A program made the position numbers and the translations under genes. The notes beneath the pieces were generated by a model. The model saw only the letters and a list, made by a program, of their open reading frames with translations. It did not search any database and was not told the DNA's origin. Below, one piece after another: positions 1 to 64,000 of a stretch of DNA of 64,000 nucleotides (position 1 is the stretch's first letter; each line of letters opens with the position of its first letter). Location of the stretch: positions 32,213-96,212 of the forward strand of contig DHHB01000082.1 in NCBI GenBank assembly GCA_002403075.1, read 5' to 3'. This DNA comes from a bacterium UBP1_UBA4783. GTDB taxonomy: Bacteria; Krumholzibacteriota; Krumholzibacteriia; Krumholzibacteriales; Krumholzibacteriaceae.

Positions 1-1050
1 AAGAGCCGGATCGAGCACGTCGGGCCTGTTCGTGGCGGCGAGCAGGATCACGCCCTCGTTCGTCTCGAAGCCGTCCATTTCGACGAGGAGCTGGTTCAGC
101 GTCTGCTCGCGCTCGTCGTGCCCCCCCCCGAGCCCCGCTCCGCGGTGCCTTCCGACGGCGTCGAGCTCGTCGATGAAGAGGATGCAGGGCGCATGTTTCT
201 TCCCCTTGTCGAAGAGATCGCGGACGCGGCTCGCGCCGACGCCGACGAACATCTCGACGAAATCCGATCCGCTCATGCTGAAGAACGGCACGCCCGCCTC
301 GCCCGCGACCGCCTTCGCGAGGAGCGTCTTGCCCGTGCCCGGAGGCCCGAGAAGAATGACCCCCTTCGGGATCCGTCCGCCGAGCCGCTGGAACTTCTTG
401 GGCTCGCGGAGAAACTCGATGATCTCTCCGAGCTCCTCCTTGGCCTCGTCCGCGCCCGCGACGTCGGCGAACGTGACGCGGGGGAGGCTGCCGTCGATCA
501 TCTTCGCCTTGCTCTTGCCGAAGCTGAACGCCTTGTTTCCGCCCGCCTGCATCTGGCGCATGAGGATGATCCAGAGAAAGACGAGCGCGAGTATGGGAAG
601 CGCGGTCGCGAGGGCCTTCATCCAGAAGCCGCCGCCCGGGAACTCCGCTTCGATCTGCGCGTCGGGGTTCTTCGCCCAGATCGCGGTCGGCAGATCCTTG
701 TCCTCGGCCGGCAGGATGACGCGGAAGCTCGAAATCACCGCCTCGTTGTTCCCCATCGGAAGGGTGATTTCCGTCGCGAGCTTGCCGCGGACTTCGAGCC
801 CCTTGATCTTGATCCGCGCCACGTTCCCCTTCTCGATCTGCCGCATGAACTGCGTGTACGTGAGCGTCCACTCGCGTTCCTTGTTCGAGTTGAAGAGGAG
901 GAACGCCATGAACGTGATGATGATCAGCATGATCCAGAGGGCCATGGAGCGCGATTGGCGCTGCGGTCCGGGCAGGGGAACCCCCGGCGGCCACTTCTTC
1001 GGGGTCGGCGGTTCCCGGCGGGGTTTGCTCGTTTTGGGATCGTCCGTCAT
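1..1050 (-). CDS. ftsH: ATP-dependent zinc metalloprotease FtsH. Only the N-terminal ~350 aa lie in the window; the gene runs off the left edge.
   Basis: Reverse-strand translation gives a signal/TM region, Walker A GPPGTGKT and Walker B ILFIDELD. It is the last gene of the conserved tilS-hpt-ftsH operon. The forward-strand ORFs 32..1306 and 118..1296 are antisense artefacts. Confidence 0.9.
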
Positions 1051-1112
1051 GGCGCACCCTTTTCGCTTCTACAGAACATACGTAATGGAGGCCGATTTGT
1101 CCATATCGCGGT

Positions 1113-1802
1113 TCACGATTCGAGGCGGTTCCGGCGGGGGGCGCCTTCGCCTGCCGCTTCCCGCGGACGTGCCGGCGCGGCGAGGCTTTCGGGCTCCCCG
1201 TTCCTCCGCTCCGCCTCCCCGGAGGCGTCCGCGGCCGCCGCCGCGTCCCCGGCGGCGACGGGAACGAGCTCCGCGATGTGGGAGAGGTTGCGGTAGCGTT
1301 CCATGAAGTCGAGCCCGTAACCGACGACGAAGACGTCCGGCACGCGGAAGCCGACGTAGTGGACGTCGACGGCGATCTCCCGGCAGGACGGCTTGTCGAG
1401 GAGCGCGCAGACGCGCAGGCTCCGCACTTCGCGTCCGTGGAGCAGCTCCTCGAGGACCGAGAGCGTATGGCCCGTGTCGACGATGCCGTCGATGACGATG
1501 ACGTCGCGGTCGGCGACGCTTCGCGCCATGTCGTTCAGTATCTCGATCCGCTCGCTCCGCTCGAATCCGGAGCCGTAGCTCCTGACGGCGATGAAGTCGA
1601 TTTCATGGGGAATCGTGAGGTGGCGGACGAGATCGGCGAGAAAAATAAAGCCTCCCTTGAGGAGGCTTATGAAAACGGGAGTCCGGCCCGCGTAGTCCGT
1701 CGAGATCTCGCTCGCGAGCTCGCGGACCCGGGTCTCGATCTCATCCCGGGAGATGAGCACTCGTCCGAGATGAACGGGATTTCCGGCGCCTTCCGATATC
1801 AT
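1113..1802 (-). CDS. hpt: Hypoxanthine-guanine phosphoribosyltransferase with a ~50-aa low-complexity Ala/Glu/Arg-rich C-terminal extension.
   Basis: The PRPP-binding motif [14 protein letters not shown] and the overall HGPRT pattern are present. It is syntenic with tilS and ftsH. Confidence 0.85.
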
Positions 1803-1856
1803 TTCGTTTTCCTGCCCTCATCACGGAAGTGTATCACAGGCGGTCTTCCCGGGGCA

Positions 1857-3233
1857 TCAAAATCCTCGCCGGAGCAAAGAAAGTTTTATGCGTATCGCTT
1901 CTCCGCTCCCCGCGGCCACGCGAGTGCGCTCGTCCGTCGCCACGCCGGGGACCCAGAACGGCCCGTTTTCGTCCTCGAAGACGGGCAGCGCGTCCCGCCT
2001 CGAGCACGGAATCTTGCGGTCGATCATGAGATCGCTGAGCTTCTTGCTCCCCCTCATGCCGAAGGGGGTCATGCGGTCTCCCGGCCGACGCGGGCGCACG
2101 ACGATCGGAAAGCGGAGCGACGAGAACGCCGCCCGCCGCGGCCCGGCGCGGAGCGCCGTCCCCGGGCGGGCCTTCTCGACCGTCACCGAGAGGTTCCACG
2201 CGGGAAGCAGATGCCTTCCCGTTCCCCCGATGACGGCCGCGGGCCGCGTCTCCCGCCGCGCCGCCCGCCTGAAGAGCAGATCCCGCTGCTCGCGGACCAC
2301 CTCGGCGCCGTGCGGGAGGGACAGCCGCCGCCCCGAACGGCCGGTCCTCGCGAGCCGCTTCACGGCGTCGTAATGCTTCTTCTCGACGTCGCTCGCCACA
2401 CCGAGACGCTCGCGGAGAACGACGTCGACGAGGAGGTAGAGCCCGAAATCGTCGAGCCTCCCGATCTTCCCGAGCGGCACGCGGACGCCGCCGCGTTCCT
2501 CGGCGCGGGGGATGACGGCGCGCACGGGCTTCTCGATCGCGTCGCGGACCTCGGCGAGGTTGTCGGCGAGGCGCAGCAGCGCGGCGTCGATCGCGGGGTT
2601 GAACCGGCCGCGCAGGAGCGGCAGAAGCACGCGGCGGACGCGGTTGCGGAGCATCGCCGTATCCCGGTTGCTCGGATCGATCGCGTAGCGGACGCCTCCG
2701 CGCCGGAGAAACATCCGCAGCTCGTCCCGTCCGCACCCGAGAAGCGGCCGGATAAAGACGCCGCGCCGGGACGGCATGCCCGCGAGTCCGCGGAAGCCCG
2801 ATCCGCGGATGATATTCTGGAGGATCGTCTCGATCTGGTCGTCGCGCGTATGCCCGAGAGCGACGGCGGAGGCGTTCCAGGATGCGGCGCACTCCTCGAG
2901 GAAGCGGTGACGGAGAACCCGCGCCGATTCCTCCATCCCCGTGCGCAGTCTCCGCGACTCGGCCGGCACGTCCGCCGATCCGCTCATGAAGGGGAGGCCG
3001 AGGGCGCGCGCGCGCCGCTCGACGAGGCCGCGTTCGCGGCCGGCTTCGGGTCTGATCTTGTGATCGAAGTGAGCGACGGCGAGCTCGAAGGCGCCGTCGC
3101 GGGAGAGCCGGTCGAGGATCTCGAGGAGCGCCATCGAGTCGGGGCCGCCGGATACCGCCGCAATGACCCGCGTTCCCGGCGCGCAAAGGCCCCGGGAGCT
3201 CATCCACTCCCTGACCGCGTCAATACAGCGCAT
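1857..3233 (-). CDS. tilS: tRNA(Ile)-lysidine synthetase TilS.
   Basis: The N-terminal PP-loop SGGPDS and the TilS substrate-binding region are present. The start at MRCIDAV (complement ATG 3231-3233) is in frame with ORF 1857..4652. The upstream part of that ORF overlaps a tRNA and is not coding. Confidence 0.85.
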   Translation of the reverse strand: MRCIDAVREWMSSRGLCAPGTRVIAAVSGGPDSMALLEILDRLSRDGAFELAVAHFDHKIRPEAGRERGLVERRARALGLPFMSGSADVPAESRRLRTGMEESARVLRHRFLEECAASWNASAVALGHTRDDQIETILQNIIRGSGFRGLAGMPSRRGVFIRPLLGCGRDELRMFLRRGGVRYAIDPSNRDTAMLRNRVRRVLLPLLRGRFNPAIDAALLRLADNLAEVRDAIEKPVRAVIPRAEERGGVRVPLGKIGRLDDFGLYLLVDVVLRERLGVASDVEKKHYDAVKRLARTGRSGRRLSLPHGAEVVREQRDLLFRRAARRETRPAAVIGGTGRHLLPAWNLSVTVEKARPGTALRAGPRRAAFSSLRFPIVVRPRRPGDRMTPFGMRGSKKLSDLMIDRKIPCSRRDALPVFEDENGPFWVPGVATDERTRVAAGSGEAIRIKLSLLRRGF

Positions 3234-3280
3234 ATCGTGGCGGATGTCGAGCCGCGGAAGGCGACGGCCGCGAAAAAATC

Positions 3281-3356
3281 TGGTGGCGGTGCAGGGACTC
3301 GAACCCCGGACACAGAGATTATGATTCTCCTGCTCTACCAGCTGAGCTACACCGCC
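3281..3356 (-). tRNA. tRNA with anticodon CAU: elongator tRNA-Met or tRNA-Ile2, the lysidine substrate of TilS.
   Basis: Manual fold of 76 nt: acceptor GGCGGUG/CACCGCC, D-arm GCUC-AGCUGGUA-GAGC, anticodon stem GGAGA/UCUCU with loop AUCAUAA, T-arm CGGGG-UUCGAGU-CCCUG, encoded CCA. It is not initiator-like, because the anticodon stem lacks three G-C pairs. Confidence 0.8.
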
Positions 3357-3365
3357 ACAGCCGTA

Positions 3366-3405
3366 GAATAGTAGGAAGCCGGACGGGTCGATGTCAAGGG
3401 AAAAG
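3366..3405 (-). promoter_or_regulatory. Sigma70-type promoter on the minus strand: TTTTCCCTTGACA -35 block, 17-18 nt spacer, TACTAT -10. It would drive the tRNA(CAU)-tilS-hpt-ftsH unit.
   Basis: Reverse complement of 3366-3405 reads TTTTCCCTTGACA-N17/18-TACTAT. The predicted start site lies just upstream of the tRNA 5' end at 3356. Confidence 0.5.
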
Positions 3406-3503
3406 CTCGGAAGTGCCGTTCGGACAAGCCTCTTGCGCGCCGTCCGCGGTTCTGCTATAGATAAGAGGCTGTTTCTTACGACCGAACGGGAGGAGCCCGC
3501 AGG

Positions 3504-4523
3504 ATGCGCATGTATACCCCGGCGGACGCCGACGAGGGTGTTCTCGAGGGCACAACGATAGCGATCGCGGGCTACGGCAACCAGGGTCGTCCGCAGGCGC
3601 TCAATCTGCGGGACTCGGGATGCCGCGTGATCGTCGGCGCCCGGAGCGGCCGGGAGGGCTGGAAACGGGCCCGCGCGGACGGTTTCGAGGTCCTGCCGGT
3701 CGCCGAGGCGGCTCGAAGAGCCGATATCCTCATGATGCTCCTGCCGGACGAGGTTCAGGGGGACGTTTTCCGGGACGAGATCTCGGGCGCCCTGCGGGCC
3801 GGCGCGGCGATCTGCTTCGCCCACGGCTTCGCCGTCGCGTTCGGCGAGATCGACGACACGGATCACGACGTCATCCTCGTGGCCCCGAAAGCGCAGGGAG
3901 GAAGGCTCCGGGAGGCGTTCGTCTCGGGCGGCGGAGTTCCCTGCCTCGTCGGCGTCGCGCGCGACGGGACGGGCCGCGCGCTCGCGCTCGCCCTCGGCGT
4001 CGCCCTCGCTCTCGGCTGCCTTCGAGAGGGGGCGTACGAGACGACGTTTCGCGAGGAAGCGGTGAGCGATCTCTTCGGCGAGCAGGCCGTCCTCTGCGGC
4101 GGGGTGCCGGCGATCGCGAAACATGCGTTCGATCTCCTCGTTCGAAAGGGGTACAGCCCCGAGGTCGCGTATTTCGAATGCGTGCAGGAGCTCAAGATCA
4201 TCGTCGATCTTGTCGCCGAGCGCGGATTCGCGGGGATGCGGGACGTCACGAGCGGCACCGCCGCGTACGGAAGCCTCGCCTTCGGCGAGCGCGTCGTCGG
4301 GAGCGAGACGGAAACGGCGATGGAGAAGCTGTTCGATCGCATCGAGAGCGGCGAGTTCGCCCGGCTCTGGCTCGACGAGAAGCGCGCGGGCGGCGCCGCG
4401 TTCCAGCGGCTCCGCGACGAGGAACGAAACCTGGCGGTGGAGAAGGCCGGCGCGGCGATACGCGGCCGGTCGCACGGCGGCGCGGAGCGGTCCGCGCGGA
4501 CAAAGGAGAGGAACGATGCGTAA
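3504..4523 (+). CDS. ilvC: Ketol-acid reductoisomerase, class I.
   Basis: The N-terminal Rossmann motif IAIAGYGNQG and IlvC length (339 aa) are present. RBS GGGAGGAG lies upstream. A candidate TTGCGC-N17-TATAGA promoter sits at about 3436-3464. Confidence 0.9.
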   Translation: MRMYTPADADEGVLEGTTIAIAGYGNQGRPQALNLRDSGCRVIVGARSGREGWKRARADGFEVLPVAEAARRADILMMLLPDEVQGDVFRDEISGALRAGAAICFAHGFAVAFGEIDDTDHDVILVAPKAQGGRLREAFVSGGGVPCLVGVARDGTGRALALALGVALALGCLREGAYETTFREEAVSDLFGEQAVLCGGVPAIAKHAFDLLVRKGYSPEVAYFECVQELKIIVDLVAERGFAGMRDVTSGTAAYGSLAFGERVVGSETETAMEKLFDRIESGEFARLWLDEKRAGGAAFQRLRDEERNLAVEKAGAAIRGRSHGGAERSARTKERNDA

Positions 4524-5358
4524 GCTATTTCTCGCGGCGGCGATCGCGGCTGCCGCGTTCGCGGCGGGCTGCGGCAAGGACACGAAACAGGACGACGCCT
4601 CCTTCCGTATTCCCGATTCGCTCTTGTCGGAGATCGAGAGCTTCCGTCTCACGGTCGACGATTATCACGTCGTAAAAGGCGGCGTCATGGCGAACGCTCA
4701 GATCGAGCTCCGCTACCCCGCCGCCGAAGCCAGCCGGTTCGTCGCGGTCAAATCGTTCGGGTTCCTCAAGCGCGCCTACGAGGTCGTCTCGAAAGAGATC
4801 GGAAGGCCGGCCGCCGGCAAGCTCGTCGTCATCGGCACGGCCGACCTCGACGAATACAAGCTCATGACCCGGAAGGAGTGGTGGTACTACGGGGTCGTCA
4901 AGGGCGACACGATCATATTCGAGCCGCTCGACATCATGATCAAGCGAATGATCGCCGAGCCCGGCATCGCGAATCGCGTCGCGCAGGCGGCGGTGAACCG
5001 CCGCTCCGGGGGACGCTCGCCGGCGTGGCTCCGCGAAGCGGTGGCGTCGCGCATCGCGAACGAGGCGGAGATCCTCAAGATCCAGATGCCCGAGTTCGAG
5101 CACGAGGGCAGGGTCATGGACCCCTCGCCCGAGCGGATCGAAGAGGCGATCGCCGAGGGCGCGGAGCGCGGCGATTCGCGGGTCGCCTACTACGCGGCGT
5201 ACCGGATGCTGGAGAACCTCCTCGCGCGGCATTCTATGAACAACGTGCTGTCCTTCTTCGACCGTCTCCGCGAGGGTAAAACGCTGGACGAGGCCTCCGT
5301 CGGGGCGTTCGGCGTCTCGTACGCGACGCTCATCGACGCGATACGGGTCGACGGCTGA
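4516..5358 (+). CDS. Putative lipoprotein of unknown function.
   Basis: ATG 4516 overlaps the ilvC stop and follows RBS AGGAGAGG. The signal peptide MRKLFLAAAIAAAAFAAGC has a lipobox-like AAGC. It is in frame with ORF 4123..5358. Confidence 0.5.
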   Translation: MRKLFLAAAIAAAAFAAGCGKDTKQDDASFRIPDSLLSEIESFRLTVDDYHVVKGGVMANAQIELRYPAAEASRFVAVKSFGFLKRAYEVVSKEIGRPAAGKLVVIGTADLDEYKLMTRKEWWYYGVVKGDTIIFEPLDIMIKRMIAEPGIANRVAQAAVNRRSGGRSPAWLREAVASRIANEAEILKIQMPEFEHEGRVMDPSPERIEEAIAEGAERGDSRVAYYAAYRMLENLLARHSMNNVLSFFDRLREGKTLDEASVGAFGVSYATLIDAIRVDG

Positions 5359-5371
5359 GGGGCCGCGCGGC

Positions 5372-6970
5372 GTGATGGATCTCGTGGAACGGCAGAACGA
5401 CGTCGTCAGGGTGCGTTTCGCTCCGAGCCCGACGGGGCATCTCCACGTCGGGGGCGCCCGCACCGCCCTCTACAACTACCTCTACGCCCGCAAGAACAGC
5501 GGCGTCTTCGTGCTGCGCATCGAGGACACCGACGCGGCGCGCTCGACCCGCGAATCGTACGAGGGGATTCTCCGCGGCCTGCGCTGGCTCGGCCTCGAAT
5601 GGGACGAGGGGCCCGATATCGACGGTCCGTACGGCCCGTACGTCCAATCCGCGCGGAGCGTCCTCTACCACAGCGAAGCGGACCGGCTCCTGCGTGAGGG
5701 GAAGGCCTACCGCTGCTTCTGCGCCGCGGCGGAGCTCGACGCGATGCGGGCCGCGCAGGAGGCGAGGGGAGAGGCGCCGAAGTACGACGGCCGCTGCCGC
5801 TCTCTCGGCGAGACGGAGATCGAGGAAAGGCTCGCCGCGGGCGTACCGAGCGTCGTCCGCTTCGCGATGCCCCGCGACGGCGAGACGCGTTTCCGGGACG
5901 TCGTGCGCGGCGATTTTTCCTTCGGCAACGCGGAGCTCGACGACTTCGTTCTCATCAAGTCGGACGGGCGGCCGACCTACAATTACGCCGTCGTCGTCGA
6001 CGACGCGCACATGCGCATCAGCCACGTGATCCGGGGCGACGATCACATCTCCAACACGCCGCGCCAGGTGCGTCTGTACGACGCCCTCGGGTACCGGCTT
6101 CCCAAGTTCGCCCACCTGCCGATGATCCTCGGCGCCGACAAGACGCGCCTCAGCAAGCGCCACGGCGCGACCTCCGTCGACGCGTACCGGGACCTCCACT
6201 ATCTGAGCGAGGCGATGGTCAACTACCTCGCTCTGCTCGGATGGTCGTTCGACGGGAAACGCGAGCTCTTTTCGTTCAAGGCGCTCATCGAGGCCTTCTC
6301 CCTGAAGCGGGTCTCGAGCAATCCGGCCGTCTTCGACATCGCGAAAATGGAGTGGATCAACGCGGAGCATTTCAAGATGCTCCCTCCCGCGGAGAAGCTC
6401 GAGCTCGTCGCGGAGGCGCTCGAGGAAGAGGGGCTCCTGCCGCCCGCGTTCGAGGTCGATCTTTCCCGGCCCGTCGATCTCAAGCTCGTCGCGGGGAAGG
6501 AGCCGCTCAGGATCGACGCCATCGACGCCGCGAAAAAGGGCTTCGCGCGGGAGCTGCCGCGCCTCGCCCTCATCATAGAGGCGCTCGGCAACCGGCTGAA
6601 GCTCCTGAGGGACGTCCGGGAGCTCATGGGGTACTTCTACACGGACGATTTCGCCAGGGACGAAACCGCCGTGCGGAACCACCTCGCCTCGAAGGAGGCC
6701 GCATCCCGTCTCGAGGCGCTCGCCCGCGCGTACGAGGATCTGCAGTACTTCGACCGCCCCTCGGTCGAGGAGACGCTGCGCGCCCTCGCCGACCGTCTCG
6801 GGCTCCAGTCGGGGGAGCTCATCCATCCGTGCCGCGTCGCCCTCACCGGCAAGACGGTATCACCGGATATTTTCTGGGTCATCGTTCTTCTCGGCAAGGC
6901 GAAGACGGTCGAGAGGCTGCGCGCGGCGGCCGCGAACGCCCCGATTCCGCCCGCCGCGAAAGAGGGATGA
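5372..6970 (+). CDS. gltX: Glutamyl-tRNA synthetase.
   Basis: HIGH motif PSPTGHLHVGGART and KMSKS-type RLSKRHG are present. Length is 532 aa. Confidence 0.9.
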   Translation: MMDLVERQNDVVRVRFAPSPTGHLHVGGARTALYNYLYARKNSGVFVLRIEDTDAARSTRESYEGILRGLRWLGLEWDEGPDIDGPYGPYVQSARSVLYHSEADRLLREGKAYRCFCAAAELDAMRAAQEARGEAPKYDGRCRSLGETEIEERLAAGVPSVVRFAMPRDGETRFRDVVRGDFSFGNAELDDFVLIKSDGRPTYNYAVVVDDAHMRISHVIRGDDHISNTPRQVRLYDALGYRLPKFAHLPMILGADKTRLSKRHGATSVDAYRDLHYLSEAMVNYLALLGWSFDGKRELFSFKALIEAFSLKRVSSNPAVFDIAKMEWINAEHFKMLPPAEKLELVAEALEEEGLLPPAFEVDLSRPVDLKLVAGKEPLRIDAIDAAKKGFARELPRLALIIEALGNRLKLLRDVRELMGYFYTDDFARDETAVRNHLASKEAASRLEALARAYEDLQYFDRPSVEETLRALADRLGLQSGELIHPCRVALTGKTVSPDIFWVIVLLGKAKTVERLRAAAANAPIPPAAKEG

Positions 6971-7029
6971 TTCGTCAAAGATGAGGTTGCATTCCGGAGT
7001 CGAGTGTTTTATTTTCTGATACGCTCTTT

Positions 7030-7103
7030 TGGGGAGTGGTCTAATGGCAGGACAACTGACTCTGGATCAGTTTATGGGGGTTCGAATCCTCCCTCCCCAG
7101 CCA
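7030..7103 (+). tRNA. tRNA-Gln (anticodon CUG).
   Basis: Manual fold: acceptor UGGGGAG/CUCCCCA, anticodon loop CUCUGGA (CUG), T-loop GGUUCGAAUCC, encoded CCA. Confidence 0.8.
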
Positions 7104-7116
7104 TGACGCGAGAGGT

Positions 7117-7191
7117 GGCCCCTTAGTCTAGTGGTTAGGACGCTTGGTTCTCAGCCAAGAATCAGGGGTTCGACTCCCCTAGGGGCTACCA
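7117..7191 (+). tRNA. tRNA-Glu (anticodon CUC).
   Basis: Manual fold: acceptor GGCCCCU/AGGGGCU with G1:U72, D-arm GUCUAGUGGUUAGGAC, anticodon loop UUCUCAG (CUC), T-arm GGGGUUCGACUCCCC, CCA. It resembles E. coli tRNA-Glu. Confidence 0.8.
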
Positions 7192-7237
7192 ATGATACAG
7201 AGCCCGCGAAGCACAAGGCCCCGCGGGCTTCGAAGTG

Positions 7238-7280
7238 AAAGCCCGGGAAGCGTTCGTCGCCCCCCCCGGGCTTTTTCATT
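7238..7280 (+). terminator. Intrinsic terminator after the tRNA-Gln/Glu pair. It also lies downstream of the convergent minus-strand zinc-ribbon gene.
   Basis: Stem AGCCCGGG ... CCCGGGCU followed by UUUUUCAUU. Confidence 0.45.
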
Positions 7281-7311
7281 CCTCGCGGCGACCGCCGCGT
7301 CAGCAGCCCGC

Positions 7312-7500
7312 TCAGGTGGGGCCGCCCGACGATCCGCCGCCGCAGCCCTCGCACCCCCCGCAGGATCCGGCGATCGCGGAGATGAGCTTCTCGAGGTCGG
7401 CCGAGCCGCAGGAGGGGCAGACGACCTTCTGGGACGCCCCCCTGACGAGCTCTTCGAAAAGCTCGCCGCATTTCCCGCATCGATATTCGAATATCGGCAT
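7312..7500 (-). CDS. FmdB-family zinc-ribbon protein.
   Basis: MPIFEYRCGKCG...CPSCGS plus a C-terminal Cys/Gly-rich tail. The start is placed at MPIFEY inside ORF 7312..7617. Confidence 0.6.
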   Translation of the reverse strand: MPIFEYRCGKCGELFEELVRGASQKVVCPSCGSADLEKLISAIAGSCGGCEGCGGGSSGGPT

Positions 7501-7613
7501 GGTCGTCACCGCTGTTCGTTCGCGCTCCGGTCCGCGTCCTCGCGCGGTTCGGCGGTCGCCTCGCGCTGCGTTTTCTTCTTCGATCGGTCCCCGATCGAGC
7601 ATGCGGAGGACAT

Positions 7614-7703
7614 TCACGTGGGAACGCCGAGGCGGGGGAGGATGAAGAACATCAGAACAAACCAGATCGCGACAAACACGAGCAGCTTCAGCATGTCGTT
7701 CAT
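7614..7703 (-). CDS. Possible 29-aa single-pass membrane microprotein.
   Basis: MNDMLKLLVFVAIWFVLMFFILPRLGVPT is a hydrophobic helix lying between the ArsR and zinc-ribbon genes on the same strand. Confidence 0.25.
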   Translation of the reverse strand: MNDMLKLLVFVAIWFVLMFFILPRLGVPT

Positions 7704-8077
7704 CCCCCGTTTCGCCGTGACGTTCGTCCGGCCGGTGCGCCGGGCGGGGCGCTCCGGCGCGATCTCTCCGGCTCCATCGTCGCGCAGATCATGTCGCATA
7801 TCTTCTCCGGCAGACGGCTGCGAAGCCGGTAGCGCACATTGCGACGGTCCCGCCGCGACGCCACGAGCCCCTCGTCGCGGAGAACGCGAAGGTGTTTCGA
7901 GACGTTCGCCTGGGCGAGCCCCGTACCGTCGACGAGCTCCGTGACGCTTCTCTCGCCGTCGCAGAGGCAGCTCAGCACCGCGAGACGCGAAGCGTCCGCC
8001 ATCGCCTTGAGCCGTTTCGCGACGAGCTCGAGGACGGGCGCGTCGTTCCTTCGCAGCATTCGTCCCGCCTCTTTCAT
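7700..8077 (-). CDS. ArsR/SmtB-family transcriptional regulator.
   Basis: Winged HTH pattern ...RLAVLSCLCDGERSVTELVDGTGLAQANVSKHLRVLRDEGLV.... Confidence 0.7.
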   Translation of the reverse strand: MKEAGRMLRRNDAPVLELVAKRLKAMADASRLAVLSCLCDGERSVTELVDGTGLAQANVSKHLRVLRDEGLVASRRDRRNVRYRLRSRLPEKICDMICATMEPERSRRSAPPGAPAGRTSRRNGG

Positions 8078-8261
8078 ATTCTCATATACTCATACAATAA
8101 TATTTCTCCCGCGTCAAGGCGAAACCGCCGTCCGCGGCCGGCGGGAGGGGAGCCACGCCCGCCGAAACCCTTCTTCCGTCCGGCGCCCGACGGGGTTATA
8201 ATCGGCGGCGCGGCCCGGCGAGGGCCGCAGAGACGCTTGACACGGGAGGGTATTCGAGATC

Positions 8262-10223
8262 ATGACGAGACGAGCGACGATTGCAGCCGCCACGCTGACC
8301 GCGGCCGTTACGGTCTTCGGGTGCGTCGCCGCCGCCGCGGGGGCGGAGGCGCCGCCGTTCGCCTTGAGGACGCTCGACGGGAGCGAGGCGGTCGAATCGA
8401 GCGCCCTCTTCGCCGAATACGGACACGTCTTTCTCGTGTTCTGGAGCGGGGGGTGTCCCCACTGCGTCGAGGCGCTCCGCGGGGCGCAGGCGTTTTACCG
8501 GCGATACGGAGGGCCTGACGTCGCGGTTGCGGGCGTCAACGCGGACGAGGGGGATGTATTGGCGTTGCGGCGGACGATCGAGACGAACGGGATCGCGTTT
8601 CGGCAGCTCCGCGATCCCGGAGGGATCGTGTCGGGGTCGTACGGCGTTCCGTTCGAGACGCTCGTGATCGTGCATGTCGCGGGCGGGACCGTCGCGGGGA
8701 CGCGCATCGATCCGGGAGGGGCCATCGACGGGGCGATGGAGGAGATGCTCCTCGGGGACGCGGCGCCGTCCCCGGACGCGCCCGAAACCACAGGAACCGG
8801 GGCCGCGGCGGCAACCGAAATCGCAGAAGAGAACGGCAAGGTTGTCTTCGGCTCGTCGATCCGCGGATGGTCGCGGATCCGGTTTCTCGATATCGATTCG
8901 CGCGGCGAGGAAGCCGCCGGGCTCTACGGCGAGCCGGTGCGGCCCGGCGGCCGGGTCGATTACCGTGTCGAAATCGAGGCCTCAAAACGCGTCGCGGCGC
9001 ATCTGCGCGCCGGCGCGCTCCTGCGGATAAGCAACGAGGGCGAGAGAGTGCTCGAGTCGGGGCCGAAGTATCTCGGCTCGCCGTTGGGGAGCGCCTTCGC
9101 GGAGATCGACGCGGCCGCGTTCACGTTCAGGCTCGGCTATTACTCGATATACATGACTCCCCTCACGCTCATGCGCTGGGATTGGGACGACAACCCGCGG
9201 GTCGGGGGCGACGCGGGATGCGGATGCGGCGCCTCGGCGGGGACGCTCCTCGTCGAGAGCCTCGACGATCTCGCGCCCGAACTCACCTTCGAGGGTGCGC
9301 TCGCGGGGTACGCGTTTTCGGGCGGGGAGATTCGGGCCTTTTACGCCATTCCGCGTCGAGCTCGGGAGACGCCCCGAGGCGCGTGGATAACGGGAGCGGA
9401 GGAGCGGGCGCGATACTCCCTCGAGATGTTCGGCGCCGAATGGCGCTGGCAGCGAGTCTCGCGCTTTTCCGGAGAAGCGTGGAAGCTCGGCGCGCGCTAC
9501 GTCGGAAGCCGCGAGCTCCGGCACAGCGTCGATTTCGTGGAGCTCGGCTACCCCGCGTACGATCCGTGGTGGGAATCGGGCATCGCGACCGTTTCGTTCG
9601 AAGCTCCCCTCGCCGGTTTCGTCCGGGCCCGGGCCGAAGGCGTCGTGTGGAACAGGGCGACCCAATACGGCCGCGGAGCTTCGGGGGACACGATCGCCTT
9701 CCGCGACGACGGCCGCGCCGGCGTCGCCGGCATCGTATTCGACGGACCGCGCGGCGCCTCGCTCACGATCGATTACCTGCTGCTCGATCCCGGTTTCTTC
9801 GCGCCCTTCGCGGCCCTTTCGTACGAGCCGAACCGGGAAGGGTATCGGGCGTCGGCGCGCGCGCCCCTCGCGCGCTCGAAGGTCGACGCCGATCTCTTCT
9901 ACAAACGCGTGCGCGAGCACACGCCGCTCTTCGGAGCCGAGCGGGCCGAAATAGAAACCGCGGGCATCTCGATCACCGGGGATCTCGGCGGCGGGTTCGG
10001 CGCGACGGCGGGCTGGATCGAGGAGAGCGACGAACGCGGCGGCGCGGTTTTTCCCTATAGCCTGTCGCGGCGGGCCGTCGAGGCGGGGCTGCAGTTCGGT
10101 TTCGCGAAGAGCGGCGTCGTCGAGCTGCGCTACAACCGCGTTCGAAGTGAAGAGTCCTCGCCGTCCGCGTCCTCGCGCGCGACGGCCGACCTGTACGCCC
10201 TCTACACGACGATCCGTTTCTGA
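8262..10223 (+). CDS. Secreted thioredoxin-like (TlpA/redoxin, CxxC) domain fused to a ~450-aa C-terminal domain ending in an aromatic residue, i.e. beta-barrel-like.
   Basis: Signal peptide, then WSGGCPHC redox motif in a TlpA-like N-domain. The C-terminal region is Gly/aromatic-rich and ends ...LYALYTTIRF. RBS GGGAGG lies 11 nt upstream. Confidence 0.6.
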   Translation: MTRRATIAAATLTAAVTVFGCVAAAAGAEAPPFALRTLDGSEAVESSALFAEYGHVFLVFWSGGCPHCVEALRGAQAFYRRYGGPDVAVAGVNADEGDVLALRRTIETNGIAFRQLRDPGGIVSGSYGVPFETLVIVHVAGGTVAGTRIDPGGAIDGAMEEMLLGDAAPSPDAPETTGTGAAAATEIAEENGKVVFGSSIRGWSRIRFLDIDSRGEEAAGLYGEPVRPGGRVDYRVEIEASKRVAAHLRAGALLRISNEGERVLESGPKYLGSPLGSAFAEIDAAAFTFRLGYYSIYMTPLTLMRWDWDDNPRVGGDAGCGCGASAGTLLVESLDDLAPELTFEGALAGYAFSGGEIRAFYAIPRRARETPRGAWITGAEERARYSLEMFGAEWRWQRVSRFSGEAWKLGARYVGSRELRHSVDFVELGYPAYDPWWESGIATVSFEAPLAGFVRARAEGVVWNRATQYGRGASGDTIAFRDDGRAGVAGIVFDGPRGASLTIDYLLLDPGFFAPFAALSYEPNREGYRASARAPLARSKVDADLFYKRVREHTPLFGAERAEIETAGISITGDLGGGFGATAGWIEESDERGGAVFPYSLSRRAVEAGLQFGFAKSGVVELRYNRVRSEESSPSASSRATADLYALYTTIRF

Positions 10224-10272
10224 GGTGCGCGCGGAGACGGGACGGCTCGGCGCTCGGGGGGCCGCGGCCTCG

Positions 10273-10857
10273 TCACCGGTAGAGGCTCTTGATCATTCCC
10301 CAGGTGAAGCACTCCGCCGCGATCACCGAATCGAGCTTGAGGTAATCGGCCCAGAAAGCTCCCGCGATCGGGGAGCCGGAAACGTACTCGAGCCGCAGCG
10401 TGCACGAGCTTCCGTATATCAGCAGGGGGCTGCTCCCCGCGGCGTTTATAACCCGTCCACACACGGTGTAATCTCCGGTTCCGGCGAAGGTGAACGCGAT
10501 GGTTTGGAGCCCCGTGTCCTCGAGGTCGCTGTACGAGAGATGCATCGTGTAGGTGACGCCGATCTCCCCCCAACATGCGAGGGTGGCGGCGTAGGTGCCG
10601 AAGCTCGACATCGCGAAGTCGTATTCGACCCACTCTCCCGGCGCGCCGAGCCCATGAAGCCTCGTGTCCACCTTGCGGATGGGATCGAAGTCGACGTCGC
10701 GACAGCGGGAAAAATTCTCGGCCTCGAGCGTGACGCTGACGGCGCCGGCATCGGCCGGTATCGCGCAGAGACCCGCGACGGCCGCGAGAGCGGCGGCGAC
10801 GGCGAGCGTCACACGGCGCGCGCGCCGCCGCGGGCGTATGCCGTTTCTCGATTCCAT
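10273..10857 (-). CDS. Secreted beta-sandwich protein, CBM6/35-like or galactose-binding-like, paralog A. Possible Tat-type signal RRRARR.
   Basis: Signal peptide, then ...TLEAENF...GEWVEYDF...FWADYLKLDSV, a carbohydrate-binding-module-like pattern. It has the same length and pattern as the adjacent paralog. Confidence 0.5.
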   Translation of the reverse strand: MESRNGIRPRRRARRVTLAVAAALAAVAGLCAIPADAGAVSVTLEAENFSRCRDVDFDPIRKVDTRLHGLGAPGEWVEYDFAMSSFGTYAATLACWGEIGVTYTMHLSYSDLEDTGLQTIAFTFAGTGDYTVCGRVINAAGSSPLLIYGSSCTLRLEYVSGSPIAGAFWADYLKLDSVIAAECFTWGMIKSLYR

Positions 10858-10894
10858 GATCGCGTCGAACGAAAGCCGGCGTATCGCGGCCTCG

Positions 10895-11413
10895 TCACCG
10901 GTAGAGGTTCTTGATCGTTCCCCAGGAGTGCGATTCGGCTGCGATCGTCGATTTGAATTCGATGTAATCGGCCCAGAACTGCCCGCCTGAGATATACGTG
11001 AGCCTCGCGACGACCGGGCTTCCGTACATTTCGACGGCGCCGCTCCCGGCGGCGTACACCTCGGTGCCTCAATGGTTGCAATCGCCCTTGCCGGTGAACG
11101 AGAAGTAGATCGTCTGGTTTCCGATCACCGATCCGTCGTAGACGGTGAGGCTGAGGGAGTACGGCATGTTGAGCTCGCCCCAGCAGAGCATCAACACCTC
11201 GTAGACGCCGAAGTCGCCCGTCGTAAATGTATACTGCGTCCATTCTCCCGCGGCGCCGAGGCCATAGAGCCTGCCGCCGATCGAGCGGATGACGTCCCAA
11301 TCGACGTTGTGGCTGCTCGAGTACGTTTCCGCTTGGACGGTGATCTTGACGGCCTGCGCGGCTTCGGGGCGGCAGGCGAGGATCAGAACGAGCATGGCGG
11401 CGATCGCTTTCAC
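10895..11413 (-). pseudogene. Paralog B of the secreted beta-sandwich protein, interrupted by a single in-frame TGA (complement of 11069-11071) that aligns exactly with a Cys of paralog A. It is either a nonsense-mutated pseudogene or a selenoprotein with a CxxU motif.
   Basis: Translation continues in the same frame past TGA to ...FWADYIEFKSTIAAESHSWGTIKNLYR*, which aligns end to end with paralog A. Local context is GDCNH-TGA-GTEVY in B versus GDYTVCGRVIN in A. Confidence 0.5.
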
Positions 11414-11560
11414 ACGGCATCACGCTCCACGAACCTCGATCCGTCGGATCGAAGCCGGCGAAGTCCTCATCTTTATTGTATCGGGCGCTGAGCGGGGAGT
11501 CAATGGGATCCCTCATCTCGCTCATCGTCGCGCGCGCGGCGTTCCCCGCGGCCGCGGACG

Positions 11561-13264
11561 CTAGGAGACGAGCAGCGTCGAGACGATGATCTGCGCGAGG
11601 ATGATCTTCGCGATCATCGAGGCGGGATAGACCGCCGCGTAGTAGATGTTCGGCAGCTCGTTGTCCGTTTGCTGGTTCGCGTAGGCGAGCACGGCGGGCT
11701 GAGTGTGCATCCCCGAAACGATCCCCATCACCGCGGAGAGCGGAAGCCGGAAGAGCCTCGTGCAGACGACCACCGCCGCGACGGACACGAACGTCGTGAT
11801 GAGCGCGCCCGCCGCGATGAGCCCCCAGCCCCCGGATTGGAAGGTGGCGCCGAAGCCCGGCCCCGCCTTCGTACCGATCCCCGCGAGAAAGAAGACGAGC
11901 CCCACCTGCCGGATGACGAGGTTCGCCGCGAAGGGGAGGCCCCAGACGACCGGTCCCGTCCGCTCGAGCTTGCCGAGCACGAGTCCGACGATGAGCGGGC
12001 CGCCGGCGAAGCCGAGACGGAACACCATGCCGTTCGGAAGAGGGAGGGCGATCATGCCGAGGAACACGCCGAGCACGATGCCGAGCGAGAGGGAAAGGTA
12101 GTCGGTCTCGGAGATCGAGCGGAGCGAGTCGCCGAAAAAGCGCGAGATCGTTTCGATGTTCTCCCGCCTCGTGACGACGCGGATGCGGTCCCCGGATTCG
12201 AGGATCGTGTCGGGGCCGGGCACGAAATCCACGTCCCCCCGGCGAAGGCGCGTGATCGTCGCGTCGAAGATCGTGTGGAGACGCAGCTCCCTGATCGTCC
12301 GTCCGATCACGTTCTTGCTCGAGACGAATATGCGCCGGTAGGTGACCTGCCCCGAGGTTTCGGGAAGATCCTGCGTGCTTCGCTCTCCGAAGAGGATGCG
12401 GGCGCGTTCGAGCGCTTCCGCCGGCCCCACCGCGACGATGAGATCGCCCTTCGAGAGCGTCGTGCTCCCGAGGACCACCGATATCGCGTCCCCCTTCTGG
12501 ATCCGGCTGAGAACGAAGCCCGGCTCTCCGAGCGCGGAGAGCGTTTCGGCGACGGTCTTCCCCTCGACGGCGGGGTTCGTAACGCGGAAGGTTCTGCTCT
12601 CGATCGCCTCGGCGCCCGATTCGCGCATATGCTCGGCCGCTTCCTTCGAGAAGTCCGCGCGGAGGAGCTTCGTGAAGACGAAGAGCCAGAGTATCACGCC
12701 GAGCACGCCGAACGGATACGCGAGACCGTAGGTGACGACGGGGCTCTCGAGGTAGAGCTCGAGGAGCGACGGGTCTATCGCGCCCCTCATATTCTCGATC
12801 GTTTCGACGGTCGCGGCGAGGGCGGGGGTATTCGTGAGCGCCCCGCAGAACAGCCCCGCCGCGCTCGGCGCCGGCAGCCCGAGGGCGAACTTCAGCGCGA
12901 CAGCCGCGCCGGCGCCGGCGGCGAGAATGATTATCGCCGCGACGTTGAGACGCAGTCCCCGCTTCCTGAATGATCCGAAGAATCCAGGGCCGGCCTGAAG
13001 GCCGATGGCGTAAACGAAAAGGACGAGCCCTATAACATATATATAGTCGGGTAGGGCGAGCCGACCGTCGACGGCGCCGAAGGCGATCCCCACGAAAAGG
13101 ACCGCCGCCACGCCGAGCTTGAAGCCGAAAATCCTAATATTTCCAACGAGATAGCCGAGTCCTATCACCGTGAACAGGAGCAGGATCGTGTTGGATGCGA
13201 GCACGTCGGCCGGGCCCTGCATGAATCCCGGGAGGGTGGCGAAGGTGAGGATCGAGCCGCTCAA
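11561..13264 (-). CDS. YidE/YbjL/AspT-family (AAE) putative transporter with two central RCK_C (TrkA-C) domains.
   Basis: Duplicated TM halves flank two soluble TrkA-C-like segments. Length is 567 aa. Confidence 0.7.
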   Translation of the reverse strand: MSGSILTFATLPGFMQGPADVLASNTILLLFTVIGLGYLVGNIRIFGFKLGVAAVLFVGIAFGAVDGRLALPDYIYVIGLVLFVYAIGLQAGPGFFGSFRKRGLRLNVAAIIILAAGAGAAVALKFALGLPAPSAAGLFCGALTNTPALAATVETIENMRGAIDPSLLELYLESPVVTYGLAYPFGVLGVILWLFVFTKLLRADFSKEAAEHMRESGAEAIESRTFRVTNPAVEGKTVAETLSALGEPGFVLSRIQKGDAISVVLGSTTLSKGDLIVAVGPAEALERARILFGERSTQDLPETSGQVTYRRIFVSSKNVIGRTIRELRLHTIFDATITRLRRGDVDFVPGPDTILESGDRIRVVTRRENIETISRFFGDSLRSISETDYLSLSLGIVLGVFLGMIALPLPNGMVFRLGFAGGPLIVGLVLGKLERTGPVVWGLPFAANLVIRQVGLVFFLAGIGTKAGPGFGATFQSGGWGLIAAGALITTFVSVAAVVVCTRLFRLPLSAVMGIVSGMHTQPAVLAYANQQTDNELPNIYYAAVYPASMIAKIILAQIIVSTLLVS

Positions 13265-13498
13265 GAAGGAACCTCAATATCGAATGGCGGTTACCGTCGG
13301 CGGCGTCCAAAGCGCGCCTGCGGAGCCGCTTTTCTCGGGCTCATGCCTCGGAATCGGCGGCTCGACGACACAGATATGAGGCGGAAGGCACAAAGTCAAG
13401 AGCTTTGTGGCAGTTGCGCCCTTCGGGGCCGCGGCCGACGCCGCGGATGGCGCGGGGCGGCCGCTCGGAACCGGCCGGCCGGCGGATACTCCGCGCTC

Positions 13499-15424
13499 TC
13501 AGCGGCTCTCGGGAGAGCGTCCGAAAAGCCGGACCGCCGCAGCGAGCGCGGCGGCGCCGAGCGCGAGGGAGACGGCGCTCGGAACGCCGAAGGCCGCCGG
13601 CATATATCCGAAGATGACCGCGGCGGCGGCCGCGGCGAGCGCGTAGGGAAGCTGCGTGCGCACGTGATCGACGTGATCGCAGGATGCGGCCATCGAAGAC
13701 ATGATCGTCGTATCCGAGATGGGAGAACAGTGATCGCCGAAGACGGAGCCGGTGAGGATCGCCCCGATCGAGGCGCCGAGGATCGTCTCGAACGCGCTTC
13801 CTGAGATTCCGGCGGCGCGCGCGGCGCCGAAGGCGAGCGGCACGACGATCGGCGTGAGAATGGACATCGTGCCCCACGAGGTTCCCGTCGAGAACGATAT
13901 CCCCATCGCGACGAGGAAGACGACGAGCGGCAGGAAGCGCGGATCGAGAACGCCGGAAAGCGCGTGAACGAGGTAATCGGCGGTGTGCAGCTGCGTGCAC
14001 ACCGATCCGATGCACCACGCGAGCACGAGTATGACGATGGCGATGAGCATCGAGCGGATGCCGTTCATCCACGCCGCGATCGTTTCGGTGAGGGTGAGAA
14101 GGCGCTGACCGAGCGCGAGGATCGCGGCCGCGAGACAGCCGGCCGTCGAGCACCAGAGCAGCGCGACGAAGGAGTCCGCTTCCTTGAGGGCGTCGAGCAT
14201 GCCGCCCGTTTCGCCGCGCGCGGCGAGCGCCGCCCGGCCCGTGACGACGAGCCCGGCGAACGCGACGCCGACGACGACGAGGATCGGGACGAGGCCGTTC
14301 ACCCAGAGCGGCCGCGCCCGAGGCCCCGGCGCCGCGCTCTCGGCGTCGATGTTCGAGAGGAGCACCGCGCCGTCGGCGGCCGTCTTGCCCGTCCGGCGCG
14401 CGCGCCGTTCGGCCGCGAGCATCGGGCCGAAATCGCGGTTCATGAGCGCGACGAAGAGCACGAGGAGAACGGCGAGGATCGAATAGTAGCAGTAGGGGAT
14501 GGCCGCGACGAACGCGGCGAAGGGGTTCCGGTCGACGCCGAGGGAATCGAACGACTGCCCGATGAGCGAAACCTGAAACCCGATCCAGCTCGTTATCACC
14601 GCGATCGACGTGACCGGGGCGGCCGTCGAATCGACGATGTAGGAGAGCTTCTCCCGCGAGATGCGGAGCCGGTCGGTGAGCGGCCGCAGCGAGTTGCCGA
14701 CGATGAGCGTGTTCGCGTAATCGTCGAAGAAGATCGCGACCCCCATGATCCAGCCGGCGAGCTGTCCCCGGCGCGGCGTCGTCGCGAGGCGCGACACCCG
14801 GTCGACGATCCCCTGCATGCCTCCCATCCGGTACATGATGCCGACCATGCCGCCGAGCATCAGCGTGAAAACGACGATGGAGACGTGATCGCTTCCCTGC
14901 GAGGGATCGGACAGCGCCCGGATCACGTCCCGGTCCGCGATCCTGAGCAGCGCGGAGAGGGGGCGGTAGCCCTCGAGGAAAAAGTTGCCGAGCCAGATGC
15001 CCGAAAGGAGCGCGAGCACGACCTGCCGGAAGACGAGCGCGAACGCGATCGCGACGAGCGGGGGAAGGATCGAGAACCACGCCGGAACGGCGTGTATATC
15101 CTCGCGGAGCGATCCGGCTGCGTGCGAGACGACGATCTCGTGGCGGCCCGGGCTCGGGAGCGTCACCGTGATCGCCGCGGGCGGGAGAGGCGGCGCGCCG
15201 CGGTACACGACGGCGCCGTCGAGACGGGCGACGACGGAATCGGCGTGGGCCGGGAACGCCGCGGCCGGCGGCTCGTAGCGATAGGGGATGCCGGCGAGCG
15301 CGGTGCGCCGCACGGCGCCTTCCGCCGCGAGGGCGGCGCCGCCCGGCGGCGGGAGACACGAGAGGAGCACGGCGAGAACGGGAAACGCGCGGAGAGCGAT
15401 GCGGCCGGGCGCGGTTCGTGTCAC
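13499..15424 (-). CDS. NhaC-family Na+/H+ antiporter-like membrane protein with a ~120-aa N-terminal extracytoplasmic extension.
   Basis: Signal peptide plus a long polytopic region carrying NhaC-like motifs. Length is 641 aa. Confidence 0.65.
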   Translation of the reverse strand: MTRTAPGRIALRAFPVLAVLLSCLPPPGGAALAAEGAVRRTALAGIPYRYEPPAAAFPAHADSVVARLDGAVVYRGAPPLPPAAITVTLPSPGRHEIVVSHAAGSLREDIHAVPAWFSILPPLVAIAFALVFRQVVLALLSGIWLGNFFLEGYRPLSALLRIADRDVIRALSDPSQGSDHVSIVVFTLMLGGMVGIMYRMGGMQGIVDRVSRLATTPRRGQLAGWIMGVAIFFDDYANTLIVGNSLRPLTDRLRISREKLSYIVDSTAAPVTSIAVITSWIGFQVSLIGQSFDSLGVDRNPFAAFVAAIPYCYYSILAVLLVLFVALMNRDFGPMLAAERRARRTGKTAADGAVLLSNIDAESAAPGPRARPLWVNGLVPILVVVGVAFAGLVVTGRAALAARGETGGMLDALKEADSFVALLWCSTAGCLAAAILALGQRLLTLTETIAAWMNGIRSMLIAIVILVLAWCIGSVCTQLHTADYLVHALSGVLDPRFLPLVVFLVAMGISFSTGTSWGTMSILTPIVVPLAFGAARAAGISGSAFETILGASIGAILTGSVFGDHCSPISDTTIMSSMAASCDHVDHVRTQLPYALAAAAAAVIFGYMPAAFGVPSAVSLALGAAALAAAVRLFGRSPESR

Positions 15425-15431
15425 GGCGTCG

Positions 15432-16433
15432 TCATCCGATCTCCCGCAGGACGGCCGTCGCGTCGCGGCCGCTCATCCGCGCCGCCGCGCGCACGTGCTC
15501 CCAGGGCGAGTGCTTGTGGATCTCGGCGAAGAGGTCCGCGCGCCCCGACGCGCGCGCGAGGAGATCGAGGGACGCGGCGTCGGCCGAGATCATATCGCCC
15601 GCGCAGACGAACCCGACGTCGGGCGCGACGATCGGCCCCGCGTCGGCCACGCAGTCGCAGAGCCGCGAGATCCGGCGCAGGACGTTCACCGCGTACGCCT
15701 TTTTGAACCGACCCGCCGCGAGGACCGCCGCCTCGGCGAGCAGCTCGTCGAAGAGGGCGACGCGCGGCCTGATCGCGCGTTCCGGACAGACGATGGCGCA
15801 GTTGCTGCAGCCCGGGCACCACGTGATCCCGAAGCGGGGCCGGTCCCCCTCGAGAACGATATTGCCCGTCGGGCACCGCTCGACGCACGCTCCGCATTGC
15901 GTGCATCCGCCGGCGTACACGGGCTCTCCGCCTTCGTGGATGGCCCCCTTCGTCTCCTTGGCGACGCATCCCATGCCGACGTTCTTGATAGCGCCCCCCA
16001 TGCCGCATGCGACGTGCCCCTTGACGTGCGAGAGGAGCAGCACGCCGTCGGCCTCGATCGGATCGGCGGCGAGCCGGAAGGTCATCGTCTCGCCCGAAAC
16101 GGCGAGGCTCCGGTTCGATACGACGACCGGCGCGCCGATCTCCTCTTTCGTGAAGCCGCGCTCGGCCGCGCTCGCGAGGTATCCGTCCGCGGTGCCGCGG
16201 GGGCTCGCGTAGATGACGGGCGTGTCGAACAGGAACGGATCGCAGCCGCATCCGGCGAGGCAGGAGACGACGCGGCGCGCGAAGGCGGCGTCGACGGCGT
16301 AGGGATTTCCCGGCTCGCCCATGTGGAGTTTGACCGCGATCCGGTCGCGCGGCGCGAAGACGCCCGGGAACGTCCGCGCGAGAAACGCGACGAGCGCGTC
16401 GTCGTCCGCGAGGAACATCGCTTCGTGATTCAT
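15432..16433 (-). CDS. DUF362-domain protein with an embedded 4Fe-4S ferredoxin domain.
   Basis: CTQCGACVERCP and CPGCSNCAIVCP cluster motifs. The start is placed at MNHEAMF inside ORF 15432..16529. Confidence 0.65.
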   Translation of the reverse strand: MNHEAMFLADDDALVAFLARTFPGVFAPRDRIAVKLHMGEPGNPYAVDAAFARRVVSCLAGCGCDPFLFDTPVIYASPRGTADGYLASAAERGFTKEEIGAPVVVSNRSLAVSGETMTFRLAADPIEADGVLLLSHVKGHVACGMGGAIKNVGMGCVAKETKGAIHEGGEPVYAGGCTQCGACVERCPTGNIVLEGDRPRFGITWCPGCSNCAIVCPERAIRPRVALFDELLAEAAVLAAGRFKKAYAVNVLRRISRLCDCVADAGPIVAPDVGFVCAGDMISADAASLDLLARASGRADLFAEIHKHSPWEHVRAAARMSGRDATAVLREIG

Positions 16434-16522
16434 CGTCTCTCTCTCCGCGTCCGGCCGCGCGACGCGAACGAACGCGACGCGACTATAGCAAAAAAAATAT
16501 CTTCTTCGCGAATCAAAAATGC

Positions 16523-16552
16523 TTGACACATTTTTTCATGAATGAATACCAT
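16523..16552 (+). promoter_or_regulatory. Putative sigma70 promoter (TTGACA-N18-TACCAT) in an AT-rich island upstream of the Lys-rich microprotein gene.
   Basis: TTGACA at 16523-16528, and the only AT-rich stretch in this intergenic region. The -10 is imperfect. Confidence 0.35.
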
Positions 16553-16667
16553 GCCCTCGAAGTGAATTCGCGTCCGCCTCCGAACGCATCGAGCGCCGGA
16601 CGACAGAGGAGAGGCGGACACCAAGTGGCGATGGTAGGCTTTCAACCTTCACAAAGGAGTGGATACC

Positions 16668-16763
16668 ATGCCGGTAAAGAAGAAAGCAAAAGCGAAACCG
16701 AAGAAGAAAGCCAAAGCCAAAGCGAAACCGAAAAAGAAGGCAAAGAAGAAAGCCAAGAAGTAA
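16668..16763 (+). CDS. 31-aa lysine/alanine-rich microprotein MPVKKKAKAKPKKKAKAKAKPKKKAKKKAKK, 58% Lys and very basic.
   Basis: ATG sits 7 nt after RBS AAAGGAG, with a TAA stop. The AAG/AAA-rich coding sequence is anomalous in a 70%-GC genome. It is followed 40 nt later by a strong intrinsic terminator. The overlapping 206-aa ORF 16523..17143 has no RBS and spans the terminator. Confidence 0.55.
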   Translation: MPVKKKAKAKPKKKAKAKAKPKKKAKKKAKK

Positions 16764-16805
16764 TAGCACGTCTTCGCCATTTCCGACAGTTACCATCGTC
16801 ATTAT

Positions 16806-16843
16806 GCGGGAGCGGCCTTCGGGCCGCTCCCGTTTTTTATTTT
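16806..16843 (+). terminator. Intrinsic terminator: 11-bp GC stem, UUCG tetraloop, U-tract.
   Basis: GCGGGAGCGGCC-UUCG-GGCCGCUCCCG followed by UUUUUUAUUUU. Confidence 0.75.
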
Positions 16844-16847
16844 GGCG

Positions 16848-16876
16848 TTGACACGGCCCGCTCGGGGGCCATAATT
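16848..16876 (+). promoter_or_regulatory. Sigma70-type promoter TTGACA-N17-ATAATT (or N16-CATAAT) for the pdaD-speB-DHS-like operon.
   Basis: Consensus -35 TTGACA at 16848-16853 and -10 ATAATT at 16871-16876, sitting between the terminator and pdaD. Confidence 0.55.
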
Positions 16877-16959
16877 CATCTGAATCGGTTCGGCGCGCGG
16901 CGGCTTTTCGTCGGGCGCGGCCGCGGGTTGGCGCTCACCAGCCGCAAGGGGGTACCCGG

Positions 16960-17520
16960 GTGGAAGGAAAGATACCGGACAAGATCTTCCTCACGCGAGG
17001 CGTCGGCAGGCACAAGGAAAAGCTCACGAGCTTCGAGCTCGCGCTCCGCGCGGCCGGCATCGCCCAGTTCAACCTCGTGCACGTCTCGAGCATCTTCCCG
17101 CCGCACTGCGTGCTCATTCCGCGCACGCGGGGCATATCGATGATGCGCGCGGGCGAGATCGTGTACTGCGTGCTCTCGCAGAACAGCTCGAACGAGCAGA
17201 GCCGTCTCGTCGGAGCCGGCATCGGCGTCGCGATACCGACGGATCGCAAAAAGTACGGGTACATCTCCGAGCACCACGCCTACGGCATGCGCCAGGAGGG
17301 GATGGGGGACTACACGGAGGATCTCGCCGCGACGATGCTCGCCTCGACGCTCGGCATCGAGATCGACCTCAGCCGCGCGTGGAACGAACGCAAGCAGGAA
17401 TGGAAGATCGCCGGACAGATCGTCCGCACGACGAATATCACGCAGACGGCGTTCGGCAAGGAAGGGATGTGGACATCCGTCGTCGCGGCGGCGGTGTTCT
17501 GCAGCTACAAGAGCCGGTAA
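16960..17520 (+). CDS. pdaD: Pyruvoyl-dependent arginine decarboxylase.
   Basis: The PvlArgDC family pattern is present. GTG start. Length is 186 aa. Confidence 0.75.
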   Translation: MEGKIPDKIFLTRGVGRHKEKLTSFELALRAAGIAQFNLVHVSSIFPPHCVLIPRTRGISMMRAGEIVYCVLSQNSSNEQSRLVGAGIGVAIPTDRKKYGYISEHHAYGMRQEGMGDYTEDLAATMLASTLGIEIDLSRAWNERKQEWKIAGQIVRTTNITQTAFGKEGMWTSVVAAAVFCSYKSR

Positions 17521-18362
17521 TGGAGCGAAGCTACGATTTTCTCGGCACCGAAGTCGCCGGTGCGGACAGGGATCGCGTCTATGTGATCCCTGTTCCCGTT
17601 GAATGGAGCGTCTCCTACGGGAAGGGAGCGGGAAGCGCGCCGGCGGCGCTGCTCGCCGCCTCCATGCAGATCGAGGTGTACAACGCCGGACTCGGCGTCG
17701 ATCTCGAGGGCTCGGGCATCGTGACGCTCCAGCCGGGGATCCGTTCGAAGGACGATCTCCTCTCGTTCCTCCGCGAGAACCGCGGCCTCTTCCGCGACGC
17801 GCTTCCCTGTTTTCTCGGCGGCGAGCACTCGATCACCCCGTGGATACTCGAGGGGCTCGAGCTTCGCGACGTCGGGATCGTATGGCTCGACGCCCACGCC
17901 GACCTGCGGGAGCGCTATCTCGGCGAGCGCGAGAGCCACGCGTGCGCCGCGCGCAACTCGCTCCCCTACGGCCCGCTCGTCCAGATCGGCGTGCGGAGCT
18001 ACTCGCGTGAGGAGCGGGACTTCCTGCGGGGCGCGGGGGGCACGCGGGTGTTTCCGTTCTGGAACGAGGGCGCGTGGGAGGCGATCCGGCGCCTCCCCGA
18101 GAACGTGTACCTCTCGATCGATTTCGACGCGGTGGATCCCGCGATCCTGCGCGCCGTCGGCACGCCGGAGCCGGGCGGGCTCGGCTGGGAGGAGCTCATG
18201 GATCTCCTCACCTTCGTCTTCGAGAAGAAACGGGTCGTCGCGATGGACGCCGTCGAGCTCGCGCCGGCGGAGCACGACGTGACCTCGAGCTTCATCGCGG
18301 CGAAGATCGTGTACGAGGCGATATCGCGATATCTGAGAAGGGAGCTTCCCCGTGAAACGTAA
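17520..18362 (+). CDS. speB: Agmatinase (ureohydrolase family).
   Basis: Arginase-fold metal ligands GGEHSIT, DAHADL and SIDFDAVDP are present. The ATG overlaps the pdaD stop (TAATG). Confidence 0.8.
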   Translation: MERSYDFLGTEVAGADRDRVYVIPVPVEWSVSYGKGAGSAPAALLAASMQIEVYNAGLGVDLEGSGIVTLQPGIRSKDDLLSFLRENRGLFRDALPCFLGGEHSITPWILEGLELRDVGIVWLDAHADLRERYLGERESHACAARNSLPYGPLVQIGVRSYSREERDFLRGAGGTRVFPFWNEGAWEAIRRLPENVYLSIDFDAVDPAILRAVGTPEPGGLGWEELMDLLTFVFEKKRVVAMDAVELAPAEHDVTSSFIAAKIVYEAISRYLRRELPRET

Positions 18363-19344
18363 ATACCTCACCCATCCGACGAGGCCTATCCTCCCGAAGG
18401 CGGGGATGACGTGCGACGAGCTGCTGCTCGGCCTCGAAGGGTGCAGCTTTCAGGCGCGCCAGCTCGCGCTCGCCGCGAAGATCTGGTCGGAGGCCCTCGA
18501 CGACGATATCGTCGTCATGTTCGGCCTCGCCGGCGCGATGGTTCCCGCCGGCATGCGCGCGACGATCGTGACGCTCATGGAGCACCGCCTCATCGACGTC
18601 GTCGTCTCGACGGGCGCCAACCTCTACCACGATTTCTACGAGACGGCGGGCAACTTCCACTACCTCGGGAGCCCCTACGCGGACGACACGAAGCTCCGCG
18701 CGGACAAGATCGACCGGATATACGACACGTACGCCGACGAGGACGGTTTCGTCCGGCTCGACCGCCACATCGGCCGCTGGGCGACGAAGACGCTCGAGGA
18801 GCGGCCCTACACGACGCGCGAGTTCCTCCATCTGCTGGGGAAGGAGGCGAACCGCGTGTCGAAGGGGGAGCAGGGCATCCTCAGCACGGCCTACCGCCTC
18901 TCGATCCCGGTCTACTGTCCGGCGATCGGCGACTCCTCGATCGGCATCGGGCTCGCGGGGCGCACGCCGAAGGTGATCTTCGACATGATCGGCGACGTCG
19001 AGGAGACCGCCGACATCGCGGCCTCGAAGCCGACGATGGTGATCTACGTCGGCGGCGGGACGCCGAAGAACTTCATCCAGCAGACCGAGGTGACGAACAT
19101 GGTCCTCGGGCGCGAGGCGGAGGGGCACCGCTACGCGATCCAGTTCGTGGTCGACGCGCCGCACTGGGGAGGCCTGAGCGGCTGCACCTTCGAGGAGGCG
19201 ATCAGCTGGGGCAAGATCGCCGTCGACGCGAAACGCGTCACGGTCGTCTCGGACGCGGCGATCGCGCTGCCGATCGTCGCGGCGTCCGTGCTCACGCGCC
19301 GCCGGAGGGCGAAGAAGAGACGCGCGCCGAAGCTGTTTTCGTGA
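18352..19344 (+). CDS. Deoxyhypusine synthase-like protein; in bacteria usually the homospermidine-synthase-type enzyme.
   Basis: DHS family pattern ...FGLAGAMVPAGMR...GANLYHD...VYCPAIGDSSIGIG...VIYVGGGTPKNF.... GTG start overlapping the speB 3' end. Confidence 0.75.
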   Translation: MKRKYLTHPTRPILPKAGMTCDELLLGLEGCSFQARQLALAAKIWSEALDDDIVVMFGLAGAMVPAGMRATIVTLMEHRLIDVVVSTGANLYHDFYETAGNFHYLGSPYADDTKLRADKIDRIYDTYADEDGFVRLDRHIGRWATKTLEERPYTTREFLHLLGKEANRVSKGEQGILSTAYRLSIPVYCPAIGDSSIGIGLAGRTPKVIFDMIGDVEETADIAASKPTMVIYVGGGTPKNFIQQTEVTNMVLGREAEGHRYAIQFVVDAPHWGGLSGCTFEEAISWGKIAVDAKRVTVVSDAAIALPIVAASVLTRRRRAKKRRAPKLFS

Positions 19345-19387
19345 CGGCCGACGGGGCGGCCGGGGTCGATGTGCGGGGAGGTCGGGG

Positions 19388-20914
19388 ATGGTCGCTGAAA
19401 TTCGTTCCGGTGCCGTTTTCGGGATCGAGGGGTTCGGAGTCACGGTCGAGATAGATCTCTCGCGCGGTTTGCCGGCGTTTACGATCGTCGGCCTGCCGAC
19501 CGCGGCGGTGCGCGAGAGCCGCGAGCGGGTGACCGCCGCGATCAAGAACAACGGGTTCACGTTCCCGCAAAAACGAATCACGGTCAATCTGGCTCCCGCC
19601 GACGTGCGGAAGGAGGGGGCGGCGTTCGACCTGCCGATCGCGCTGGGCATCCTCTCGGCGAGCGGCCAGACTTCGTGCGCCGTGCCGCCGCACGTCCTCG
19701 TGCTCGGGGAGCTCGCCCTCGACGGGAGGCTGAAGCCGGTTAGGGGGGCGCTCCCCATCGCGCTCTTCGCGCTCTCGACCGGCTGCCGGCGCATCCTCGT
19801 GCCCGACGCGAACGCCGCCGAGGCCGCGGCCGTGAGAGAGATCGAGGTCGTGCCGTGCAGAGATCTCGGCGAGGCGCTCCGCGTCCTCGGCGGGGCGAAC
19901 GCGCGCGAGGCGCCCGACCGCGCGGACGCGGACGCGGCGGCGCCCGCCGCCGGCCTCGATTACGCGCAGGTTCTCGGACAGGACGCGGAGAAGCGCGCGA
20001 TGCAGATCGCGGCGGCGGGCGGGCACCACGTCATCATGGTCGGGCCGCCCGGCTCGGGAAAGACGATGCTCGCCCAGCGCCTTCCCTCGATACTGCCGCC
20101 GCTCGACGACGACGAGGCGCTCGAGCACGCGCGGATCATGAGCGTCGCCGGAGCCCGCGGGTCGGCGCGGCGCGGCCGCGAGCGGCCCTTCCGCGCGCCG
20201 CACCACTCGGCGAGCGACGCAGGGCTCGTCGGCGGCGGGCGGGGCGTCGCGCCGGGCGAGATCACGCTCGCGCACAACGGCGTTCTCTTTCTCGACGAGC
20301 TCACCGAGTTCCGGCGGAACGTCCTCGAGTGCCTCCGCCAGCCGCTCGAGGACGGCCGCATCGCGATCTCGCGCGCGAACGCCTCGTGCGTCTTCCCGGC
20401 GCGGTTTCAGCTCGTCGCGGCGATGAATCCGTGCCCGTGCGGCTACGCGGGATCGCCGCGGCACGCGTGCCGATGCTCGCCGAACGCGATCAAACGGTAC
20501 CTCGCGAAGATCTCGGGGCCCCTCATCGACCGCATCGGCGTGCACGTGGCGGTGCAGCCGGTGGAGCCGGCGGATTTCGACGGCGCGGGGGACGGCATGG
20601 GCTCCGCCGGCATGCGCGAGGCGGTGCTGCGCGCGGCGGAGGCTCAGCGCGAGCGTTTTCTCGGCCTCCGCGGCGTTCGGAGGAACGCCGACATGCCGGT
20701 CGCCGATCTCGAGGGGTTCTGCGGGATGGGGCGGGACGCGGTCGATCTCCTCGCCGCCGCGCAGCGGCGGCTTCTCGTCAGCGCGCGGGCGAGGAGGAAC
20801 GTCATACAGGTCGCGCGCACGATCGCCGACCTGGACGGGTGCGGGACGATCGGCGCGCGCCATCTCGCCGAGGCGGTCCAGTACCGCGTGCCGCGGGCGA
20901 TCGAGGAGTGCTGA
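19388..20914 (+). CDS. comM: YifB/ComM-family Mg-chelatase-like AAA+ ATPase.
   Basis: Walker A GPPGSGKT, Walker B/sensor VLFLDELTEF, N-terminal Lon-like domain. Length is 508 aa. Confidence 0.8.
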   Translation: MVAEIRSGAVFGIEGFGVTVEIDLSRGLPAFTIVGLPTAAVRESRERVTAAIKNNGFTFPQKRITVNLAPADVRKEGAAFDLPIALGILSASGQTSCAVPPHVLVLGELALDGRLKPVRGALPIALFALSTGCRRILVPDANAAEAAAVREIEVVPCRDLGEALRVLGGANAREAPDRADADAAAPAAGLDYAQVLGQDAEKRAMQIAAAGGHHVIMVGPPGSGKTMLAQRLPSILPPLDDDEALEHARIMSVAGARGSARRGRERPFRAPHHSASDAGLVGGGRGVAPGEITLAHNGVLFLDELTEFRRNVLECLRQPLEDGRIAISRANASCVFPARFQLVAAMNPCPCGYAGSPRHACRCSPNAIKRYLAKISGPLIDRIGVHVAVQPVEPADFDGAGDGMGSAGMREAVLRAAEAQRERFLGLRGVRRNADMPVADLEGFCGMGRDAVDLLAAAQRRLLVSARARRNVIQVARTIADLDGCGTIGARHLAEAVQYRVPRAIEEC

Positions 20915-20929
20915 GGGCCGGCGGGCGTC

Positions 20930-22081
20930 TCAGATCTGCCGCGCGTGGAGCACCTCGTGCGCGATGATGAGGCGCTGGATCTCGCTCGTGCCCTCGAAGA
21001 GGCGGTTGATGCGCGAGTCGCGGTACATCCGCTCGATCGGGTACTCGCGGATGAATCCGTACCCGCCGTGCACCTGCAGCGCCTTGTCGACGATGCGGTC
21101 GAGCGCCTCGGAGCAGTAGAGCTTCACCATGGAGGATTCCTTGGTGACGTCCATGCCTTCGTCGTACATCCACGCGGTGCGGTACACGATCGATTCCATA
21201 TTGTAGATCTCGGTCGCCATGTCGGCGAGCATCCACTGGATGGCCTGATTCTGGGAGATCTTGACGCCGAACTGGACGCGCTCCTTCGAGTGGGCAGCGC
21301 TCAACGCGAGCGCTTCCTTCGCCGCGCCGAGCGTCGCCGCGCCGAGGCCGAGACGGCCGCACGCGAGGATGCGCATCCCGACGATGACGCCTCGTCCGGC
21401 GCGACCGAGGAGGTTCTCCCCGGGCACCTTCACGTCTTCGAAGATGAGCTCGGCGGTCTCCGAGCCGCGGATCCCCATCTTGTGCTCGATCTTGCCGATC
21501 GAGAATCCGGGCGACTCGCGCTCGACGATGAAGGCGGAAACCTTGCCGGCCGCCTTGCCGCCCTTGTGCCGGGCGAAGACGGTGAACGTGTCGGCGAAGC
21601 TTCCGTTCGTGATGAAGTTCTTGCGTCCGTTCAGCACGTAATGGCCGCCCGCATCCTCGACGATCGTTTCGCAGTTGAACGCGTCGGAGCCGGCGTTCGG
21701 CTCGGTGAGGGCGAAGGCGGCGATGGTGCGCCCCTCGGCGAGCGGCACGAGGTATTTTTTCTTCTGCTCCTCGGTGCCGAACATGTAGATACCCGAGCTC
21801 CCGATGCTCTGGTGGGCGCCGATGAAGGTCGCCGTCGACGAGCAGCCCCTGCCGATCTCCTCCTGCACGATGCAGTAGCCCGTCTCGCCCATGCCGGAGC
21901 CGCCGTACTCGGGCGGGAACGAGACGCCGAGGAGCCCGAGCTCCGCGATCTTCGCGATGAGCTCGCGAGGAATCTTCTCCTCCTGGTCGATCCGTTCGGC
22001 GATCGGCTTGATCTCGTTCGCGACGAACTTGCGGACCATGTCGCGCAGCATCTTCTGCTCGTCGGTAAACGTCCAGTCCAT
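20930..22081 (-). CDS. Acyl-CoA dehydrogenase.
   Basis: The ACAD three-domain pattern is present, with catalytic-region YPIERMYRDSRI and FEGTSEIQR. Length is 383 aa. Confidence 0.85.
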   Translation of the reverse strand: MDWTFTDEQKMLRDMVRKFVANEIKPIAERIDQEEKIPRELIAKIAELGLLGVSFPPEYGGSGMGETGYCIVQEEIGRGCSSTATFIGAHQSIGSSGIYMFGTEEQKKKYLVPLAEGRTIAAFALTEPNAGSDAFNCETIVEDAGGHYVLNGRKNFITNGSFADTFTVFARHKGGKAAGKVSAFIVERESPGFSIGKIEHKMGIRGSETAELIFEDVKVPGENLLGRAGRGVIVGMRILACGRLGLGAATLGAAKEALALSAAHSKERVQFGVKISQNQAIQWMLADMATEIYNMESIVYRTAWMYDEGMDVTKESSMVKLYCSEALDRIVDKALQVHGGYGFIREYPIERMYRDSRINRLFEGTSEIQRLIIAHEVLHARQI

Positions 22082-22204
22082 GCGAGGCCTCCTTCGTAAT
22101 CGTCGTTTCGGGTGATGCCGGCGTCCGGCGGTTATGGCGAATCGATGCGGAACGCGCCCGGCGCTCTGCCGCCCGGGCGCCCGGAGTGCCGGATTCCGGT
22201 TCCG

Positions 22205-22249
22205 GCGCGGTTACCATAGAGCCGCAACCCGTTCCTGTCAAGGGAAATG
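22205..22249 (-). promoter_or_regulatory. Minus-strand promoter TTTCCCTTGACA-N17-TATGGT for the acyl-CoA dehydrogenase gene.
   Basis: Reverse complement of 22205-22249 contains the same extended -35 block seen at 3392, 25152 and 27528, with a 17-nt spacer. Confidence 0.45.
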
Positions 22250-22296
22250 CATTGCGGGGCGCTCCCGCGGCGTGATATCCTGTTCCTTCGCGCGCG

Positions 22297-23031
22297 GTGC
22301 GCGAAGGGAGCGATCGAATGGCCGGATCCGCGGCGCCGGATCTCAAGGATGAGTGGCTTCCGCTCGGCAGGCGGAGGGCGACGGCGGTGCTCCGCCGCGT
22401 CGTGCCCGCCGTCCGCGCGGCGGTCGCCGGGGCGCGGAACCCCTCGGTGACGGAGATCGCGGGCCGCACGCGCTCCCCGTTTCGCGTGCTCGTTTCGACC
22501 GTCATCAGCGCGCGGACGAAGGACGAGGTGACGGGGCGGGCGAGCGAACGCCTGTTCGCGCGCGCCTCGACCCCCCGAAAGATCGCGGCCCTTTCCGAGC
22601 GTGCGATCGCGGAGCTCATCTATCCCGCAGGATTCTACCGGACCAAAGCCCGGGCGATCCGGGCCCTCTCCCGGGCGATCGACGCCGAGCTCGGCGGGCG
22701 GGTGCCCGACACGATGGAAGGGCTGCTCGCGCTCCCCGGCGTGGGGAGAAAGACCGCGAACCTCGTCCTCACGCTCGGTTTCGGCGCCCCCGGCATCTGC
22801 GTCGATACGCACGTGCACCGGATCTCGAACCGTCTCGGCGTCGTCCGCACGACGAATCCGGCCGGCACGGAGTCGGCGCTCCGCGCGGCGCTTCCGCGCG
22901 GGCACTGGATCGAGATCAACGACCTCTTCGTCATGTTCGGACAAACGATCTGCGTTCCCGTCTCGCCGCGCTGCTCGGCGTGTCCCGTCTCCCGCTTCTG
23001 CCGGCGCGCCGGGGTGAAACGATCGCGGTGA
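22297..23031 (+). CDS. nth: Endonuclease III.
   Basis: HhH-GPD motif LPGVGRKTANLVL and a C-terminal 4Fe-4S loop CVPVSPRCSACPVSRFC. Confidence 0.85.
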   Translation: MREGSDRMAGSAAPDLKDEWLPLGRRRATAVLRRVVPAVRAAVAGARNPSVTEIAGRTRSPFRVLVSTVISARTKDEVTGRASERLFARASTPRKIAALSERAIAELIYPAGFYRTKARAIRALSRAIDAELGGRVPDTMEGLLALPGVGRKTANLVLTLGFGAPGICVDTHVHRISNRLGVVRTTNPAGTESALRAALPRGHWIEINDLFVMFGQTICVPVSPRCSACPVSRFCRRAGVKRSR

Positions 23032-23122
23032 CGCGGCGCCGGACGTCCGCTCCCCGGACGCGGGGAGCGGAGACGAGCCGGACGGGTCCCCGCGCGGACG
23101 ACTCTCGCTGTGGAGGTTGCGC

Positions 23123-24412
23123 ATGAAAGCGATAACGGCGCTCGTCTTTCTCGTATCGATCGCGGGGCGCGCCGCGGCCTTCGCCCCGGATTTCGACCGG
23201 CACTTCACCGCCCAGGCGCTCCGGATCGATCTCCACCACGGCGGGGACGCCGCCCGCGAAACCTACAGCCTCGACGAGCTTCGGGCCGAGCCCTTCTACG
23301 CGGGGAGCAGGACGAATCTCGTCGACACGCTCAATCTCGGAGAGTACATCGTCCGCGTGTTCGATCTCAAAACGAACGCTCTGATATTCTCGCGCGGCTA
23401 CTCGACCGTCTTCGCGGAATGGAGCACGACCGACGAGGCGCTCGCGGGGTTCACGCGGGTCTTTCACGAGTCGATCGTCATGCCGTTTCCGAAGGCCCCC
23501 GTGCAGGTCCGCATCGAACGCCGCGACCGGAACAGGGTCTTCAAGCCCGTCTTCGACCTCGCCGTCGATCCCGCCGACTGGCACATCAACCGCGAGCGGC
23601 GGTTCCGGGAGCTCCGCGTAGTCGAGCTTCTCGACAACGCGCCGAGCGAGCGGGCGGTCGACCTCGTGATCCTCGGGGACGGCTATCGGCGCGACGAGAT
23701 GCACAAGCTCCGCAAGGACGCCGACCGCCTGCTCGGCGCGCTCTTCGACATGGAGCCGTTCAAGAGCCGCAAACGGGACTTCAACGTCAGGCTCGTCGAA
23801 ACGGTCTCGGCCGACTCAGACATCGACGAGCCCCGCGAGGGCCGCTGGAAAGGAAACCTGCTCGGCTGCTCGTTCGACGCCTTCGACATCCCGCGATACG
23901 TGCTCTCCTTTTCAAACAAGGTCATGAGGGACGTCGCCGGCAACGTTCCGTACGACGCCGTGCTCATCCTCGCGAACGCGAAGCGGTACGGAGGCGGAGG
24001 CATCTACCAGCTCTACGCGATCAGCACCGTCGACAACGAGCACTCGGCCTTCGTGTTCACGCACGAGTTCGGACATTCGTTCGCGGGGCTCGGCGACGAG
24101 TACTACACGTCCGAGGTGGCCTACAACGACATGTACCCCCGCGGCGTCGAGCCGTGGGAGCCGAACATCACGGCGATGCTCGACTCGACCGCCGTGAAAT
24201 GGGGGGACCTCATCGCGCCGGGCACCCCGGTGCCCACTCCCGACGATTCGCTTCACGCGGACGTCGTCGGCTGCTTCGAGGGGGCGGGATACTCGGCGAA
24301 GGGCCTCTACCGGCCGACGCGCGATTGCAGGATGTTCTCGAAGAAGGCGGACTCGTTCTGCCCCGTCTGCCGGCGGGCGATCGAGCGGGCGATCGATCAC
24401 TACGTGAAATAG
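23123..24412 (+). CDS. Peptidase family M64 (IgA-peptidase-like zinc metalloprotease), secreted.
   Basis: Signal peptide and zinc motif HEFGHSFAGLGDEYY. RBS GGAGG lies 6 nt upstream of the ATG. Confidence 0.75.
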   Translation: MKAITALVFLVSIAGRAAAFAPDFDRHFTAQALRIDLHHGGDAARETYSLDELRAEPFYAGSRTNLVDTLNLGEYIVRVFDLKTNALIFSRGYSTVFAEWSTTDEALAGFTRVFHESIVMPFPKAPVQVRIERRDRNRVFKPVFDLAVDPADWHINRERRFRELRVVELLDNAPSERAVDLVILGDGYRRDEMHKLRKDADRLLGALFDMEPFKSRKRDFNVRLVETVSADSDIDEPREGRWKGNLLGCSFDAFDIPRYVLSFSNKVMRDVAGNVPYDAVLILANAKRYGGGGIYQLYAISTVDNEHSAFVFTHEFGHSFAGLGDEYYTSEVAYNDMYPRGVEPWEPNITAMLDSTAVKWGDLIAPGTPVPTPDDSLHADVVGCFEGAGYSAKGLYRPTRDCRMFSKKADSFCPVCRRAIERAIDHYVK

Positions 24413-24418
24413 AAAAAA

Positions 24419-24450
24419 GGGAAGGGGCGGCATCGCGCCGCCCCTTCGGG
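24419..24450 (-). terminator. Intrinsic terminator, best on the minus strand: GGGGCGGC-loop-GCCGCCCC then UUCCCUUUUUUC. It lies between the convergent M64 and rubrerythrin-like genes.
   Basis: 8-bp GC stem at 24425-24445, flanked by an A-tract on the plus strand and a U-tract on the minus strand. Confidence 0.55.
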
Positions 24451-24479
24451 ACGCACGGGCACGAGCGCTCGGCGGCGGC

Positions 24480-24986
24480 TCACGGACCGACGTTCATGAG
24501 GCGCTCGCCCCGCAGGAAATCGTCCGTGTTGTAATCCTCGGTTATCTCGAGCGCGCGGAACTCCGCCTCGAGGATCGAATAGTGGCTACGCTCCATGCTC
24601 GCGAGGTACTCGAGCATCGAACGGCTGCTCTGGTCCCGCGTTTTTCCGGCGAGTCCCCCGTAGAACTCCTCCGACTTCTTTTCCGCCTCCATGGCCGCGG
24701 CGAAATACTCCTTGAGCGTCGCGTCGCGCTCGAGAACGTCCGACACGCTCGGCACGAGCGATTTCGGCGGCAGGCTGAGATCGACTCCCGGGAAACGCTT
24801 CCGGTAGGCCTCGGTGAGGATCTTCTCGTGGTTCTTCTCCTGATCGATGAGAAAGTCGACCTTCGTGCGCAGATCCGGATTTTTCGCCTTTTCCTTTATG
24901 CGATGGTAGAGCTTGATCGCCTCGATCTCGGACTTGATGGCGATCCCGAGGACCTCGAGGGTCGTGAGATCTCGTTCGCGGGTCAT
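24480..24986 (-). CDS. Rubrerythrin/ferritin-like diiron-domain protein.
   Basis: Two E-x-x-H four-helix-bundle pairs (EIEAIKLY...EKNHEKIL ; EAEKKSEEFY...MERSHYSIL). Confidence 0.6.
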   Translation of the reverse strand: MTRERDLTTLEVLGIAIKSEIEAIKLYHRIKEKAKNPDLRTKVDFLIDQEKNHEKILTEAYRKRFPGVDLSLPPKSLVPSVSDVLERDATLKEYFAAAMEAEKKSEEFYGGLAGKTRDQSSRSMLEYLASMERSHYSILEAEFRALEITEDYNTDDFLRGERLMNVGP

Positions 24987-25128
24987 ACGCGGGTCCTTTC
25001 ATCCGTCGCGGCGCCGCGGTTCGGGGCGCGGCGGCGCCGGGTCCGGGGTTTGCCGCCGCGCCAATTTTCGCTTTACTTGGGCGGCGGCCGCACGTACCTT
25101 TTGACTGCATCGTTCGAGAATCATTACG

Positions 25129-25165
25129 AATAGTAGGGCAGCGGCGCCGCCTTGTCAAGGAAAGC
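25129..25165 (-). promoter_or_regulatory. Minus-strand promoter TTTCCTTGACA-N17-TACTAT for the rubrerythrin-like gene 24480..24986.
   Basis: Reverse complement reads GGCTTTCCTTGACAAGG-N-TACTATTC, the same architecture as the other three instances. Confidence 0.5.
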
Positions 25166-25218
25166 CCGCGGAGAACCGGCGCGCCGACCGCATGCCCGTT
25201 CGCTCAAGGAGGATCGCG

Positions 25219-25740
25219 GTGGAAAACACGAAGAGGCTCGAAGCGCTCAGGATCGCGCTCGCGAACGAGGAGAAGGAGCGCGATTTCTATCTCGCCCACG
25301 CGAAGCGCACGAAGGATCCGCTCGGGAAGCAGATGTTCGAATCGATCGCGGCCGACGAAGAGGAGCACCGCAAGCGGCTCGTCGATCTCCACGCGAAGCT
25401 CGAGGAGCGGAAAAAATGGCCCGACGGCTTCTCCCTCGACGTTTCGACGCGCGTCACGGCGGCCCTCAACCGCCTCAGCAAGGAGGCGAGCGCCGCTCCC
25501 GAAAGCGACGACGACGATCTCGCGGCGGTCAAGACCGCGATCGAGTTCGAGACGAAGGGCGAGGCGTTCTACGCCCGCCTCGCGGACGAGGCCAAGGACA
25601 AGCCGGAGAAGCGCTTTTTCTCCCTCCTCGCCTCGATGGAGCGGGAGCACAGACTGTCGCTCGAGGACACCTTCGAGTATTTCACCGATCCGCAAAGCTG
25701 GATGGAGAGGAAGGGCGGGCGCCATCTCGACGGCGCGTGA
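25219..25740 (+). CDS. Second rubrerythrin/ferritin-like protein, divergent from the first.
   Basis: GTG start 6 nt after AAGGAGGA. Motifs EKERDFY...EEEHRKRL and EFETKGEAFY...MEREHRLSL. Confidence 0.6.
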   Translation: MENTKRLEALRIALANEEKERDFYLAHAKRTKDPLGKQMFESIAADEEEHRKRLVDLHAKLEERKKWPDGFSLDVSTRVTAALNRLSKEASAAPESDDDDLAAVKTAIEFETKGEAFYARLADEAKDKPEKRFFSLLASMEREHRLSLEDTFEYFTDPQSWMERKGGRHLDGA

Positions 25741-25761
25741 TCGCCGCCCGGGGCGGCGGCG

Positions 25762-26511
25762 CTAGAGGGTGATGCCGCCGTCCGCGACGACGGTCTGCCC
25801 CTGAATCCAGGACGCCTCGTCCGAGAGAAGAAAGACGGCGACGGCGGCGATCTCCTCGGGCCTCGCGAGCCGGTGCGTCGGCGTGCGATCCTTCCAGGCC
25901 TCGACGAGCGTTTCCTTGTCCGGGAAGTAGTCGAGCGCCGCGGTGTCGACGGGTCCTCCCGAGACCGCGTTCACCCTGACGCCGCGCGGCGCGAGCTCCT
26001 TCGCGAAGTAGCGGACGAGGGTTTCGAGCGCCGCCTTGCTCGCGCCGACCGCCGCGTACCCCGGAAGACACGAGAAACTCCCGATCGAAGACACGGCCAC
26101 GGCCCGTCCGCCCGCTTCGGGGAAAAGCTTCGACGCCTCCTGCATGCCGAGCAGAAACGCCCGCGCGTTCGCGTTGAGGGCGAGGTCCCAGCCGAACCGG
26201 CCGATCCTCGCCGCCGGGCCGAGAACGCCCGAGACCGCGTTCGACACGAAGAGATCGAGTCCGCCGAAGGCCTCTCCGACCGCGGCGAAAAGGCCGCGGA
26301 CCTCCTTCGGCTCCGAGACGTCGGCCTTGATCCGCACGGCCCTGCGGCCGAGACGCTCGACGGCGAGCGCGGTCTCGGCGGCCGCCTCTTCGTTCTTCAC
26401 GTAGCTCAGGGCGACGTCGGCGCCGCGTTCGGCGAGACGCAGAACGATCGCTCGGCCGATGCCGCGCGATCCGCCGGTCACGAGGGCGCGTTTTCCCGTG
26501 AAGTCCGCCAT
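25762..26511 (-). CDS. Short-chain dehydrogenase/reductase (SDR).
   Basis: TGGSRGIGRAI Rossmann motif and SDR catalytic tetrad pattern (N...S...Y...K). The start is placed at MADFTGKRALVTGG. Confidence 0.75.
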   Translation of the reverse strand: MADFTGKRALVTGGSRGIGRAIVLRLAERGADVALSYVKNEEAAAETALAVERLGRRAVRIKADVSEPKEVRGLFAAVGEAFGGLDLFVSNAVSGVLGPAARIGRFGWDLALNANARAFLLGMQEASKLFPEAGGRAVAVSSIGSFSCLPGYAAVGASKAALETLVRYFAKELAPRGVRVNAVSGGPVDTAALDYFPDKETLVEAWKDRTPTHRLARPEEIAAVAVFLLSDEASWIQGQTVVADGGITL

Positions 26512-26539
26512 ATCCCGTCCGTCCGAGGCGGCCGCCCGG

Positions 26540-27472
26540 CTACCAGCCGGGCAAGGCATCCTCGCCCTGAAGGAATTTCAGGGCGTCGATCGCGGCCCTG
26601 CATCCGCTGCCGGCCGCGGATATCGCCTGCCGGTAGCGCGGATCCGCCACGTCGCCGGCCGCGAAAACGCCCGGCGCCGACGTGCTCGTTCCCTTCGTCA
26701 CGATGTATCCGCGCCGGTCGAGCTCGAGCTTTCCCTTGAACAGGGAGGTCGCCGGATCGTGGCCGACCGCGACGAAGACGCCGTCGACGGGGAGTTCCTT
26801 CCGTTCGTTCGTCTTCACGTTCCGCAGAACGAGCGCCGTCACCTTGTTTTGAGCGGGATCGAGGATATCCTCGACGACGGAGTTCCATTCGTACGAGATC
26901 TTCGGATTGTCGAAGGCCCTCTTCTGCATCGCCTTCGAGGCGCGCAGCTCATCCCGGCGGTGAACGATGGTCACGGAGCCCGCGAACCTCGTGAGAAAGG
27001 TCGCCTCCTCGATTGCGGCGTCGCCGCCTCCGACGACGGCGATCCGTTTTCCCGTGAAGAAGAAGCCGTCGCAGGTGGCGCACGCCGACACGCCCTTGCC
27101 CCGGAGCTTCGTCTCGGATTCGAGCCCGAGCCAGCGGTAGGCGGAGCCCGTCGCGACGATGAGGGCGCGCGTTTCGACCGTCTTCGAGCCCATCGTGATT
27201 TTGAGCGGGCTGCTCTCGATGTCGATCGCCGTGACCTCGCGGGTCTCGAACTCCGCGCCGAACCGCTCGGCCTGCGCGCGGATCCGTTCCATGAGCTCCG
27301 GTCCCTGAATCCCCTCGGGGAATCCGGGGAAATTGTCGACGGTCGACGTGATGGTGAGCTGTCCGCCCGGCTCCGTCCCGGTGACGACGAGCGTCGAGAG
27401 CTCGGAGCGGCGGCAGTAGATCGCCGCGGTCAAACCCGCCGGGCCGGATCCGATGATCGTTACGTCGTACAT
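26540..27472 (-). CDS. trxB: Thioredoxin-disulfide reductase.
   Basis: FAD motif IIGSGPAG, redox-active CATCDG and an NAD(P) site GGGDAA. The start is placed at MYDVTIIG. Confidence 0.85.
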   Translation of the reverse strand: MYDVTIIGSGPAGLTAAIYCRRSELSTLVVTGTEPGGQLTITSTVDNFPGFPEGIQGPELMERIRAQAERFGAEFETREVTAIDIESSPLKITMGSKTVETRALIVATGSAYRWLGLESETKLRGKGVSACATCDGFFFTGKRIAVVGGGDAAIEEATFLTRFAGSVTIVHRRDELRASKAMQKRAFDNPKISYEWNSVVEDILDPAQNKVTALVLRNVKTNERKELPVDGVFVAVGHDPATSLFKGKLELDRRGYIVTKGTSTSAPGVFAAGDVADPRYRQAISAAGSGCRAAIDALKFLQGEDALPGW

Positions 27473-27505
27473 GAGCCTTCCTCCTGTAAACGGGGCAGGG
27501 GTATC

Positions 27506-27543
27506 AGTATAGGGCCGCCGCGGACCCTCGACAAGGGAAAACG
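27506..27543 (-). promoter_or_regulatory. Minus-strand promoter TTTTCCCTTGTCGA-N17-TATACT for trxB.
   Basis: Reverse complement of 27506-27543. The predicted start site is ~25 nt upstream of the trxB ATG. Confidence 0.45.
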
Positions 27544-27683
27544 CCGGCGCCGGGCGCCCGCAGGTGCGGGTTGACCGTTCGCGGCCCTCGCAGCCGCCGA
27601 CCGCCGCGCGGCCGCGGCCGGCCCGAAGTATTGCCGCGGCGCTCCCGTACGTGGTATCGTTTCTCCCGCAGGGGAGGCTTTCC

Positions 27684-28664
27684 ATGCCCGCGAATCTGCC
27701 GCCGCAATACTTCAAGGCCGAGGAGGAGTACAAGAGCGCGAAAACCCTTCCCGAGAAGATCGCGGCGCTCGAGGCCATGATGGCCGTCATGCCTCACCAC
27801 AAGGGCACGGACAAGCTCCGCGCCCAGCACACGCGGCATCTCTCGCAGCTTCGCGAGCAGCTCGAATCGGGAGGGAAGGGGAAGCGGCCGTCGATCTATC
27901 ACATCGAGAAGCAGGGCGCCGCGCAGACGATCCTCGTCGGACCGCCGAACGCCGGCAAATCGTCGATCCTCGCCTCGCTCACCCATGCCGCGCCCCACAT
28001 CGCCGATTACCCGTACACCACCGCGCAACCCGAGATCGGCATGATGCCGTACCGCGACATACAGATTCAGATAATCGATCTTCCGCCGACGGAGGGGGAC
28101 GTGCGGAAGCTCCCGTTCTACAACCTCCTGCGCACCGCCGACGCCCTCGTATTCGTCGTCGACGCCTCGGGCGAGCCGGACGCCGAGGTCCTTCTCCTCG
28201 TCGAGGAGCTCGCCGACGGAAAGGTTTTCACGCCTCTTTTCGGGAGCGGGGACCTGCCGGTCGGCGGCGTGCGCGCGCGGGCGCTCGTCGCGCTCAACAA
28301 GGCCGACTCGGCGGACGCGCCGGCCGCCGCCGGCAAGGTGCGCGAGGCCGTAACGGACCGGATCCGCGTCGTAGCCGTCTCCGCCCGCGACGGGACGGGG
28401 ATCGAGGCTCTCAAGGACGAGATCTACGGCGTCGTCGAGATCGTGAGGGTCTACACGAAGGTGCCCGGAAAGAAGGCCGATCTCGGAACGCCGTTCGTTC
28501 TCGCGCGCGGCAGCACGGTGATGGATCTCGCGCGGGAGATCCACCGCGATTTCGCCGAGGGGTTCCGGTTCGCGCGCATCTGGGGGTCGGGACGCTTCGA
28601 CGGGCAGAGCGTGGAGCGCGATCACGTGCTCGAGGACGGGGACATCATCGAGCTTCACCTCTGA
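27684..28664 (+). CDS. Obg/DRG-like GTPase with a C-terminal TGS domain.
   Basis: G1 GPPNAGKSS, G3 DLPP, G4 NKAD and a TGS-like C-terminus. The start is at MPANL after RBS GGGGAGG. Confidence 0.7.
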   Translation: MPANLPPQYFKAEEEYKSAKTLPEKIAALEAMMAVMPHHKGTDKLRAQHTRHLSQLREQLESGGKGKRPSIYHIEKQGAAQTILVGPPNAGKSSILASLTHAAPHIADYPYTTAQPEIGMMPYRDIQIQIIDLPPTEGDVRKLPFYNLLRTADALVFVVDASGEPDAEVLLLVEELADGKVFTPLFGSGDLPVGGVRARALVALNKADSADAPAAAGKVREAVTDRIRVVAVSARDGTGIEALKDEIYGVVEIVRVYTKVPGKKADLGTPFVLARGSTVMDLAREIHRDFAEGFRFARIWGSGRFDGQSVERDHVLEDGDIIELHL

Positions 28665-29506
28665 CGGCGCATCGCGCGCAGCAGGGCGAGGTTCCGGCGG
28701 TCGTTGCGGCCGCGCTCGTCCTTCGGCGTCTCGAGGATCATGGGACGGTCGAGGAACCGGCCGTCGTTCACGAGGAGCGAAAACGCCCGCTCTCCGATCC
28801 TTCCCCGGCCGATGTGGGCATGCCGGTCCGCGCCGCTCCCGAGCTCCCTCGCGGAATCGTTCAGATGAAAAACCTCGATCCGTTCGAGGCCGATCGCGCG
28901 GTCGAAGAGCGCGAACGTTCGATCATAGGCGCGCCTCGTGCGCAGGTCGTAGCCGGCCGCGAAGACGTGGCAGGTGTCGAAGCACACGCCGAGCCGATCG
29001 CCGCGGCGGCAGAGATCGAGAAGCCGGGCGAGCTCCTCGAAGCTTCCTCCGAGGGTGTCTCCCTGCCCGGCCGTCGTTTCGAGCAGGAGCCGCGTTCCCG
29101 CGTCCTTCGCGCCGGCGAGCGCCGCGTCGATCGCGCGAGCCGCGCGCCGAAGCGTGCGTGTACCGTCGTCGCCGCGGCCGCTTCCCGGGTGGAGAACGAG
29201 TCGGCCGACGCCGAGCGCGCCGGCTCGCCGGAGCTCGTCGCCGAGCCCCGCGATCGAGCGCTCGAGAAGCCGCGGATCGGGAGAGGCGATATTGAGGAGA
29301 TAGCTCGCGTGCCCCACGACGAATCCCGGGGCGAAGAGGGAGGAGAGGGCGCGGAAACGCTCGATCTCGCCGGCGGCGAACGGACGCGCACGCCACTGGC
29401 TCGGGCTTTTCACGAAGATCTGCACGGCGTTGCACCCGAGCGCCCGGCCGCGCTCGAGAGCGAGGTGCGCGCCTCCCGCGATCGACATGTGGGCGCCGAG
29501 ATTCAC
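28655..29506 (-). CDS. nfo: Endonuclease IV (AP endonuclease).
   Basis: TIM-barrel AP endonuclease 2 pattern MNLGAHMSIAGG...HASYLLN...LETTAGQG...FDTCH. Confidence 0.85.
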   Translation of the reverse strand: MNLGAHMSIAGGAHLALERGRALGCNAVQIFVKSPSQWRARPFAAGEIERFRALSSLFAPGFVVGHASYLLNIASPDPRLLERSIAGLGDELRRAGALGVGRLVLHPGSGRGDDGTRTLRRAARAIDAALAGAKDAGTRLLLETTAGQGDTLGGSFEELARLLDLCRRGDRLGVCFDTCHVFAAGYDLRTRRAYDRTFALFDRAIGLERIEVFHLNDSARELGSGADRHAHIGRGRIGERAFSLLVNDGRFLDRPMILETPKDERGRNDRRNLALLRAMRRQR

Positions 29507-29617
29507 GTGCGTTCCGCCTTCGAAAGCCTCGAGGGCCGGGTGTGGGATGGGCGGGCGGGCTTATCCTTCTGAGCGCTTGCATTCGCTCCCCGGCGGGTAG
29601 TACTATCACATCGAACG

Positions 29618-29875
29618 ATGGGAGGCCACGGAGAAATGAACGGCAGCGCGAACGACGAGTTCGTCGAGCTCGAGAAGGTTCAGGGGGATTTCGAGGCGCA
29701 GGTTCTGAGAAGCCTCCTCGAATCCGAGGGGATCGACGTGATCGTGAAGGCCGGCCTCGTCCATACGGTTCATCCGCTGACCGTCGACGGCCTCGGCGAG
29801 GTTCGCGTGTGCGTGCGCGACGGGGACGTCCCCCGCGCGCGGGAGATTCTCGACGCGTTTCGGGAGCGCCGGTAG
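29618..29875 (+). CDS. Small DUF2007-like protein.
   Basis: 85-aa ORF with the pattern E..A..L.S.L...GI.....D.... Family assignment is tentative. Confidence 0.4.
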   Translation: MGGHGEMNGSANDEFVELEKVQGDFEAQVLRSLLESEGIDVIVKAGLVHTVHPLTVDGLGEVRVCVRDGDVPRAREILDAFRERR

Positions 29876-29877
29876 CG

Positions 29878-31005
29878 ATGGCGCGGGATGCCCTCCCGGC
29901 GTCGAGCGGCGAGGATCCCGAGTTCCTGTCACGCCAGCTCATCACGTATATCGGCAACAAGCGAGCCCTGCTGGGTCAGATCGCCGCGGCGTCCGAGCGC
30001 GTCAAGCGCCGACTCGGGAAGAGCAAGCTGCGCGTATTCGACGCGTTCAGCGGCTCCGGGATCGTCTCGCGGTTCTTCAAAGCGTACTCATCGTATATCG
30101 CGAGCAACGACATAGAGGATTACGCCGCGACGGTCTCCCGTTGCTTTCTCCGCAACAGGAGCGCGGTCGACATGCCGGCGCTGCGCCGGCTCGTTGACGA
30201 TCTGAACGAGCGGGTTTCGACGGTCCCCTTTCAGCCGGGATTCATCGAGGAGCTCTACGCCCCGCGCGACGACGACGCGATCACGAAGGACGACAGGGTC
30301 TTCTACACCCGCGCGAACGCGCGGCGTCTCGACAACTACCGTCGGCTCATCGAATCCGCACCGGACGGCGAGAGGGACCTGCTCCTCGGCCCGCTCCTTA
30401 GCGAGGCGTCGGTACACGCCAACACGGCGGGCGTATTCAAGGGCTTTTACAAGAACAGACATACGGGGATCGGCCGGTTCGGCGGAAGCGGCGCCGACGC
30501 GCTCGGCCGCATAACGGGCGAGATACGGCTCGAGCCGCCCGTTCTCAGCAGGTTCGAGTGCGATCACGAGGTGTTCCAAACCGACGCGGCGGCCGCCGCG
30601 CGAGGACTCCAAGATCTCGACCTCGCGTACCTCGATCCGCCGTACAACCAACATCCGTACGGGTCCAACTATTTCATGCTCAATCTGCTCGTGTGGTACG
30701 AGCGTCCGGAGCGCGTGAGCCGCGTTTCCGGAATTCCCGCGCACTGGCGGCGCTCCGGATACAACGTCCGGGCGAGGTCGCTCCCGCTTCTGCGGGAGCT
30801 CGTCGCCGCGATCGACGCTCCGTTTCTTCTCGTCTCGTTCAACGACGAGGGGTTCATCGCCCCGTCCGCGATGCGCTCGATGCTGGAGGAGGCGGGGAGG
30901 GTGGAGACCTTCGAGACGAGGTACAACGCCTTTCGCGGGAGCAGGAGCTTCGCGAACCGGCCGCTCCACGTGACCGAACGGCTGTTCCTCGTCGAGCGGA
31001 GATAG
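29878..31005 (+). CDS. D12-class (Dam-like) N6-adenine DNA methyltransferase with no cognate nuclease in view.
   Basis: Motif I FDAFSGSG, motif IV DPPY (LAYLDPPYNQ) and N-terminal YIGNKRALL. The start is at MARDALP. Confidence 0.7.
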   Translation: MARDALPASSGEDPEFLSRQLITYIGNKRALLGQIAAASERVKRRLGKSKLRVFDAFSGSGIVSRFFKAYSSYIASNDIEDYAATVSRCFLRNRSAVDMPALRRLVDDLNERVSTVPFQPGFIEELYAPRDDDAITKDDRVFYTRANARRLDNYRRLIESAPDGERDLLLGPLLSEASVHANTAGVFKGFYKNRHTGIGRFGGSGADALGRITGEIRLEPPVLSRFECDHEVFQTDAAAAARGLQDLDLAYLDPPYNQHPYGSNYFMLNLLVWYERPERVSRVSGIPAHWRRSGYNVRARSLPLLRELVAAIDAPFLLVSFNDEGFIAPSAMRSMLEEAGRVETFETRYNAFRGSRSFANRPLHVTERLFLVERR

Positions 31006-31139
31006 CGGTCGTTCGGCCGGCAGGCGAAGCGGCGCCGAGCCTCGCGGCGGGCGCGAGAAACGAGGGGCGGCGCGCCCCCGCGCGGACGTTCTTCGGGCCT
31101 TGCCAATTCGCGGGGACTTCGCTATTATCCCCCCTGCGT

Positions 31140-31214
31140 GGGGGCTTAACTCAGCGGTAGAGTGCTATCCTCACACGATAGAAGTCGCAGGTTCAAATCC
31201 TGCAGTCCCCACCA
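31140..31214 (+). tRNA. tRNA-Val (anticodon CAC).
   Basis: Manual fold: acceptor GGGGGCU/AGUCCCC with one G:U pair, D-arm ACUC-AGCGGUA-GAGU, anticodon stem CUAUC/GAUAG with loop CUCACAC, T-arm GCAGG-UUCAAAU-CCUGC, CCA. Confidence 0.75.
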
Positions 31215-31331
31215 TGAGTTTTCCGCGCGGCGCTTTGTGCCGGCGGACGTCTCCGCCGTCCCACCCGGCGGCTCCCGAACAGGCCCGTTATGCGACATCG
31301 TACCCCCCCACCCGGTGCGAAGGAGTGTGCC

Positions 31332-34300
31332 ATGATGCACGGCTCGATGTTCGCCCGTCGCCGCCGCGGCGCCGCCGCGGCCGCACTCGCGGCGCTCGCG
31401 GTTCTGTGTGCTCTCGTCCCGGCGTCCGGCGCCCGCGCGGCGGACGCGCGCCCCCTCATGCGTTTTCCCGACATCTCCGGCAACATGATCGCGTTCGTGT
31501 ACGGGGAGGATATATGGTCGGTGAGCGCGGACGGCGGCGTGGCGACGCGGCTCACGATCCACGACGGGCAGGAGCGCTACCCGCGGTGGAGCCCGGACGG
31601 CTCGATGATCGCCTTCACCGGCGAGTACGACGGGAACGCCGACGTGTACGTGATGAACGCGCGCGGCGGCGCCATCACGAGGCTCACGTACCATCCGGAC
31701 AACGACCGGGTCGTCGGATGGCATCCGACGAAGAACAAGATCATGTTCATCTCGGGCCGGAAACACTTCAGATTCACGAAGCTCTATCTCGTCTCTCCGG
31801 ACGGCACGGGGCTCGAGGAGACGATCCTGCACAACGTCGCCCACGCGAGCTTCTCTCCCGACGGATCGAAGATCGCCTACAACGAGGACGAGCGCGAGTT
31901 CCGCACGTGGAAGCGCTACCGGGGCGGCCTCGCTCAGGAGGTCCTCCTGTACGATTTCTCGACGGACGAAAAGCGCAACCTCACGAACTTCGACGGCACC
32001 GACCGCTTGCCGATGTGGATCGGAGACGCCGTCTATTTTTCCTCCGACCGCGACGGCGTTCTCAACATCTATTCGGTCGACCCGCGGTCGGGCGCGATCG
32101 AGCAGCTCACGCGCCATACCGAGTACGACGTCCGCCGCCCGAGCGAAGGGGACGGACGCATCGTCTACGAGCTCGGCGGAACGCTGTGGGTGCTCGACGT
32201 CGCGACGAAACGGACGCGGCAGGTGCCCGTCGAGATCGGGGCGGACGCCCCGGAGATTCGGCCGACGCTCGTCGACGTCGCCGGGTTCATACAGGACGTC
32301 GACATATCGCCGAGCGGCAAGCGCGCCGTCGTGGTCGCGCGGGGAGAGGTCTTCACCGTTCCGAAGGAGCACGGTCCCATACGCAACCTGACGCGCGACA
32401 GCGGCTCCCGGGACAAGGACGCCGTCTGGTCGCCGGACGGAACATCGATCGCCTATCTTTCGGACCGCAGCGGCGAGTACGAGATATACGTCGCCGACGC
32501 CGGGGGCGCGGGCACGCCGATGCGGCTCACGACGAGCAGGGACGGGTACCGCCATACGCTCCGCTGGTCGCCCGACGGCTCGAAGATCGCCTTCACCGAC
32601 CAGACGCTCACCCTGTATTTCGTGGACGTCGCGACGAAGAAGATCACGAAGGTCGACAAGGCCGAGTACGAGCACATGGACGTCTCCCTCGACGCCAAGG
32701 ACATCTACGATTTCGCCTGGTCCCCCGACGGCAGGCATCTCGCGTACTCGAAGATGAGCGCGGACCTCGTCTCGCAGGTCTACGTCTATTCCCTCGGCAC
32801 GAAGGAGCCGCGCTGCGTCTCGAACGGTCTCTTCAACGATTTTCATCCCGCGTTCTCGCGCGACGGGAAACGCCTCTTCTTCGTTTCGAACAGGCGCTTC
32901 GATCCCGTCTTCTGCGATTTCGAGTGGGAGATGGTCTACAAGAAATCCTCGGGGATCTACTGTCTGGCCCTTCAAGCCGACGCCGGGCCTCTCTTCCCGC
33001 CGCGGAGCGACGAGGAAACCGCCGGGAAGCCGGCCGCCCAAGAGGAGGGAAAGGCGAAGTCGAAAGCGCGCGCCGATAAGGACGACGGCCTCGTCCGCAT
33101 CGACTTCGACGGCATCGCCGAGCGCATCGAACGCCTCCCGCTCCCCCCGGGCAACTACCGCTTCCTCGCCGCCGGCGAGAAGGCGCTCTTTTATCTCAAC
33201 CGCGCCGACGGCGATTTCAACCGCTTCGAGTTCCGCCTTCCGGGATCGATGAGCCTCTACGCGTTCGACTTCGAGGAGCGCGAGGAGAAAAAGGTCATCG
33301 ACGAGATCAACTCGTACGCCCTCTCGGCCGACGGATCGAGCATCGCGTACCGGCAGGGACCGGTCGTCGGCATCGTCTCCTCCGACGCGCGCGAGACGCC
33401 GGGCAGCCCGCTCGATCTCGGCGACCTCTCGATGTGGCTCGACCCGCGCGCCGAGTGGACGCAGATCTTCAACGAGGCCTGGCGCATGGAGCGAGATTTC
33501 TACTACGAGCCCGGAATGCACGGCCTCGACTGGAACGCGATGAGGGAGAAGTACGGACGCCTCATGCCGTACGCTTCCTGCCGCCAGGACGTCGAGTTTC
33601 TCGTCGGCGAGCTCATCGGCGAGCTCAACACGTCGCACACGTACGTCTACGGAGGAGACCGACGCCGCGCGGCGGAGCCGGTCGGGGTCGGCATGCTCGG
33701 CGCCGATTACGAGGTCGACGCGGCCTCGAACCGGTACCGCGTCGCGAGGATACTGCGCGTTTCCGACTGGACGCGCGAGGTCCTGCCGCCGCTCGTGCGT
33801 CCGGGGCTCCGGGTCGCGGAAGGGAACTATGTCCTTCGCGTGAACGGACGGGAGATCACGGCGGACAAAGAAATCTACGCGTGCTTTCAGGGTCTCGCGG
33901 GGAAACAGACGTCGCTTCTCGTGAACGACAAGCCGTCCGAGACGGGGGCGTGGGAGATCGTCGTCGAGCCGCTCGGGAGCGAGAACACCCTGCGTTACCT
34001 CGATTGGTGCGAGAGCAACAGGGCGATCGTGGAGAAGGAGTCGAACGGAACGATCGGCTACATCCACCTGCCCGACACCTACACGGGCTCGGCGCGCGAG
34101 TTTCCGAAGTACTTCCTGAGCCAAACGCGCAAGCGGGGGATCGTCGTCGACGGACGCTTCAACGGCGGAGGCCTCGATCCGTCGATCTTCCTCCAGCGTC
34201 TCACGCGGCCGATCACGGGATATTGGACCCGCCGCCATTCGCACGACCAGACGAGTCCGTTCTTCGCCGTCACGGCGCACCTCGCCTGCCTCACGAACCG

Positions 34301-34655
34301 GCAGGCAGGCTCCGGCGGCGACGAGCTGCCGTTCGAGTTCCAGCTTCTCGGGCTCGGTCCCGTCATCGGAACGCGCTCGTGGGGCGGTCTCGTCGGCGTA
34401 TCGATGTTCATCGATCTCGTCGACGGCGGCGGGCTCACCGCGCCCGATTACCGGATCTACGATCCGAACGGAAAATGGGTCGTAGAGAACACGGGCGTCA
34501 CGCCGGACGTCGAGGTCGAGCTTCATCCGGCCGAGATGGCCCGCGGCTACGACGCCCAGCTCATGAAGGGGATAGAGGTCCTCGCGAAAAAGATCGCGGA
34601 GGGGCCTCGGCCGTGGCCGAAACACGAAGCTATCCCCCGCGACAATATGAAGTAG
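31332..34655 (+). CDS. Tricorn protease homolog (peptidase S41B).
   Basis: About 1100 aa with a signal peptide, N-terminal beta-propeller WSPDG repeats, a PDZ region and a C-terminal S41 catalytic domain. RBS AGGAG lies 6 nt upstream. Confidence 0.8.
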   Translation: MMHGSMFARRRRGAAAAALAALAVLCALVPASGARAADARPLMRFPDISGNMIAFVYGEDIWSVSADGGVATRLTIHDGQERYPRWSPDGSMIAFTGEYDGNADVYVMNARGGAITRLTYHPDNDRVVGWHPTKNKIMFISGRKHFRFTKLYLVSPDGTGLEETILHNVAHASFSPDGSKIAYNEDEREFRTWKRYRGGLAQEVLLYDFSTDEKRNLTNFDGTDRLPMWIGDAVYFSSDRDGVLNIYSVDPRSGAIEQLTRHTEYDVRRPSEGDGRIVYELGGTLWVLDVATKRTRQVPVEIGADAPEIRPTLVDVAGFIQDVDISPSGKRAVVVARGEVFTVPKEHGPIRNLTRDSGSRDKDAVWSPDGTSIAYLSDRSGEYEIYVADAGGAGTPMRLTTSRDGYRHTLRWSPDGSKIAFTDQTLTLYFVDVATKKITKVDKAEYEHMDVSLDAKDIYDFAWSPDGRHLAYSKMSADLVSQVYVYSLGTKEPRCVSNGLFNDFHPAFSRDGKRLFFVSNRRFDPVFCDFEWEMVYKKSSGIYCLALQADAGPLFPPRSDEETAGKPAAQEEGKAKSKARADKDDGLVRIDFDGIAERIERLPLPPGNYRFLAAGEKALFYLNRADGDFNRFEFRLPGSMSLYAFDFEEREEKKVIDEINSYALSADGSSIAYRQGPVVGIVSSDARETPGSPLDLGDLSMWLDPRAEWTQIFNEAWRMERDFYYEPGMHGLDWNAMREKYGRLMPYASCRQDVEFLVGELIGELNTSHTYVYGGDRRRAAEPVGVGMLGADYEVDAASNRYRVARILRVSDWTREVLPPLVRPGLRVAEGNYVLRVNGREITADKEIYACFQGLAGKQTSLLVNDKPSETGAWEIVVEPLGSENTLRYLDWCESNRAIVEKESNGTIGYIHLPDTYTGSAREFPKYFLSQTRKRGIVVDGRFNGGGLDPSIFLQRLTRPITGYWTRRHSHDQTSPFFAVTAHLACLTNRQAGSGGDELPFEFQLLGLGPVIGTRSWGGLVGVSMFIDLVDGGGLTAPDYRIYDPNGKWVVENTGVTPDVEVELHPAEMARGYDAQLMKGIEVLAKKIAEGPRPWPKHEAIPRDNMK

Positions 34656-34710
34656 AGTCTCCGCGTGCCGGGACGAGGAGCCCCGGGGCTCCCATGCTTC
34701 GATCGCGAGG

Positions 34711-34747
34711 CCGGGCGGGATATCGGAAATCCCGTCCGGCTTTTTTT
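34711..34747 (+). terminator. Intrinsic terminator after the tricorn gene.
   Basis: 11-bp stem CCGGGCGGGAU/AUCCCGUCCGG, loop AUCGGAA, then CUUUUUUUGGGG. Confidence 0.7.
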
Positions 34748-34808
34748 GGGGGGCGCCCGCGAGGACAGGATTCGGGGATGCTTCTGCGTGCGCTCGCCGT
34801 TTCGAGCG

Positions 34809-34849
34809 TGTAAACATTTGTTTACAATTGTTCCGCCTTGCGGTATAAT
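34809..34849 (+). promoter_or_regulatory. Near-consensus sigma70 promoter TTTACA-N17-TATAAT, overlapped by a perfect palindrome TGTAAACA-TT-TGTTTACA (candidate operator).
   Basis: -35 at 34821-34826 and -10 TATAAT at 34844-34849 with an exact 17-nt spacer. The 8-bp inverted repeat spans 34809-34826. It sits in an AT-rich island ~180 nt upstream of the 35030 and 35585 genes. Confidence 0.6.
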
Positions 34850-35029
34850 CGATCGGTAATCCAAGCAATATTCCTAGGGGTTTGACAAGTTCCGCCGTCT
34901 CTGTGGCTTTGCCGTCCAGCGCGCAAGCGGAGGCGATCCCGGGTGCCATTGTTTCGTATCGCATTGAGAAATATGCGTTTTCCCATCGAAATTCCTTCCG
35001 ATGATCCGCTCAAGCAGGGGGTGGCTGTT

Positions 35030-35569
35030 ATGAAACGGGTCGTTCTCTTGTTTCTCGCCTCGATCCTTTTCCTCGCGTTCGCGGCCGATATCGGCCTCGC
35101 GACGAAGATTGTGTACCGGAGCCCGCGCGAGCTCGCCGACGAGTCCTCGCACATCGTGCGGGGAAGGGTCGAGCGCGTGCGGTCGTTCTGGAATCGCGAG
35201 CAAACCAAGATATTCACCGAAGCCGTCATCGCGGTGGACGAGACGTACAAGGGCGCCGCTCTCGGCGAAGCGCGCGTCCTTCAGCTCGGCGGAATCGTCG
35301 GCCACGTGAACATGCGCGTCGAAGGCGCGCTCTCGTGGAGGCTCGATGAGGAGGTGCTGCTCTTCCTCGAGCCCGGCATGCAGGGCACGTTCAACGTCGC
35401 GGGGTTCTCGCAGGGGAAGTACGAGATCGAGCGCGATCCGAGGACGAACCGGGCGTTCGTGCGTTCACCGGGGCTTCCCGATACGGAGCTCGTGGGGAAG
35501 CCGAACGGGGCGGCGCCGCGGCGCATCGGTCTCGGAGATTTCATCGATGAAGTCGTCGGACAAAGGTAG
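35030..35569 (+). CDS. Secreted 179-aa protein of unknown function, co-transcribed with the giant protease.
   Basis: Signal peptide MKRVVLLFLASILFLAFAADIG. It ends 16 nt before the RBS and ATG of the 2388-aa gene. Confidence 0.5.
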   Translation: MKRVVLLFLASILFLAFAADIGLATKIVYRSPRELADESSHIVRGRVERVRSFWNREQTKIFTEAVIAVDETYKGAALGEARVLQLGGIVGHVNMRVEGALSWRLDEEVLLFLEPGMQGTFNVAGFSQGKYEIERDPRTNRAFVRSPGLPDTELVGKPNGAAPRRIGLGDFIDEVVGQR

Positions 35570-35584
35570 AAAGGAGGGATCGCC

Positions 35585-38500
35585 ATGAAGACGATAGCAT
35601 TCGCAACGATGGTCGTTCTGGGGATCCTCCTTTTCGGATCCCTCGGTCTTTCAGGCGCCGGCCGGGACCCGCTCCGCATGCCGAACGATTCGGACGGAGA
35701 CGGCGTGCCCGATCCGCTCGACCTCTGTCCGCAGGAGAACGCCTCGTTCTTCGACCGCGACGGAGACGGGTGCATCGACGACCCGGTCAGCGCGCGCCAT
35801 ACGGAATACTGGGCGCCGGATCAGATGCCGTTTACGTACTATATCCACGAGGGTGGCGCGCCCGGCGTCGGGGACGGCAGCGATTTCGCCGCGATCCAGA
35901 ACGGGATGAGCGCGTGGGCCGCCATCCCGGGCGTCGATTTCTCGGTGAGCTACGGCGGAACGACGTCGCAGGCCGTGGCGGCGGCGCTCGACCAGGTGAA
36001 CCTCGTCACCTTCAGCGACAATCAGTACCAGTTCGGGGCGGCGGTGCTCGCCGTGGGCATCTCGACCTCCTTTACGGTCGACTCCGTGTACAACGGGACG
36101 CAGTATCGTCCCGGACAGATCGTCGACGCCGATATGATATTCAATCCGCTCAAGAAATGGCGGACGCCGACCGCAGGGACGCAGGGCACGGACATCCGGA
36201 GTGTGGCGACCCATGAGGCGGCGCATCTTTTCGGCATCGCCCACTCGCCGGTGCGGACCTCGACGATGTTCTACGTGCTCCCGCCGGGAACGGAGGCGGC
36301 GAGCCTCGAGACGGAAGACGAGCTCGTATTTTTCAAGGCGTATCCCGAGGCCGGCGCCCTCGCCGCCGCGAGCCGTCTCGACGGATCCGTTCTCGACGGA
36401 TCCACGAACGCTCCCGTGCCGGGAGCGATCGTGTGCGCGATCGACGCCGCGTCGGGGGATACCGTCGCGGCGGACTACACGATGCCGGACGGCAGCTTCT
36501 GCTTCGTCGGGCTCCCGGACGGACAGTACTACGTCGCGATCCACGCCCTCGACGGGAGCTCGACCATCGGATACCTCAAGCCTGCCTACATCAATAGCCT
36601 CGTCGACACGACGGCCGTGACGGCTTTCGTCGCCGAATACTGGGATCTCGCCGAGTCGAATACGGACGACGCCGCGGCGAAGGACGTCGTTACGATCGGC
36701 CCCGCCGCGCCGCCGGGAGCCCTTGCGATCGTCACCAACATCGACAGCACGCCCCCGGAAGTCGTCTCGATCACTCCGGCGGCGAGCATGGACTCGGTCA
36801 GCATCGACGCCGCCGTCGTCATCACGTTCTCGGAGCCGATCGATTACACGACCATCAGCGGCAACTTCAGGATCCTCGATGCCGCGGCCGGAACGTTCAT
36901 CTCGGGTTCCGCGACCGTTCTCCGGGACGATTCGGTCATCGCGTTCACTCCCTACGGTCTCTTCCAGTTCGAAACGGCGTACGAGCTGTCGCTCGAAACG
37001 GGGCTCACCGACAAGAACGGCGTCGCGCTCGCGACGGAGTTCCAATCGAATTTCGTCACGGAGCCCCTGCCGCCGCTCGCCGTCATGAACCTATCGCCGA
37101 GCAAGGGGGTCGGCGGGTCGATCGTCATCGTGAACGGAGCGGGATTCTCGTGGACGGCGTCGGCGAACACGGTGCGCTTCGGATCGATGGAGGCGCCCGT
37201 GCTCGACGCCTTCCCAAACCGGCTCATCGTGATGGTTCCGGCCGGCGCCTCGACCGGTCTCGTGACGGTAGAGACGGGGGGCGAAACGAGCAACGGGCTC
37301 ACCTTCACCGTGCTCTCTGCTTTCGAAATCGCCCGAGGCTACGAGACCGGCGTGACCGAGCTCGGCGCCCTTCCGCGGGCGATCACGGTCCTGCCGGACG
37401 GCGGCTGGGCGTACGTCGCGACGGATATCGGTGCCGCGGCCGTCATCGTCGATCCCGGCCGCTCCGGATATCTCACCGTGACGTCGATACCGATGACGGG
37501 GGGTTTCGTCGCAGTCGAGGCGACGCCCGACGGCAAGCGCGTGTACGCCGCGAACGCGGTCATGGGAAGGCTCTGCACGATCGACACCGATCCGTCGCAC
37601 GGACTCCTCTTCAACACGATCATCGCGGAACATTCGGTCGGGTGCAGCCCGATCGGAATCGCCGTCGATCCGAACGGCGGCAGGGCGTACGTCGCGACGG
37701 ACGTCGGCGGCGTGCAGGTATGGGACATTCGATCCGGGAGCCTCACGTACGAGCGGCACATCGGCGAGCTCGCGCCGGGAGAATCCGGTCTTCGGGGCGC
37801 CCTCGCCGTCGATCCCGCGGGAAGCCGCCTGCTCGCGCCGACGGACCGCGGCACGCTGCTCGTGTTCGATCTCGGCGGGGATTCGCTCCTCGCGGAGATC
37901 CCCGTTCTCGGCGATCCGCAGGACGTCGTCGTCGATCCGGCCGGACAGCGCGCCTACGTGAGCGACGGGACGGGCAACGTCACCGTCGTATCCATCACGG
38001 GTCTTTTCAGGGTGCAGGATATCAATACGGGCGGATCGCTTCGCGGGATGACGCTCACGCCGGGAGGCGGCTACCTCTACGCGACGAACCGGCAGCTCGA
38101 TCTCATCGACGTGATCGATCTCAAGGAAGAGAGCCCGACCTTCCGGAGCGTCGCCGCGACGATCGCGATCGGCTCGAATCCGGTCGACGTCGCCCGATCG
38201 CCCGACGGGTTCTACGCGTTCTCCGTCGTGCAGGGCACTCGGCAGCTCATCGTCACGACGATCGGGCTCGGTCCGACGCTCGCGAGCCTTTCGAGGCGCG
38301 CGGGACCGCCGGGCGCGAAACTCGTGCTCGCGGGAACCGGTTTCGGCGTGAATATCGAAGAGCTCTTCGTCGAGTTCCCGAACGCGCTCGATCCGGCGCA
38401 TCCGATTCGAGTCATCCCGGAGTACAGCTCCGGCACGGCGATAGCGGCGGCGGTTCCCCGGGGAGCGGGGAGCGGGCCCGTGAAGGTCGTGCGAGTCCCG

Positions 38501-41500
38501 TGGAACGCCGTCCCGGGGAGCGAAGCGCACGCAACCGCGCAAGAGGAGGGCGAGCAGTTCTCCAACGCTCTCTATTTCCAGGTTCTCGACGGTTCATCCG
38601 GGACGGGAACGATGCGCCACGCCACGGGCATCGGAATGCCGCCGCTCTTCGAGCTCACGAACGAGCTCGCCTTTTCCCCGACGGGGGATTTCGTTCTCGT
38701 CGGCGGTTACGACGGGAAAGCCGCGATCCTCGACACCGATCCCGAAAGCGCCACCTTCAATCAGTTCCTGAGAACGATGGACGTATCGTCGGAGCTGCTC
38801 GAAGACATGACGCTGACGCCGGACGGAGAACGCGCCTATTTCGCCGTCCGCGGCCTCGATAGCATCCCGTGTTTCAACATGAACCGTCATTCGCCGGGAT
38901 TCGGCGACTTCATGGGCGCAATATGGGTGCCGACGATTTATATCAACAACCGCATCGCCGTGAGCCCGAGCGGCGAGCTGCTTCTCGTCACGGCGGGCGA
39001 TTCGCTCTGCGCAGTCGACATCGTGCCGGGGTCCACGAGGGAGAACGAGATCATCGGCGTCGCGATGAACCATGCGATGCCGGACGCGCTCGGATTCCAT
39101 CCCGGCGGTAGGCACGCCTATTTCGCGACCGCCGCGAACGTTCTCGGTGTCCTCGATATCGATCCGCTGAGCCCGCGGTACCTCGAAGTCATCGGCTCGG
39201 TGACGATGCCGGATACGCTGACGATTCGGCGGTTCGTGGGGTCGTTTTCATTCACCCCCGACGGCGCCCGATGCCTCGTCGTCACCGTCGCGCCGGAGCT
39301 GGCGCAGGAGGCCTGGTGTCTCTTCGTGCTCGATACGTCGGATCCCGGCGCGCCGGTGATCGAGCAGCGGATCGATTTTCCGTGCCAAAACAACATTCGG
39401 GCCATGGGAGCGGTCGACGTATCTCCCCAGGGAGACCGCGCCATCGCGGGGCTGGGTTTCTGCGCGTACTATACGGTGGATCTCCTTTCGGAGCCGATGT
39501 CCATCATCGATACGCACTTTGACTGGAGCAACATCTCCACGATGAACATGGATTTCACGCCGGACGGCTCTCGCCTCTACGCCACCGCGCCCTACGCGAC
39601 CGAAGACAGCATTTTCGTGTACGACTTCAGCAACGCCGCCGACATCGTGGCGGTTTCCGGCGACATGCAGAGCGGCGTCATCGGACAACCGCTTCCGGCG
39701 CCGCTCAGGGTGTTCGTGAGCGAGCCCGGTCTCGTGCCCGTTCCGGTGCCCGGAGTGCTCGTGAACTACCGAGTCATAGACGGCGGAGGCCATTTCACGC
39801 AGAGCGGCCTCGTGACGCAGACCGTCGCGACGGACCAAGCGGGATTCGCCGAGCTCGATTGGACTCTCGGGGACGAGATCGGCGAGCAAACGCAGATCGT
39901 CGAGGTGAGGGCGATCGGGCTCATGGGCTCCCCGCTCTATTTCGTGGCTCATTCGTATCCCGATCCCGAATCCCTGCCGCTCACGCTCTCGCAAACGGCG
40001 CCGCTCGACGGGAGCGGCACGGTGAGCGTCACGAGCGCCGTTCAGGCGGTCTTCAGCAAGGCGGTGCAGCAGGCGTCGATCTCGTCGTCGACCTTTTCCC
40101 TCCGTCGGACGGGAGCGGCGGAGGGCGTTCCCGCGAACACGGGCTTCGCCGACGGCGACCGACGGGTGGCACTCATTCCGCTCGCCGCGCTCGAATACGG
40201 CACGACCTACGTTCTCGAGGCCACGGGCGGCGTCCTCGGCGTGCTCGGCGATTCCCTCCAGAATCCCGATTCGAGCCGTTTCACGACCGCCCCGAAACCG
40301 CCGCTCGTCCTCGCCTCGGTGACGCCGCCGGCGGCGTCCGTCGGCGCGTGCCTCATCCTCTCGGGGCAGGGCTTCGATCCGTCGCCGGCGAACAACACCG
40401 TGCTCTTCAACGGGGCCGCCGTCCCGCCGACGTCGGCCGGGGTCGATTATCTGAGCCTCAAGGTGCCTCTCGCCGCGATTACGGGGCCGATCCGCGTCGT
40501 GTCGGGGGGCGATACGACGAACGCCGCGCCCTTTGTCGTGCTCGTGCCGAGCATGTCGCCCGTCGACGAGGTCGTCGCGACCGTCGGCACCGGCAACTCG
40601 ACGAACAGCGTCGCCGTGACGCCTGACGGCGCGATCGCGTACTCCGTGAGCCCGGACGGCGACATCGTCATCCCGATCGACATCGGCGGCCTCGCGACCT
40701 ATCCGAGCATCTCGGTCGGGGACAATCCCGTCGCGATCGCGATCCATCCCGAAGGCACGTACGCGTACGTCGTCAATTTCGGCTCGGGCAGCGTTTCCAT
40801 CATCGTCGTCGATCCCGATTCGGCGGCCTTCAACACCGTTGTTCAGACGATCCTCGTCGGCACGAATCCGCTCGACGTCGCGGTGAACCCGGACGGCGAC
40901 CGCGTCTACGTCGCGAACGCCGGCTCTTCGAGCCTGAGCGTGATCGACGGCGACAATTCGAGCGCGACGCATCACCAGGTGCTCGCGACGATCTCCACCG
41001 GCTCCTCGGCTAAGAGCGTGGCGGTGACGCCGGACGGCGCCGTCGTGTACGTCGGCACGGGCGCCGGCTACTCGATCGTCGACGCCGAAACGAACGCCGT
41101 CGTCGGCGCCGTCTCGACCGGCTCCTCGACGAAGAGCGTCGCGGTGACGCCTGACGGCGCGCTCCTCATCATCCTCACGGCGGGAGGCGATATCCTCGTC
41201 GTCGACGTGCAGGAGGGAAGTCCGACGGAAAACCAGGTCCTCGCGACGATCTCCGCGGGCACGACGACGAAGAGCGTGGCGGTTAGTCCGGACGGTGCGC
41301 TCCTCTACATCATCCTCGAAGACAGCGACGAGGTGATCGTCTACGCGCTCACGATCGTCGCGGGCGCCTCCGTCTTCGAGCCGGGCGTCATTATCCCGCC
41401 GACTCGCGTTGAGGTGTCGCCGATCGATACGATACCGGCCGGAAGCGATCCGGCGTATATCGCCTTTGATCCGTCCGGCTCGGGGCTTGCGATCATTTGT

Positions 41501-42751
41501 AGCGCGGGAGACAGGACGGTCATCATTCTCAACGCCTCGAGCGTGCCGATCGGGCCGCTCTCGGCGGCGGTCACGGTCACGCCGCATACCCTCAATCTCC
41601 GGTCGAACGGCCGGTGGGTGAGCGGGCGCATCGAGCTGCCCGCGGCCTTCTTCCCCGAGGAGATCGCGCTCGCGAGCGTTCTGCTCCAGAACGCGATCCC
41701 CGCTGATCCGGAACGCTGGACGATTGAGGATTGCGACGCGGACGGCATCCGCGAGCTCGTCTGCAAGTTCGACCGCGCCTTGTTCCAGGCGATGCTGCCG
41801 CAGGGTGAATACGTGCCGGTGACGATCACGGGGAACGTGAGAAACCGCACCTTCGAGGGACTCGATACGATCCGCACGATCCGCCCGACGGTGAAGCATC
41901 CGACGGGCTGCGTAGTCACCATGGGCGAGATCACGACGATCCTCTGGACCTCGCCCGCGGGAATCCGCGTCGACGCGGTCAACGTGCACTGGTCCCCCGA
42001 TGACGGCGAAACGTGGTTCCCCGTCGCCGAGGCCGTGCCGGACGAGGGCGGCGTTCCCTGGCGCGCGCCGGAAACAGAGCACGCGAACTGCCGGGTGCTC
42101 GTCACGCTCCTCCGTGACGGCGAGATCCTCGGGATGGGCATCAGCCCCGATCCCTTCACGGTAAGCGTGCCGGTCGCCGTGACCGTCGCGGGTTTTTCGG
42201 CCGTTATGCGCGGAGAGGAAGCCGCGATCCGATGGAGCACGCAGACGGAATCCGGCGTCGACGGATTCAACGTGCTGCGCGCCGATCGCGAGGACGGTCT
42301 CTTCGAGAGGATCGGCGGGGAAACGGTTCCGGCCCGCGGCGGCGCGGACGGCGGAGAGTACGAGGTTCGGGACACTGAGGTCTCGCTCAACCGGACCTAC
42401 TACTACGAGCTCGAGCGCGTGTCCCGCGACGGAAGCCGGGTCATCGCGGGTCCATTCCGTCTCGACGTGCGCGCGCCGTTCGATCTCGCGCAGAACGTGC
42501 CGAACCCGTTCAATCCGACGACGCTCATCAAGTTCACGATCGCGGAGGATTGCCGCGTGACCCTCGTCGTCTACGACGCGAGCGGACGCAGGGTTCGCTC
42601 TCTCGTCGCGCGGGATCTCCCCGCCGCGTTTTATCGCATCGAGTGGGACGGCCGCAACGACGAAGGGCGTCGCCTGTCGAGCGGCGTGTATTTCTACCGT
42701 CTGAACGCGGGACGGTTCACGAAGACGCGAAAGCTCGTGCTTCTCAGGTGA
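35585..42751 (+). CDS. Giant (2388 aa) secreted multidomain metzincin-type metalloprotease with Ig-like and beta-propeller repeat domains and a T9SS-type C-terminal sorting domain.
   Basis: Signal peptide and thrombospondin-3-like Ca-binding repeats DSDGDGVPD/DRDGDGCID. Metzincin motif HEAAHLFGIAH with Met-turn STMFY. SbsA/Big-like and IPT-like segments, then many YVTN-type beta-propeller repeats (VAVTPDGA..YV.N..S.SVID). The C-terminus NVPNPFNPTTLIKF...VYDASGRRV...WDGRNDEGRRLSSGVYFYRL matches the Por-secretion tail. RBS AAAGGAGGG is upstream. Confidence 0.8.
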   Translation: MKTIAFATMVVLGILLFGSLGLSGAGRDPLRMPNDSDGDGVPDPLDLCPQENASFFDRDGDGCIDDPVSARHTEYWAPDQMPFTYYIHEGGAPGVGDGSDFAAIQNGMSAWAAIPGVDFSVSYGGTTSQAVAAALDQVNLVTFSDNQYQFGAAVLAVGISTSFTVDSVYNGTQYRPGQIVDADMIFNPLKKWRTPTAGTQGTDIRSVATHEAAHLFGIAHSPVRTSTMFYVLPPGTEAASLETEDELVFFKAYPEAGALAAASRLDGSVLDGSTNAPVPGAIVCAIDAASGDTVAADYTMPDGSFCFVGLPDGQYYVAIHALDGSSTIGYLKPAYINSLVDTTAVTAFVAEYWDLAESNTDDAAAKDVVTIGPAAPPGALAIVTNIDSTPPEVVSITPAASMDSVSIDAAVVITFSEPIDYTTISGNFRILDAAAGTFISGSATVLRDDSVIAFTPYGLFQFETAYELSLETGLTDKNGVALATEFQSNFVTEPLPPLAVMNLSPSKGVGGSIVIVNGAGFSWTASANTVRFGSMEAPVLDAFPNRLIVMVPAGASTGLVTVETGGETSNGLTFTVLSAFEIARGYETGVTELGALPRAITVLPDGGWAYVATDIGAAAVIVDPGRSGYLTVTSIPMTGGFVAVEATPDGKRVYAANAVMGRLCTIDTDPSHGLLFNTIIAEHSVGCSPIGIAVDPNGGRAYVATDVGGVQVWDIRSGSLTYERHIGELAPGESGLRGALAVDPAGSRLLAPTDRGTLLVFDLGGDSLLAEIPVLGDPQDVVVDPAGQRAYVSDGTGNVTVVSITGLFRVQDINTGGSLRGMTLTPGGGYLYATNRQLDLIDVIDLKEESPTFRSVAATIAIGSNPVDVARSPDGFYAFSVVQGTRQLIVTTIGLGPTLASLSRRAGPPGAKLVLAGTGFGVNIEELFVEFPNALDPAHPIRVIPEYSSGTAIAAAVPRGAGSGPVKVVRVPWNAVPGSEAHATAQEEGEQFSNALYFQVLDGSSGTGTMRHATGIGMPPLFELTNELAFSPTGDFVLVGGYDGKAAILDTDPESATFNQFLRTMDVSSELLEDMTLTPDGERAYFAVRGLDSIPCFNMNRHSPGFGDFMGAIWVPTIYINNRIAVSPSGELLLVTAGDSLCAVDIVPGSTRENEIIGVAMNHAMPDALGFHPGGRHAYFATAANVLGVLDIDPLSPRYLEVIGSVTMPDTLTIRRFVGSFSFTPDGARCLVVTVAPELAQEAWCLFVLDTSDPGAPVIEQRIDFPCQNNIRAMGAVDVSPQGDRAIAGLGFCAYYTVDLLSEPMSIIDTHFDWSNISTMNMDFTPDGSRLYATAPYATEDSIFVYDFSNAADIVAVSGDMQSGVIGQPLPAPLRVFVSEPGLVPVPVPGVLVNYRVIDGGGHFTQSGLVTQTVATDQAGFAELDWTLGDEIGEQTQIVEVRAIGLMGSPLYFVAHSYPDPESLPLTLSQTAPLDGSGTVSVTSAVQAVFSKAVQQASISSSTFSLRRTGAAEGVPANTGFADGDRRVALIPLAALEYGTTYVLEATGGVLGVLGDSLQNPDSSRFTTAPKPPLVLASVTPPAASVGACLILSGQGFDPSPANNTVLFNGAAVPPTSAGVDYLSLKVPLAAITGPIRVVSGGDTTNAAPFVVLVPSMSPVDEVVATVGTGNSTNSVAVTPDGAIAYSVSPDGDIVIPIDIGGLATYPSISVGDNPVAIAIHPEGTYAYVVNFGSGSVSIIVVDPDSAAFNTVVQTILVGTNPLDVAVNPDGDRVYVANAGSSSLSVIDGDNSSATHHQVLATISTGSSAKSVAVTPDGAVVYVGTGAGYSIVDAETNAVVGAVSTGSSTKSVAVTPDGALLIILTAGGDILVVDVQEGSPTENQVLATISAGTTTKSVAVSPDGALLYIILEDSDEVIVYALTIVAGASVFEPGVIIPPTRVEVSPIDTIPAGSDPAYIAFDPSGSGLAIICSAGDRTVIILNASSVPIGPLSAAVTVTPHTLNLRSNGRWVSGRIELPAAFFPEEIALASVLLQNAIPADPERWTIEDCDADGIRELVCKFDRALFQAMLPQGEYVPVTITGNVRNRTFEGLDTIRTIRPTVKHPTGCVVTMGEITTILWTSPAGIRVDAVNVHWSPDDGETWFPVAEAVPDEGGVPWRAPETEHANCRVLVTLLRDGEILGMGISPDPFTVSVPVAVTVAGFSAVMRGEEAAIRWSTQTESGVDGFNVLRADREDGLFERIGGETVPARGGADGGEYEVRDTEVSLNRTYYYELERVSRDGSRVIAGPFRLDVRAPFDLAQNVPNPFNPTTLIKFTIAEDCRVTLVVYDASGRRVRSLVARDLPAAFYRIEWDGRNDEGRRLSSGVYFYRLNAGRFTKTRKLVLLR

Positions 42752-42783
42752 TCGCGGTCTCTTCCGAGTGGAGCGGGTTCTCG

Positions 42784-42827
42784 AAAGCCCGGTCGTCGAA
42801 TCCGGCGGGGATTCGGCGGCCGGGCTT
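42784..42827 (+). terminator. Nested GC-rich hairpin between the convergent giant protease and kinase genes; possible bidirectional terminator.
   Basis: AGCCCGG...[CGAAUCC-GGCGG-GGAUUCG]...CCGGGCU. No strong U-tract. Confidence 0.3.
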
Positions 42828-42830
42828 CTC

Positions 42831-44456
42831 TCATTCCGCCGGCCGGAGGCGCCGGAGAGCCTCCGCGGCGCCGGCCTTGTCCGTCTCCGAGCCGACGGTG
42901 CCGAGCCTGTTCCAGCACGCGGCCGCGTCCTCGCTCCGCCCCGCGCGGGTATGCCATTCGGCGAGGAGTCTCAGGAGCTCGGGGTTGTCCGGAATGATTT
43001 CGATCGCCTGCCGCCAGTACGAGCCGGCTTCCGATTCCCGGCCGAGCGCGGCGGCGGCGAGCCCGCGGTTCTTGAATAGATAACCGCGCAGCGGTCCCTC
43101 GGCGGGGTCCGTTCGCTCCCGGGCGAGTCCCTCGTCGAGAATTCGGACCGCCTCCTCGGCCTTGCCGCGCCGGACGAGCAGGAGGCCGAGGTTGTTGTAC
43201 GGCGCGGCGAGCGACGGGTCGGCGTCGACGGCGCGGCGGAAATACGTTTCGGCTCCGTCGAGATCCTCGAGCCGCCAGCGCACGTCGCCGAGGTTGTAGA
43301 GCGCGGCGGCGTAGCGGGGCGCGAGCGAGACCGCGCGCCGGAGCAGGGAATCCGCTTCGGCCAACGCGCCTTTGCGGATGTAGAGCATGGCGAGGTTGTT
43401 CAGGGGGATTTCCCAACTTCCGTCGGCGATGAGGGCCTTCTGATACTCGATCTCCGCCTCAGGCATCCGTCCCGCGTCCTCGTGCGCGTGGGCGATGGAA
43501 TCGTGGCGCGCGGCGGCGGGACGGTCGCCGCGGGGGGGTGCGCCGCGGTTCATGACGAGGGCGATCGCCACGGCGGCGACGGCGGCCGCCGGGATCGCGA
43601 TTTTGAGGAGCAAGATCGAGCGCGCGCGCGGCGCCGCCGCCGACGGCGGCCGGAGAGCGGAGCTGAGAGCGTCGCGGAACGAGCCCGCGTCCGCGAAACG
43701 CGCGGCCGGATCCTTTTCGAGGGCGCGATCGAGCGCATCGGCGATCGATCCGGGGAGGCCGGGAACGAGCTCGAGGATCGAGCGCAGCGGATCGTTCGTG
43801 ATGGCGTACATCGTGGCGAGGGGATGCTCGCCGGGGAACGCCGGCTCCCCCGAGAGCAGCTCGTACAGCACCGCCCCGAGGGAAAAGAGGTCGCTCCGGG
43901 CATCGACCGGCGTTCCCCGGACCTGCTCGGGAGACATGTAGCGCGCGGTTCCGAGCGTGGCGCCGTCGGCGGTGAGGGACGTCTCGAAGCTCAGGCGGGC
44001 GATGCCGAAATCCATGAGCTTCGCCGCGCCGTCCCGCGTGACGATGATATTCTCCGGCTTCAGATCGCGATGCACGATGCCCTCGGCGTGAAGGCGCGAG
44101 AGCGCGTCGAGGACGCCGGCGATCCAGTCAGCGGCCGTTTCCCACGGCACCGGGCCGCGATGGATCACGGCGCGAAGCGTCTCGCCGTCGACGAGTTCCA
44201 TGGCGTACCAGGGCGCGCCGCCGTCCTCGCCCGCCGCGTAGACGGTGACGATGTTCGGGTGATTGATGCGGGAGCAGGCCTTCGCCTCGCGCACGAATCT
44301 CTCGCGGGCTTGGACGCCGAGAGACTCGGGGCGGATGACCTTGAGCGCGATTTCGCGATCGAGGGCGGCGTCGCGGGCCCGGTACACGATCCCCATGCCG
44401 CCCTCGCCGAGCGTGCCGATGATGTCGTAGCCTGCGATTCTCGCCGGGTCGGTCAT
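42831..44456 (-). CDS. Ser/Thr protein kinase with a TM segment and C-terminal TPR repeats.
   Basis: Hanks motifs [22 protein letters not shown], then a hydrophobic segment and TPR-like repeats. Confidence 0.8.
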
Positions 44457-44487
44457 GGGCAGTCGCGATCTCTCGCCGGCGCCGCCG

Positions 44488-45444
44488 TCAGCGCCGTTCG
44501 AGGAGCCGGTTGTATTCCTGGAGCGCCTCGACGGTCCGTCCCGTTTCGGCGTAGAGACGCGCGAGGATCGTGCGCAGCGCGGCGTTATCCGGGTCCGCCT
44601 CGATCGCGAGGCGCATCTCCGCCACGGCGTCGTCGAGCAGCCGGTAGCTGAACAGCGCGCTTGCGCGAACGATACGGCGCGCCGATTCGCTCGGAGCGCG
44701 CTGAGCCTCCGCGGTCGCGAGCAGGGTGTCGAGGGATCGCTCCTCGGCGGCGGACAGCACCTCGAAGAAACCGGCCGGAGTTCTCACGGGCGGAACGCGA
44801 AGCGGGTCGGTCGTCTCGAGGGTCCAGGAGTAGATCGTGCCGGGTTCGAGGGGCGGCTCGCCGGCCGGATACTCCGCCGCGCTCGTTCCCGCGACGTCCG
44901 CTTGCCACCGAAGGCCCGATTCGTCGTAGAGCTTGAGGCGCAGCTCCGTCGACGGGTCGGCCGCGGACCATCGGAAGCGCGGATGTCCTCCGCGGACGGC
45001 CGTCCGGCACGGCGCCTCGAGGCGGATATCGTCCGTCGCCGCGCCCGAGCGGAGCGCGGCGAGCGTGCTCACGCCTTCGGCGTCCTTGAGCGTGAGAAAG
45101 CTCTGCACGGACGCGAACGTTTCGCCCTCCGCCGGCGCCGCGCGTCCCGGGACCGGTCCCCCCGCCGCCCGCACGACGAGACTGCTCGAGGCGCCGACCG
45201 TGATCCACGTGCCGTTTTGAAAATGAATCTCGGCTTCCGCTCCGGGACCGGTGCGGATTTCGTCCCCCGCGCGAAGGGAGAGGCCGTACGCGCCGGGCGC
45301 CGTCGTGCCGTCCGTACGCCGCACCGTGACCTCGCCCGTGCACGAGAGGAGGAGGGCGTCGGGCGGCTGCGTGCGGGCCTGCGAAACGGCAATCGTCGCC
45401 CCGATCGCGGCAATCATCACGAACGACGAAAGAATAGCTTTCAT
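44488..45444 (-). CDS. Secreted protein with a C-terminal TPR region; upstream partner of the kinase.
   Basis: Signal peptide MKAILSSFVMIAAIGATIAVSQA. C-terminus ...AEMRLAIEADPDNAALRTILARLYAETGRTVEALQEYNRLLE. Confidence 0.5.
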   Translation of the reverse strand: MKAILSSFVMIAAIGATIAVSQARTQPPDALLLSCTGEVTVRRTDGTTAPGAYGLSLRAGDEIRTGPGAEAEIHFQNGTWITVGASSSLVVRAAGGPVPGRAAPAEGETFASVQSFLTLKDAEGVSTLAALRSGAATDDIRLEAPCRTAVRGGHPRFRWSAADPSTELRLKLYDESGLRWQADVAGTSAAEYPAGEPPLEPGTIYSWTLETTDPLRVPPVRTPAGFFEVLSAAEERSLDTLLATAEAQRAPSESARRIVRASALFSYRLLDDAVAEMRLAIEADPDNAALRTILARLYAETGRTVEALQEYNRLLERR

Positions 45445-45618
45445 GCCGGATCCGTCCCTTTGTAAAGGCTGTGTGCGCGAATCGATCCCTTGGTGCCGTG
45501 ATGATACACCGGGGAAGCGGGGGGGCCAATAGAAAAGTGCGCCAGCGGCGACGGGCGGTTCCGGAACGGACAGGGTCCCGCGGTTGCGACGTCGAGGGCG
45601 GAGTCGGGGGAACGATCG

Positions 45619-46668
45619 TCAGCGTTCCCTCCGCGCGCCGCCGCGGACGGCCGGGCCGTCGAGCCGGCGCACTTCCTCGGAGTACCGTTTCTGCATCGAG
45701 AGCAGCTTCGGATCGCCGTCGGTCTCGAGGGCGTCGGGGCAGCGGTTCGAAGCGGAGATCTCGAGCGAATCGGCGCCGAAGGTCACCGTCACCTCGGTGA
45801 AAAACTGCTCCTTGGCGCCCGTTTCGACGACGGCCGTGCGGCCCGCGCGTTCGAAACGCGTCGTCCGCCCCGTGCGGTGTCCGTTCAGGACGACGTCGAT
45901 CCCCGGCACCTCGCGGGCGAGCGCCACGCTCTCCTCCCAGCCGAGGTGGGAAATGGCGACGACGACGTGGCAGCCGTCCGCGCGGAGCCTCGCCGCCGAT
46001 TCGAGGGCGGCGAGTTTCGGGTCGATCGCGGCGTAGCGATTCGAGCCGTCCGCGAGGCCGCGGTGCCATGGGGGAGGAAACACGACGGCGAAAACGCCGA
46101 CGCGGAGCCGTCCGCGCGCGCCGGAAGGGGTCCGGACGCCGGGGAATTCCTTCACGATCTCGCCGGGAAGCGCGCGCTCGCGCGTGCGCCGGTCGAGGAG
46201 GTTCGCGGCGAGGAGCGGCGGCGCATGAGGTCCCGCGCGGGAGCGGAGCTCGTCGAGGCCGATGCGGAGCTCGCTTTCGCCGACGCCCACCGCGTCGTAC
46301 CCGAGCAGCCGCATCGAACGGAACAGGTAGCGGTCGTTCATCTCGCGGTGACGCACGTCGGCGCCGAAATAGAAATCGCCCGTATCGAGGAGGAGGGTCG
46401 GCCGTTCACGGCGCCGCGCGCCGACGAGGGAAGCCCACCGGGCCATCCCGCATTGGTCCCGCTTCCTTCAACCGCAGGGTTCTCGGTAGCCGGACAGATT
46501 GCTCGTGAAGAAGATGCCGAGCTCGGTGCCCGGAGCGCACGGCTCCGGGGCGCGATCCTGGCGGGCCATCCGCACGCGGAGCGGCACGTAGAGGGCGAGC
46601 AGCAGGAGAAGGACGACGGCGGCGGCGTTCCGGAACGCTGCGGCGCTACGGATTCTTGGTTTTTCCAT
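45619..46668 (-). pseudogene. Secreted 5'-nucleotidase/metallophosphoesterase-like protein with degenerate metal ligands. One in-frame TGA (complement of 46468-46470) splits it into ORFs 46468..46668 and 45619..46446 in the same frame. It is either a pseudogene or a Sec-containing protein.
   Basis: The N-terminal fragment has a signal peptide and ...IFFTSNLSGYREPCG, then TGA, then ...RKRDQCGMARW...TLLLDTGDFYFG...LLGYDAVGVGESEL. This parallels UshA, where the corresponding motifs are HTNDHHG and GNHEFD. The two fragments are in the same frame, separated only by TGA. Confidence 0.5.
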
Positions 46669-49600
46669 ATTTCTTGAGCTTCGAATAGACGGTCGGTTTC
46701 GAGATGCCGAGGAGCGCGGCGGCCTTCGTCTTGTCGCCGATCTTCTCGACCACCTTGCTCACGATCATCCCTTCCACGCGCGGAAGGATCGGATCGGCGG
46801 CCGACAGCTCGGTGCGTTCGACGAGCTCCTCGATCGTTTGCTCGAGGGTCGCGCGCTGTTCGGCGCGGGCGATCTCGCGCCGTTTCGCGATGGCGTCCGG
46901 CAGATCCTCGGGCAGGATCGTCTCGCGCCGCGCCGCGATGATCGTCCGGTTGACGATGTTCTCGAGTTCCCGCACGTTCCCCGGCCAGTCGTAGGCGACG
47001 AGGCGGGCCATCGCCTCGGGAGAGATCTTCTTCACGGGCATGCCGTAGAGACGGCAGTAGACGGCGAGGAAATGGAGGGCGAGCGGCTCGATGTCCTCGG
47101 CCCGCTCGCGGAGATCGGGAATGCGGATGGGAAACACGTTGATGCGGTAGTAGAGATCCTCGCGGAATCTTCCCTCGCGGACGAGGGCGAGGAGATCCTT
47201 GTTGGTGGCGGTGATGATCCGCACGTTCGTCGAGATCAAGTGCGAGCCGCCGACGCGGTAGAAGGTCCGGTTCTCGAGCACGTGGAGGAGCTTCGGCTGG
47301 AGCGCGAGCGGCATATCGCCGATCTCGTTCAGGAAGATCGTTCCGCCGTTCGCCGACTCGAAATGGCCGATCCGCAGCTTGTGGGCGCCGGTGAACGCGC
47401 CCCGCTCGTGGCCGAAGAGCTCGCTCTCGAGGAGCTCGGCTGATATCGCCGCGCAGTTGAGCGCCACGAACGGCTTTTCCGCGCGGGGGCTGCGGCAATG
47501 GATCGTTCTCGCGACGAGGTCCTTGCCGGTGCCGTTCGATCCCGTGAGCAGCACCGTGGTGTCCATGTCCCTGATGCCGTCGAGAAGCCCGTACAGGTGC
47601 CTCATCGGGGCGGAGGAGCCGATCACGTCCGGGAACGCCGCGCGCTTGCCGGGCCGCGCGGGCGGGGCGTTCGCCTCGATGCGCGATCGCTCGAACCCCT
47701 CGATCCGATCGGCGAGGAGCGCGCGTTCGAGGGCGAGCGCCGCTTCCTGGCAGAAAGCGACGAGCAGACTATGGTCGCCGTCGGCCGTTCGTTCTCCCCC
47801 CCGCGCGGAGTCGAGGTACAGGAACGCCGTCGCGTCGCCGCCGACGCGCAGCGGCACGCACAGGATGCGCGGGCGTTCCGCGAGAAACTCGGGCGGCACC
47901 TTGCCTTCGGGGAGCGTCGAACGCGTCGTGTCGAGGGGGTATCCGAGCCGCACGGCGACGGCGAGCACGGCCGCGACGCGCCGGTCGGCGAGCGTCCCCG
48001 AAGCGGGGAAGTCGCCGCTCGCGGCGGCGATCCGGAAGGCGTCCTTGCCGTCGGCCTTGCGGATGAGCGCCGCGCGCTCCATGCCGGTGATGCGGAGCGC
48101 CGTATCGACGACGAGGTTTTCGATTTCGGCCGTCCCCCTCGCCGAGCGCACCATCGCCGCGAGGCGGCAGAGCGCGTGGAAGCGGTCGGTATCCGATACG
48201 ATTTCGCCGCGGCACAGCGGCGAGCGCTTTTCGACGCTCTCCCGGAGGCGGCGCACCGGAAGCGGCACGTGCTCGCTTTCGCCGACTGCGGAGAGCGAGC
48301 GGAGGAGGTACTCGCGGGCGAGCGGCTCGTTCCCCTCGGCGAGCGAGAGCGATCCGATCTCGGCGGCGACGCTCGCCGCCGCGTTCGTTCGGCCGAGGAG
48401 CGAGAGCTCGAGGCTCCCGCTCTCGAGCTTGAACCGTCCTTCCTCGACCCGTCCCTGCGAAATGAGTATCCGCCCTTCGAGGATCGTGAGGAGCACCGCC
48501 TCGAGGCGCGAACCGATCCGCTGGTTCAGGGCGCGCGCTTCGGCGAGATGCTTCGCCGCCTCGGGCGCGTCCCCCGAGGCGAGGCGCAGCTCGCCGAGCT
48601 TCCGCAGCACGACGGCGCGCTCGCGGATCGATTTCGTCCGATCGCAGAGGTCGAGGTCGCGCTCGTAGTACGCCGCCGCCTTCTCGCCGTTCCCCTGGAG
48701 AAACTGGATCTCGCCCATCGTGCCCCACACCTCGGCGAGGAGCTGCTGGTTGCCGATCGTCTCGGCGAGGTGCGCGGCCGTGGCGCAGCTGCGCTCCGCG
48801 TCGCGGTACTTCTCCGTCTCGAGATACACGAGGGCTTGATTGAGAAGCGCCGCGGCGAGCCCGGGGAGGTTCTCGTGGCGCTTCTTGATCTCCATGCTCT
48901 TCGCGAAGCATTCGAGCGCCTCGGCGTACGCGCCGAGAGAACGGTACACGAGGCCGAGGTTGTTGTACGTCGCGGCGACGCCGATCTCGTCGCTGCAGTC
49001 CTCGCGGAGAGCGAGACAGCGCTTGTAGCAGAGGATCGCGTCCTCGTACTTGCTGCGGTTCCAGTTGATCGTTCCCATGAGGTTGTACGACTGGGCGATC
49101 TCCGCAGGATCCCTCTTCTCGTCGAGGAGCCGGTGCACGAGAAGACAGTGCTCCCACGAACGGTCGAACGCTCCGAGGCGGTAGTGGATCCAGGCGATGT
49201 CGTTGTAGAGCTTCGCGCGTTCCTGCGAGAGGAGCTCGTCGCCGTGCATCTCGAGCGCTTTCTCGAGGAGCTCCTGCGCCGCGGGAAACTCCCCCCGTTT
49301 TTCGAGGATCTCGCTCTCGCGGCGCACCGCTTCGACGGCGAGGTTGCGGAAACGGGCCGTCTCGGGCTCGCGGTCGATCTCCTCGCGGCAGCGGCGGTAG
49401 AAGGATTCCGCCGCCGAGGTGTTCCCCGTCAGCGCACAATGGGCGCCGAGATCGAGGAGGAGGGCGTAGCGCGCGTCGGCTGGGAGCGCGAGATCGAGAC
49501 CCTCCTCGAAATAGCTCTCGTGAAAGCAGCGCAGCGCCGCGAGCCGCTTGCGCCGCATGAAATGCTGCAGGATCTCGCGGCCGCGCAGCGCCGCTTCGGC

Positions 49601-51289
49601 GCGCGCGCCGCTCCGCACGAGGTGGACGTAGGAGCAGATCGCCGGCACGCCGCGACGTTCGTCGAGGAGCCGCGCGATATTCCGGTGGATCGACTCGAGC
49701 CGCTCGGCGGGAAGCGCCTCGATCGCCGCGCGGGCGATCGAACGTCCCGCCACGCGGTACAGCATGGCGAGGGCGCCGTTCGAGAGCGGCGAGACCCCCG
49801 CGCGCGTACGCACGAGACCGCGGGCCTCGAGGCGCCGGAGCGCGTCGAAGACGCTCTGCTCCTCCGGGGCGTAGACGGCGAGAATGAAGGAAAGCGGCGC
49901 TTCGAAATCGAACGCCGAGAGGAACGCGAGCACGGAGCGCTCCTCTCCGCCGAGCGAGTCGAGGAAGAGCCGGGCGCCCGCAGCCGGCGCCGCGCCGTTT
50001 TCCTCGATCGCCGCGATGCGGTCGAGCCGCTCGAACGCGAACGAACCCGCCGCCGTCCCTCCGGAGGCGCTCTCCGGAGCGATGCGATCGAGCAGCCGGC
50101 GGCGTTCCGCCGCGGAGAGCGGCGGCAGGGCCACCTCCCGGACGTCGACGCCGCGCTTCCCGATCTCCTCGCGTATGCCGTCCGCGAGCCGGGAGCCGCC
50201 GTCTTCGCCCACCGCGGCGACGGTGAGACGGCAGCGCTCCGCCGCCTGGCACAGGTAATCGATCACGCAGCATTCGAGGAGCGGTTCGAGGGCGTGGTCG
50301 TCGACGAGGGCGAAGTCGGCGCCGTCGACCGCCTCCTTTTCGGCGACGTCTTGAAAGATCGATTGGTCGCCGGCGATCGAGCCGCGCCGGTATCCCCATT
50401 CGTCGACGAGGATACGCTCGAGGCGCTCGAGAAAATGAGTTTTCCCCTCGCCGTCCGCTCCCCTGAGCAGGATGAGCGCGCGTTCGTCGTCGCGGGCCTT
50501 GAGGGCGGTCTGCTTCACCGCTCGAAGCGCGGCGGCGGGAGGATGGACGTTGACGGTCCGCGCCGGGAAGATCCGGTCCGGAGACACCGCCGTCTCCGCG
50601 AATGCGGCGAGCGCCTCGATCGCCGCTCGGTAGTCGCGGCCCCCTGTTTCCGGACCGAGCGCCTTGAGGGCGTCGGCGACGCGCTTGGCGCGCTCCGCTT
50701 CGCCGGATTCGAAGTGGCGGGCCGCCGTCGAAAGGAGCTCGGCCGCGGCGCGAAGGTCGACGTACGGCGTCTCCGGCGCCGCGCCCTCCCGCGCCCCGGA
50801 GCGGATGATCGAGAGCACCGGCCCCGGAATGAGATAGGCCGTCGGCAGGACGCCGGGCGCGTCGTTCGCCATGTACATCGATTCGAGGGAGAGGTTCGAA
50901 AAGGCGCATCCGTCGGCGAGGCACGCGAGCACGTAGGAGAGAAGGGCGCGCGTGTGCGCGAGCGCGCGGGCCGGCTGCATGAGAGAAAGCGCCTTGGTGA
51001 GCGGCGCGATCTCGACCCGCGGGACGAGGAAGGTGACCGCTCCGTTCGCCTGCTGCAGCGAAAGCGTCGGCGACGCGATCGCGCCGTGCCGCGTGAACAG
51101 GCGATCCCGCATCCGTAGATCGTCGATCGAAACGGAAAGGTTCGCGGGGATTTCGAGAGAGAAGAAGAAATACTCCTTCTCGCTCAGGCTGTCGCTGACG
51201 GAGCATCCGTGCCACGGCGGAAATTCACCGAGCGTCGTGCGGACGATATAGCGAGAATCGAGCGGGATTCGAGCCTTTTCGTTGTTCAT
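46646..51289 (-). CDS. Giant (1547 aa) sigma54-dependent transcriptional activator: N-terminal ~250-aa unknown domain, STAND/AAA_16-type P-loop NTPase, long TPR array, GAF-like region, sigma54-interaction AAA+ domain, Fis-type HTH.
   Basis: Walker A GADGEGKT and multiple TPR repeats. Sigma54 AAA+ motifs GSNGTGKD, the GAFTGA signature (ELFGHERGAFTGA), FLNEIGDMPL and PGNVRELEN. C-terminal HTH AAALLGISKPTVYSKLKKYG. Confidence 0.8.
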   Translation of the reverse strand: MNNEKARIPLDSRYIVRTTLGEFPPWHGCSVSDSLSEKEYFFFSLEIPANLSVSIDDLRMRDRLFTRHGAIASPTLSLQQANGAVTFLVPRVEIAPLTKALSLMQPARALAHTRALLSYVLACLADGCAFSNLSLESMYMANDAPGVLPTAYLIPGPVLSIIRSGAREGAAPETPYVDLRAAAELLSTAARHFESGEAERAKRVADALKALGPETGGRDYRAAIEALAAFAETAVSPDRIFPARTVNVHPPAAALRAVKQTALKARDDERALILLRGADGEGKTHFLERLERILVDEWGYRRGSIAGDQSIFQDVAEKEAVDGADFALVDDHALEPLLECCVIDYLCQAAERCRLTVAAVGEDGGSRLADGIREEIGKRGVDVREVALPPLSAAERRRLLDRIAPESASGGTAAGSFAFERLDRIAAIEENGAAPAAGARLFLDSLGGEERSVLAFLSAFDFEAPLSFILAVYAPEEQSVFDALRRLEARGLVRTRAGVSPLSNGALAMLYRVAGRSIARAAIEALPAERLESIHRNIARLLDERRGVPAICSYVHLVRSGARAEAALRGREILQHFMRRKRLAALRCFHESYFEEGLDLALPADARYALLLDLGAHCALTGNTSAAESFYRRCREEIDREPETARFRNLAVEAVRRESEILEKRGEFPAAQELLEKALEMHGDELLSQERAKLYNDIAWIHYRLGAFDRSWEHCLLVHRLLDEKRDPAEIAQSYNLMGTINWNRSKYEDAILCYKRCLALREDCSDEIGVAATYNNLGLVYRSLGAYAEALECFAKSMEIKKRHENLPGLAAALLNQALVYLETEKYRDAERSCATAAHLAETIGNQQLLAEVWGTMGEIQFLQGNGEKAAAYYERDLDLCDRTKSIRERAVVLRKLGELRLASGDAPEAAKHLAEARALNQRIGSRLEAVLLTILEGRILISQGRVEEGRFKLESGSLELSLLGRTNAAASVAAEIGSLSLAEGNEPLAREYLLRSLSAVGESEHVPLPVRRLRESVEKRSPLCRGEIVSDTDRFHALCRLAAMVRSARGTAEIENLVVDTALRITGMERAALIRKADGKDAFRIAAASGDFPASGTLADRRVAAVLAVAVRLGYPLDTTRSTLPEGKVPPEFLAERPRILCVPLRVGGDATAFLYLDSARGGERTADGDHSLLVAFCQEAALALERALLADRIEGFERSRIEANAPPARPGKRAAFPDVIGSSAPMRHLYGLLDGIRDMDTTVLLTGSNGTGKDLVARTIHCRSPRAEKPFVALNCAAISAELLESELFGHERGAFTGAHKLRIGHFESANGGTIFLNEIGDMPLALQPKLLHVLENRTFYRVGGSHLISTNVRIITATNKDLLALVREGRFREDLYYRINVFPIRIPDLRERAEDIEPLALHFLAVYCRLYGMPVKKISPEAMARLVAYDWPGNVRELENIVNRTIIAARRETILPEDLPDAIAKRREIARAEQRATLEQTIEELVERTELSAADPILPRVEGMIVSKVVEKIGDKTKAAALLGISKPTVYSKLKKYGKTKNP

Positions 51290-51380
51290 ATCGGCGCAAC
51301 CGTTAAGGAATTTGACCGGGTAAAATTACTTTACCGCATACGGCAAGGTGATTGCAAGAGAAAAATGGGGCGGCGGGGGA

Positions 51381-51725
51381 TCAGGGGATATAGAGCAGGC
51401 GCCCGCAGCTCTCGCAGGTCTGGAGCTCGACGCGGTTCGCCGACGAGAAGAACGACGTCGGAAGCTTCACGAAACAGCCGAGGCACCGGCTGCCGGAGAC
51501 GGGCAGAATGGCCACCGTGTAATGCTCGGCGAGCTTTTCGTAGCGGTTGAGGAGCGCCTTCGGAACCGAGGAGGCGAGCTTCGCGCGCGCGTCGAGGAGG
51601 ACCGACAGTCCGGTGAGCTTGAATCCGAGACCCTCGAGCTCCTTCGACGTGGCCTTGTCCTTGACCTCCTTGATCATGATGTCGAGGTCCTGGAGCGCGA
51701 TGAGGAGCCGGTGCTCGTCTTTCAA
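51381..51725 (-). CDS. C4 zinc-ribbon domain protein (COG1579-like, short form).
   Basis: Coiled-coil N-terminus and CLGCFVKL...CESCGRLL. Confidence 0.5.
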   Translation of the reverse strand: MKDEHRLLIALQDLDIMIKEVKDKATSKELEGLGFKLTGLSVLLDARAKLASSVPKALLNRYEKLAEHYTVAILPVSGSRCLGCFVKLPTSFFSSANRVELQTCESCGRLLYIP

Positions 51726-52189
51726 TCGTCTTTCCCTTCGAAGATGCCGACGAGCGTCGAGAAATCGGCGGCCTCGTTGAGCGCCCTGAGCTTCGCCGGT
51801 TTCTGGATGAGCCCGATGAGCTCGCTGAGGATCGCGAGATAGGTTTCAGATCCCTTGTCCGACGGCGCGAGTATGAGGAAGAAGACGTTCGTCGGCTTGC
51901 CGTCGAGCGCCTCGAAATCGACTCCCGACGAGGAGCGCGCGAACAACACCGTAAGCTGCTTGATGGCGAGGGAGCGGCCGTGGGGAAACGCGACGCCGTT
52001 TCCGAGCCCCGTGCTGCCGAGGTTCTCGCGGTTCTTCAACATGTCGAGGATGAACCGTTCGTCCGAGATGCGTTTCTGGAGAGCGAGGTGATGTACCATC
52101 TCCGTGAGCGCGCTGATCTTCTTGCGCGACCGGAGATGAAATATGCAAAGATCCTCTTCGAAGAACGAAATCAGCTTGGAAGCTTCCAT
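51722..52189 (-). CDS. ptsN: PTS EIIA(Ntr)-type nitrogen regulatory protein.
   Basis: EIIA(Fru/Mtl/Ntr) fold with phosphorylatable His in GLGNGVAFPHGR. Length is 155 aa. Confidence 0.75.
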   Translation of the reverse strand: MEASKLISFFEEDLCIFHLRSRKKISALTEMVHHLALQKRISDERFILDMLKNRENLGSTGLGNGVAFPHGRSLAIKQLTVLFARSSSGVDFEALDGKPTNVFFLILAPSDKGSETYLAILSELIGLIQKPAKLRALNEAADFSTLVGIFEGKDD

Positions 52190-52316
52190 ATGCGCCCCAA
52201 TATATCACCCGCCTCGCACGCATGTATAGCAATTTTATCGTTCGGCGACAACATATTTTTTGCTATCTTCCGGCGTGCACGGTCGAACGCAACGAACGGC
52301 GGAGAAAACGGTTGCC

Positions 52317-53243
52317 ATGACGGCTGAAGAAATCGTCGAGGGTCTCGTCGTCCGCATCCGAGGCGCGGATTTCGTCGCCGAGAGCGGCGGGGAGGAAGTG
52401 CGCTGCGCGCTTCGCGGCAGGACGCGTCTCTCGGAATCTCCGGGCGAGGTCCTGCCCGTCGTCGGAGACAGGATCCGTTTCACGAGAGAGCGCGGCGGCG
52501 CGGGCGGCTTCGTGAAGGACATTCTGCCGCGCCGGTCGCTGTTCGCCCGCGTGGACCCGTCGCAGAGGTTCGGCTACCGCGTCATATGCGCCAACATGGA
52601 TTTCGCCGTTCTCGTTTTCGCCGTCCGGGAACCGCGGCTGAACGAGCGCATGCTCGACCGGATGCTCGTCGCGGCCGAACGCGGCGGCATCGAGCCCGTG
52701 ATATGCGTCAACAAGGTCGATATCGCGGAGGACCGGGCCGCGCTCGACCGAACCCTTCATCCCTACCGCGGAATGGGTTACCGCCTGATCCTCTCGAGCG
52801 CCGTGACGGGCGAGGGCGTCGACGAGCTCGCGGCTCTGCTCGCGGGCCGTCTCTCCGTTCTCGCCGGACCGTCCGGGGCGGGAAAGACGTCGCTCATCTC
52901 GCGCGTCCAGCCGGGCCTCGAGCTCGCGGTCGGGGAGGTGAGCGCGAAAACGGGCAAGGGAAAGCACACGACGAGCCATTTCGAGCTCCATCGCCTCCGC
53001 GGCGGGGGGTATCTCGGCGACACCCCCGGCGTGAGGGAGTTCGGCGTCTGGGGCGTTTCGAAGGCCGTTCTGCCGTCTCTCTTCAGGGATTTCGCCCCGT
53101 TTCGCGGGGAATGCCGGTTCGCCGCCTGCACCCACAGCCATGAGCCGGACTGCGCGATCAAGGATGCCGTCGCCTCCGGCGACCTCTCGCGCGAGAGGTA
53201 CGAGAGCTATCTTCGCATGCTGGAGACGGTTCCGGACCGGTGA
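52317..53243 (+). CDS. rsgA: Ribosome small-subunit-dependent GTPase A.
   Basis: Circularly permuted GTPase (NKVDI...GPSGAGKTSL) and a C-terminal zinc finger CRFAACTHSHEPDC. Confidence 0.85.
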   Translation: MTAEEIVEGLVVRIRGADFVAESGGEEVRCALRGRTRLSESPGEVLPVVGDRIRFTRERGGAGGFVKDILPRRSLFARVDPSQRFGYRVICANMDFAVLVFAVREPRLNERMLDRMLVAAERGGIEPVICVNKVDIAEDRAALDRTLHPYRGMGYRLILSSAVTGEGVDELAALLAGRLSVLAGPSGAGKTSLISRVQPGLELAVGEVSAKTGKGKHTTSHFELHRLRGGGYLGDTPGVREFGVWGVSKAVLPSLFRDFAPFRGECRFAACTHSHEPDCAIKDAVASGDLSRERYESYLRMLETVPDR

Positions 53244-53458
53244 GGCGGACGCCCGCCGGCCCCGCGGCGGCCGCTCGTTCCCGAGGCGCCGGCTCCCGGC
53301 GGGAGTGCGGCGGGAAAATATAAATGGCGGCCCGGGGAGGGCCGCCATCCGCAAGAAGGGACTATGGGATGGGGGCAAAACATCCGCATTCTGATTATTG
53401 ATACGCGTGAGGCGGGGATGAAGTTCCATAAAAATAAAAAAATATTTCGGGGGTCCCC

Positions 53459-54568
53459 ATGAGGAAGCGGATCGAACGGGCGCTCAAACGCCGTTTCGCC
53501 CGGTGCGCCGCGCTTTTTCTCGACCGACGCCGGATCACCCCCGCGGAGCTCGAAAGGATCGAGATATCGCGCCTTCTCGTCATCCGCCAGCACAACCAGA
53601 TGGGGGATATGCTGCTCGCCGTGCCGGCGTTCCGGGGTCTTCGCCGCCGTTTCCCCGGGGCGCGGATATCGCTCGTCGCCGCTCCCGTCAACGCGGCGGC
53701 CGCGGCGCGGATCCCGTATATCGACGAGGTGCTGACGTACGCGAAACGGCGAAACCGGTGGAACCCGTTCGCGCTCCCGGCGTTCGTCGCGGGCCTTCGC
53801 AGCCGGCGCTTCGACGCGGTCATCGTGCTCAACACCGTGTCCTTCTCGATCACGAGCATGCTGCTCGCCGCGGCGAGCGGCGCGCGCGTCCGTCTCGGGT
53901 CGACGAGCCGGCCGTTCGGGCACGATCTTTCCGAGAGGTTCTATCATCTCGAGTTGCCGCTCCCTCCGCCGGAGGAGCTCGCCGCGATGCACGAAAGCCG
54001 GCACAACCTCTATCCGCTCGCACCGATCGGCGTCCGGGAGGACGACCTTCGATCGATCGTCGTTCCGACGGCGGAGGAGGAGCGGGACGCCGTTCGATTC
54101 GTCGCGGCGTCCGTCGGCGACGGGACGCCGTTCGTCGTTGTGCATCCGGGCGCGGGCAAGCGTGGGAATATCTGGCCTCCCGAGCGTTTCGCCGAGGTCG
54201 TCTCGGCGCTTCACGATCGCCGCGGCGCGGGAGCGATCGCCGTGCGCGGCCCGGTCGACGGCCCCGCCGTCGACGCCTTTCTCCGCTCGTGCAGGGTACG
54301 TCCGGCGGTCGTCTCGTCGCCCGGCATCGGATTCCTCGCGAGCCTCATGAAGCTCGCGTCATGCGTCCTCTGCAACGATACCGGGGTCATGCACGTCGCC
54401 GGCGCCGCGGGGGCGCGATGCGTCGCCGTGTTCGGGCCGACGGATCCGCGCCGCTGGAAGCCCCCGAACGACACGGTCGTCGCCGTGCGCGCCCGGGACG
54501 GAAGGGTCGAGTCAGTCGAAGCCGGCGAGGTTCTCGAGGCGGTCGAGCGCTTACTGGCTCTCCGATAG
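53459..54568 (+). CDS. Glycosyltransferase family 9 (LPS heptosyltransferase-like).
   Basis: GT9 pattern with C-terminal ...NDTGVMHVAGAAGARCVAVFGPTDPRRW. An AT-rich tract lies immediately upstream. Confidence 0.75.
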   Translation: MRKRIERALKRRFARCAALFLDRRRITPAELERIEISRLLVIRQHNQMGDMLLAVPAFRGLRRRFPGARISLVAAPVNAAAAARIPYIDEVLTYAKRRNRWNPFALPAFVAGLRSRRFDAVIVLNTVSFSITSMLLAAASGARVRLGSTSRPFGHDLSERFYHLELPLPPPEELAAMHESRHNLYPLAPIGVREDDLRSIVVPTAEEERDAVRFVAASVGDGTPFVVVHPGAGKRGNIWPPERFAEVVSALHDRRGAGAIAVRGPVDGPAVDAFLRSCRVRPAVVSSPGIGFLASLMKLASCVLCNDTGVMHVAGAAGARCVAVFGPTDPRRWKPPNDTVVAVRARDGRVESVEAGEVLEAVERLLALR

Positions 54569-56395
54569 GGGAACGAGGCGGATGGCGAGCGTGAGCGGCT
54601 CTCCGTCGGGCACGTTCACGCCGGCGGACCACGAACGGTATCCCGGCTTTTTCAGCTCCACGCGGTGCGGACCGGGCGCGAGAGGGACGGGCTGAGCGAG
54701 CGGGAGCTCGCCCCGGTACGCGCCGTCGACGAAGAGGCGGGCGCCGCGCTCGGATTTCACGACGAGCGATCCGACGATCTCGGCGAGCACGATGCGGCGG
54801 CGCGAGAGCTCGCCTGCGGCGACGCGCACCGTCTCCACGTAATCGCGGTATCCATCCCGCCGGACGACGATCTCGTGCGGTCCGGCCGGCAGCTCGAGCA
54901 TCGATATCCTTCCGGTCGCGGTCTGCGGTTCGCCGTCGACGATGATCGAGGCGGCGGGTTCTACCGAGACGTCGAGGAATCCCGTTTGCGCGCGCGGCGG
55001 GGGCGCCTCGCGCGAGGGGCGCGCATCAGCGGGGAGCGGCGCCGCGGCCGCCGGTTTTCCGCCGGAGGGGGCCGCGACGGGAAACGGGATGTCCACGCCG
55101 CGGTCGGCGTCGCGCTCGACGTCGCGCGCGGCGCCGTCCGCGGAATCGGCTGAAACGCCGGAAAGGGCCGAAGCGTCCGCCGCGGAGCCGGTCCCGATAT
55201 CCATGAGGGAATCGGCCGCGTACGTCCCTCGCGGCGTTCCGGCCTCGATGACCGCGCCGGCCGCGGTCTCGACCGGGACCGTCTCGCCTATCGGCGTCAT
55301 CGTGACGCCGGGCAGCGGCTCGCCGATCGAGGCCGGGATCGCCTCGCGTCGAGGCTGAGCCGGATCGGGGAAGCCCGCGCGGATCGATTGCGGCAGCGCG
55401 CCGAGGAAGCCCGTGTGCACGGCGGCGAGGCCGAGCACTGCGGCGGCTCCCGCGGCGATCGCCGCCGCGCGGACGGGGGAGCTCGCGCGGCGCTTTCCGG
55501 GGCGGCGCAGGACGCGGCGCGGGGCGGCGTCCTCTCCGCACGCGAGAAGGCGCAGCCGCGCGCGGGCGGAGGCGATCGTCTCGGGATCGAGCGCGGCCTC
55601 GATCGCGGAGGCCATCTCGGCGGCGTCCCGGAAGCGCTTCGCCGGATCGAGCTCGAGCGCCCTCATAACGACGGCGTCCGTATCGGGGCGCACGTCTCCT
55701 CTCAGGCGTTTCGGCCCCGCCGAGACGCCGTTCAGTATCTTCCGTATCACCGCCGCGTAGGTCTCTCCGAAAAAGGGCTGCGCGCCGGTGAGCGCTTCGT
55801 AGCAGATCGTGCCGAGAGAGAACAGATCGCTCCGGCCGTCGATCGCCTCGCCGGCCGCCTGCTCGGGAGACATGTAGAGCGGCGTGCCGAGCAGCGTGGA
55901 GGCCAGCGTTTGCTGCGCTTCGGGACGGTGGAGCTTCGCGAGGCCGAAGTCCGTTATGACGACCCGTCCGTCGCGTCCGATCATGACGTTCGCGGGCTTG
56001 ATGTCGCGATGGACGACGCCGCGCCGGTGGGCGTGGTCGAGCCCGAGGCAGATCTCGCGGGCGACGAGCAGCGCGAGATCGTCTCCGAGGACCGGTCTCG
56101 CGGCAAGAACCTCCTTGAGACTCGGCCCGTCGACGTACTCCATGACGATGTAGTGGCCGTCGTCGTCTCGTCCGAAATCGATGATGCGCACGATGTTCGC
56201 GTGGTCGAGCCGCGCTGCGGCCTTCGCCTCGGTCGCGAACCGCTCGGCGAAGCCGGGCTCGGCGGCGAGGTGGGCGTGCAGACGCTTGACGACGACGGGT
56301 CGGTCGAGGGAGACCTGCACGGCCTTGAAGAGCGCGGCCGTGCCGCCCGTCGCGAGCGCGCGTTCGATCCGGTACGTTTCGTCGATCTTATTCAT
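54551..56395 (-). CDS. Ser/Thr protein kinase with a TM segment and C-terminal PEGA-like beta-domains.
   Basis: VHRDIKPANV, DFG and SPE motifs. Ends with ...GPHEIVVRRDGYRDY and ...GPHRVELKKPGYRSW repeats. The start at MNKIDE overlaps the phosphatase stop (ATGA). Confidence 0.8.
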   Translation of the reverse strand: MNKIDETYRIERALATGGTAALFKAVQVSLDRPVVVKRLHAHLAAEPGFAERFATEAKAAARLDHANIVRIIDFGRDDDGHYIVMEYVDGPSLKEVLAARPVLGDDLALLVAREICLGLDHAHRRGVVHRDIKPANVMIGRDGRVVITDFGLAKLHRPEAQQTLASTLLGTPLYMSPEQAAGEAIDGRSDLFSLGTICYEALTGAQPFFGETYAAVIRKILNGVSAGPKRLRGDVRPDTDAVVMRALELDPAKRFRDAAEMASAIEAALDPETIASARARLRLLACGEDAAPRRVLRRPGKRRASSPVRAAAIAAGAAAVLGLAAVHTGFLGALPQSIRAGFPDPAQPRREAIPASIGEPLPGVTMTPIGETVPVETAAGAVIEAGTPRGTYAADSLMDIGTGSAADASALSGVSADSADGAARDVERDADRGVDIPFPVAAPSGGKPAAAAPLPADARPSREAPPPRAQTGFLDVSVEPAASIIVDGEPQTATGRISMLELPAGPHEIVVRRDGYRDYVETVRVAAGELSRRRIVLAEIVGSLVVKSERGARLFVDGAYRGELPLAQPVPLAPGPHRVELKKPGYRSWSAGVNVPDGEPLTLAIRLVPLSESQ

Positions 56396-57120
56396 CGCGC
56401 CGTCGCGAGCCGCGCCGCGAGCGATTCCGGCAGGCCCGCGCTCCGTATCTTTTCCTGCGCGCCCCGGACGTCGTACGGGATGCGCCTGATGACGATGGTG
56501 CCCTTGTGCTCGTCGAGCAGAGCGAAGCTCGCCGCGGCGACGCCGTCCCGCGGCTGTCCGACGCTTCCCACGTTGACGAGATATCGCGATCCGGGAGCGA
56601 CCGCGGCGAACGGAGAACGCAGGACGCGCGACCCCCGCGCGTCGTCGCGCTCGATGATGCCGGGCACGTGGGTATGTCCGATGAAGACGAAACGTTCCGT
56701 CGTTCCCCCGAGGATCGCGTTCGCCTGGTTGAGCGTATAGACGTATTCCCAGCCCATCGGCGCCGTCGGCGAGGCGTGCGCGAAAACGCAATCGCCGTGG
56801 CGGCGGATCGTGTCGTACTCTCCGAGGAGCTCGAGGCTCGACAGATCGATCGCGCGGCATGTCCACAGGATCGCCCGCTCGGCCGCCTCGCCGAACGCGT
56901 CGGTGTCGATGAGCCCGGCCGCCGCGGCGTCGTGGTTGCCGGCGATCCGGATGGCGGCCCGCTCCTGCACGAGCGCGACGCACTCGTTCGGATTGGCTCC
57001 GTACCCGACGACGTCGCCGAGCGAGACGACGACGTCCGGGCGGAGCCGTTCCGCCTCCTCGAGGACCCGCTCGAGGGCCTCGACGTTTCCGTGCACGTCC
57101 GAGAATACGAGGTATCTCAT
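56392..57120 (-). CDS. Metallophosphoesterase (calcineurin-like); likely the kinase's partner protein phosphatase.
   Basis: FSDVHGN, LGDVVGYG and AGNHD motifs. Length is 242 aa. It is translationally coupled to the kinase. Confidence 0.75.
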   Translation of the reverse strand: MRYLVFSDVHGNVEALERVLEEAERLRPDVVVSLGDVVGYGANPNECVALVQERAAIRIAGNHDAAAAGLIDTDAFGEAAERAILWTCRAIDLSSLELLGEYDTIRRHGDCVFAHASPTAPMGWEYVYTLNQANAILGGTTERFVFIGHTHVPGIIERDDARGSRVLRSPFAAVAPGSRYLVNVGSVGQPRDGVAAASFALLDEHKGTIVIRRIPYDVRGAQEKIRSAGLPESLAARLATAR

Positions 57121-57122
57121 GG

Positions 57123-58460
57123 CTATTCCTTGAAGACGAACTCTTCGGCGCCGATCGCGATGAGATCGTCGCGCTCGAGGATCTTCTCGTCGGTTTCCTC
57201 GCCGTTCACCCTCACGCGGGCGCCTCCGCGCCTCATGAGCACCCAGTCGTCTCCCGCCCGCACGATCTCGATCCGCACGCGCGGGGCGAAGAGCCCGCCG
57301 ACGCGTATATCCGCGTCTCTCGCCCGCCCGATCACGGTCCGTTCCTTCGCGAGCGGGTACTCCTCTTGCGCCGTTTTCCGGAAAAGCCGCGGATCGGGCG
57401 GCGGATCCTCTCCGGCGCCCGATCCGGGACGGGGAGGCCCGGCCGCGCGGAACTGCGGAACGACGATCGTCTGGTCGAGCTCGCCGGCGGATGCGCCCTC
57501 GAGCGTCGGAATTTGAAACAGGATGTCGTACTTGCCGACCGATATGACGTCTCCGTCCGCGAGGCGGGCCGAGGTGACGGGGGCCCCGTTCAGCATCGTG
57601 CCGTTCCTGCTCGCGAGATCCCTCACGACGTATCCGTCGCCGCTCGCGGCGACGGCGGCGTGCGAGCGGGAGACGCTCAGATTGTCGATCACGACGTCGT
57701 TGTCGGGAAGGCGTCCGATGGTGACTTCCTGCCCGGAGAACGGGTACGTCCGCAGCGGTCTTCCCTTGAGCCGCACGACGAGCCTGGGCGGCTGGCTCAG
57801 GAAGAACGACGCGATCGATCCCGCGTAGCCGGCGGGGACCGCCCGCACGTCCTCCGCGTGGGTGACGGAGAGGTCGGTGAAGAGGCAGAGCTCGAGCGGA
57901 TGCTTCGCCGAAATCGTGTAGACGGCGACGAGAAAATCCTCGCGGGCGGCCGCGCGTCCGGCCGCCTCGAAGCGGCCGCGGCGGCAGAAGACGGGGGCGC
58001 CGGCCTGGCAGCGGAGCACGATGAGGTCCGCGCGGTCGCGCGCGGTGAGGACGGCGCTCGCGCGGTCCGTTTCCGTGCGGTCGAGGAGCTCGTCGAGATC
58101 GACGAGCGTCGAAGCGACGCGCAGCTCGGGTTTCTTCTGTCCCCATACGAGGAGCGAATGGAAGAGGGCGAGGTCCGTGCGGTACGCGACGATCTGCGGG
58201 AACTGCATGCGTCGCAGGCGCGAGAAGAACTCGCGCAACGGCACGGCGCGCACCCGGTCGCCGTCGTGAGCCCCGGCCCAGTAGATCTGTCCCTCGTTGA
58301 GGAACAGGAAATACTGGATGTCCCCGCTCGAGACCTCGATCACGACCGGCGCCGCGCGGCTCGCCGCGAGCTGCCCGCGGCAGAGTGCGTCGAAATCCTC
58401 CGGGTCGAGATCGCGCGGCTCGAGCAGGACCGATCCGTATGGAATTTGCAGCCGAACCAT
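57123..58460 (-). CDS. Protein with an N-terminal unknown domain and two C-terminal FHA domains.
   Basis: Two FHA cores (VTIGRLPDNDVVIDNLSVSRSHAAV...NGTMLNGAPV ; TVIGRARDADIRV...RVNGEE). Confidence 0.7.
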   Translation of the reverse strand: MVRLQIPYGSVLLEPRDLDPEDFDALCRGQLAASRAAPVVIEVSSGDIQYFLFLNEGQIYWAGAHDGDRVRAVPLREFFSRLRRMQFPQIVAYRTDLALFHSLLVWGQKKPELRVASTLVDLDELLDRTETDRASAVLTARDRADLIVLRCQAGAPVFCRRGRFEAAGRAAAREDFLVAVYTISAKHPLELCLFTDLSVTHAEDVRAVPAGYAGSIASFFLSQPPRLVVRLKGRPLRTYPFSGQEVTIGRLPDNDVVIDNLSVSRSHAAVAASGDGYVVRDLASRNGTMLNGAPVTSARLADGDVISVGKYDILFQIPTLEGASAGELDQTIVVPQFRAAGPPRPGSGAGEDPPPDPRLFRKTAQEEYPLAKERTVIGRARDADIRVGGLFAPRVRIEIVRAGDDWVLMRRGGARVRVNGEETDEKILERDDLIAIGAEEFVFKE

Positions 58461-58485
58461 CGTGCGGTCTCCCAGCCGGCGGGCG

Positions 58486-59682
58486 CTACTTCACCTCTGC
58501 GTGAAAGCGCTTGAGGTTGCGCTTCGCCTTCTCGTTCGCCGGATCGATCTCGAGGGCCCGTTTCCAGGCGCCGATCGCGTCCTCGATCCGCTTCATCTTG
58601 TAGTAGGCGTTGCCGAGGTTCGTGTAGGCGGAGGAGTTGTTCGCGCTCCGGCCGATCGCCTCGTTGTACATCTCGATCGCTTCGTCGTACGAGCCGAGAC
58701 GGTAGAATACGTAGCCGAGGTTGTTGTACGCGGCCGCGAGCTCCGGTTCGATTTCGATCGCCTTCCGGAAGGCCTCGGTCGCCCGTTTCGCGTCGTTCGT
58801 CTCCGTGTAGGCGAGGCCGAGGTTGTTGTACGCCTCGGTCATCGCCGGTTCGATCTCGACCGCCTTGCGGAACAGCTCGAGAGCCTTTTCGTACTGGCCG
58901 TTGTGGTACGCCATGACGCCGGCGTTGTTGTGCCGCCGCGCTTCCGCGGTTCGGCGCTTGCGGCTCTCCTCCTCGATGCTCCGCTTCTGGTTCTCGACGA
59001 CCTGCATGACCCCCTCGTGGCTGCGGGTCAGCTCGTCGACGAGCCGCCGGTTCTCGGCGAGGCCCGTCTCGAGCCCCGAGGCGTTCGTCGATATGGCGTC
59101 CTTCCACGAGGCGATCTCTCCGCGGAACGCGGCGACGCTCTCCGCGCTCGATTCGATCTTCCTCTCGATCTCCTCGCTCCGCGCGTCGAGCGTGAGGGAA
59201 AGGGCCTCGATCGCCGTGTCCCGCTCCCCGGCCGTCGAACGAACGAGCTCTCGCAGCTCCTCGAATCCGCGCGAGACGCCCGTCGAGAGCTCCTCGAGGC
59301 GCGCGGCGTGCTTCGTTTCAAGCTCCGCGAACAGGTCGCGGATCGTATCCGCGGACCCGTCCTGCGCCTGCGGCCGTTCCGACAGGACGCGGTCGAGGCG
59401 ACACTCGTTCGCCGCGTCGTCGTGGAACCGGCAGAGATCTCCGAGACACTCGACGCGCCCGCGGTAGGCCTTGGCGATGAAACGCACGGCCGTTCCGGAT
59501 TCGGCGGCTTCGTCGAGCGGCGTCTCGTCGGGCGGCTTCGACTCCGGATTGATGAAGAGCAGATCCTTCGTCGCTTCCGGCGCCGGACCCTCGCGGGGGG
59601 GCTCGACGTCGTCGAGCTCGCGAACGAGAACGTTCGCGTCCTCGAGCATGCATGTCTGCGTGACGAGCGGGCAGATCTTCAT
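58486..59682 (-). CDS. Cys-cluster/coiled-coil/TPR protein.
   Basis: Start MKICPLVTQTC after RBS AAAGGAGA. N-terminal C..C...C..C pattern, a central coiled-coil and four or more C-terminal TPR repeats. Confidence 0.65.
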   Translation of the reverse strand: MKICPLVTQTCMLEDANVLVRELDDVEPPREGPAPEATKDLLFINPESKPPDETPLDEAAESGTAVRFIAKAYRGRVECLGDLCRFHDDAANECRLDRVLSERPQAQDGSADTIRDLFAELETKHAARLEELSTGVSRGFEELRELVRSTAGERDTAIEALSLTLDARSEEIERKIESSAESVAAFRGEIASWKDAISTNASGLETGLAENRRLVDELTRSHEGVMQVVENQKRSIEEESRKRRTAEARRHNNAGVMAYHNGQYEKALELFRKAVEIEPAMTEAYNNLGLAYTETNDAKRATEAFRKAIEIEPELAAAYNNLGYVFYRLGSYDEAIEMYNEAIGRSANNSSAYTNLGNAYYKMKRIEDAIGAWKRALEIDPANEKAKRNLKRFHAEVK

Positions 59683-59705
59683 GATCGTTCTCCTTTGCGT
59701 GTCGT

Positions 59706-62700
59706 TCAAATCGATTCCGTTTTTTCGATCGTGTATGCCGGCTCCCCGCACGATTCGGCGAGGAACGCGGCGTAGTTGCGCGTCGCGCGCTCGCGACTGT
59801 CGTCCGTTCCGTCGAGAGCCGCGGCCGCCGCGAATATCGCCGCGGCGCGGCCGCTGTCCCCCGCGCGCTCGCGCGCGGTTCCCTCGAGGTAGAGCGCGGC
59901 CCGTTTCGCCCCGGGAGAGATCGCGTCGTCCCCGGCCGCGCCCGCGAGGGCGGCGCACGCGAGGAACGGGCGATCCATGGCGAGGTAGACCCGGCCGAGG
60001 AGCATCGCACGCTCGGTTCTCGGCGGCGCGGCGTTCGTGATCGCCTCGAGCGCCTCGGCGCCTCTGCCCCGCTCGAGGAGCAGCTCGACGAGAAGCTCGA
60101 CGCCGTCCGCGGACTTTCCCGGTTCGGCCGCGCGGGAGGAGAGAGAGGCGATCGCGCGGTCCCCCCACGCGAGATACGATCGTTCGATGCGCTCGTAGAC
60201 GGCAGCCCGGTCCGGCGCCGCGGCGAGCGCCTCGTCGAATATGCGGGAGGCGCGTTCGGAGCGTCCCTCCCCGCGCAGGATCTCGGCGAGCTCGATCGCG
60301 AGATCGAGCGAGTCGGGTCCGCCGAGAACGTTTCTGCCGCGCTCGATGAAGCGCTCCGCCTCGTCGATCCGGCCCGCCGCCGCGAGACGCTGCGCGCCGA
60401 GCGAGAAATGCTCCCGTCGCGGCGCGCGGCCGGCGAGCGCGGCGAGGCGCGGAACGATATCGTCCACGAGGGCGGCGCCGGGATCGGCGACGGCGCCGAT
60501 AGCGGCGAACGCCTCGTCGAACCGGCCGGCGGCGACGAGGCAGTCGGCGGCGAGAAGCGATTTCGCCGCGGCGAGGCCGTCCGGCCACGGGCGCCGGTCG
60601 AGCACGGCGACGATCTCCCCCGCGAGCGAGGCGTCTCGTTCGAGCGACGCGCGAAGGCGCGCGAGGGCTTTCTCGTCCTCCCCGGCGCGCGCCATGAGCG
60701 CGCCGTAGCGGAGAAGAAAGCCGCCGTCCTCGCCGTGCGCGGCGAGGAACGGCTCGACGACCGCCGCGAGCGCCGCCGGATCGCCGGTTTCGTCGGCGAG
60801 GAGACGCGAGAGGGCCTCGCGCGAGCGGGCCGGATCGCCGGCGTCGAGATGCATCCGGGCGAGCATCGCGTTCGCGTCGATCTGGGACGGAGAGTCGGCG
60901 ACGATGCCCTGGAGGACGTCCTTCACGGCCGGGCCGGCGCCCGCGTCGCGCTGGAGCAGCGAGGCGAGGAGCGCCGCAGTCTCCGCGTACCGCTCTTGGC
61001 GCGCGAGTATGCGCGCGTGGAGAAGTCCGAGATCCGCGTCTCCGGGCGAGGTCGATCTCGCCCGCTCGAGCGACGCGGACAGGTCGGCGAGCGATTCGAC
61101 GGAGCCGCTCTCGGCGGACGCGAAGAGGCGGAGCGCCTCCGCGCGGCGTCCCTCGAGCCAGAGGATCTCGCCGAGGAACGCCGCGATTCTCCACGGCTCC
61201 ACGGCGAGCGGCAGGATCAATTCGAGCGTGCGCTTCACGGGACCGCTGTGGTCCGTGGAGAGATCGAGGCATCGCCTGAACGAATCGACGGCCTCGCGTT
61301 CGCGCCCGAGCACGGCGAGCGACCGGCCGAGCAGGAGGTGCGAGCGCGGTTCGCGCGGATCCCGCTCGACGATCGCGCGGAGCTCGCTTTCGATTCCTCG
61401 GGCGTCGGGCCGGTCGGCCCCGAGGGCGGCCTCGAGGCAGCGGAGCGCCTCTTCGAACGCCCCTTCCGCCGAGGCGATGCGCGCGCCGTGGAGATGGAGC
61501 CCAGCGGCCGCCTGCGGCGGCAGGGACGCGAGAGCGCGCTTCAGGATCTCCTTCGCGAGGCCGGCGCGGCGCATCGAGAGCGCCGTCGAGAGCATCGCGT
61601 CCCAGATCGCCGCGTTTCCCGGATCGCGCTCGACGAGCTTGTCGAAGCGCTGCATGATGTCGCGTATCTGGCCGGGATCGAGCTCGAGGGTGCGGCCGAG
61701 ATGCCGCGCCGCCTCGACGAACGATTCCATATCGAGATGGAGGTGATAAAGAGCGAGGTGCAGCATCGCGCTGCCGCCGAGGCGCGCGGCGGCGCGTCCG
61801 TATATGTCGATGAGGCTCCGGCGGAGCCCCTCGTCGAACATCATGAGCTGGTCGAACTCGAACACCGCCCGTTCGATCTCGCCGCGATAGAGGTGGCCGG
61901 TGGCGCGAACGATCCTGAGCGGCTGAGAAAGCTCCTCGTCGGCGGCCATAGCGTCGAGCAGGTCGGCGACGAGACGCCAGCGCCCGTCGTCGTCAGCGGC
62001 GAGATCGCGGAGCTCGGCGGCGAGCGACTCGTGATCCTCCCGGTTCTCGCGGCAGAACGCGGCGACGTGCGGAAGCGCCTCCCCGATATTCCCGCTGCGG
62101 AGCGCGATGTCGACCGCGGCGACGACGCCGGGGAGCGTGACGCCGCACCGGTTCATGATCTCTCCGGCGAGCCGCAAAAGCTCGTCCTCCGGGAGTCCGC
62201 CGGTCCTGCGGAGAAGTCCGAGCGCCTCCTCGGCGCTTTCGCGGTCCCCGAGGCGCGCGCGCAGCTCGGCGAGCAGCATGACGAGCTTCGGATCGCGCTC
62301 GCGCGGCGGCGCGACGAGCGCCGAGACGGCCTCGACGATGCCGGGGATCGCGGTCGCGTCCGCGTCCGCGGCGAGCCGCGCGGCGCGCACGGCGTCATCG
62401 ACGCGCCCTCCCTTCGCGTAGAGTCGCGCGAGCAGCGTTTCTCCCGGGGCGCTCGGCGCCGTCGATTCGATCCGCTCGAGCCACGCGACGATCGCCTCCG
62501 CGCGGGCGGGATCGCGCTCGAGCGATTCCTCGAGCGCCCCGACCGCGTCCTTCATGCGGCCGAGGGACGCGGCGGCTTCGGCGTATGCGAAGGCGACCCC
62601 GCCGAGCGAGAAGAGATCCGCCGGCAGGATGGTGAGCCGCGAAACCGTCCGGCGGCAGCGTTCGAGCCGGTCGGCGGGAGGATCGCCGCCGGCCGCCGGA

Positions 62701-63569
62701 GGCTCGGTGTCCAGGTATTCGCGCAGCGCGGACGTCCCCTCGTCGACGCGTTCCGCGCGGACGAGCGCTTCGCCCGCGAGGAGCCTGCCGTTCGGGAGGG
62801 AGGGAAGAACGCCCTCGATCGCCGCGAGTATCCGGTCGACCGGGGCGGCCGGCCGTTCCATGCACTGGAAAAAGCGCGCCTCGGCCTTGTCCGGATGTCC
62901 GAGGCGAAGCGACGCGAGTCCGAGGGAGAACTTGACCGCGGCGCTTCCCGGCAGCTCGGCGTCGAGCCGGACGAGCGCCTCTCCGATGGGGCGCTCATCG
63001 CCGGAGAGGGTCTCGAATGCCGCGCACAGCATCTCCGCGGATTTCTCGTACTGCTTCGTTTCGCGATAGAGGATCCCGAGGAGAAGGGCGTTCTCGCCGT
63101 AGAGCGCGGACTGTTCCTGACCCTCGTCGGCGAGATTGCGCGCCCGCGTTTCGCACCGTTTCACGAGCTCGCTCGAAAAGGATTCGGGCGCCGTGTTCAC
63201 GAGATCGGCGATCGCCTCGAGGTCGCGGCTTCGCAGATGCGCGTCCACGAGAAAGGCGCCGATAAGCGTGCTCTTCGAGTGGGCGAACGCGCTCCGCGCG
63301 TAATCCATGATGTCGTCGCGCCGGGAGCCGTGGCGCCGGTGCGCGTTCTTGAGGAGGTTCGCCGCCTGCGGATAGTCCGAGAGGTCGAGGGAGGCCTGAA
63401 TCGCCTCCATCGCGAGATCGTAGTCGCCCGGCCATTTTTCGAGCGCCTCGAGCGCGTGCTGGCGCGCCTTGGCGAGGTCGCCCCGCTCGCGGTCCTGCAC
63501 TATCCTTTTCTGTGCCTTCTCCTGCGTGAGAAAGATGGATCCCGAAACCACTTCGCTGATCTTCGCCAT
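59706..63569 (-). CDS. Giant (~1287 aa) all-TPR repeat protein; first gene of the kinase/phosphatase/FHA operon.
   Basis: Continuous TPR-like helical repeats. The start is placed at MAKISEVV after GGAG. Confidence 0.65.
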   Translation of the reverse strand: MAKISEVVSGSIFLTQEKAQKRIVQDRERGDLAKARQHALEALEKWPGDYDLAMEAIQASLDLSDYPQAANLLKNAHRRHGSRRDDIMDYARSAFAHSKSTLIGAFLVDAHLRSRDLEAIADLVNTAPESFSSELVKRCETRARNLADEGQEQSALYGENALLLGILYRETKQYEKSAEMLCAAFETLSGDERPIGEALVRLDAELPGSAAVKFSLGLASLRLGHPDKAEARFFQCMERPAAPVDRILAAIEGVLPSLPNGRLLAGEALVRAERVDEGTSALREYLDTEPPAAGGDPPADRLERCRRTVSRLTILPADLFSLGGVAFAYAEAAASLGRMKDAVGALEESLERDPARAEAIVAWLERIESTAPSAPGETLLARLYAKGGRVDDAVRAARLAADADATAIPGIVEAVSALVAPPRERDPKLVMLLAELRARLGDRESAEEALGLLRRTGGLPEDELLRLAGEIMNRCGVTLPGVVAAVDIALRSGNIGEALPHVAAFCRENREDHESLAAELRDLAADDDGRWRLVADLLDAMAADEELSQPLRIVRATGHLYRGEIERAVFEFDQLMMFDEGLRRSLIDIYGRAAARLGGSAMLHLALYHLHLDMESFVEAARHLGRTLELDPGQIRDIMQRFDKLVERDPGNAAIWDAMLSTALSMRRAGLAKEILKRALASLPPQAAAGLHLHGARIASAEGAFEEALRCLEAALGADRPDARGIESELRAIVERDPREPRSHLLLGRSLAVLGREREAVDSFRRCLDLSTDHSGPVKRTLELILPLAVEPWRIAAFLGEILWLEGRRAEALRLFASAESGSVESLADLSASLERARSTSPGDADLGLLHARILARQERYAETAALLASLLQRDAGAGPAVKDVLQGIVADSPSQIDANAMLARMHLDAGDPARSREALSRLLADETGDPAALAAVVEPFLAAHGEDGGFLLRYGALMARAGEDEKALARLRASLERDASLAGEIVAVLDRRPWPDGLAAAKSLLAADCLVAAGRFDEAFAAIGAVADPGAALVDDIVPRLAALAGRAPRREHFSLGAQRLAAAGRIDEAERFIERGRNVLGGPDSLDLAIELAEILRGEGRSERASRIFDEALAAAPDRAAVYERIERSYLAWGDRAIASLSSRAAEPGKSADGVELLVELLLERGRGAEALEAITNAAPPRTERAMLLGRVYLAMDRPFLACAALAGAAGDDAISPGAKRAALYLEGTARERAGDSGRAAAIFAAAAALDGTDDSRERATRNYAAFLAESCGEPAYTIEKTESI

Positions 63570-63781
63570 AACGACTCCGGCTTGGGTTGAGGTTACGCCC
63601 GAGCTCTGCGAATAACGTACCATTCGGCCGGCGCGCCCCGAGCTTCTTTAATCGTTGAAATTTCGGGGGGTTAGATGTAAAGTATTCTCGCAGGGGCGGC
63701 GTAAGCCCATGATGCCGTTGCAATTTGCGACGACCGGGCACCCGTGCCGCCATGCCGCGGCGGCGCTTCGGAGGGCGAACC

Positions 63782-64000
63782 ATGGCGGGACGATACCTGA
63801 TCGCGACCGAGATATCCTTCTCCGCCTCGCACGCGCTCCGCGCGTATCGGGGTGACTGTGCCCGTGTGCACGGGCACAACTGGATCGTGCGCGTCTGCTA
63901 CGAGTTCGACCGGCTCGACGACGAGGGGCTCACGGTCGACTATCGCGAGCTGCGTTCAGCGCTCGAGCGCGTGATCCTGCCGCGGTTCGACCATCGCCAC
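63782..64000 (+). CDS. queD: 6-carboxy-5,6,7,8-tetrahydropterin synthase. Only the N-terminal 73 aa lie in the window; the gene runs off the right edge.
   Basis: MAGRYLIATEISFSASHALRAYRGDCARVHGHNW... with the CxxxHGH zinc motif. Confidence 0.7.
   Translation, partial: MAGRYLIATEISFSASHALRAYRGDCARVHGHNWIVRVCYEFDRLDDEGLTVDYRELRSALERVILPRFDHRH

Follow-up and report, generated by a model that had tools for sequence, protein, structure and literature searches.

The STAND activator MalT of E. coli acts through a LuxR-type HTH on the sigma-70 holoenzyme and has neither a kinase-like nor a GAF domain. PknK-like kinase-STAND(AAA_16)-TPR proteins, which retain the HRD and DFG motifs, and AfsR-like SARP-STAND-TPR proteins likewise lack a GAF domain, as well as a sigma-54 module. 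Enhancer-binding proteins (EBPs) of the NifA/NorR/FhlA type consist of a GAF domain, a sigma-54 AAA+ domain with the GAFTGA motif and a Fis-type HTH; for NorR, repression of the AAA+ domain by the GAF domain is described (PMC2941729).

Two other families have ties to sigma-54. PtsN (EIIA-Ntr), a stand-alone protein of EIIA_2 fold with a conserved phospho-His, is encoded in the proteobacterial rpoN operon (rpoN-hpf-rapZ-npr) and is thereby linked to the sigma-54 system, and many targets of PTS-Ntr have no relation to sigma-54 (PMC13104625). FlgZ (HP0958) and CdsZ (CT398) are DUF164 proteins of ~250 aa with a helix followed by a C4 zinc ribbon (two CxxC pairs) that bind or stabilise RpoN (PMC3372290; PMC5947703): FlgZ shields it from turnover (PMC3372290), and in CT398 it is bound by the long coiled coil (PMC5947703). 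Some bacteria without RpoN have DUF164 proteins too, and the usual gene neighbours of the family are NIF3 and rpoD/dnaG (PMC3372290).

The window analysed here is a stretch of 64,000 nucleotides of a Krumholzibacteriota genome. Its minus strand encodes an EIIA protein (155 aa), a zinc-ribbon protein (114 aa) and an EBP (1547 aa), as the preliminary description of this DNA had reported with the same coordinates; the GC3 of the three ORFs (0.81–0.90) is typical of real genes in a genome of 68% GC. The features are collected in Table 1.

Table 1. Features of the EIIA/zinc-ribbon/EBP locus and of the neighbouring sigma-54 promoter and operon (positions in the window).
Feature	Position	Strand	Evidence
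Sigma-54 EBP, whole gene, 1547 aa	46646..51289	(-)	ORF; Pfam/NCBIfam matches
Fis-type HTH_8, residues 1502-1541	46667..46786	(-)	Pfam
Sigma-54 AAA+ domain with lid, residues 1222-1477	46859..47626	(-)	Sigma54_activat 225 bits; AAA_lid_14
GAF domain, residues ~1035-1190	47720..48187	(-)	GAF_3 in orthologues
Helical arm and TPR sensor array, residues ~528-1010	48260..49708	(-)	TPR_12 102 bits; TPR_MalT 47 bits; others
Predicted STAND NOD (nucleotide-binding, helical, winged helix), residues ~250-526	49712..50542	(-)	
Predicted STAND Walker B, FALVDD	50297-50314	(-)	
Predicted STAND Walker A, GADGEGKT, residues 277-284	50438-50461	(-)	
Pseudokinase domain, residues ~12-235	50585..51256	(-)	
Conserved sigma-70-type promoter of EBP gene	51328..51357	(-)	Conserved block, all 16 loci
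Mini FlgZ/CdsZ-type (DUF164) zinc-ribbon protein, 114 aa	51381..51725	(-)	PF02591/Zn_ribbon_9 30.6 bits (cutoff 29.1)
Stand-alone EIIA, fructose/mannitol/Ntr family, 155 aa	51722..52189	(-)	PF00359/PTS_EIIA_2, 97 bits
Conserved sigma-70-type promoter region 5' of EIIA gene	52199..52260	(-)	TTGTCG...TGCTATACA and TGATATATT
Five-gene operon 3' of sigma-54 promoter	54551..63569	(-)	Gene calls and Pfam; identical and orthologous contigs
Ser/Thr kinase-PEGA, 614 aa	54551-56395	(-)	
Metallophosphatase, 242 aa	56392-57120	(-)	
FHA protein, 445 aa	57123-58460	(-)	
TPR protein, 398 aa	58486-59682	(-)	
TPR protein, 1287 aa	59706-63569	(-)	
Sigma-54-type -24/-12 promoter, TGGTACG-N4-TCGCA, TGGTACGTTATTCGCA	63607..63622	(-)	Conserved
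Presumed IHF-like AT-rich element, TTTCAACGATTAAAG (TTTATCAACGATTAAAG in relatives)	63646..63660	(-)	Conserved in alignments
Candidate upstream activator site, TCGCAAATTGCAA	63718..63730	(-)	Conserved, constant spacing

The domain order of the EBP (pseudokinase, STAND NOD, TPR sensor, GAF, AAA+ with GAFTGA, Fis HTH) agrees with that first proposed, and the architecture is indeed unusual: full length, it is found in about 6 proteins among 5.8 billion clusters, in one candidate phylum. The N-domain of 250 aa, earlier regarded as unknown, has a kinase fold in which every catalytic residue is replaced, and is a pseudokinase. The P-loop domain that follows is, judging by its predicted fold and by nSTAND3 matches in relatives, a STAND domain; the original assignment keeps the GADGEGKT motif in its favour, whereas no Pfam STAND or AAA_16 model matches this part of the EBP itself, the sole AAA_16 match falling on the sigma-54 AAA+ domain. 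In some orthologues the Walker A Lys of the STAND domain is replaced by R, T or Q, and part of the family may therefore lack switching by nucleotide. The long TPR array is confirmed by multiple Pfam TPR families; up to residue 660, the helical arm and TPR region is all-helical in structural models of the EBP, which were built on only 6 sequences. The next-best matches of the NOD/TPR part are of the PknK-/AfsR-like type (P0061, P0062, P0008, P0011, P0019, and P0009), which, like the EBP, have a kinase(-like) domain followed by a P-loop NOD and then TPR, and the remoter ones are active kinase-STAND proteins.

The C-terminal ~500 residues correspond to the NifA/NorR/FhlA type, from which the EBP differs by ~1,000 additional N-terminal residues (pseudokinase, STAND NOD, and TPR) and by missing all NCBIfam equivalog cutoffs. 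Its output contrasts with that of MalT: a second ATPase, the AAA+ domain, would act on sigma-54. The Fis HTH is recovered by Pfam as expected. The GAF-like region matches GAF_3 in 6/6 EBP orthologues (best E 1.2e-10) and the NCBIfam NorR and FhlA alignments begin inside it, although GAF and GAF_2 stay below the Pfam cutoff in this EBP.

It had been stated that no -24/-12 element lies nearby and that the targets of the activator are elsewhere. Both statements are contradicted by a sigma-54 promoter that is conserved, has an upstream site and belongs to the syntenic block of the EBP. This promoter is placed 38 nt 5' of the ATG (63569) of an operon of close-packed or overlapping genes, 12 kb from the EBP locus. 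No other GG-N10-GC site in the window is well placed, and the exact motif is unique there; the -12 element, TCGC, departs from the consensus TTGC. The promoter is present in 12/13 loci, whose TPR proteins are 41–68% identical, accompanied by the upstream site and an IHF-like element, and is invariant in 5 loci. The upstream site, which occurs once in the window (0.06 expected by chance), lies at a fixed ~108–111 nt 5' of the -24 element across loci. Between the two there is an AT-rich element which we take to be IHF-like solely because it resembles WATCAANNNNTTR.

Related genomes contain, just outside the window and in the same syntenic block, a sigma-54-driven small RNA, a short hairpin ending in a U-tract terminator that has no match among Rfam families. 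A canonical -24/-12 promoter is found at a fixed distance in 35/35 copies, indicating that sigma-54 is active in the lineage. Direct expression of a short terminated hairpin from such a promoter recalls LuxO-Qrr and GlrR-GlmY, in which an EBP activates a sigma-54-dependent small RNA; from these systems this RNA differs in its location just outside the window and in the missing Rfam match. A similar TTGCAA-N-GCAA motif precedes both the small RNA promoter and that of the TPR operon. The latter promoter is a candidate target of the EBP; these genomes may encode further EBPs.

The AAA+ module was initially called canonical, and Sigma54_activat (225 bits), GAFTGA (residues 1297–1302) and the E-values against solved structures (from 4e-76 for ZraR to 4e-72 for NifA) bear this out, with the exception of Walker B. 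This motif reads FLNEIG, N1321 standing where Asp is expected. The Krumholzibacteriia orthologues that were checked likewise have N-E, while D-E is found in all solved EBPs of the alignment and in the deep relative P0042. ATPase activity is severely impaired in Walker B variants of PspF, D107A lowering the Vmax ~170-fold (PMC3419264); strong ATPase activity of the EBP is therefore not assured. The protein could on these grounds be a crippled AAA+, a slow or 'trapped' sigma-54 binder serving as repressor, anti-activator or scaffold, with the STAND NTPase as the only real nucleotide switch. We consider this unlikely, as no variation is seen in Walker A (GSNGTGKD), E1322 or the R-finger region RFREDLYYR, nor in GAFTGA except for variants in two relatives, and such strong purifying selection is expected of an active motor. 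Moreover, Asp to Asn is a conservative change whereas the PspF figure concerns D107A (PMC3419264), and the neighbourhood has conserved sigma-54 promoters, for which an activator is required.

The EIIA protein, like PtsN, stands alone with no EIIB/C nearby, and its phospho-His (His70, in GNGVAFPH) is intact and invariant in 15 EIIA orthologues. The earlier label EIIA(Ntr) holds at the family level only, since the protein scores below both NCBIfam cutoffs (PtsN, 76.8 vs. 138.7; FruA-IIA, 101.5 vs. 103.5) and does better on FruA-IIA. Unlike PtsN, it belongs to a non-proteobacterial phylum and adjoins an EBP and a FlgZ-like gene.

The small zinc-ribbon protein, also recognized in the preliminary description, is by sequence a homologue of FlgZ/CdsZ (DUF164) of half their length. 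Among PDB sequences it matches significantly only CT398 (4ilo) and HP0958 (3na7), of which it covers the C-terminal ~70 residues; the helix and C4 ribbon are kept, the four Cys being invariant among orthologues, but most of the coiled coil is missing. The ORF starts at a TTG that overlaps the EIIA stop by 4 nt, suggesting translational coupling, an arrangement undescribed for the DUF164 family. Membership in a sigma-54-linked family offers an alternative route, from EIIA through the zinc-ribbon protein to sigma-54, that was previously missed.

The order EIIA, zinc ribbon, EBP occurs in every related locus examined (15 loci and two deep relatives), all from Krumholzibacteriota MAGs, and is retained at 22–36% identity of the N-terminal part of the EBP, even where this half is barely alignable. 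However, the whole ~17-kb block from the que operon through the EBP is syntenic, which makes the adjacency weak, non-specific evidence for coupling. A possible, though less probable, explanation is that the genes are neighbours through general synteny only, the EIIA/zinc-ribbon pair having an unrelated role (potassium, phosphate or stringent-response control, as for PtsN in Proteobacteria) and the EBP obeying its own sensor domains alone. The unrelated genes rsgA and GT9 of the block are conserved just as well, and 91–170 bp separate the zinc-ribbon and EBP genes. The EBP gene also has its own sigma-70-type promoter (TTGCAA at 51352–51357, an 18-nt spacer, TAAAGT at 51328–51333, then a conserved AATTTTA(A)CC), of which the block cTTGnnn...GTAAAGTAwTTTwAmC is conserved in 16/16 loci and the remaining spacer is variable. 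The sigma-54-unrelated PTS-Ntr targets (PMC13104625) and the DUF164 genes of RpoN-less bacteria or next to rpoD/dnaG (PMC3372290) fit this explanation as well. On the other hand, it leaves aside that three families each tied to sigma-54 (ptsN of rpoN operons, FlgZ/CdsZ, and EBPs) adjoin on one strand, in an order that outlasts near-undetectable N-terminal similarity of the EBP while the genes 3' of it differ between loci.

A direct action of phosphorylated EIIA on the N-terminal region of the EBP, by phosphorylation or direct gating, the literal form of what was first proposed, could draw on the conserved adjacency and on the precedent of LevR and DhaR, which are PTS-controlled EBPs, yet it is very improbable. 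Pfam detects in the EBP no PRD, EIIA, EIIB(-like) or other known PTS phospho-acceptor, and the N-domain is a pseudokinase. Across the wider family, identity is 22–25% for the N-terminal region and 70–94% for EIIA; from a surface dedicated to docking or to accepting the phosphate, one would not expect conservation so far below that of EIIA.

In the mechanism that we favour, the EBP would combine a MalT/AfsR-like unit with a core of the NifA/NorR type. A ligand or protein partner would be sensed by the TPR array, the pseudokinase or both, upon which the STAND NOD would exchange its nucleotide and oligomerise; oligomerisation would lift GAF-mediated repression and nucleate the AAA+ hexamer; the latter, bound to the T[CT]GCAA-repeat upstream site, would remodel the sigma-54 holoenzyme at the neighbouring promoter(s). 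We infer that EIIA is functionally coupled to this system, the EIIA/zinc-ribbon pair most likely reporting the PTS phosphorylation state to the EBP/sigma-54 system. The pair would target sigma-54 itself, as the analogy with FlgZ/CdsZ suggests, or else the EBP, through protein–protein contact and not via phosphotransfer. Taken as a whole, mechanism included, a sigma-54 control locus specific to the phylum Krumholzibacteriota is, by a modest degree of confidence, the probable explanation.

The ORF listing and the Pfam identities bear out three minus-strand genes at this locus, as set out in the preliminary description. They encode a 155-aa PTS-family protein (EIIA), a small zinc-ribbon protein (ZnR) and a large sigma-54 enhancer-binding protein (EBP). 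Their GC3 values (0.81–0.90 for all three) fit real genes in a genome of ~68% GC.

Features of the window and of related loci (window coordinates unless a locus from another genome, L-handle, is named)
Feature	Position	Strand	Description
EIIA ORF	51722-52189	-	155 aa; PTS_EIIA_2 (PF00359), 97 bits
ZnR ORF	51381-51725	-	114 aa; TTG start, 4-nt overlap with EIIA stop; Zn_ribbon_9/DUF164 (PF02591), 30.6 bits
EBP ORF	46646-51289	-	1547 aa; Pfam TPR, GAF (weak), Sigma54_activat, AAA_lid_14, HTH_8
EBP AAA+ Walker B codon	47326-47328		FLNEIG (N1321, E1322)
Sigma-70-type promoter, ZnR-EBP gap	51352-51357; 51328-51333		TTGCAA; TAAAGT; then AATTTTAACC
Dismissed -24/-12-like site	51341-51356	+	top-scoring in the scan
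TPR operon	54551-63569	-	TPR, TPR, FHA, metallophosphatase, Ser/Thr kinase-PEGA; tightly packed; ends two genes before EIIA gene
Sigma-54-type promoter	63607-63622	-	TGGTACGTTATTCGCA
AT-rich element	63646-63660		TTTATCAACGATTAAAG
Upstream site	63718-63730		T[CT]GCAwAwTGCAA
Candidate selenoprotein gene	45619-46668	-	single 349-codon frame; 23-nt overlap with EBP stop
In-frame TGA	46468-46470		
Hairpin 3' of TGA	46428-46449		GGGAUGGCCC-GGU-GGGCUUCCC
Second Ser/Thr kinase and TPR_19 genes	42831-45444	-	541 aa, C-terminal TPRs; 318 aa
931-aa ORF as listed mechanically	1857-4652		
tRNA-Met gene	3281-3356	-	
Candidate small RNA	L017:306-400; L018:236-330; L019:298-392; L020:275-370		also L023-L053; in the window genome just past position 64000
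NIF3/DUF34 gene	L022:10584-11348		directly 3' of EBP

In the databases searched, the locus is restricted to one candidate phylum. Only six full-length proteins (52–100% identity, ~1540–1552 aa) among 5.8 billion clusters were matched by EBP residues 1–1210, the remaining matches to this N-terminal part being via TPR alone. When 1.84 billion representatives were searched exhaustively with a profile, four full-length representatives and fragments were recovered, as well as five distant relatives of ~1500 aa that match only profile positions ~350–660; a profile of these five used as a protein-search query gave zero matches. The scan of species-representative genomes yielded 13 loci, nine from Candidatus Krumholzibacteriota (UBP1) MAGs and four from 'uncultured bacterium' MAGs that share this synteny. 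In all related loci (15/15) GT9 and rsgA lie on one strand and the EIIA, zinc-ribbon and EBP genes on the opposite one, and contig look-ups showed the same gene context for the distant relatives P0042 and P0056; gene content 3' of EBP is variable. Identity to the window proteins across loci is 70–94% for EIIA, 66–93% for ZnR and 33–78% for the N-terminal region of EBP, and the features kept throughout include EIIA His70 (GNGVAFPH), both CxxC pairs of ZnR and its overlapping non-ATG start. Since synteny is general to the whole block, the argument from adjacency for a functional coupling of the three genes is weakened. One deep relative carries a NIF3/DUF34 gene next to EBP; NIF3 is the classical neighbor of flgZ/DUF164 genes and, in Wolinella, their fusion partner.

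The C-terminal third of EBP is of the same type as NifA, NorR and FhlA. The Sigma54_activat model (PF00158) matches residues 1222–1388 with 225 bits over model positions 1–167 of 168, and the AAA+ module, with Walker A GSNGTGKD, aligns end to end with ZraR, NtrC, NifA, FleQ and PspF. The earlier view of a canonical sigma-54 module holds for the GAFTGA loop (residues 1297–1302; GSFTSA and GSFTGA in the relatives P0006 and P0029, respectively) and for the C-terminal Fis-type HTH_8 (27.4 bits, cutoff 22), but not for Walker B, which departs from hhhhDE: it reads FLNEIG in the Krumholzibacteriia orthologues checked (P0001–P0006, P0027, P0029). FLDEIG is the sequence in P0042 and in EBPs of solved structure, and deep relatives have DE or DD. 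With Asn in place of Asp, the AAA+ module is thus not fully canonical. PspF with Ala in place of this Asp (D107A; the residue is Asn here) has a Vmax of 0.23 per min, compared with 39.5 for the unaltered protein (PMC3419264). The GAF-like region (residues 1054–1188) is weak in the window protein itself but is upheld at the family level, GAF_3 being found in all six orthologues (best E 1.2e-10).

The N-terminal two-thirds resembles PknK-like and AfsR-like kinase/SARP-STAND-TPR regulators and MalT. Residues 1–650 have no match in Pfam or NCBIfam, and neither they nor a profile of the NOD (the nucleotide-binding, helical and winged-helix domains of STAND proteins, residues ~250–526) gave anything significant against PDB sequences. 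In models from six sequences, residues ~12–235 adopt a bilobal kinase fold in which the Gly-rich loop reads GEFPPW and F43, N132, S137 and P149 occupy the positions of the VAIK Lys, the HRD Asp, the catalytic-loop Asn and the DFG Asp, respectively; these replacements are invariant among orthologues. As all kinase catalytic residues are replaced, this domain, previously listed as unknown, is a pseudokinase. The Pkinase Pfam model has no match on EBP, and an ILPxAYLLP-like motif recurs in distant relatives.

Given the lack of Pfam or NCBIfam matches over residues 1–650, the STAND label needed independent support. It is provided by the models, which show the NOD order of P-loop domain, helical domain and winged helix, and by relatives: nSTAND3 scores above its cutoff (27.2) in P0044 (31.7 bits) and P0056 (30.0 bits) and matches three of the six orthologues weakly (E 3.4e-4), and among more distant proteins the NOD/TPR region matches SARP-STAND-TPR regulators and Ser/Thr kinase-STAND-TPR proteins with an active kinase. 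The N-terminal P-loop of the window protein itself matches neither AAA_16 nor a curated STAND model, the only AAA_16 match being the sigma-54 AAA+ domain, so that the STAND-type assignment stands by fold and family rather than by a direct match. This P-loop domain has an intact Walker A (GADGEGKT) and an intact Walker B (ALVDD); some family members carry Arg, Thr or Gln in place of the Walker A Lys, which indicates an uneven constraint on the nucleotide site across the family. In the family member P0053 (its cluster includes HZL83978.1, Candidatus Krumholzibacteria) both STAND Walker motifs are degenerate (EAIGQSS; LTERP) and the remaining architecture is kept; it would be a deep orthologue, or else a paralogue, no longer able to bind nucleotide. 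The long TPR array was confirmed by Pfam at residues ~655–1000, with TPR_12 and TPR_MalT matches that correspond to the C-terminal repeat sensor of STAND type. An anti-phage (Avs-like) STAND reading was ruled out, since PADLOC returned no STAND match and only a generic TPR match.

The usual switches of EBPs are receiver, GAF, PAS, V4R or PRD domains, and kinase-sigma-54 fusions reportedly occur in myxobacteria. The searchable literature yielded no account of a bEBP with a STAND or pseudokinase domain, and database names are generic (e.g., 'sigma 54-interacting transcriptional regulator').

EIIA has an EIIA_2 fold with a phosphorylatable, invariant His70 and belongs, as a stand-alone protein, to the fructose/mannitol/Ntr EIIA family. 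The more specific name EIIA(Ntr) was only partly sustained: the family and the histidine agree with it, but the protein scores below the NCBIfam cutoffs of both PtsN (TIGR01419; 76.8, cutoff 138.7) and FruA-IIA (101.5, cutoff 103.5), the latter scoring higher, so that 'PtsN-like' is the safest label. Genes for EI-Ntr, NPr and EIIB/C were not found among the window ORFs scanned.

The zinc-ribbon assignment of ZnR was corroborated by a Pfam score above the cutoff (29.1) and by two invariant CxxC pairs. Its only significant matches among solved structures are CT398 (CdsZ, 4ilo) and HP0958 (FlgZ, 3na7), of which the alignments cover the C-terminal ~70 residues (their ~160–235); ZnR has ~75 residues before the ribbon, lacks the long coiled-coil hairpin (~170 aa) of FlgZ/CdsZ and scores 21 with the NCBIfam CdsZ model (cutoff 275). 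FlgZ prevents the turnover of RpoN and requires its zinc-ribbon cysteines for this (PMC3372290), and CT398 binds RpoN through its N-terminal coiled coil and joins RpoN and core RNA polymerase in a complex (PMC5947703). HP0958 and CT398 are the only family members known to act on RpoN in this way. Because ZnR is half-length and most of the coiled coil is missing, sigma-54 binding is plausible, not assured. The known gene neighborhoods of DUF164 are NIF3 and rpoD/dnaG, coupling to EIIA not being among them (PMC3372290).

Intergenic alignment revealed a conserved sigma-70-type promoter in the gap between ZnR and EBP, and a second one lies 5' of the EIIA gene; transcription of EBP therefore need not depend on EIIA and ZnR. 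A terminator-like hairpin in the same gap was dismissed, since conservation extends to the promoter-like hexamers but not to the hairpin stem. Sigma-54 sites were sought by a weighted scan for GG-N10-GC across the window. The top-scoring site was discarded: it is the EBP promoter region read on the opposite strand, and it faces ZnR in the antisense direction.

Only one site is both intergenic and correctly oriented, 38 nt 5' of the ATG of the gene for a 1287-aa TPR protein that heads an operon of TPR, FHA, phosphatase and kinase genes. A metagenome scan with the single TPR-protein sequence gave no relative; orthologous loci (TPR protein 41–68% identical) were gathered by protein search and contig look-ups, and 12 of 13 carry TGGTAYG-N3-TTCGCW. 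An upstream site is conserved at a fixed 108–111 nt 5' of this element, and an AT-rich element is conserved between the two; the sequence around these three elements is not. Upstream site, bend and -24/-12 element follow one another here in the classical arrangement, with a -12 of TCGC (consensus TTGC). The exact promoter and upstream-site motifs each occur once in the window. Autoregulation is not indicated, as the upstream-site motif was not found 5' of either the EIIA or the EBP gene.

In related loci, a second sigma-54 promoter of the syntenic block, a fully canonical TGGTAYG-N4-TTGCW, precedes a candidate sigma-54-dependent small RNA. This RNA would form a ~75-nt hairpin with a 33-nt invariant core inside GCUGCGAG...CUCGCAGC and a U-tract end, and has no family match in Rfam 15. 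An exact-match metagenome scan gave 31 further copies; in all 35 the promoter lies at a fixed 38–39 nt before the core and the flanks vary, and the gene is always convergent to queE within the same block. A TTGCAA-N-GCAA motif akin to the TPR-operon upstream site occurs ~158 nt 5' of the promoter. Three conserved GGGAA-like repeats (e.g., GGGGAACAACGGGGAATCACAGGGA) spaced ~10–11 nt lie ~80–110 nt 5' of the -24 in L017–L053 and may be binding sites for another regulator. The preliminary description had found no -24/-12 element nearby and had placed the targets elsewhere; the first statement is overturned, and candidate sigma-54 targets (the conserved TPR-operon promoter and the small RNA of related loci) adjoin EBP, contrary to the second. 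No rpoN gene was found among the window ORFs scanned; conservation of the -24/-12 promoters, in the window and in 35/35 small-RNA loci, would imply a functional sigma-54 in the lineage.

The gene directly 3' of EBP has an in-frame TGA that is conserved in nine orthologous loci within an invariant context (YREPCG-TGA-[KR]K..QCGMARWAS). A conserved hairpin with invariant synonymous sites, 18 nt 3' of the TGA, is similar to bacterial SECIS elements. The protein joined across the TGA, for which Pfam gave no match, is a candidate new membrane-anchored selenoprotein. Beyond it lie genes for a second Ser/Thr kinase and a TPR_19 protein, the latter kept at the same position in some loci (L004, L009). 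Elsewhere in the window a tRNA-Met gene falls inside a 931-aa ORF, which is therefore over-extended, the real start of this TilS gene lying downstream of the tRNA.

Regarding mechanism, a signal sensed by the TPR array and/or the pseudokinase would lead to STAND-type nucleotide exchange and oligomerization, which would act via GAF so that the AAA+ ring assembles on the upstream site and activates the neighboring sigma-54 promoter(s). NorR, in which GAF represses the AAA+ domain (PMC2941729), offers a model for this step. The EIIA/ZnR pair probably contacts sigma-54 or EBP and in this way signals the phosphorylation state of the PTS. Because EBP has no PRD, EIIA or EIIB domain, it is unlikely to receive the phosphate directly. 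More speculatively, the pseudokinase and the adjacent kinase/FHA/phosphatase operon could form a feedback loop. Taken jointly, these elements might constitute a self-contained Krumholzibacteriota sigma-54 island, a tentative and on balance doubtful reading. In such an island a STAND nucleotide switch read by the pseudokinase and TPR array would, in place of phosphorylation, assemble the Asn-Walker-B AAA+ EBP; an EIIA-Ntr-like phospho-sensor would work through a mini FlgZ-type ZnR on sigma-54 or EBP; and the outputs would be the Ser/Thr-kinase/FHA/phosphatase operon and a small RNA under sigma-54 control that has not been described before.

The placement of a pseudokinase-STAND-TPR module, which follows the same logic as NLRs, Apaf-1 and MalT, before an AAA+ sigma-54 motor joins two oligomerizing NTPases in one polypeptide, and EBP is a natural case in which to ask if formation of an AAA+ ring can be gated by STAND assembly. 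The reason for the association of ptsN with rpoN in Proteobacteria has long been puzzling; this locus offers a second, phylogenetically independent genomic link of an EIIA-Ntr-like protein to the sigma-54 machinery, in which a FlgZ-like protein could plausibly serve as adaptor. Although the phylum is uncultured, in vitro work can draw on concrete DNA and RNA reagents, namely the conserved promoter with its upstream site and the small RNA. If the island reading is true, it would represent a new class of bEBP control and an independent, non-proteobacterial link between a PTS-Ntr-like system and sigma-54.

Follow-up and report, generated by a model that had tools for sequence, protein, structure and literature searches.

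A putative receptor Ser/Thr-kinase switch in a conserved FHA adaptor, metallophosphoesterase and PEGA-kinase cassette of Krumholzibacteriota

Introduction

Triads of a kinase, a phosphatase and an FHA protein are among the few eukaryote-like signalling modules of bacteria with understood logic, and most of those known belong to Actinobacteria, Firmicutes or Proteobacteria with a T6SS. In the Actinobacteria, the genes FhaA-FhaB-PstP-(RodA-PbpA)-PknA-PknB form a phylum-wide core-genome cluster, in which the receptor kinase is of the Hanks type, crosses the membrane once and has sensor repeats outside the cytoplasm. In FhaA, a distinctive N-terminal domain is joined to an FHA domain by a long disordered linker. 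The OdhI/GarA class is delimited as small proteins with an N-terminal ETTS phospho-motif and a model score of at least 200. For PknG and OdhI, the joint action of a TPR scaffold, a kinase and an FHA substrate has been published (PMC8546545).

Here we describe a five-gene locus from an uncultured member of the Krumholzibacteriota, contained in a 64-kb stretch of DNA (the window, meaning the whole stretch analysed). The switch model presented is proposed from sequence and structure prediction. Literature searches combining Krumholzibacteriota with kinase, PEGA with kinase, and metallophosphoesterase with FHA and Hanks-type returned nothing that describes this cassette.

Results

Layout of the locus

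The five genes, called A to E in the order of transcription, are located on the minus strand (Table 1). Their tight spacing, noted in an earlier sequence-only reading, is confirmed by intergenic gaps of 23 nt (A-B), 25 nt (B-C) and 2 nt (C-D), and direct inspection of the sequence also confirms that the stop codon of D overlaps the start codon of E as ATGA. The third-position GC content is 0.86-0.87 for the frames of A and C, the two returned whole by the frame screen, and full-length homologues of each of the five proteins are present in many genomes; A to E are thus genuine genes and not chance open reading frames in 68% GC sequence. The ATG of gene A is preceded at 8 nt by GGAG, and AAAGGAGAA is located upstream of the ATG of gene B. 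An alternative ATG for gene A, at 63623, is unsupported by where its homologues start.

The region between gene A and queD, which are divergent in relatives too, contains the sole sigma-70-like match of a 10-kb scan, on the plus strand; promoter and terminator counts across the region are no higher than in shuffled sequence, and the consensus used may not be that of this phylum.

Table 1. Positions of the genes and of their domains and motifs in the window
Feature	Coordinates	Strand	Basis
Gene A, giant all-TPR protein, 1287 aa	59706..63569	-	TPR_19 and other TPR models
Gene B, Cys4/coiled-coil/TPR protein, 398 aa	58486..59682	-	TPR_1, four stretches
Gene C, FHA adaptor, 445 aa	57123..58460	-	Pfam FHA; full-length homologues of 27-100% identity
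Gene D, metallophosphoesterase, 242 aa, putative cognate phosphatase	56392..57120	-	Metallophos_2
Gene E, receptor Ser/Thr kinase, 614 aa	54551..56395	-	Pkinase, PEGA and TM helix
Two extracytoplasmic PEGA domains, presumed sensor (E residues ~470-610)	54566..54988	-	PEGA 542-609 and CarboxypepD_reg 492-537
Putative metal-binding (Zn) module, MKICP...C79-x4-C84-x9-C94 (B residues 1-94)	59401..59682	-	Cys conservation
N-domain of C, uncharacterised alpha/beta domain, 225 aa (residues 1-225)	57786..58460	-	Confident predicted fold
FHA1, canonical phospho-threonine reader (C residues 238-315)	57516..57749	-	Pfam FHA 83.6 bits
Linker motif D-Q-T331-[VMI]-[IV]-[IFV]-P, candidate phospho-acceptor/FHA ligand (C residues 329-335)	57456..57476	-	Conservation
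FHA2, degenerate FHA fold (C residues ~365-445)	57126..57368	-	Yop-YscD_cpl 33.5 (cut-off 33.2)
Divergent A/queD intergenic region, likely promoter region of A	63570..63781	.	queD starts at 63782, plus strand

The membrane kinase

Protein E starts with a kinase domain (residues 8-255) and crosses the membrane with a helix at residues 308-331; a linker rich in Ala and Pro then leads to two PEGA domains (around residues 470-610). The kinase domain is of the Hanks type, scoring 156.3 bits against the Pkinase model (PF00069, gathering threshold 31.7). In 51 orthologues, residues K37 and E57, the HRDIKPAN motif (129-136, with HRD at 129-131), the DFG motif (149-151) and the SPE motif are conserved, as is threonine 163 in the activation loop. 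The Gly-rich loop is atypical (A-x-G-G-T-A) and retains its central glycine. These catalytic motifs are intact, as had been noted earlier for VHRDIKPAN and DFG.

The PEGA model (PF08308, threshold 20.8) matches the carboxy-terminal part of E with 60.9 bits in two stretches, containing the motifs PAGPHEI (503) and APGPHRV (573), and this region is conserved among orthologues. The transmembrane helix is the single hydrophobic helix and is preceded by an Arg/Lys-rich stretch; this puts the PEGA domains on the far side of the membrane from the cytoplasm and agrees with the extracytoplasmic, PEGA-like domains proposed earlier. The Stk1/PknB PASTA kinase model (NF033483) reaches 304 bits, below its cut-off of 450, and aligns to the kinase domain only; the carboxy-terminus is PEGA, not PASTA.

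The FHA adaptor

Protein C opens with an orphan domain (N-domain) and a first FHA domain (FHA1), which a disordered linker connects to a degenerate second FHA domain (FHA2). The N-domain is conserved and had been overlooked in the sequence-only reading; no relative was found in Pfam or the PDB. The PATAN/DUF4388 family (PF14332) was considered for it and rejected, given a match of 15.7 bits against a cut-off of 25 (E-value 0.016) over 33 of 122 profile positions; DUF4388 matches only two of 19 members of the N-domain family, again below cut-off.

FHA1 is a canonical domain, with 83.6 bits against the FHA model (PF00498, cut-off 20.7) and all the phospho-threonine ligands (Gly-Arg, Ser-x-x-His and Asn); all 74 homologues carry G249, R250, S264, R265, H267 and N286 without exception. 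The linker that follows is predicted with a pLDDT below 50 over residues 320-353, and within it T331 is kept in 73 of the 74 homologues, including those from Thermoanaerobaculia and Aminicenantes, with hydrophobic residues at positions +1 to +3. This conservation makes T331 a candidate phosphorylation site, while the hydrophobic residues could alternatively mark a structural or peptide-binding motif without a phospho-site. FHA2, when scanned alone, stays just below the FHA cut-off (20.4 bits against 20.7). It has an FHA fold, predicted as a beta-sandwich, but its Ser-x-x-His and Asn ligands are replaced and it is probably not a phospho-threonine reader. The previous claim of two phospho-threonine readers is therefore too strong, FHA2 being degenerate.

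Protein C falls outside the TagH/Fha1 and OdhI/GarA classes of FHA proteins. It scores 53.2 bits on the TagH/Fha1 model (TIGR03354, cut-off 120.25), 41 on the GltG model (cut-off 650) and 71.7 on the OdhI/GarA model (NF041660, cut-off 200), the last over the FHA region only and with a different architecture.

The N-domain-FHA module outside the phylum

In eight of ten sampled members of the N-domain family, an FHA domain follows the N-domain. One protein (P0356) is a fusion of a Zn-ribbon, a Pkinase domain, an N-domain and an FHA domain. In an unrelated organism with 37% GC (locus L090), two N-domain-FHA paralogues flank a PP2C gene and adjoin a TPR-containing Ser/Thr kinase, and the phosphatase gene is directly downstream of the N-domain-FHA adaptor there too. 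The fusion and this cluster tie the adaptor family to kinases. Most of the C homologues examined outside the phylum have no kinase or phosphatase nearby, which indicates that the adaptor does not need a dedicated adjacent kinase, and no conserved partner was found for the distant homologues (Thermoanaerobaculia, Aminicenantes and others), the neighbours of which differ from genome to genome.

The TPR proteins

Protein A matches TPR_19 (88 bits) and other TPR models in Pfam. No transmembrane helix, signal peptide or hydrophobic segment was found in it, and it is predicted to be cytoplasmic. Its orthologues are 1284-1313 amino acids long with 31-68% identity in those clades whose C has 44% identity or more; in the deep clade they have only about 800 residues, with 22-25% identity over the amino-terminal 300-450. 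Gene A is fast-evolving, its product varying from about 800 to 1300 residues.

Protein B contains an amino-terminal Cys4 motif, a coiled-coil region and four carboxy-terminal TPRs (residues ~245-390; TPR_1, 120 bits), with orthologues in 66 loci. Cysteines 4, 79, 84 and 94 are present in 50-55 of the 66, the remainder being mostly gaps that are probably due to miscalled starts, while C11 is not conserved; the pattern suggests a putative metal-binding (Zn) module. A search of 5.8 billion proteins with the amino-terminal 244 residues retrieved orthologues from Krumholzibacteriota and nothing else, all of them annotated just as TPR proteins. Together, A and B have 1685 residues, in keeping with the figure of over 1600 given before. 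At least three further TPR proteins are encoded within the window, and such proteins are abundant in this genome.

Conservation and transcription units

About 70 genomes of the Krumholzibacteriota share the gene order A-B / C-D-E. Wherever a locus is long enough to tell, genes C, D and E are contiguous, even where the identity of C drops to 31%, with gaps of 2-37 nt between C and D (one outlier of 92 nt) and of -4 to +28 nt between D and E. In most genomes the stop of D overlaps the start of E, and D is always located between the FHA and kinase genes.

We consider it less likely that all five genes form one system, in which A and B are scaffolds or phospho-targets read by C and controlled by E and D. 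Over the same range of C identity, A-B directly precedes C-D-E in all genomes with enough sequence to show it. In the clade of the window, and only there, the B-C gap is short (24-64 nt, and 24-30 nt in nine of 12 loci); in the window itself it contains a Shine-Dalgarno-like site and no terminator-like hairpin. TPRs are again found with the module outside the phylum, in the kinase-TPR fusion of L090, and PknG and OdhI provide a published precedent for a TPR scaffold that acts with a kinase and an FHA protein (PMC8546545). Against this, B and C are 420-2600 nt apart in all clades with a C identity of about 52% or less, and every such wide-gap locus except one carries an opposite-strand cold-shock gene in the interval; in one locus of the window's own clade (L017), the B-C gap contains a terminator-like hairpin. 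The rapid evolution of gene A and the abundance of TPR proteins in the genome also argue against a single system.

Because the cold-shock gene separates B from C in most clades, the string of five genes appears to be a lineage-specific fusion of two units, and by this comparison the five-gene operon is not the ancestral unit. The tight coupling of the five-gene Ser/Thr operon read earlier is seen for C-D-E throughout the loci examined, and for all five genes, with gaps of at most 25 nt, in the window. Furthermore, unrelated housekeeping genes (GT9, RsgA, EIIA, a sigma-54 activator and queD/C/E) are equally syntenic, which makes the adjacency of A-B weak evidence of membership; the whole 25-kb neighbourhood is syntenic, and this weakens guilt by association even for the C-D-E trio. 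A and B may be scaffolds or substrates of the system.

The metallophosphoesterase

Protein D belongs to the calcineurin-like superfamily, with 66.7 bits on Metallophos_2 (PF12850, cut-off 27) and 54.8 on PF00149 (cut-off 21.5), and no PP2C domain was found by Pfam in any of the five proteins. The earlier description of D as calcineurin-like rather than PP2C is thereby borne out. The motifs SD-H-N, GDvVGYG, GNHD, H115, GHTH and GQPRD are invariant in 67 orthologues, and residues D8, H10, D36, N62, H63, H115, H149 and H151 in the 21 that were aligned. The family is very large (6803 matches), and the top 120 are all orthologues.

The best match in the PDB is entry 3RQZ, which aligns end to end (E-value 5.5e-46 with the single sequence and 9e-62 with a profile) and carries the same metal-binding motifs. 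It is a structural-genomics metallophosphoesterase without reported function, from Sphaerobacter thermophilus. The subfamily is uncharacterised and 3RQZ permits no functional transfer. More distant relatives include the Ap4A/ATP hydrolase SapH (3QFM), a putative Ap4A hydrolase (2QJC) and the lambda Ser/Thr phosphatase (1G5B); the last has an E-value similar to those of the nucleotide hydrolases, with an alignment limited to residues 5-78.

These relatives allow another reading of D, which we consider unlikely: a nucleotide phosphodiesterase, hydrolysing Ap4A/ATP or a cyclic nucleotide, that links a nucleotide signal to the kinase, while E and C are dephosphorylated by an enzyme encoded elsewhere. 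In its favour, the models that D passes are limited to the generic Metallophos_2 and Metallophos, with no curated protein-phosphatase model among them. D scores 28.4 bits against a cut-off of 326 on the PPP-family PrpA/PrpB model (PRK11439), its second motif, GDVVGYG, does not have the Asp-Arg of the PPP signature (GDxHG / GDxVDRG / GNHE), and it matches the YfcE phosphodiesterase and ApaH models weakly. Four points speak for a protein phosphatase instead, namely the invariable position of D between the FHA and kinase genes, mostly with a stop/start overlap; the PP2C at the same position relative to the N-domain-FHA gene in L090; the comparable E-value of the lambda phosphatase; and the assignment of D orthologues by JGI to the ApaH/PP2A-type phosphatase COG. 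We infer from these that D may act as the cognate protein phosphatase.

Secretion, motility and defence

The composition of the locus had also been likened to PpkA/PppA/Fha modules, but the cassette does not belong to those families. That the cassette is such a controller, of a T6SS, a T3SS, gliding or type IV pili encoded elsewhere, seems very improbable to us. FHA1 does have sub-threshold matches to TagH, GltG and YscD-type models, and the N-domain a sub-threshold match to DUF4388/PATAN; in Synechocystis, PATAN domains are reported to bind the motor of the type IV pilus (10.1101/2021.06.11.447907). However, the TagH and GltG scores are far below their cut-offs, the DUF4388 match is confined to a small minority of the family, and the phosphatase is not a PP2C. 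In addition, a survey of the neighbourhood in about 70 genomes found no secretion or motility gene within 10 kb on either side of the cassette, nor is there one in the 64-kb window, extending the previous remark that no secretion genes were in view. Defence genes are not linked to the cassette either. An anti-phage defence island with a PD-T4-6 or MADS-like kinase can be dismissed, as the PADLOC matches (306 bits for PD-T4-6 and 213 for mad6) involve the generic catalytic domain alone, the NCBIfam MAD6 score (162 bits) is short of its cut-off of 460, PADLOC matches none of A, B, C and D, and the cassette has a fixed core-genome position among housekeeping genes throughout the phylum, which is the opposite of a defence island.

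Discussion

Proposed mechanism

On balance, we lean towards C-D-E as the functional core of a receptor Ser/Thr-kinase switch, in which E would sense and phosphorylate, C would read through FHA1 and T331, and D would reset, with A and B as neighbours. E would be a single-pass membrane Hanks kinase whose periplasmic pair of PEGA domains is presumed to sense an envelope cue. Once activated, it would autophosphorylate, for which the conserved activation-loop threonine is available, and FHA1 of the adaptor would dock onto a phospho-threonine. E is predicted to phosphorylate T331, in the D-Q-T motif followed by three hydrophobic residues of the disordered linker; phospho-T331 could then be the FHA ligand, to which FHA1 would bind in cis or in trans in the manner of GarA/OdhI, and binding would alter what the N-domain can engage. 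D would reset the system by dephosphorylation, filling the slot that a PP2C has in other lineages. In most of the phylum, A-B would be transcribed as a unit of its own, which joined C-D-E only in the window's clade, when the cold-shock gene was lost. The analysis shows the gene structure, the domain content, the conservation of the catalytic and phospho-threonine-binding residues, the synteny and the links of the N-domain-FHA module to kinases by fusion and clustering. The signal, the phospho-sites, the substrate of D and any part played by A and B in this scheme are our inferences.

More speculatively, and with little confidence, the N-domain of 225 residues plus FHA may be an undescribed kinase-adaptor supradomain of several phyla with a GarA-like T331 switch, which in Krumholzibacteriota joins an envelope-sensing PEGA kinase to a phylum-specific cytoplasmic scaffold of the Zn-finger/coiled-coil/TPR protein B and the giant TPR protein A, an ApaH-like metallophosphoesterase having displaced PP2C as dedicated eraser.

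The locus adds a version of the triad with a fixed place in the core genome of an uncultured phylum of the FCB group. Three parts of it are unfamiliar: an orphan-fold domain that nearly always occurs in one protein with FHA, a metallophosphoesterase at the place of the phosphatase and a PEGA ectodomain as sensor. Should both the T331 switch and the phosphatase assignment prove true, these would be a new family of FHA adaptors, a new class of cognate phosphatase and the first functional handle on PEGA domains. The cassette is a variation on a familiar bacterial switch and does not overturn current understanding.

Comparison with known systems

With the T6SS module PpkA/PppA/Fha1 (TagE/TagG/TagH), the cassette shares the logic of a membrane Hanks kinase, an opposing phosphatase and an FHA protein. 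It differs from it in the superfamily of the phosphatase, in the TagH model that C fails to reach and in the absence of T6SS genes from the window and the syntenic loci.

GarA/OdhI and PknG offer another parallel. OdhI is the best NCBIfam match of FHA1, although far below its cut-off, and in both a conserved threonine is located in a disordered segment beside a canonical FHA domain, which in C suggests a phospho-dependent intra-molecular switch. The candidate threonine of C is carboxy-terminal to the FHA domain, however, not amino-terminal, and C is three times larger, with two extra domains. A TPR scaffold is linked to the kinase pathway of PknG and OdhI as well (PMC8546545). Here the kinase is membrane-bound and has PEGA domains, and the TPR proteins are encoded by separate genes.

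When the cassette is compared with the actinobacterial Fha/PstP/Pkn cluster, the sensor is PEGA instead of PASTA, the phosphatase is of the Metallophos_2 family instead of PP2C, and the cell-wall synthesis genes are missing from the cassette. Its adaptor has an N-domain unrelated to any Pfam family and an extra, degenerate FHA domain. FhaA nevertheless recalls C, as it too combines FHA with a long disordered linker and an N-terminal domain peculiar to itself, and both clusters combine FHA adaptors, a phosphatase and a receptor kinase at a conserved position in the core genome.

Organization and synteny of the five-gene string

The window is chromosomal DNA of about 68% GC, and genes A to E occupy positions 54551–63569 of its minus strand (see table). 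Open reading frame boundaries, gaps and the D/E overlap, all read from the sequence, agree with the layout given in the earlier sequence-only reading. A and B (the TPR protein genes) are separated by 23 nt, B and C (the FHA adaptor) by 25 nt and C and D (the metallophosphoesterase) by 2 nt, and the TGA stop codon of D overlaps the ATG start codon of the kinase gene E (GCGATGAAT). A Shine-Dalgarno-like purine run is located 5' of every start, conserved homologues exist for all five genes, and the A and C frames, which were returned whole by the frame screen, have a third-position GC of 0.86–0.87. Upstream of A, a spacer of about 210 nt separates it from the divergent queD. At the other end, the last 18 nt of E, stop codon included, overlap the 3' end of a convergent GT9 glycosyltransferase (heptosyltransferase-like) gene, leaving no space for terminators between the two. 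Overlaps of this type, of 23–29 nt, are also present in the distantly related loci L001 and L003.

Coordinates of the cassette genes and of other features discussed
Feature	Sequence	Position	Strand	Length (aa)
A	window	59706–63569	-	1287
B	window	58486–59682	-	398
C	window	57123–58460	-	445
D	window	56392–57120	-	242
E	window	54551–56395	-	614
E glycine-rich loop	window	56395–56330	-	
E/GT9 overlap	window	54551–54568		
EIIA(Ntr)-like gene	window	51722–52189		
Sigma-54 activator	window	46646–51289	-	1547
275-aa protein	window	45619–46446	-	275
TPR protein	window	44488–45444	-	318
TPR-fused Hanks kinase	window	42831–44456	-	541
Matrixin-like/beta-propeller protein	window	35585–42751	+	2388
Tricorn-protease-like protein	window	31290–34655	+	1121
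D12-class methyltransferase protein	window	29542–31005	+	487
Cold-shock gene	L001	9442–9648	opposite to B and C	
Cold-shock gene	L003	9410–9670	opposite to B and C	
P0356	L088	5118–7142		674
N-domain-FHA cluster	L090	4857–12511		

Scanning a single genome of each species gave 80 loci, in which the five proteins and four neighbours were located by tblastn. The C homologues carry Candidatus Krumholzibacteriota names, and some loci counted here as Krumholzibacteriota bear Latescibacteria labels. The gene order, queD/C/E (divergent), A, B, C, D, E, GT9 and RsgA (convergent), then EIIA, a Zn-ribbon protein and a TPR-GAF-sigma-54 activator, is near-universal in the Krumholzibacteriota loci that reach far enough, down to 31% identity in C. 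Genes C, D and E are always tightly packed, with C–D gaps of 2–37 nt (and one outlier of 92 nt) and D–E gaps of -4 to +28 nt. At the B–C junction, the window's clade (12 loci, at least 58% identical in C) has a gap of 24–64 nt, or 176 nt in one case, with no gene inside. In nearly all other loci (about 50, no more than about 52% identical in C), B and C are 420–2600 nt apart, and in all but one of these the interval holds a cold-shock-domain gene in the opposite orientation. By tblastn, no CspA-like gene was found anywhere in the 64-kb window. The split pattern indicates that the ancestral state is two units, A–B and C–D–E; by this comparison, the five-gene string of the window is a derived fusion, formed after loss of the cold-shock gene from the site.

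The five-gene operon proposed earlier is not the ancestral arrangement. The 25-nt B–C spacer of the window contains no terminator-like structure, and read-through from B to C is plausible. In the 46-nt B–C spacer of L017, a locus of the same clade, a GC-rich hairpin is followed by a T-run (GCCCGCGCGGGTTTT), just upstream of the C start at position 1133, so co-transcription is perhaps not universal even in the fused clade. Synteny is just as strong for the flanking housekeeping genes, so adjacency alone is no proof that A and B are part of the signalling system: they are conserved neighbours, in the same gene string in this lineage only, and candidate components of the system at most.

Domain structure of the encoded proteins

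Pfam and NCBIfam scans confirmed the domains originally assigned. A contains TPRs along its whole length, while B ends in four canonical TPRs; at the amino-terminus of B, the orthologue alignment reveals a conserved MKICP...C79-x4-C84-x9-C94 pattern, a probable metal site. E is made up of a Hanks kinase domain and two PEGA domains, which the single hydrophobic helix (residues 308–331, preceded by RRVLRRPGKRR) places outside the cytoplasm. No transmembrane segment or signal peptide was found in A, B, C or D. The catalytic motifs of E, including the activation-loop threonine, are conserved across 51 orthologues and the metal ligands of D across 67, which shows that selection keeps both enzymes active. 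The glycine-rich loop of E (residues 15–25) is atypical, A-T-G-G-T-A-A rather than G-x-G-x-x-G, and is kept in orthologues as a family signature; E is probably still functional with it. NCBIfam model scores rule out that E is a PknB/PASTA orthologue.

In the same scans, D is a Metallophos_2 enzyme of the calcineurin superfamily, and calling it calcineurin-like rather than PP2C was correct at that level. It aligns end to end with an uncharacterised structural-genomics protein (PDB entry 3RQZ), with E-values of 5.5e-46 for the single sequence and 9e-62 for the profile. Weaker relatives are the Ap4A/ATP hydrolase SapH (3QFM), two hypothetical proteins from archaea, YfcE, a putative Ap4A hydrolase and the lambda Ser/Thr phosphatase, the last aligned over the amino-terminal third only. 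D passes no curated protein-phosphatase model in NCBIfam; by gene context alone, it is a putative phosphatase of the kinase's substrates.

C begins with a domain of 225 amino acids (the N-domain), overlooked in the sequence-only reading and predicted by AlphaFold2 with a pLDDT of 90 and a pTM of 0.88. Foldseek revealed no solved structural relative (E of at least 5e-3, TM of at most 0.18), PDB sequences searched with a profile gave no match, and Pfam yields only a sub-threshold DUF4388 match, in 2 of 19 members. Two FHA domains follow. FHA1 (residues 238–315) keeps G249, R250, S264, R265, H267 and N286 in all 74 homologues, while FHA2 (residues ~365–445) is detectable at threshold only and has lost its Ser-x-x-His and Asn ligands. 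Of the two phospho-threonine readers initially described, C therefore contains one canonical reader and one degenerate FHA fold.

The N-domain family outside Krumholzibacteriota

When 1.84 billion representative proteins were searched with the N-domain profile, only 158 clusters matched, 108 of them at an E-value of 1e-10 or better. Members are mostly about 330 or 440 amino acids long. Pfam finds one or two FHA domains directly after the N-domain in eight of ten sampled members; the remaining two, P0401 and P0402, have no Pfam match. In P0356, a Zn-ribbon, a kinase domain, the N-domain and FHA are joined in a single natural fusion, a useful Rosetta-stone link between the N-domain and kinases; a multihaem cytochrome is encoded upstream of it. 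In L090, on a contig of 37% GC, two N-domain-FHA paralogues flank a PP2C and another FHA protein, with a kinase-TPR fusion adjoining, in what seems to be a more elaborate form of this signalling arrangement. The cluster also holds a small Metallophos_2 protein. These two cases tie the N-domain to kinases independently of Krumholzibacteriota. Against this tie, no kinase or phosphatase is located near the C homologues of Thermoanaerobaculia, of Aminicenantes and of two further genomes. The PP2C gene of L090 is immediately downstream of an adaptor gene, the position of D in the window, and D may be a non-orthologous replacement for PP2C.

Other features of the window

The sigma-54 activator (TPR, GAF, sigma-54 AAA+ activator and HTH_8 domains), downstream of the EIIA(Ntr)-like gene, keeps its synteny with the cassette throughout the phylum and might conceivably provide the Ser/Thr signalling with a transcriptional output. 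The second Hanks kinase, with the TPR protein and the 275-aa protein (no Pfam match) upstream on the same strand, may form a second kinase/TPR module, 10 kb from the cassette. The 2388-aa protein contains a matrixin-like peptidase domain, Big_5, TIG and several beta-propeller domains; its carboxy-terminal FlgD_ig/CHU_C (T9SS-type) sorting domain suggests that the protein is a substrate of type IX secretion in this member of the FCB group. The tricorn-protease-like protein (PD40, Tricorn_C1, PDZ and S41) is preceded by a protein with a D12-class N6-adenine methyltransferase domain.

A candidate phospho-switch and comparison with known systems

The original observation is confirmed and its interpretation partly supported. 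The best-supported reading of the sequences is a phylum-conserved receptor-kinase switch in which an adaptor of the N-domain-FHA type is combined with a PEGA kinase and a metallophosphoesterase; searches of the literature turned up no account of this cassette. The cassette, earlier likened to PpkA/PppA/Fha-type modules, is not a member of those families and is not linked to secretion: scores stay below the cut-offs of the TagH and GltG models, and the neighbourhood survey that the earlier reading had advised, run over the syntenic loci, encountered no secretion genes, T6SS included, there or in the 64-kb window. Nothing in the neighbourhood nominates an output process. A defence island was also rejected, as only the generic kinase domain matches PADLOC and the locus is core-genome.

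The linker between FHA1 and FHA2 is predicted to be disordered (pLDDT below 50, residues 320–353) and contains the motif D329-Q330-T331-[VMI]-[IV]-[IFV]-P, with T331 present in 73 of 74 homologues, including distant, kinase-less ones of other phyla. Many FHA domains generally prefer a threonine with an aliphatic residue at +3, which the motif fits. From the conserved threonine in a disordered linker and the FHA preference, we propose a switch in C like that of GarA and OdhI, OdhI being the best curated NCBIfam match of FHA1, far below cut-off. In such a switch, E would phosphorylate T331, phosphorylated T331 would be bound by FHA1, in cis or in trans, this binding would change which partners are open to the N-domain or FHA2, and the reversal would fall to D. 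Alternatively, the motif could have a structural role or dock peptides. The signalling logic is familiar; its unfamiliar parts are the PEGA sensor, a metallophosphoesterase in the place of the phosphatase and the orphan N-domain, almost always paired with FHA.
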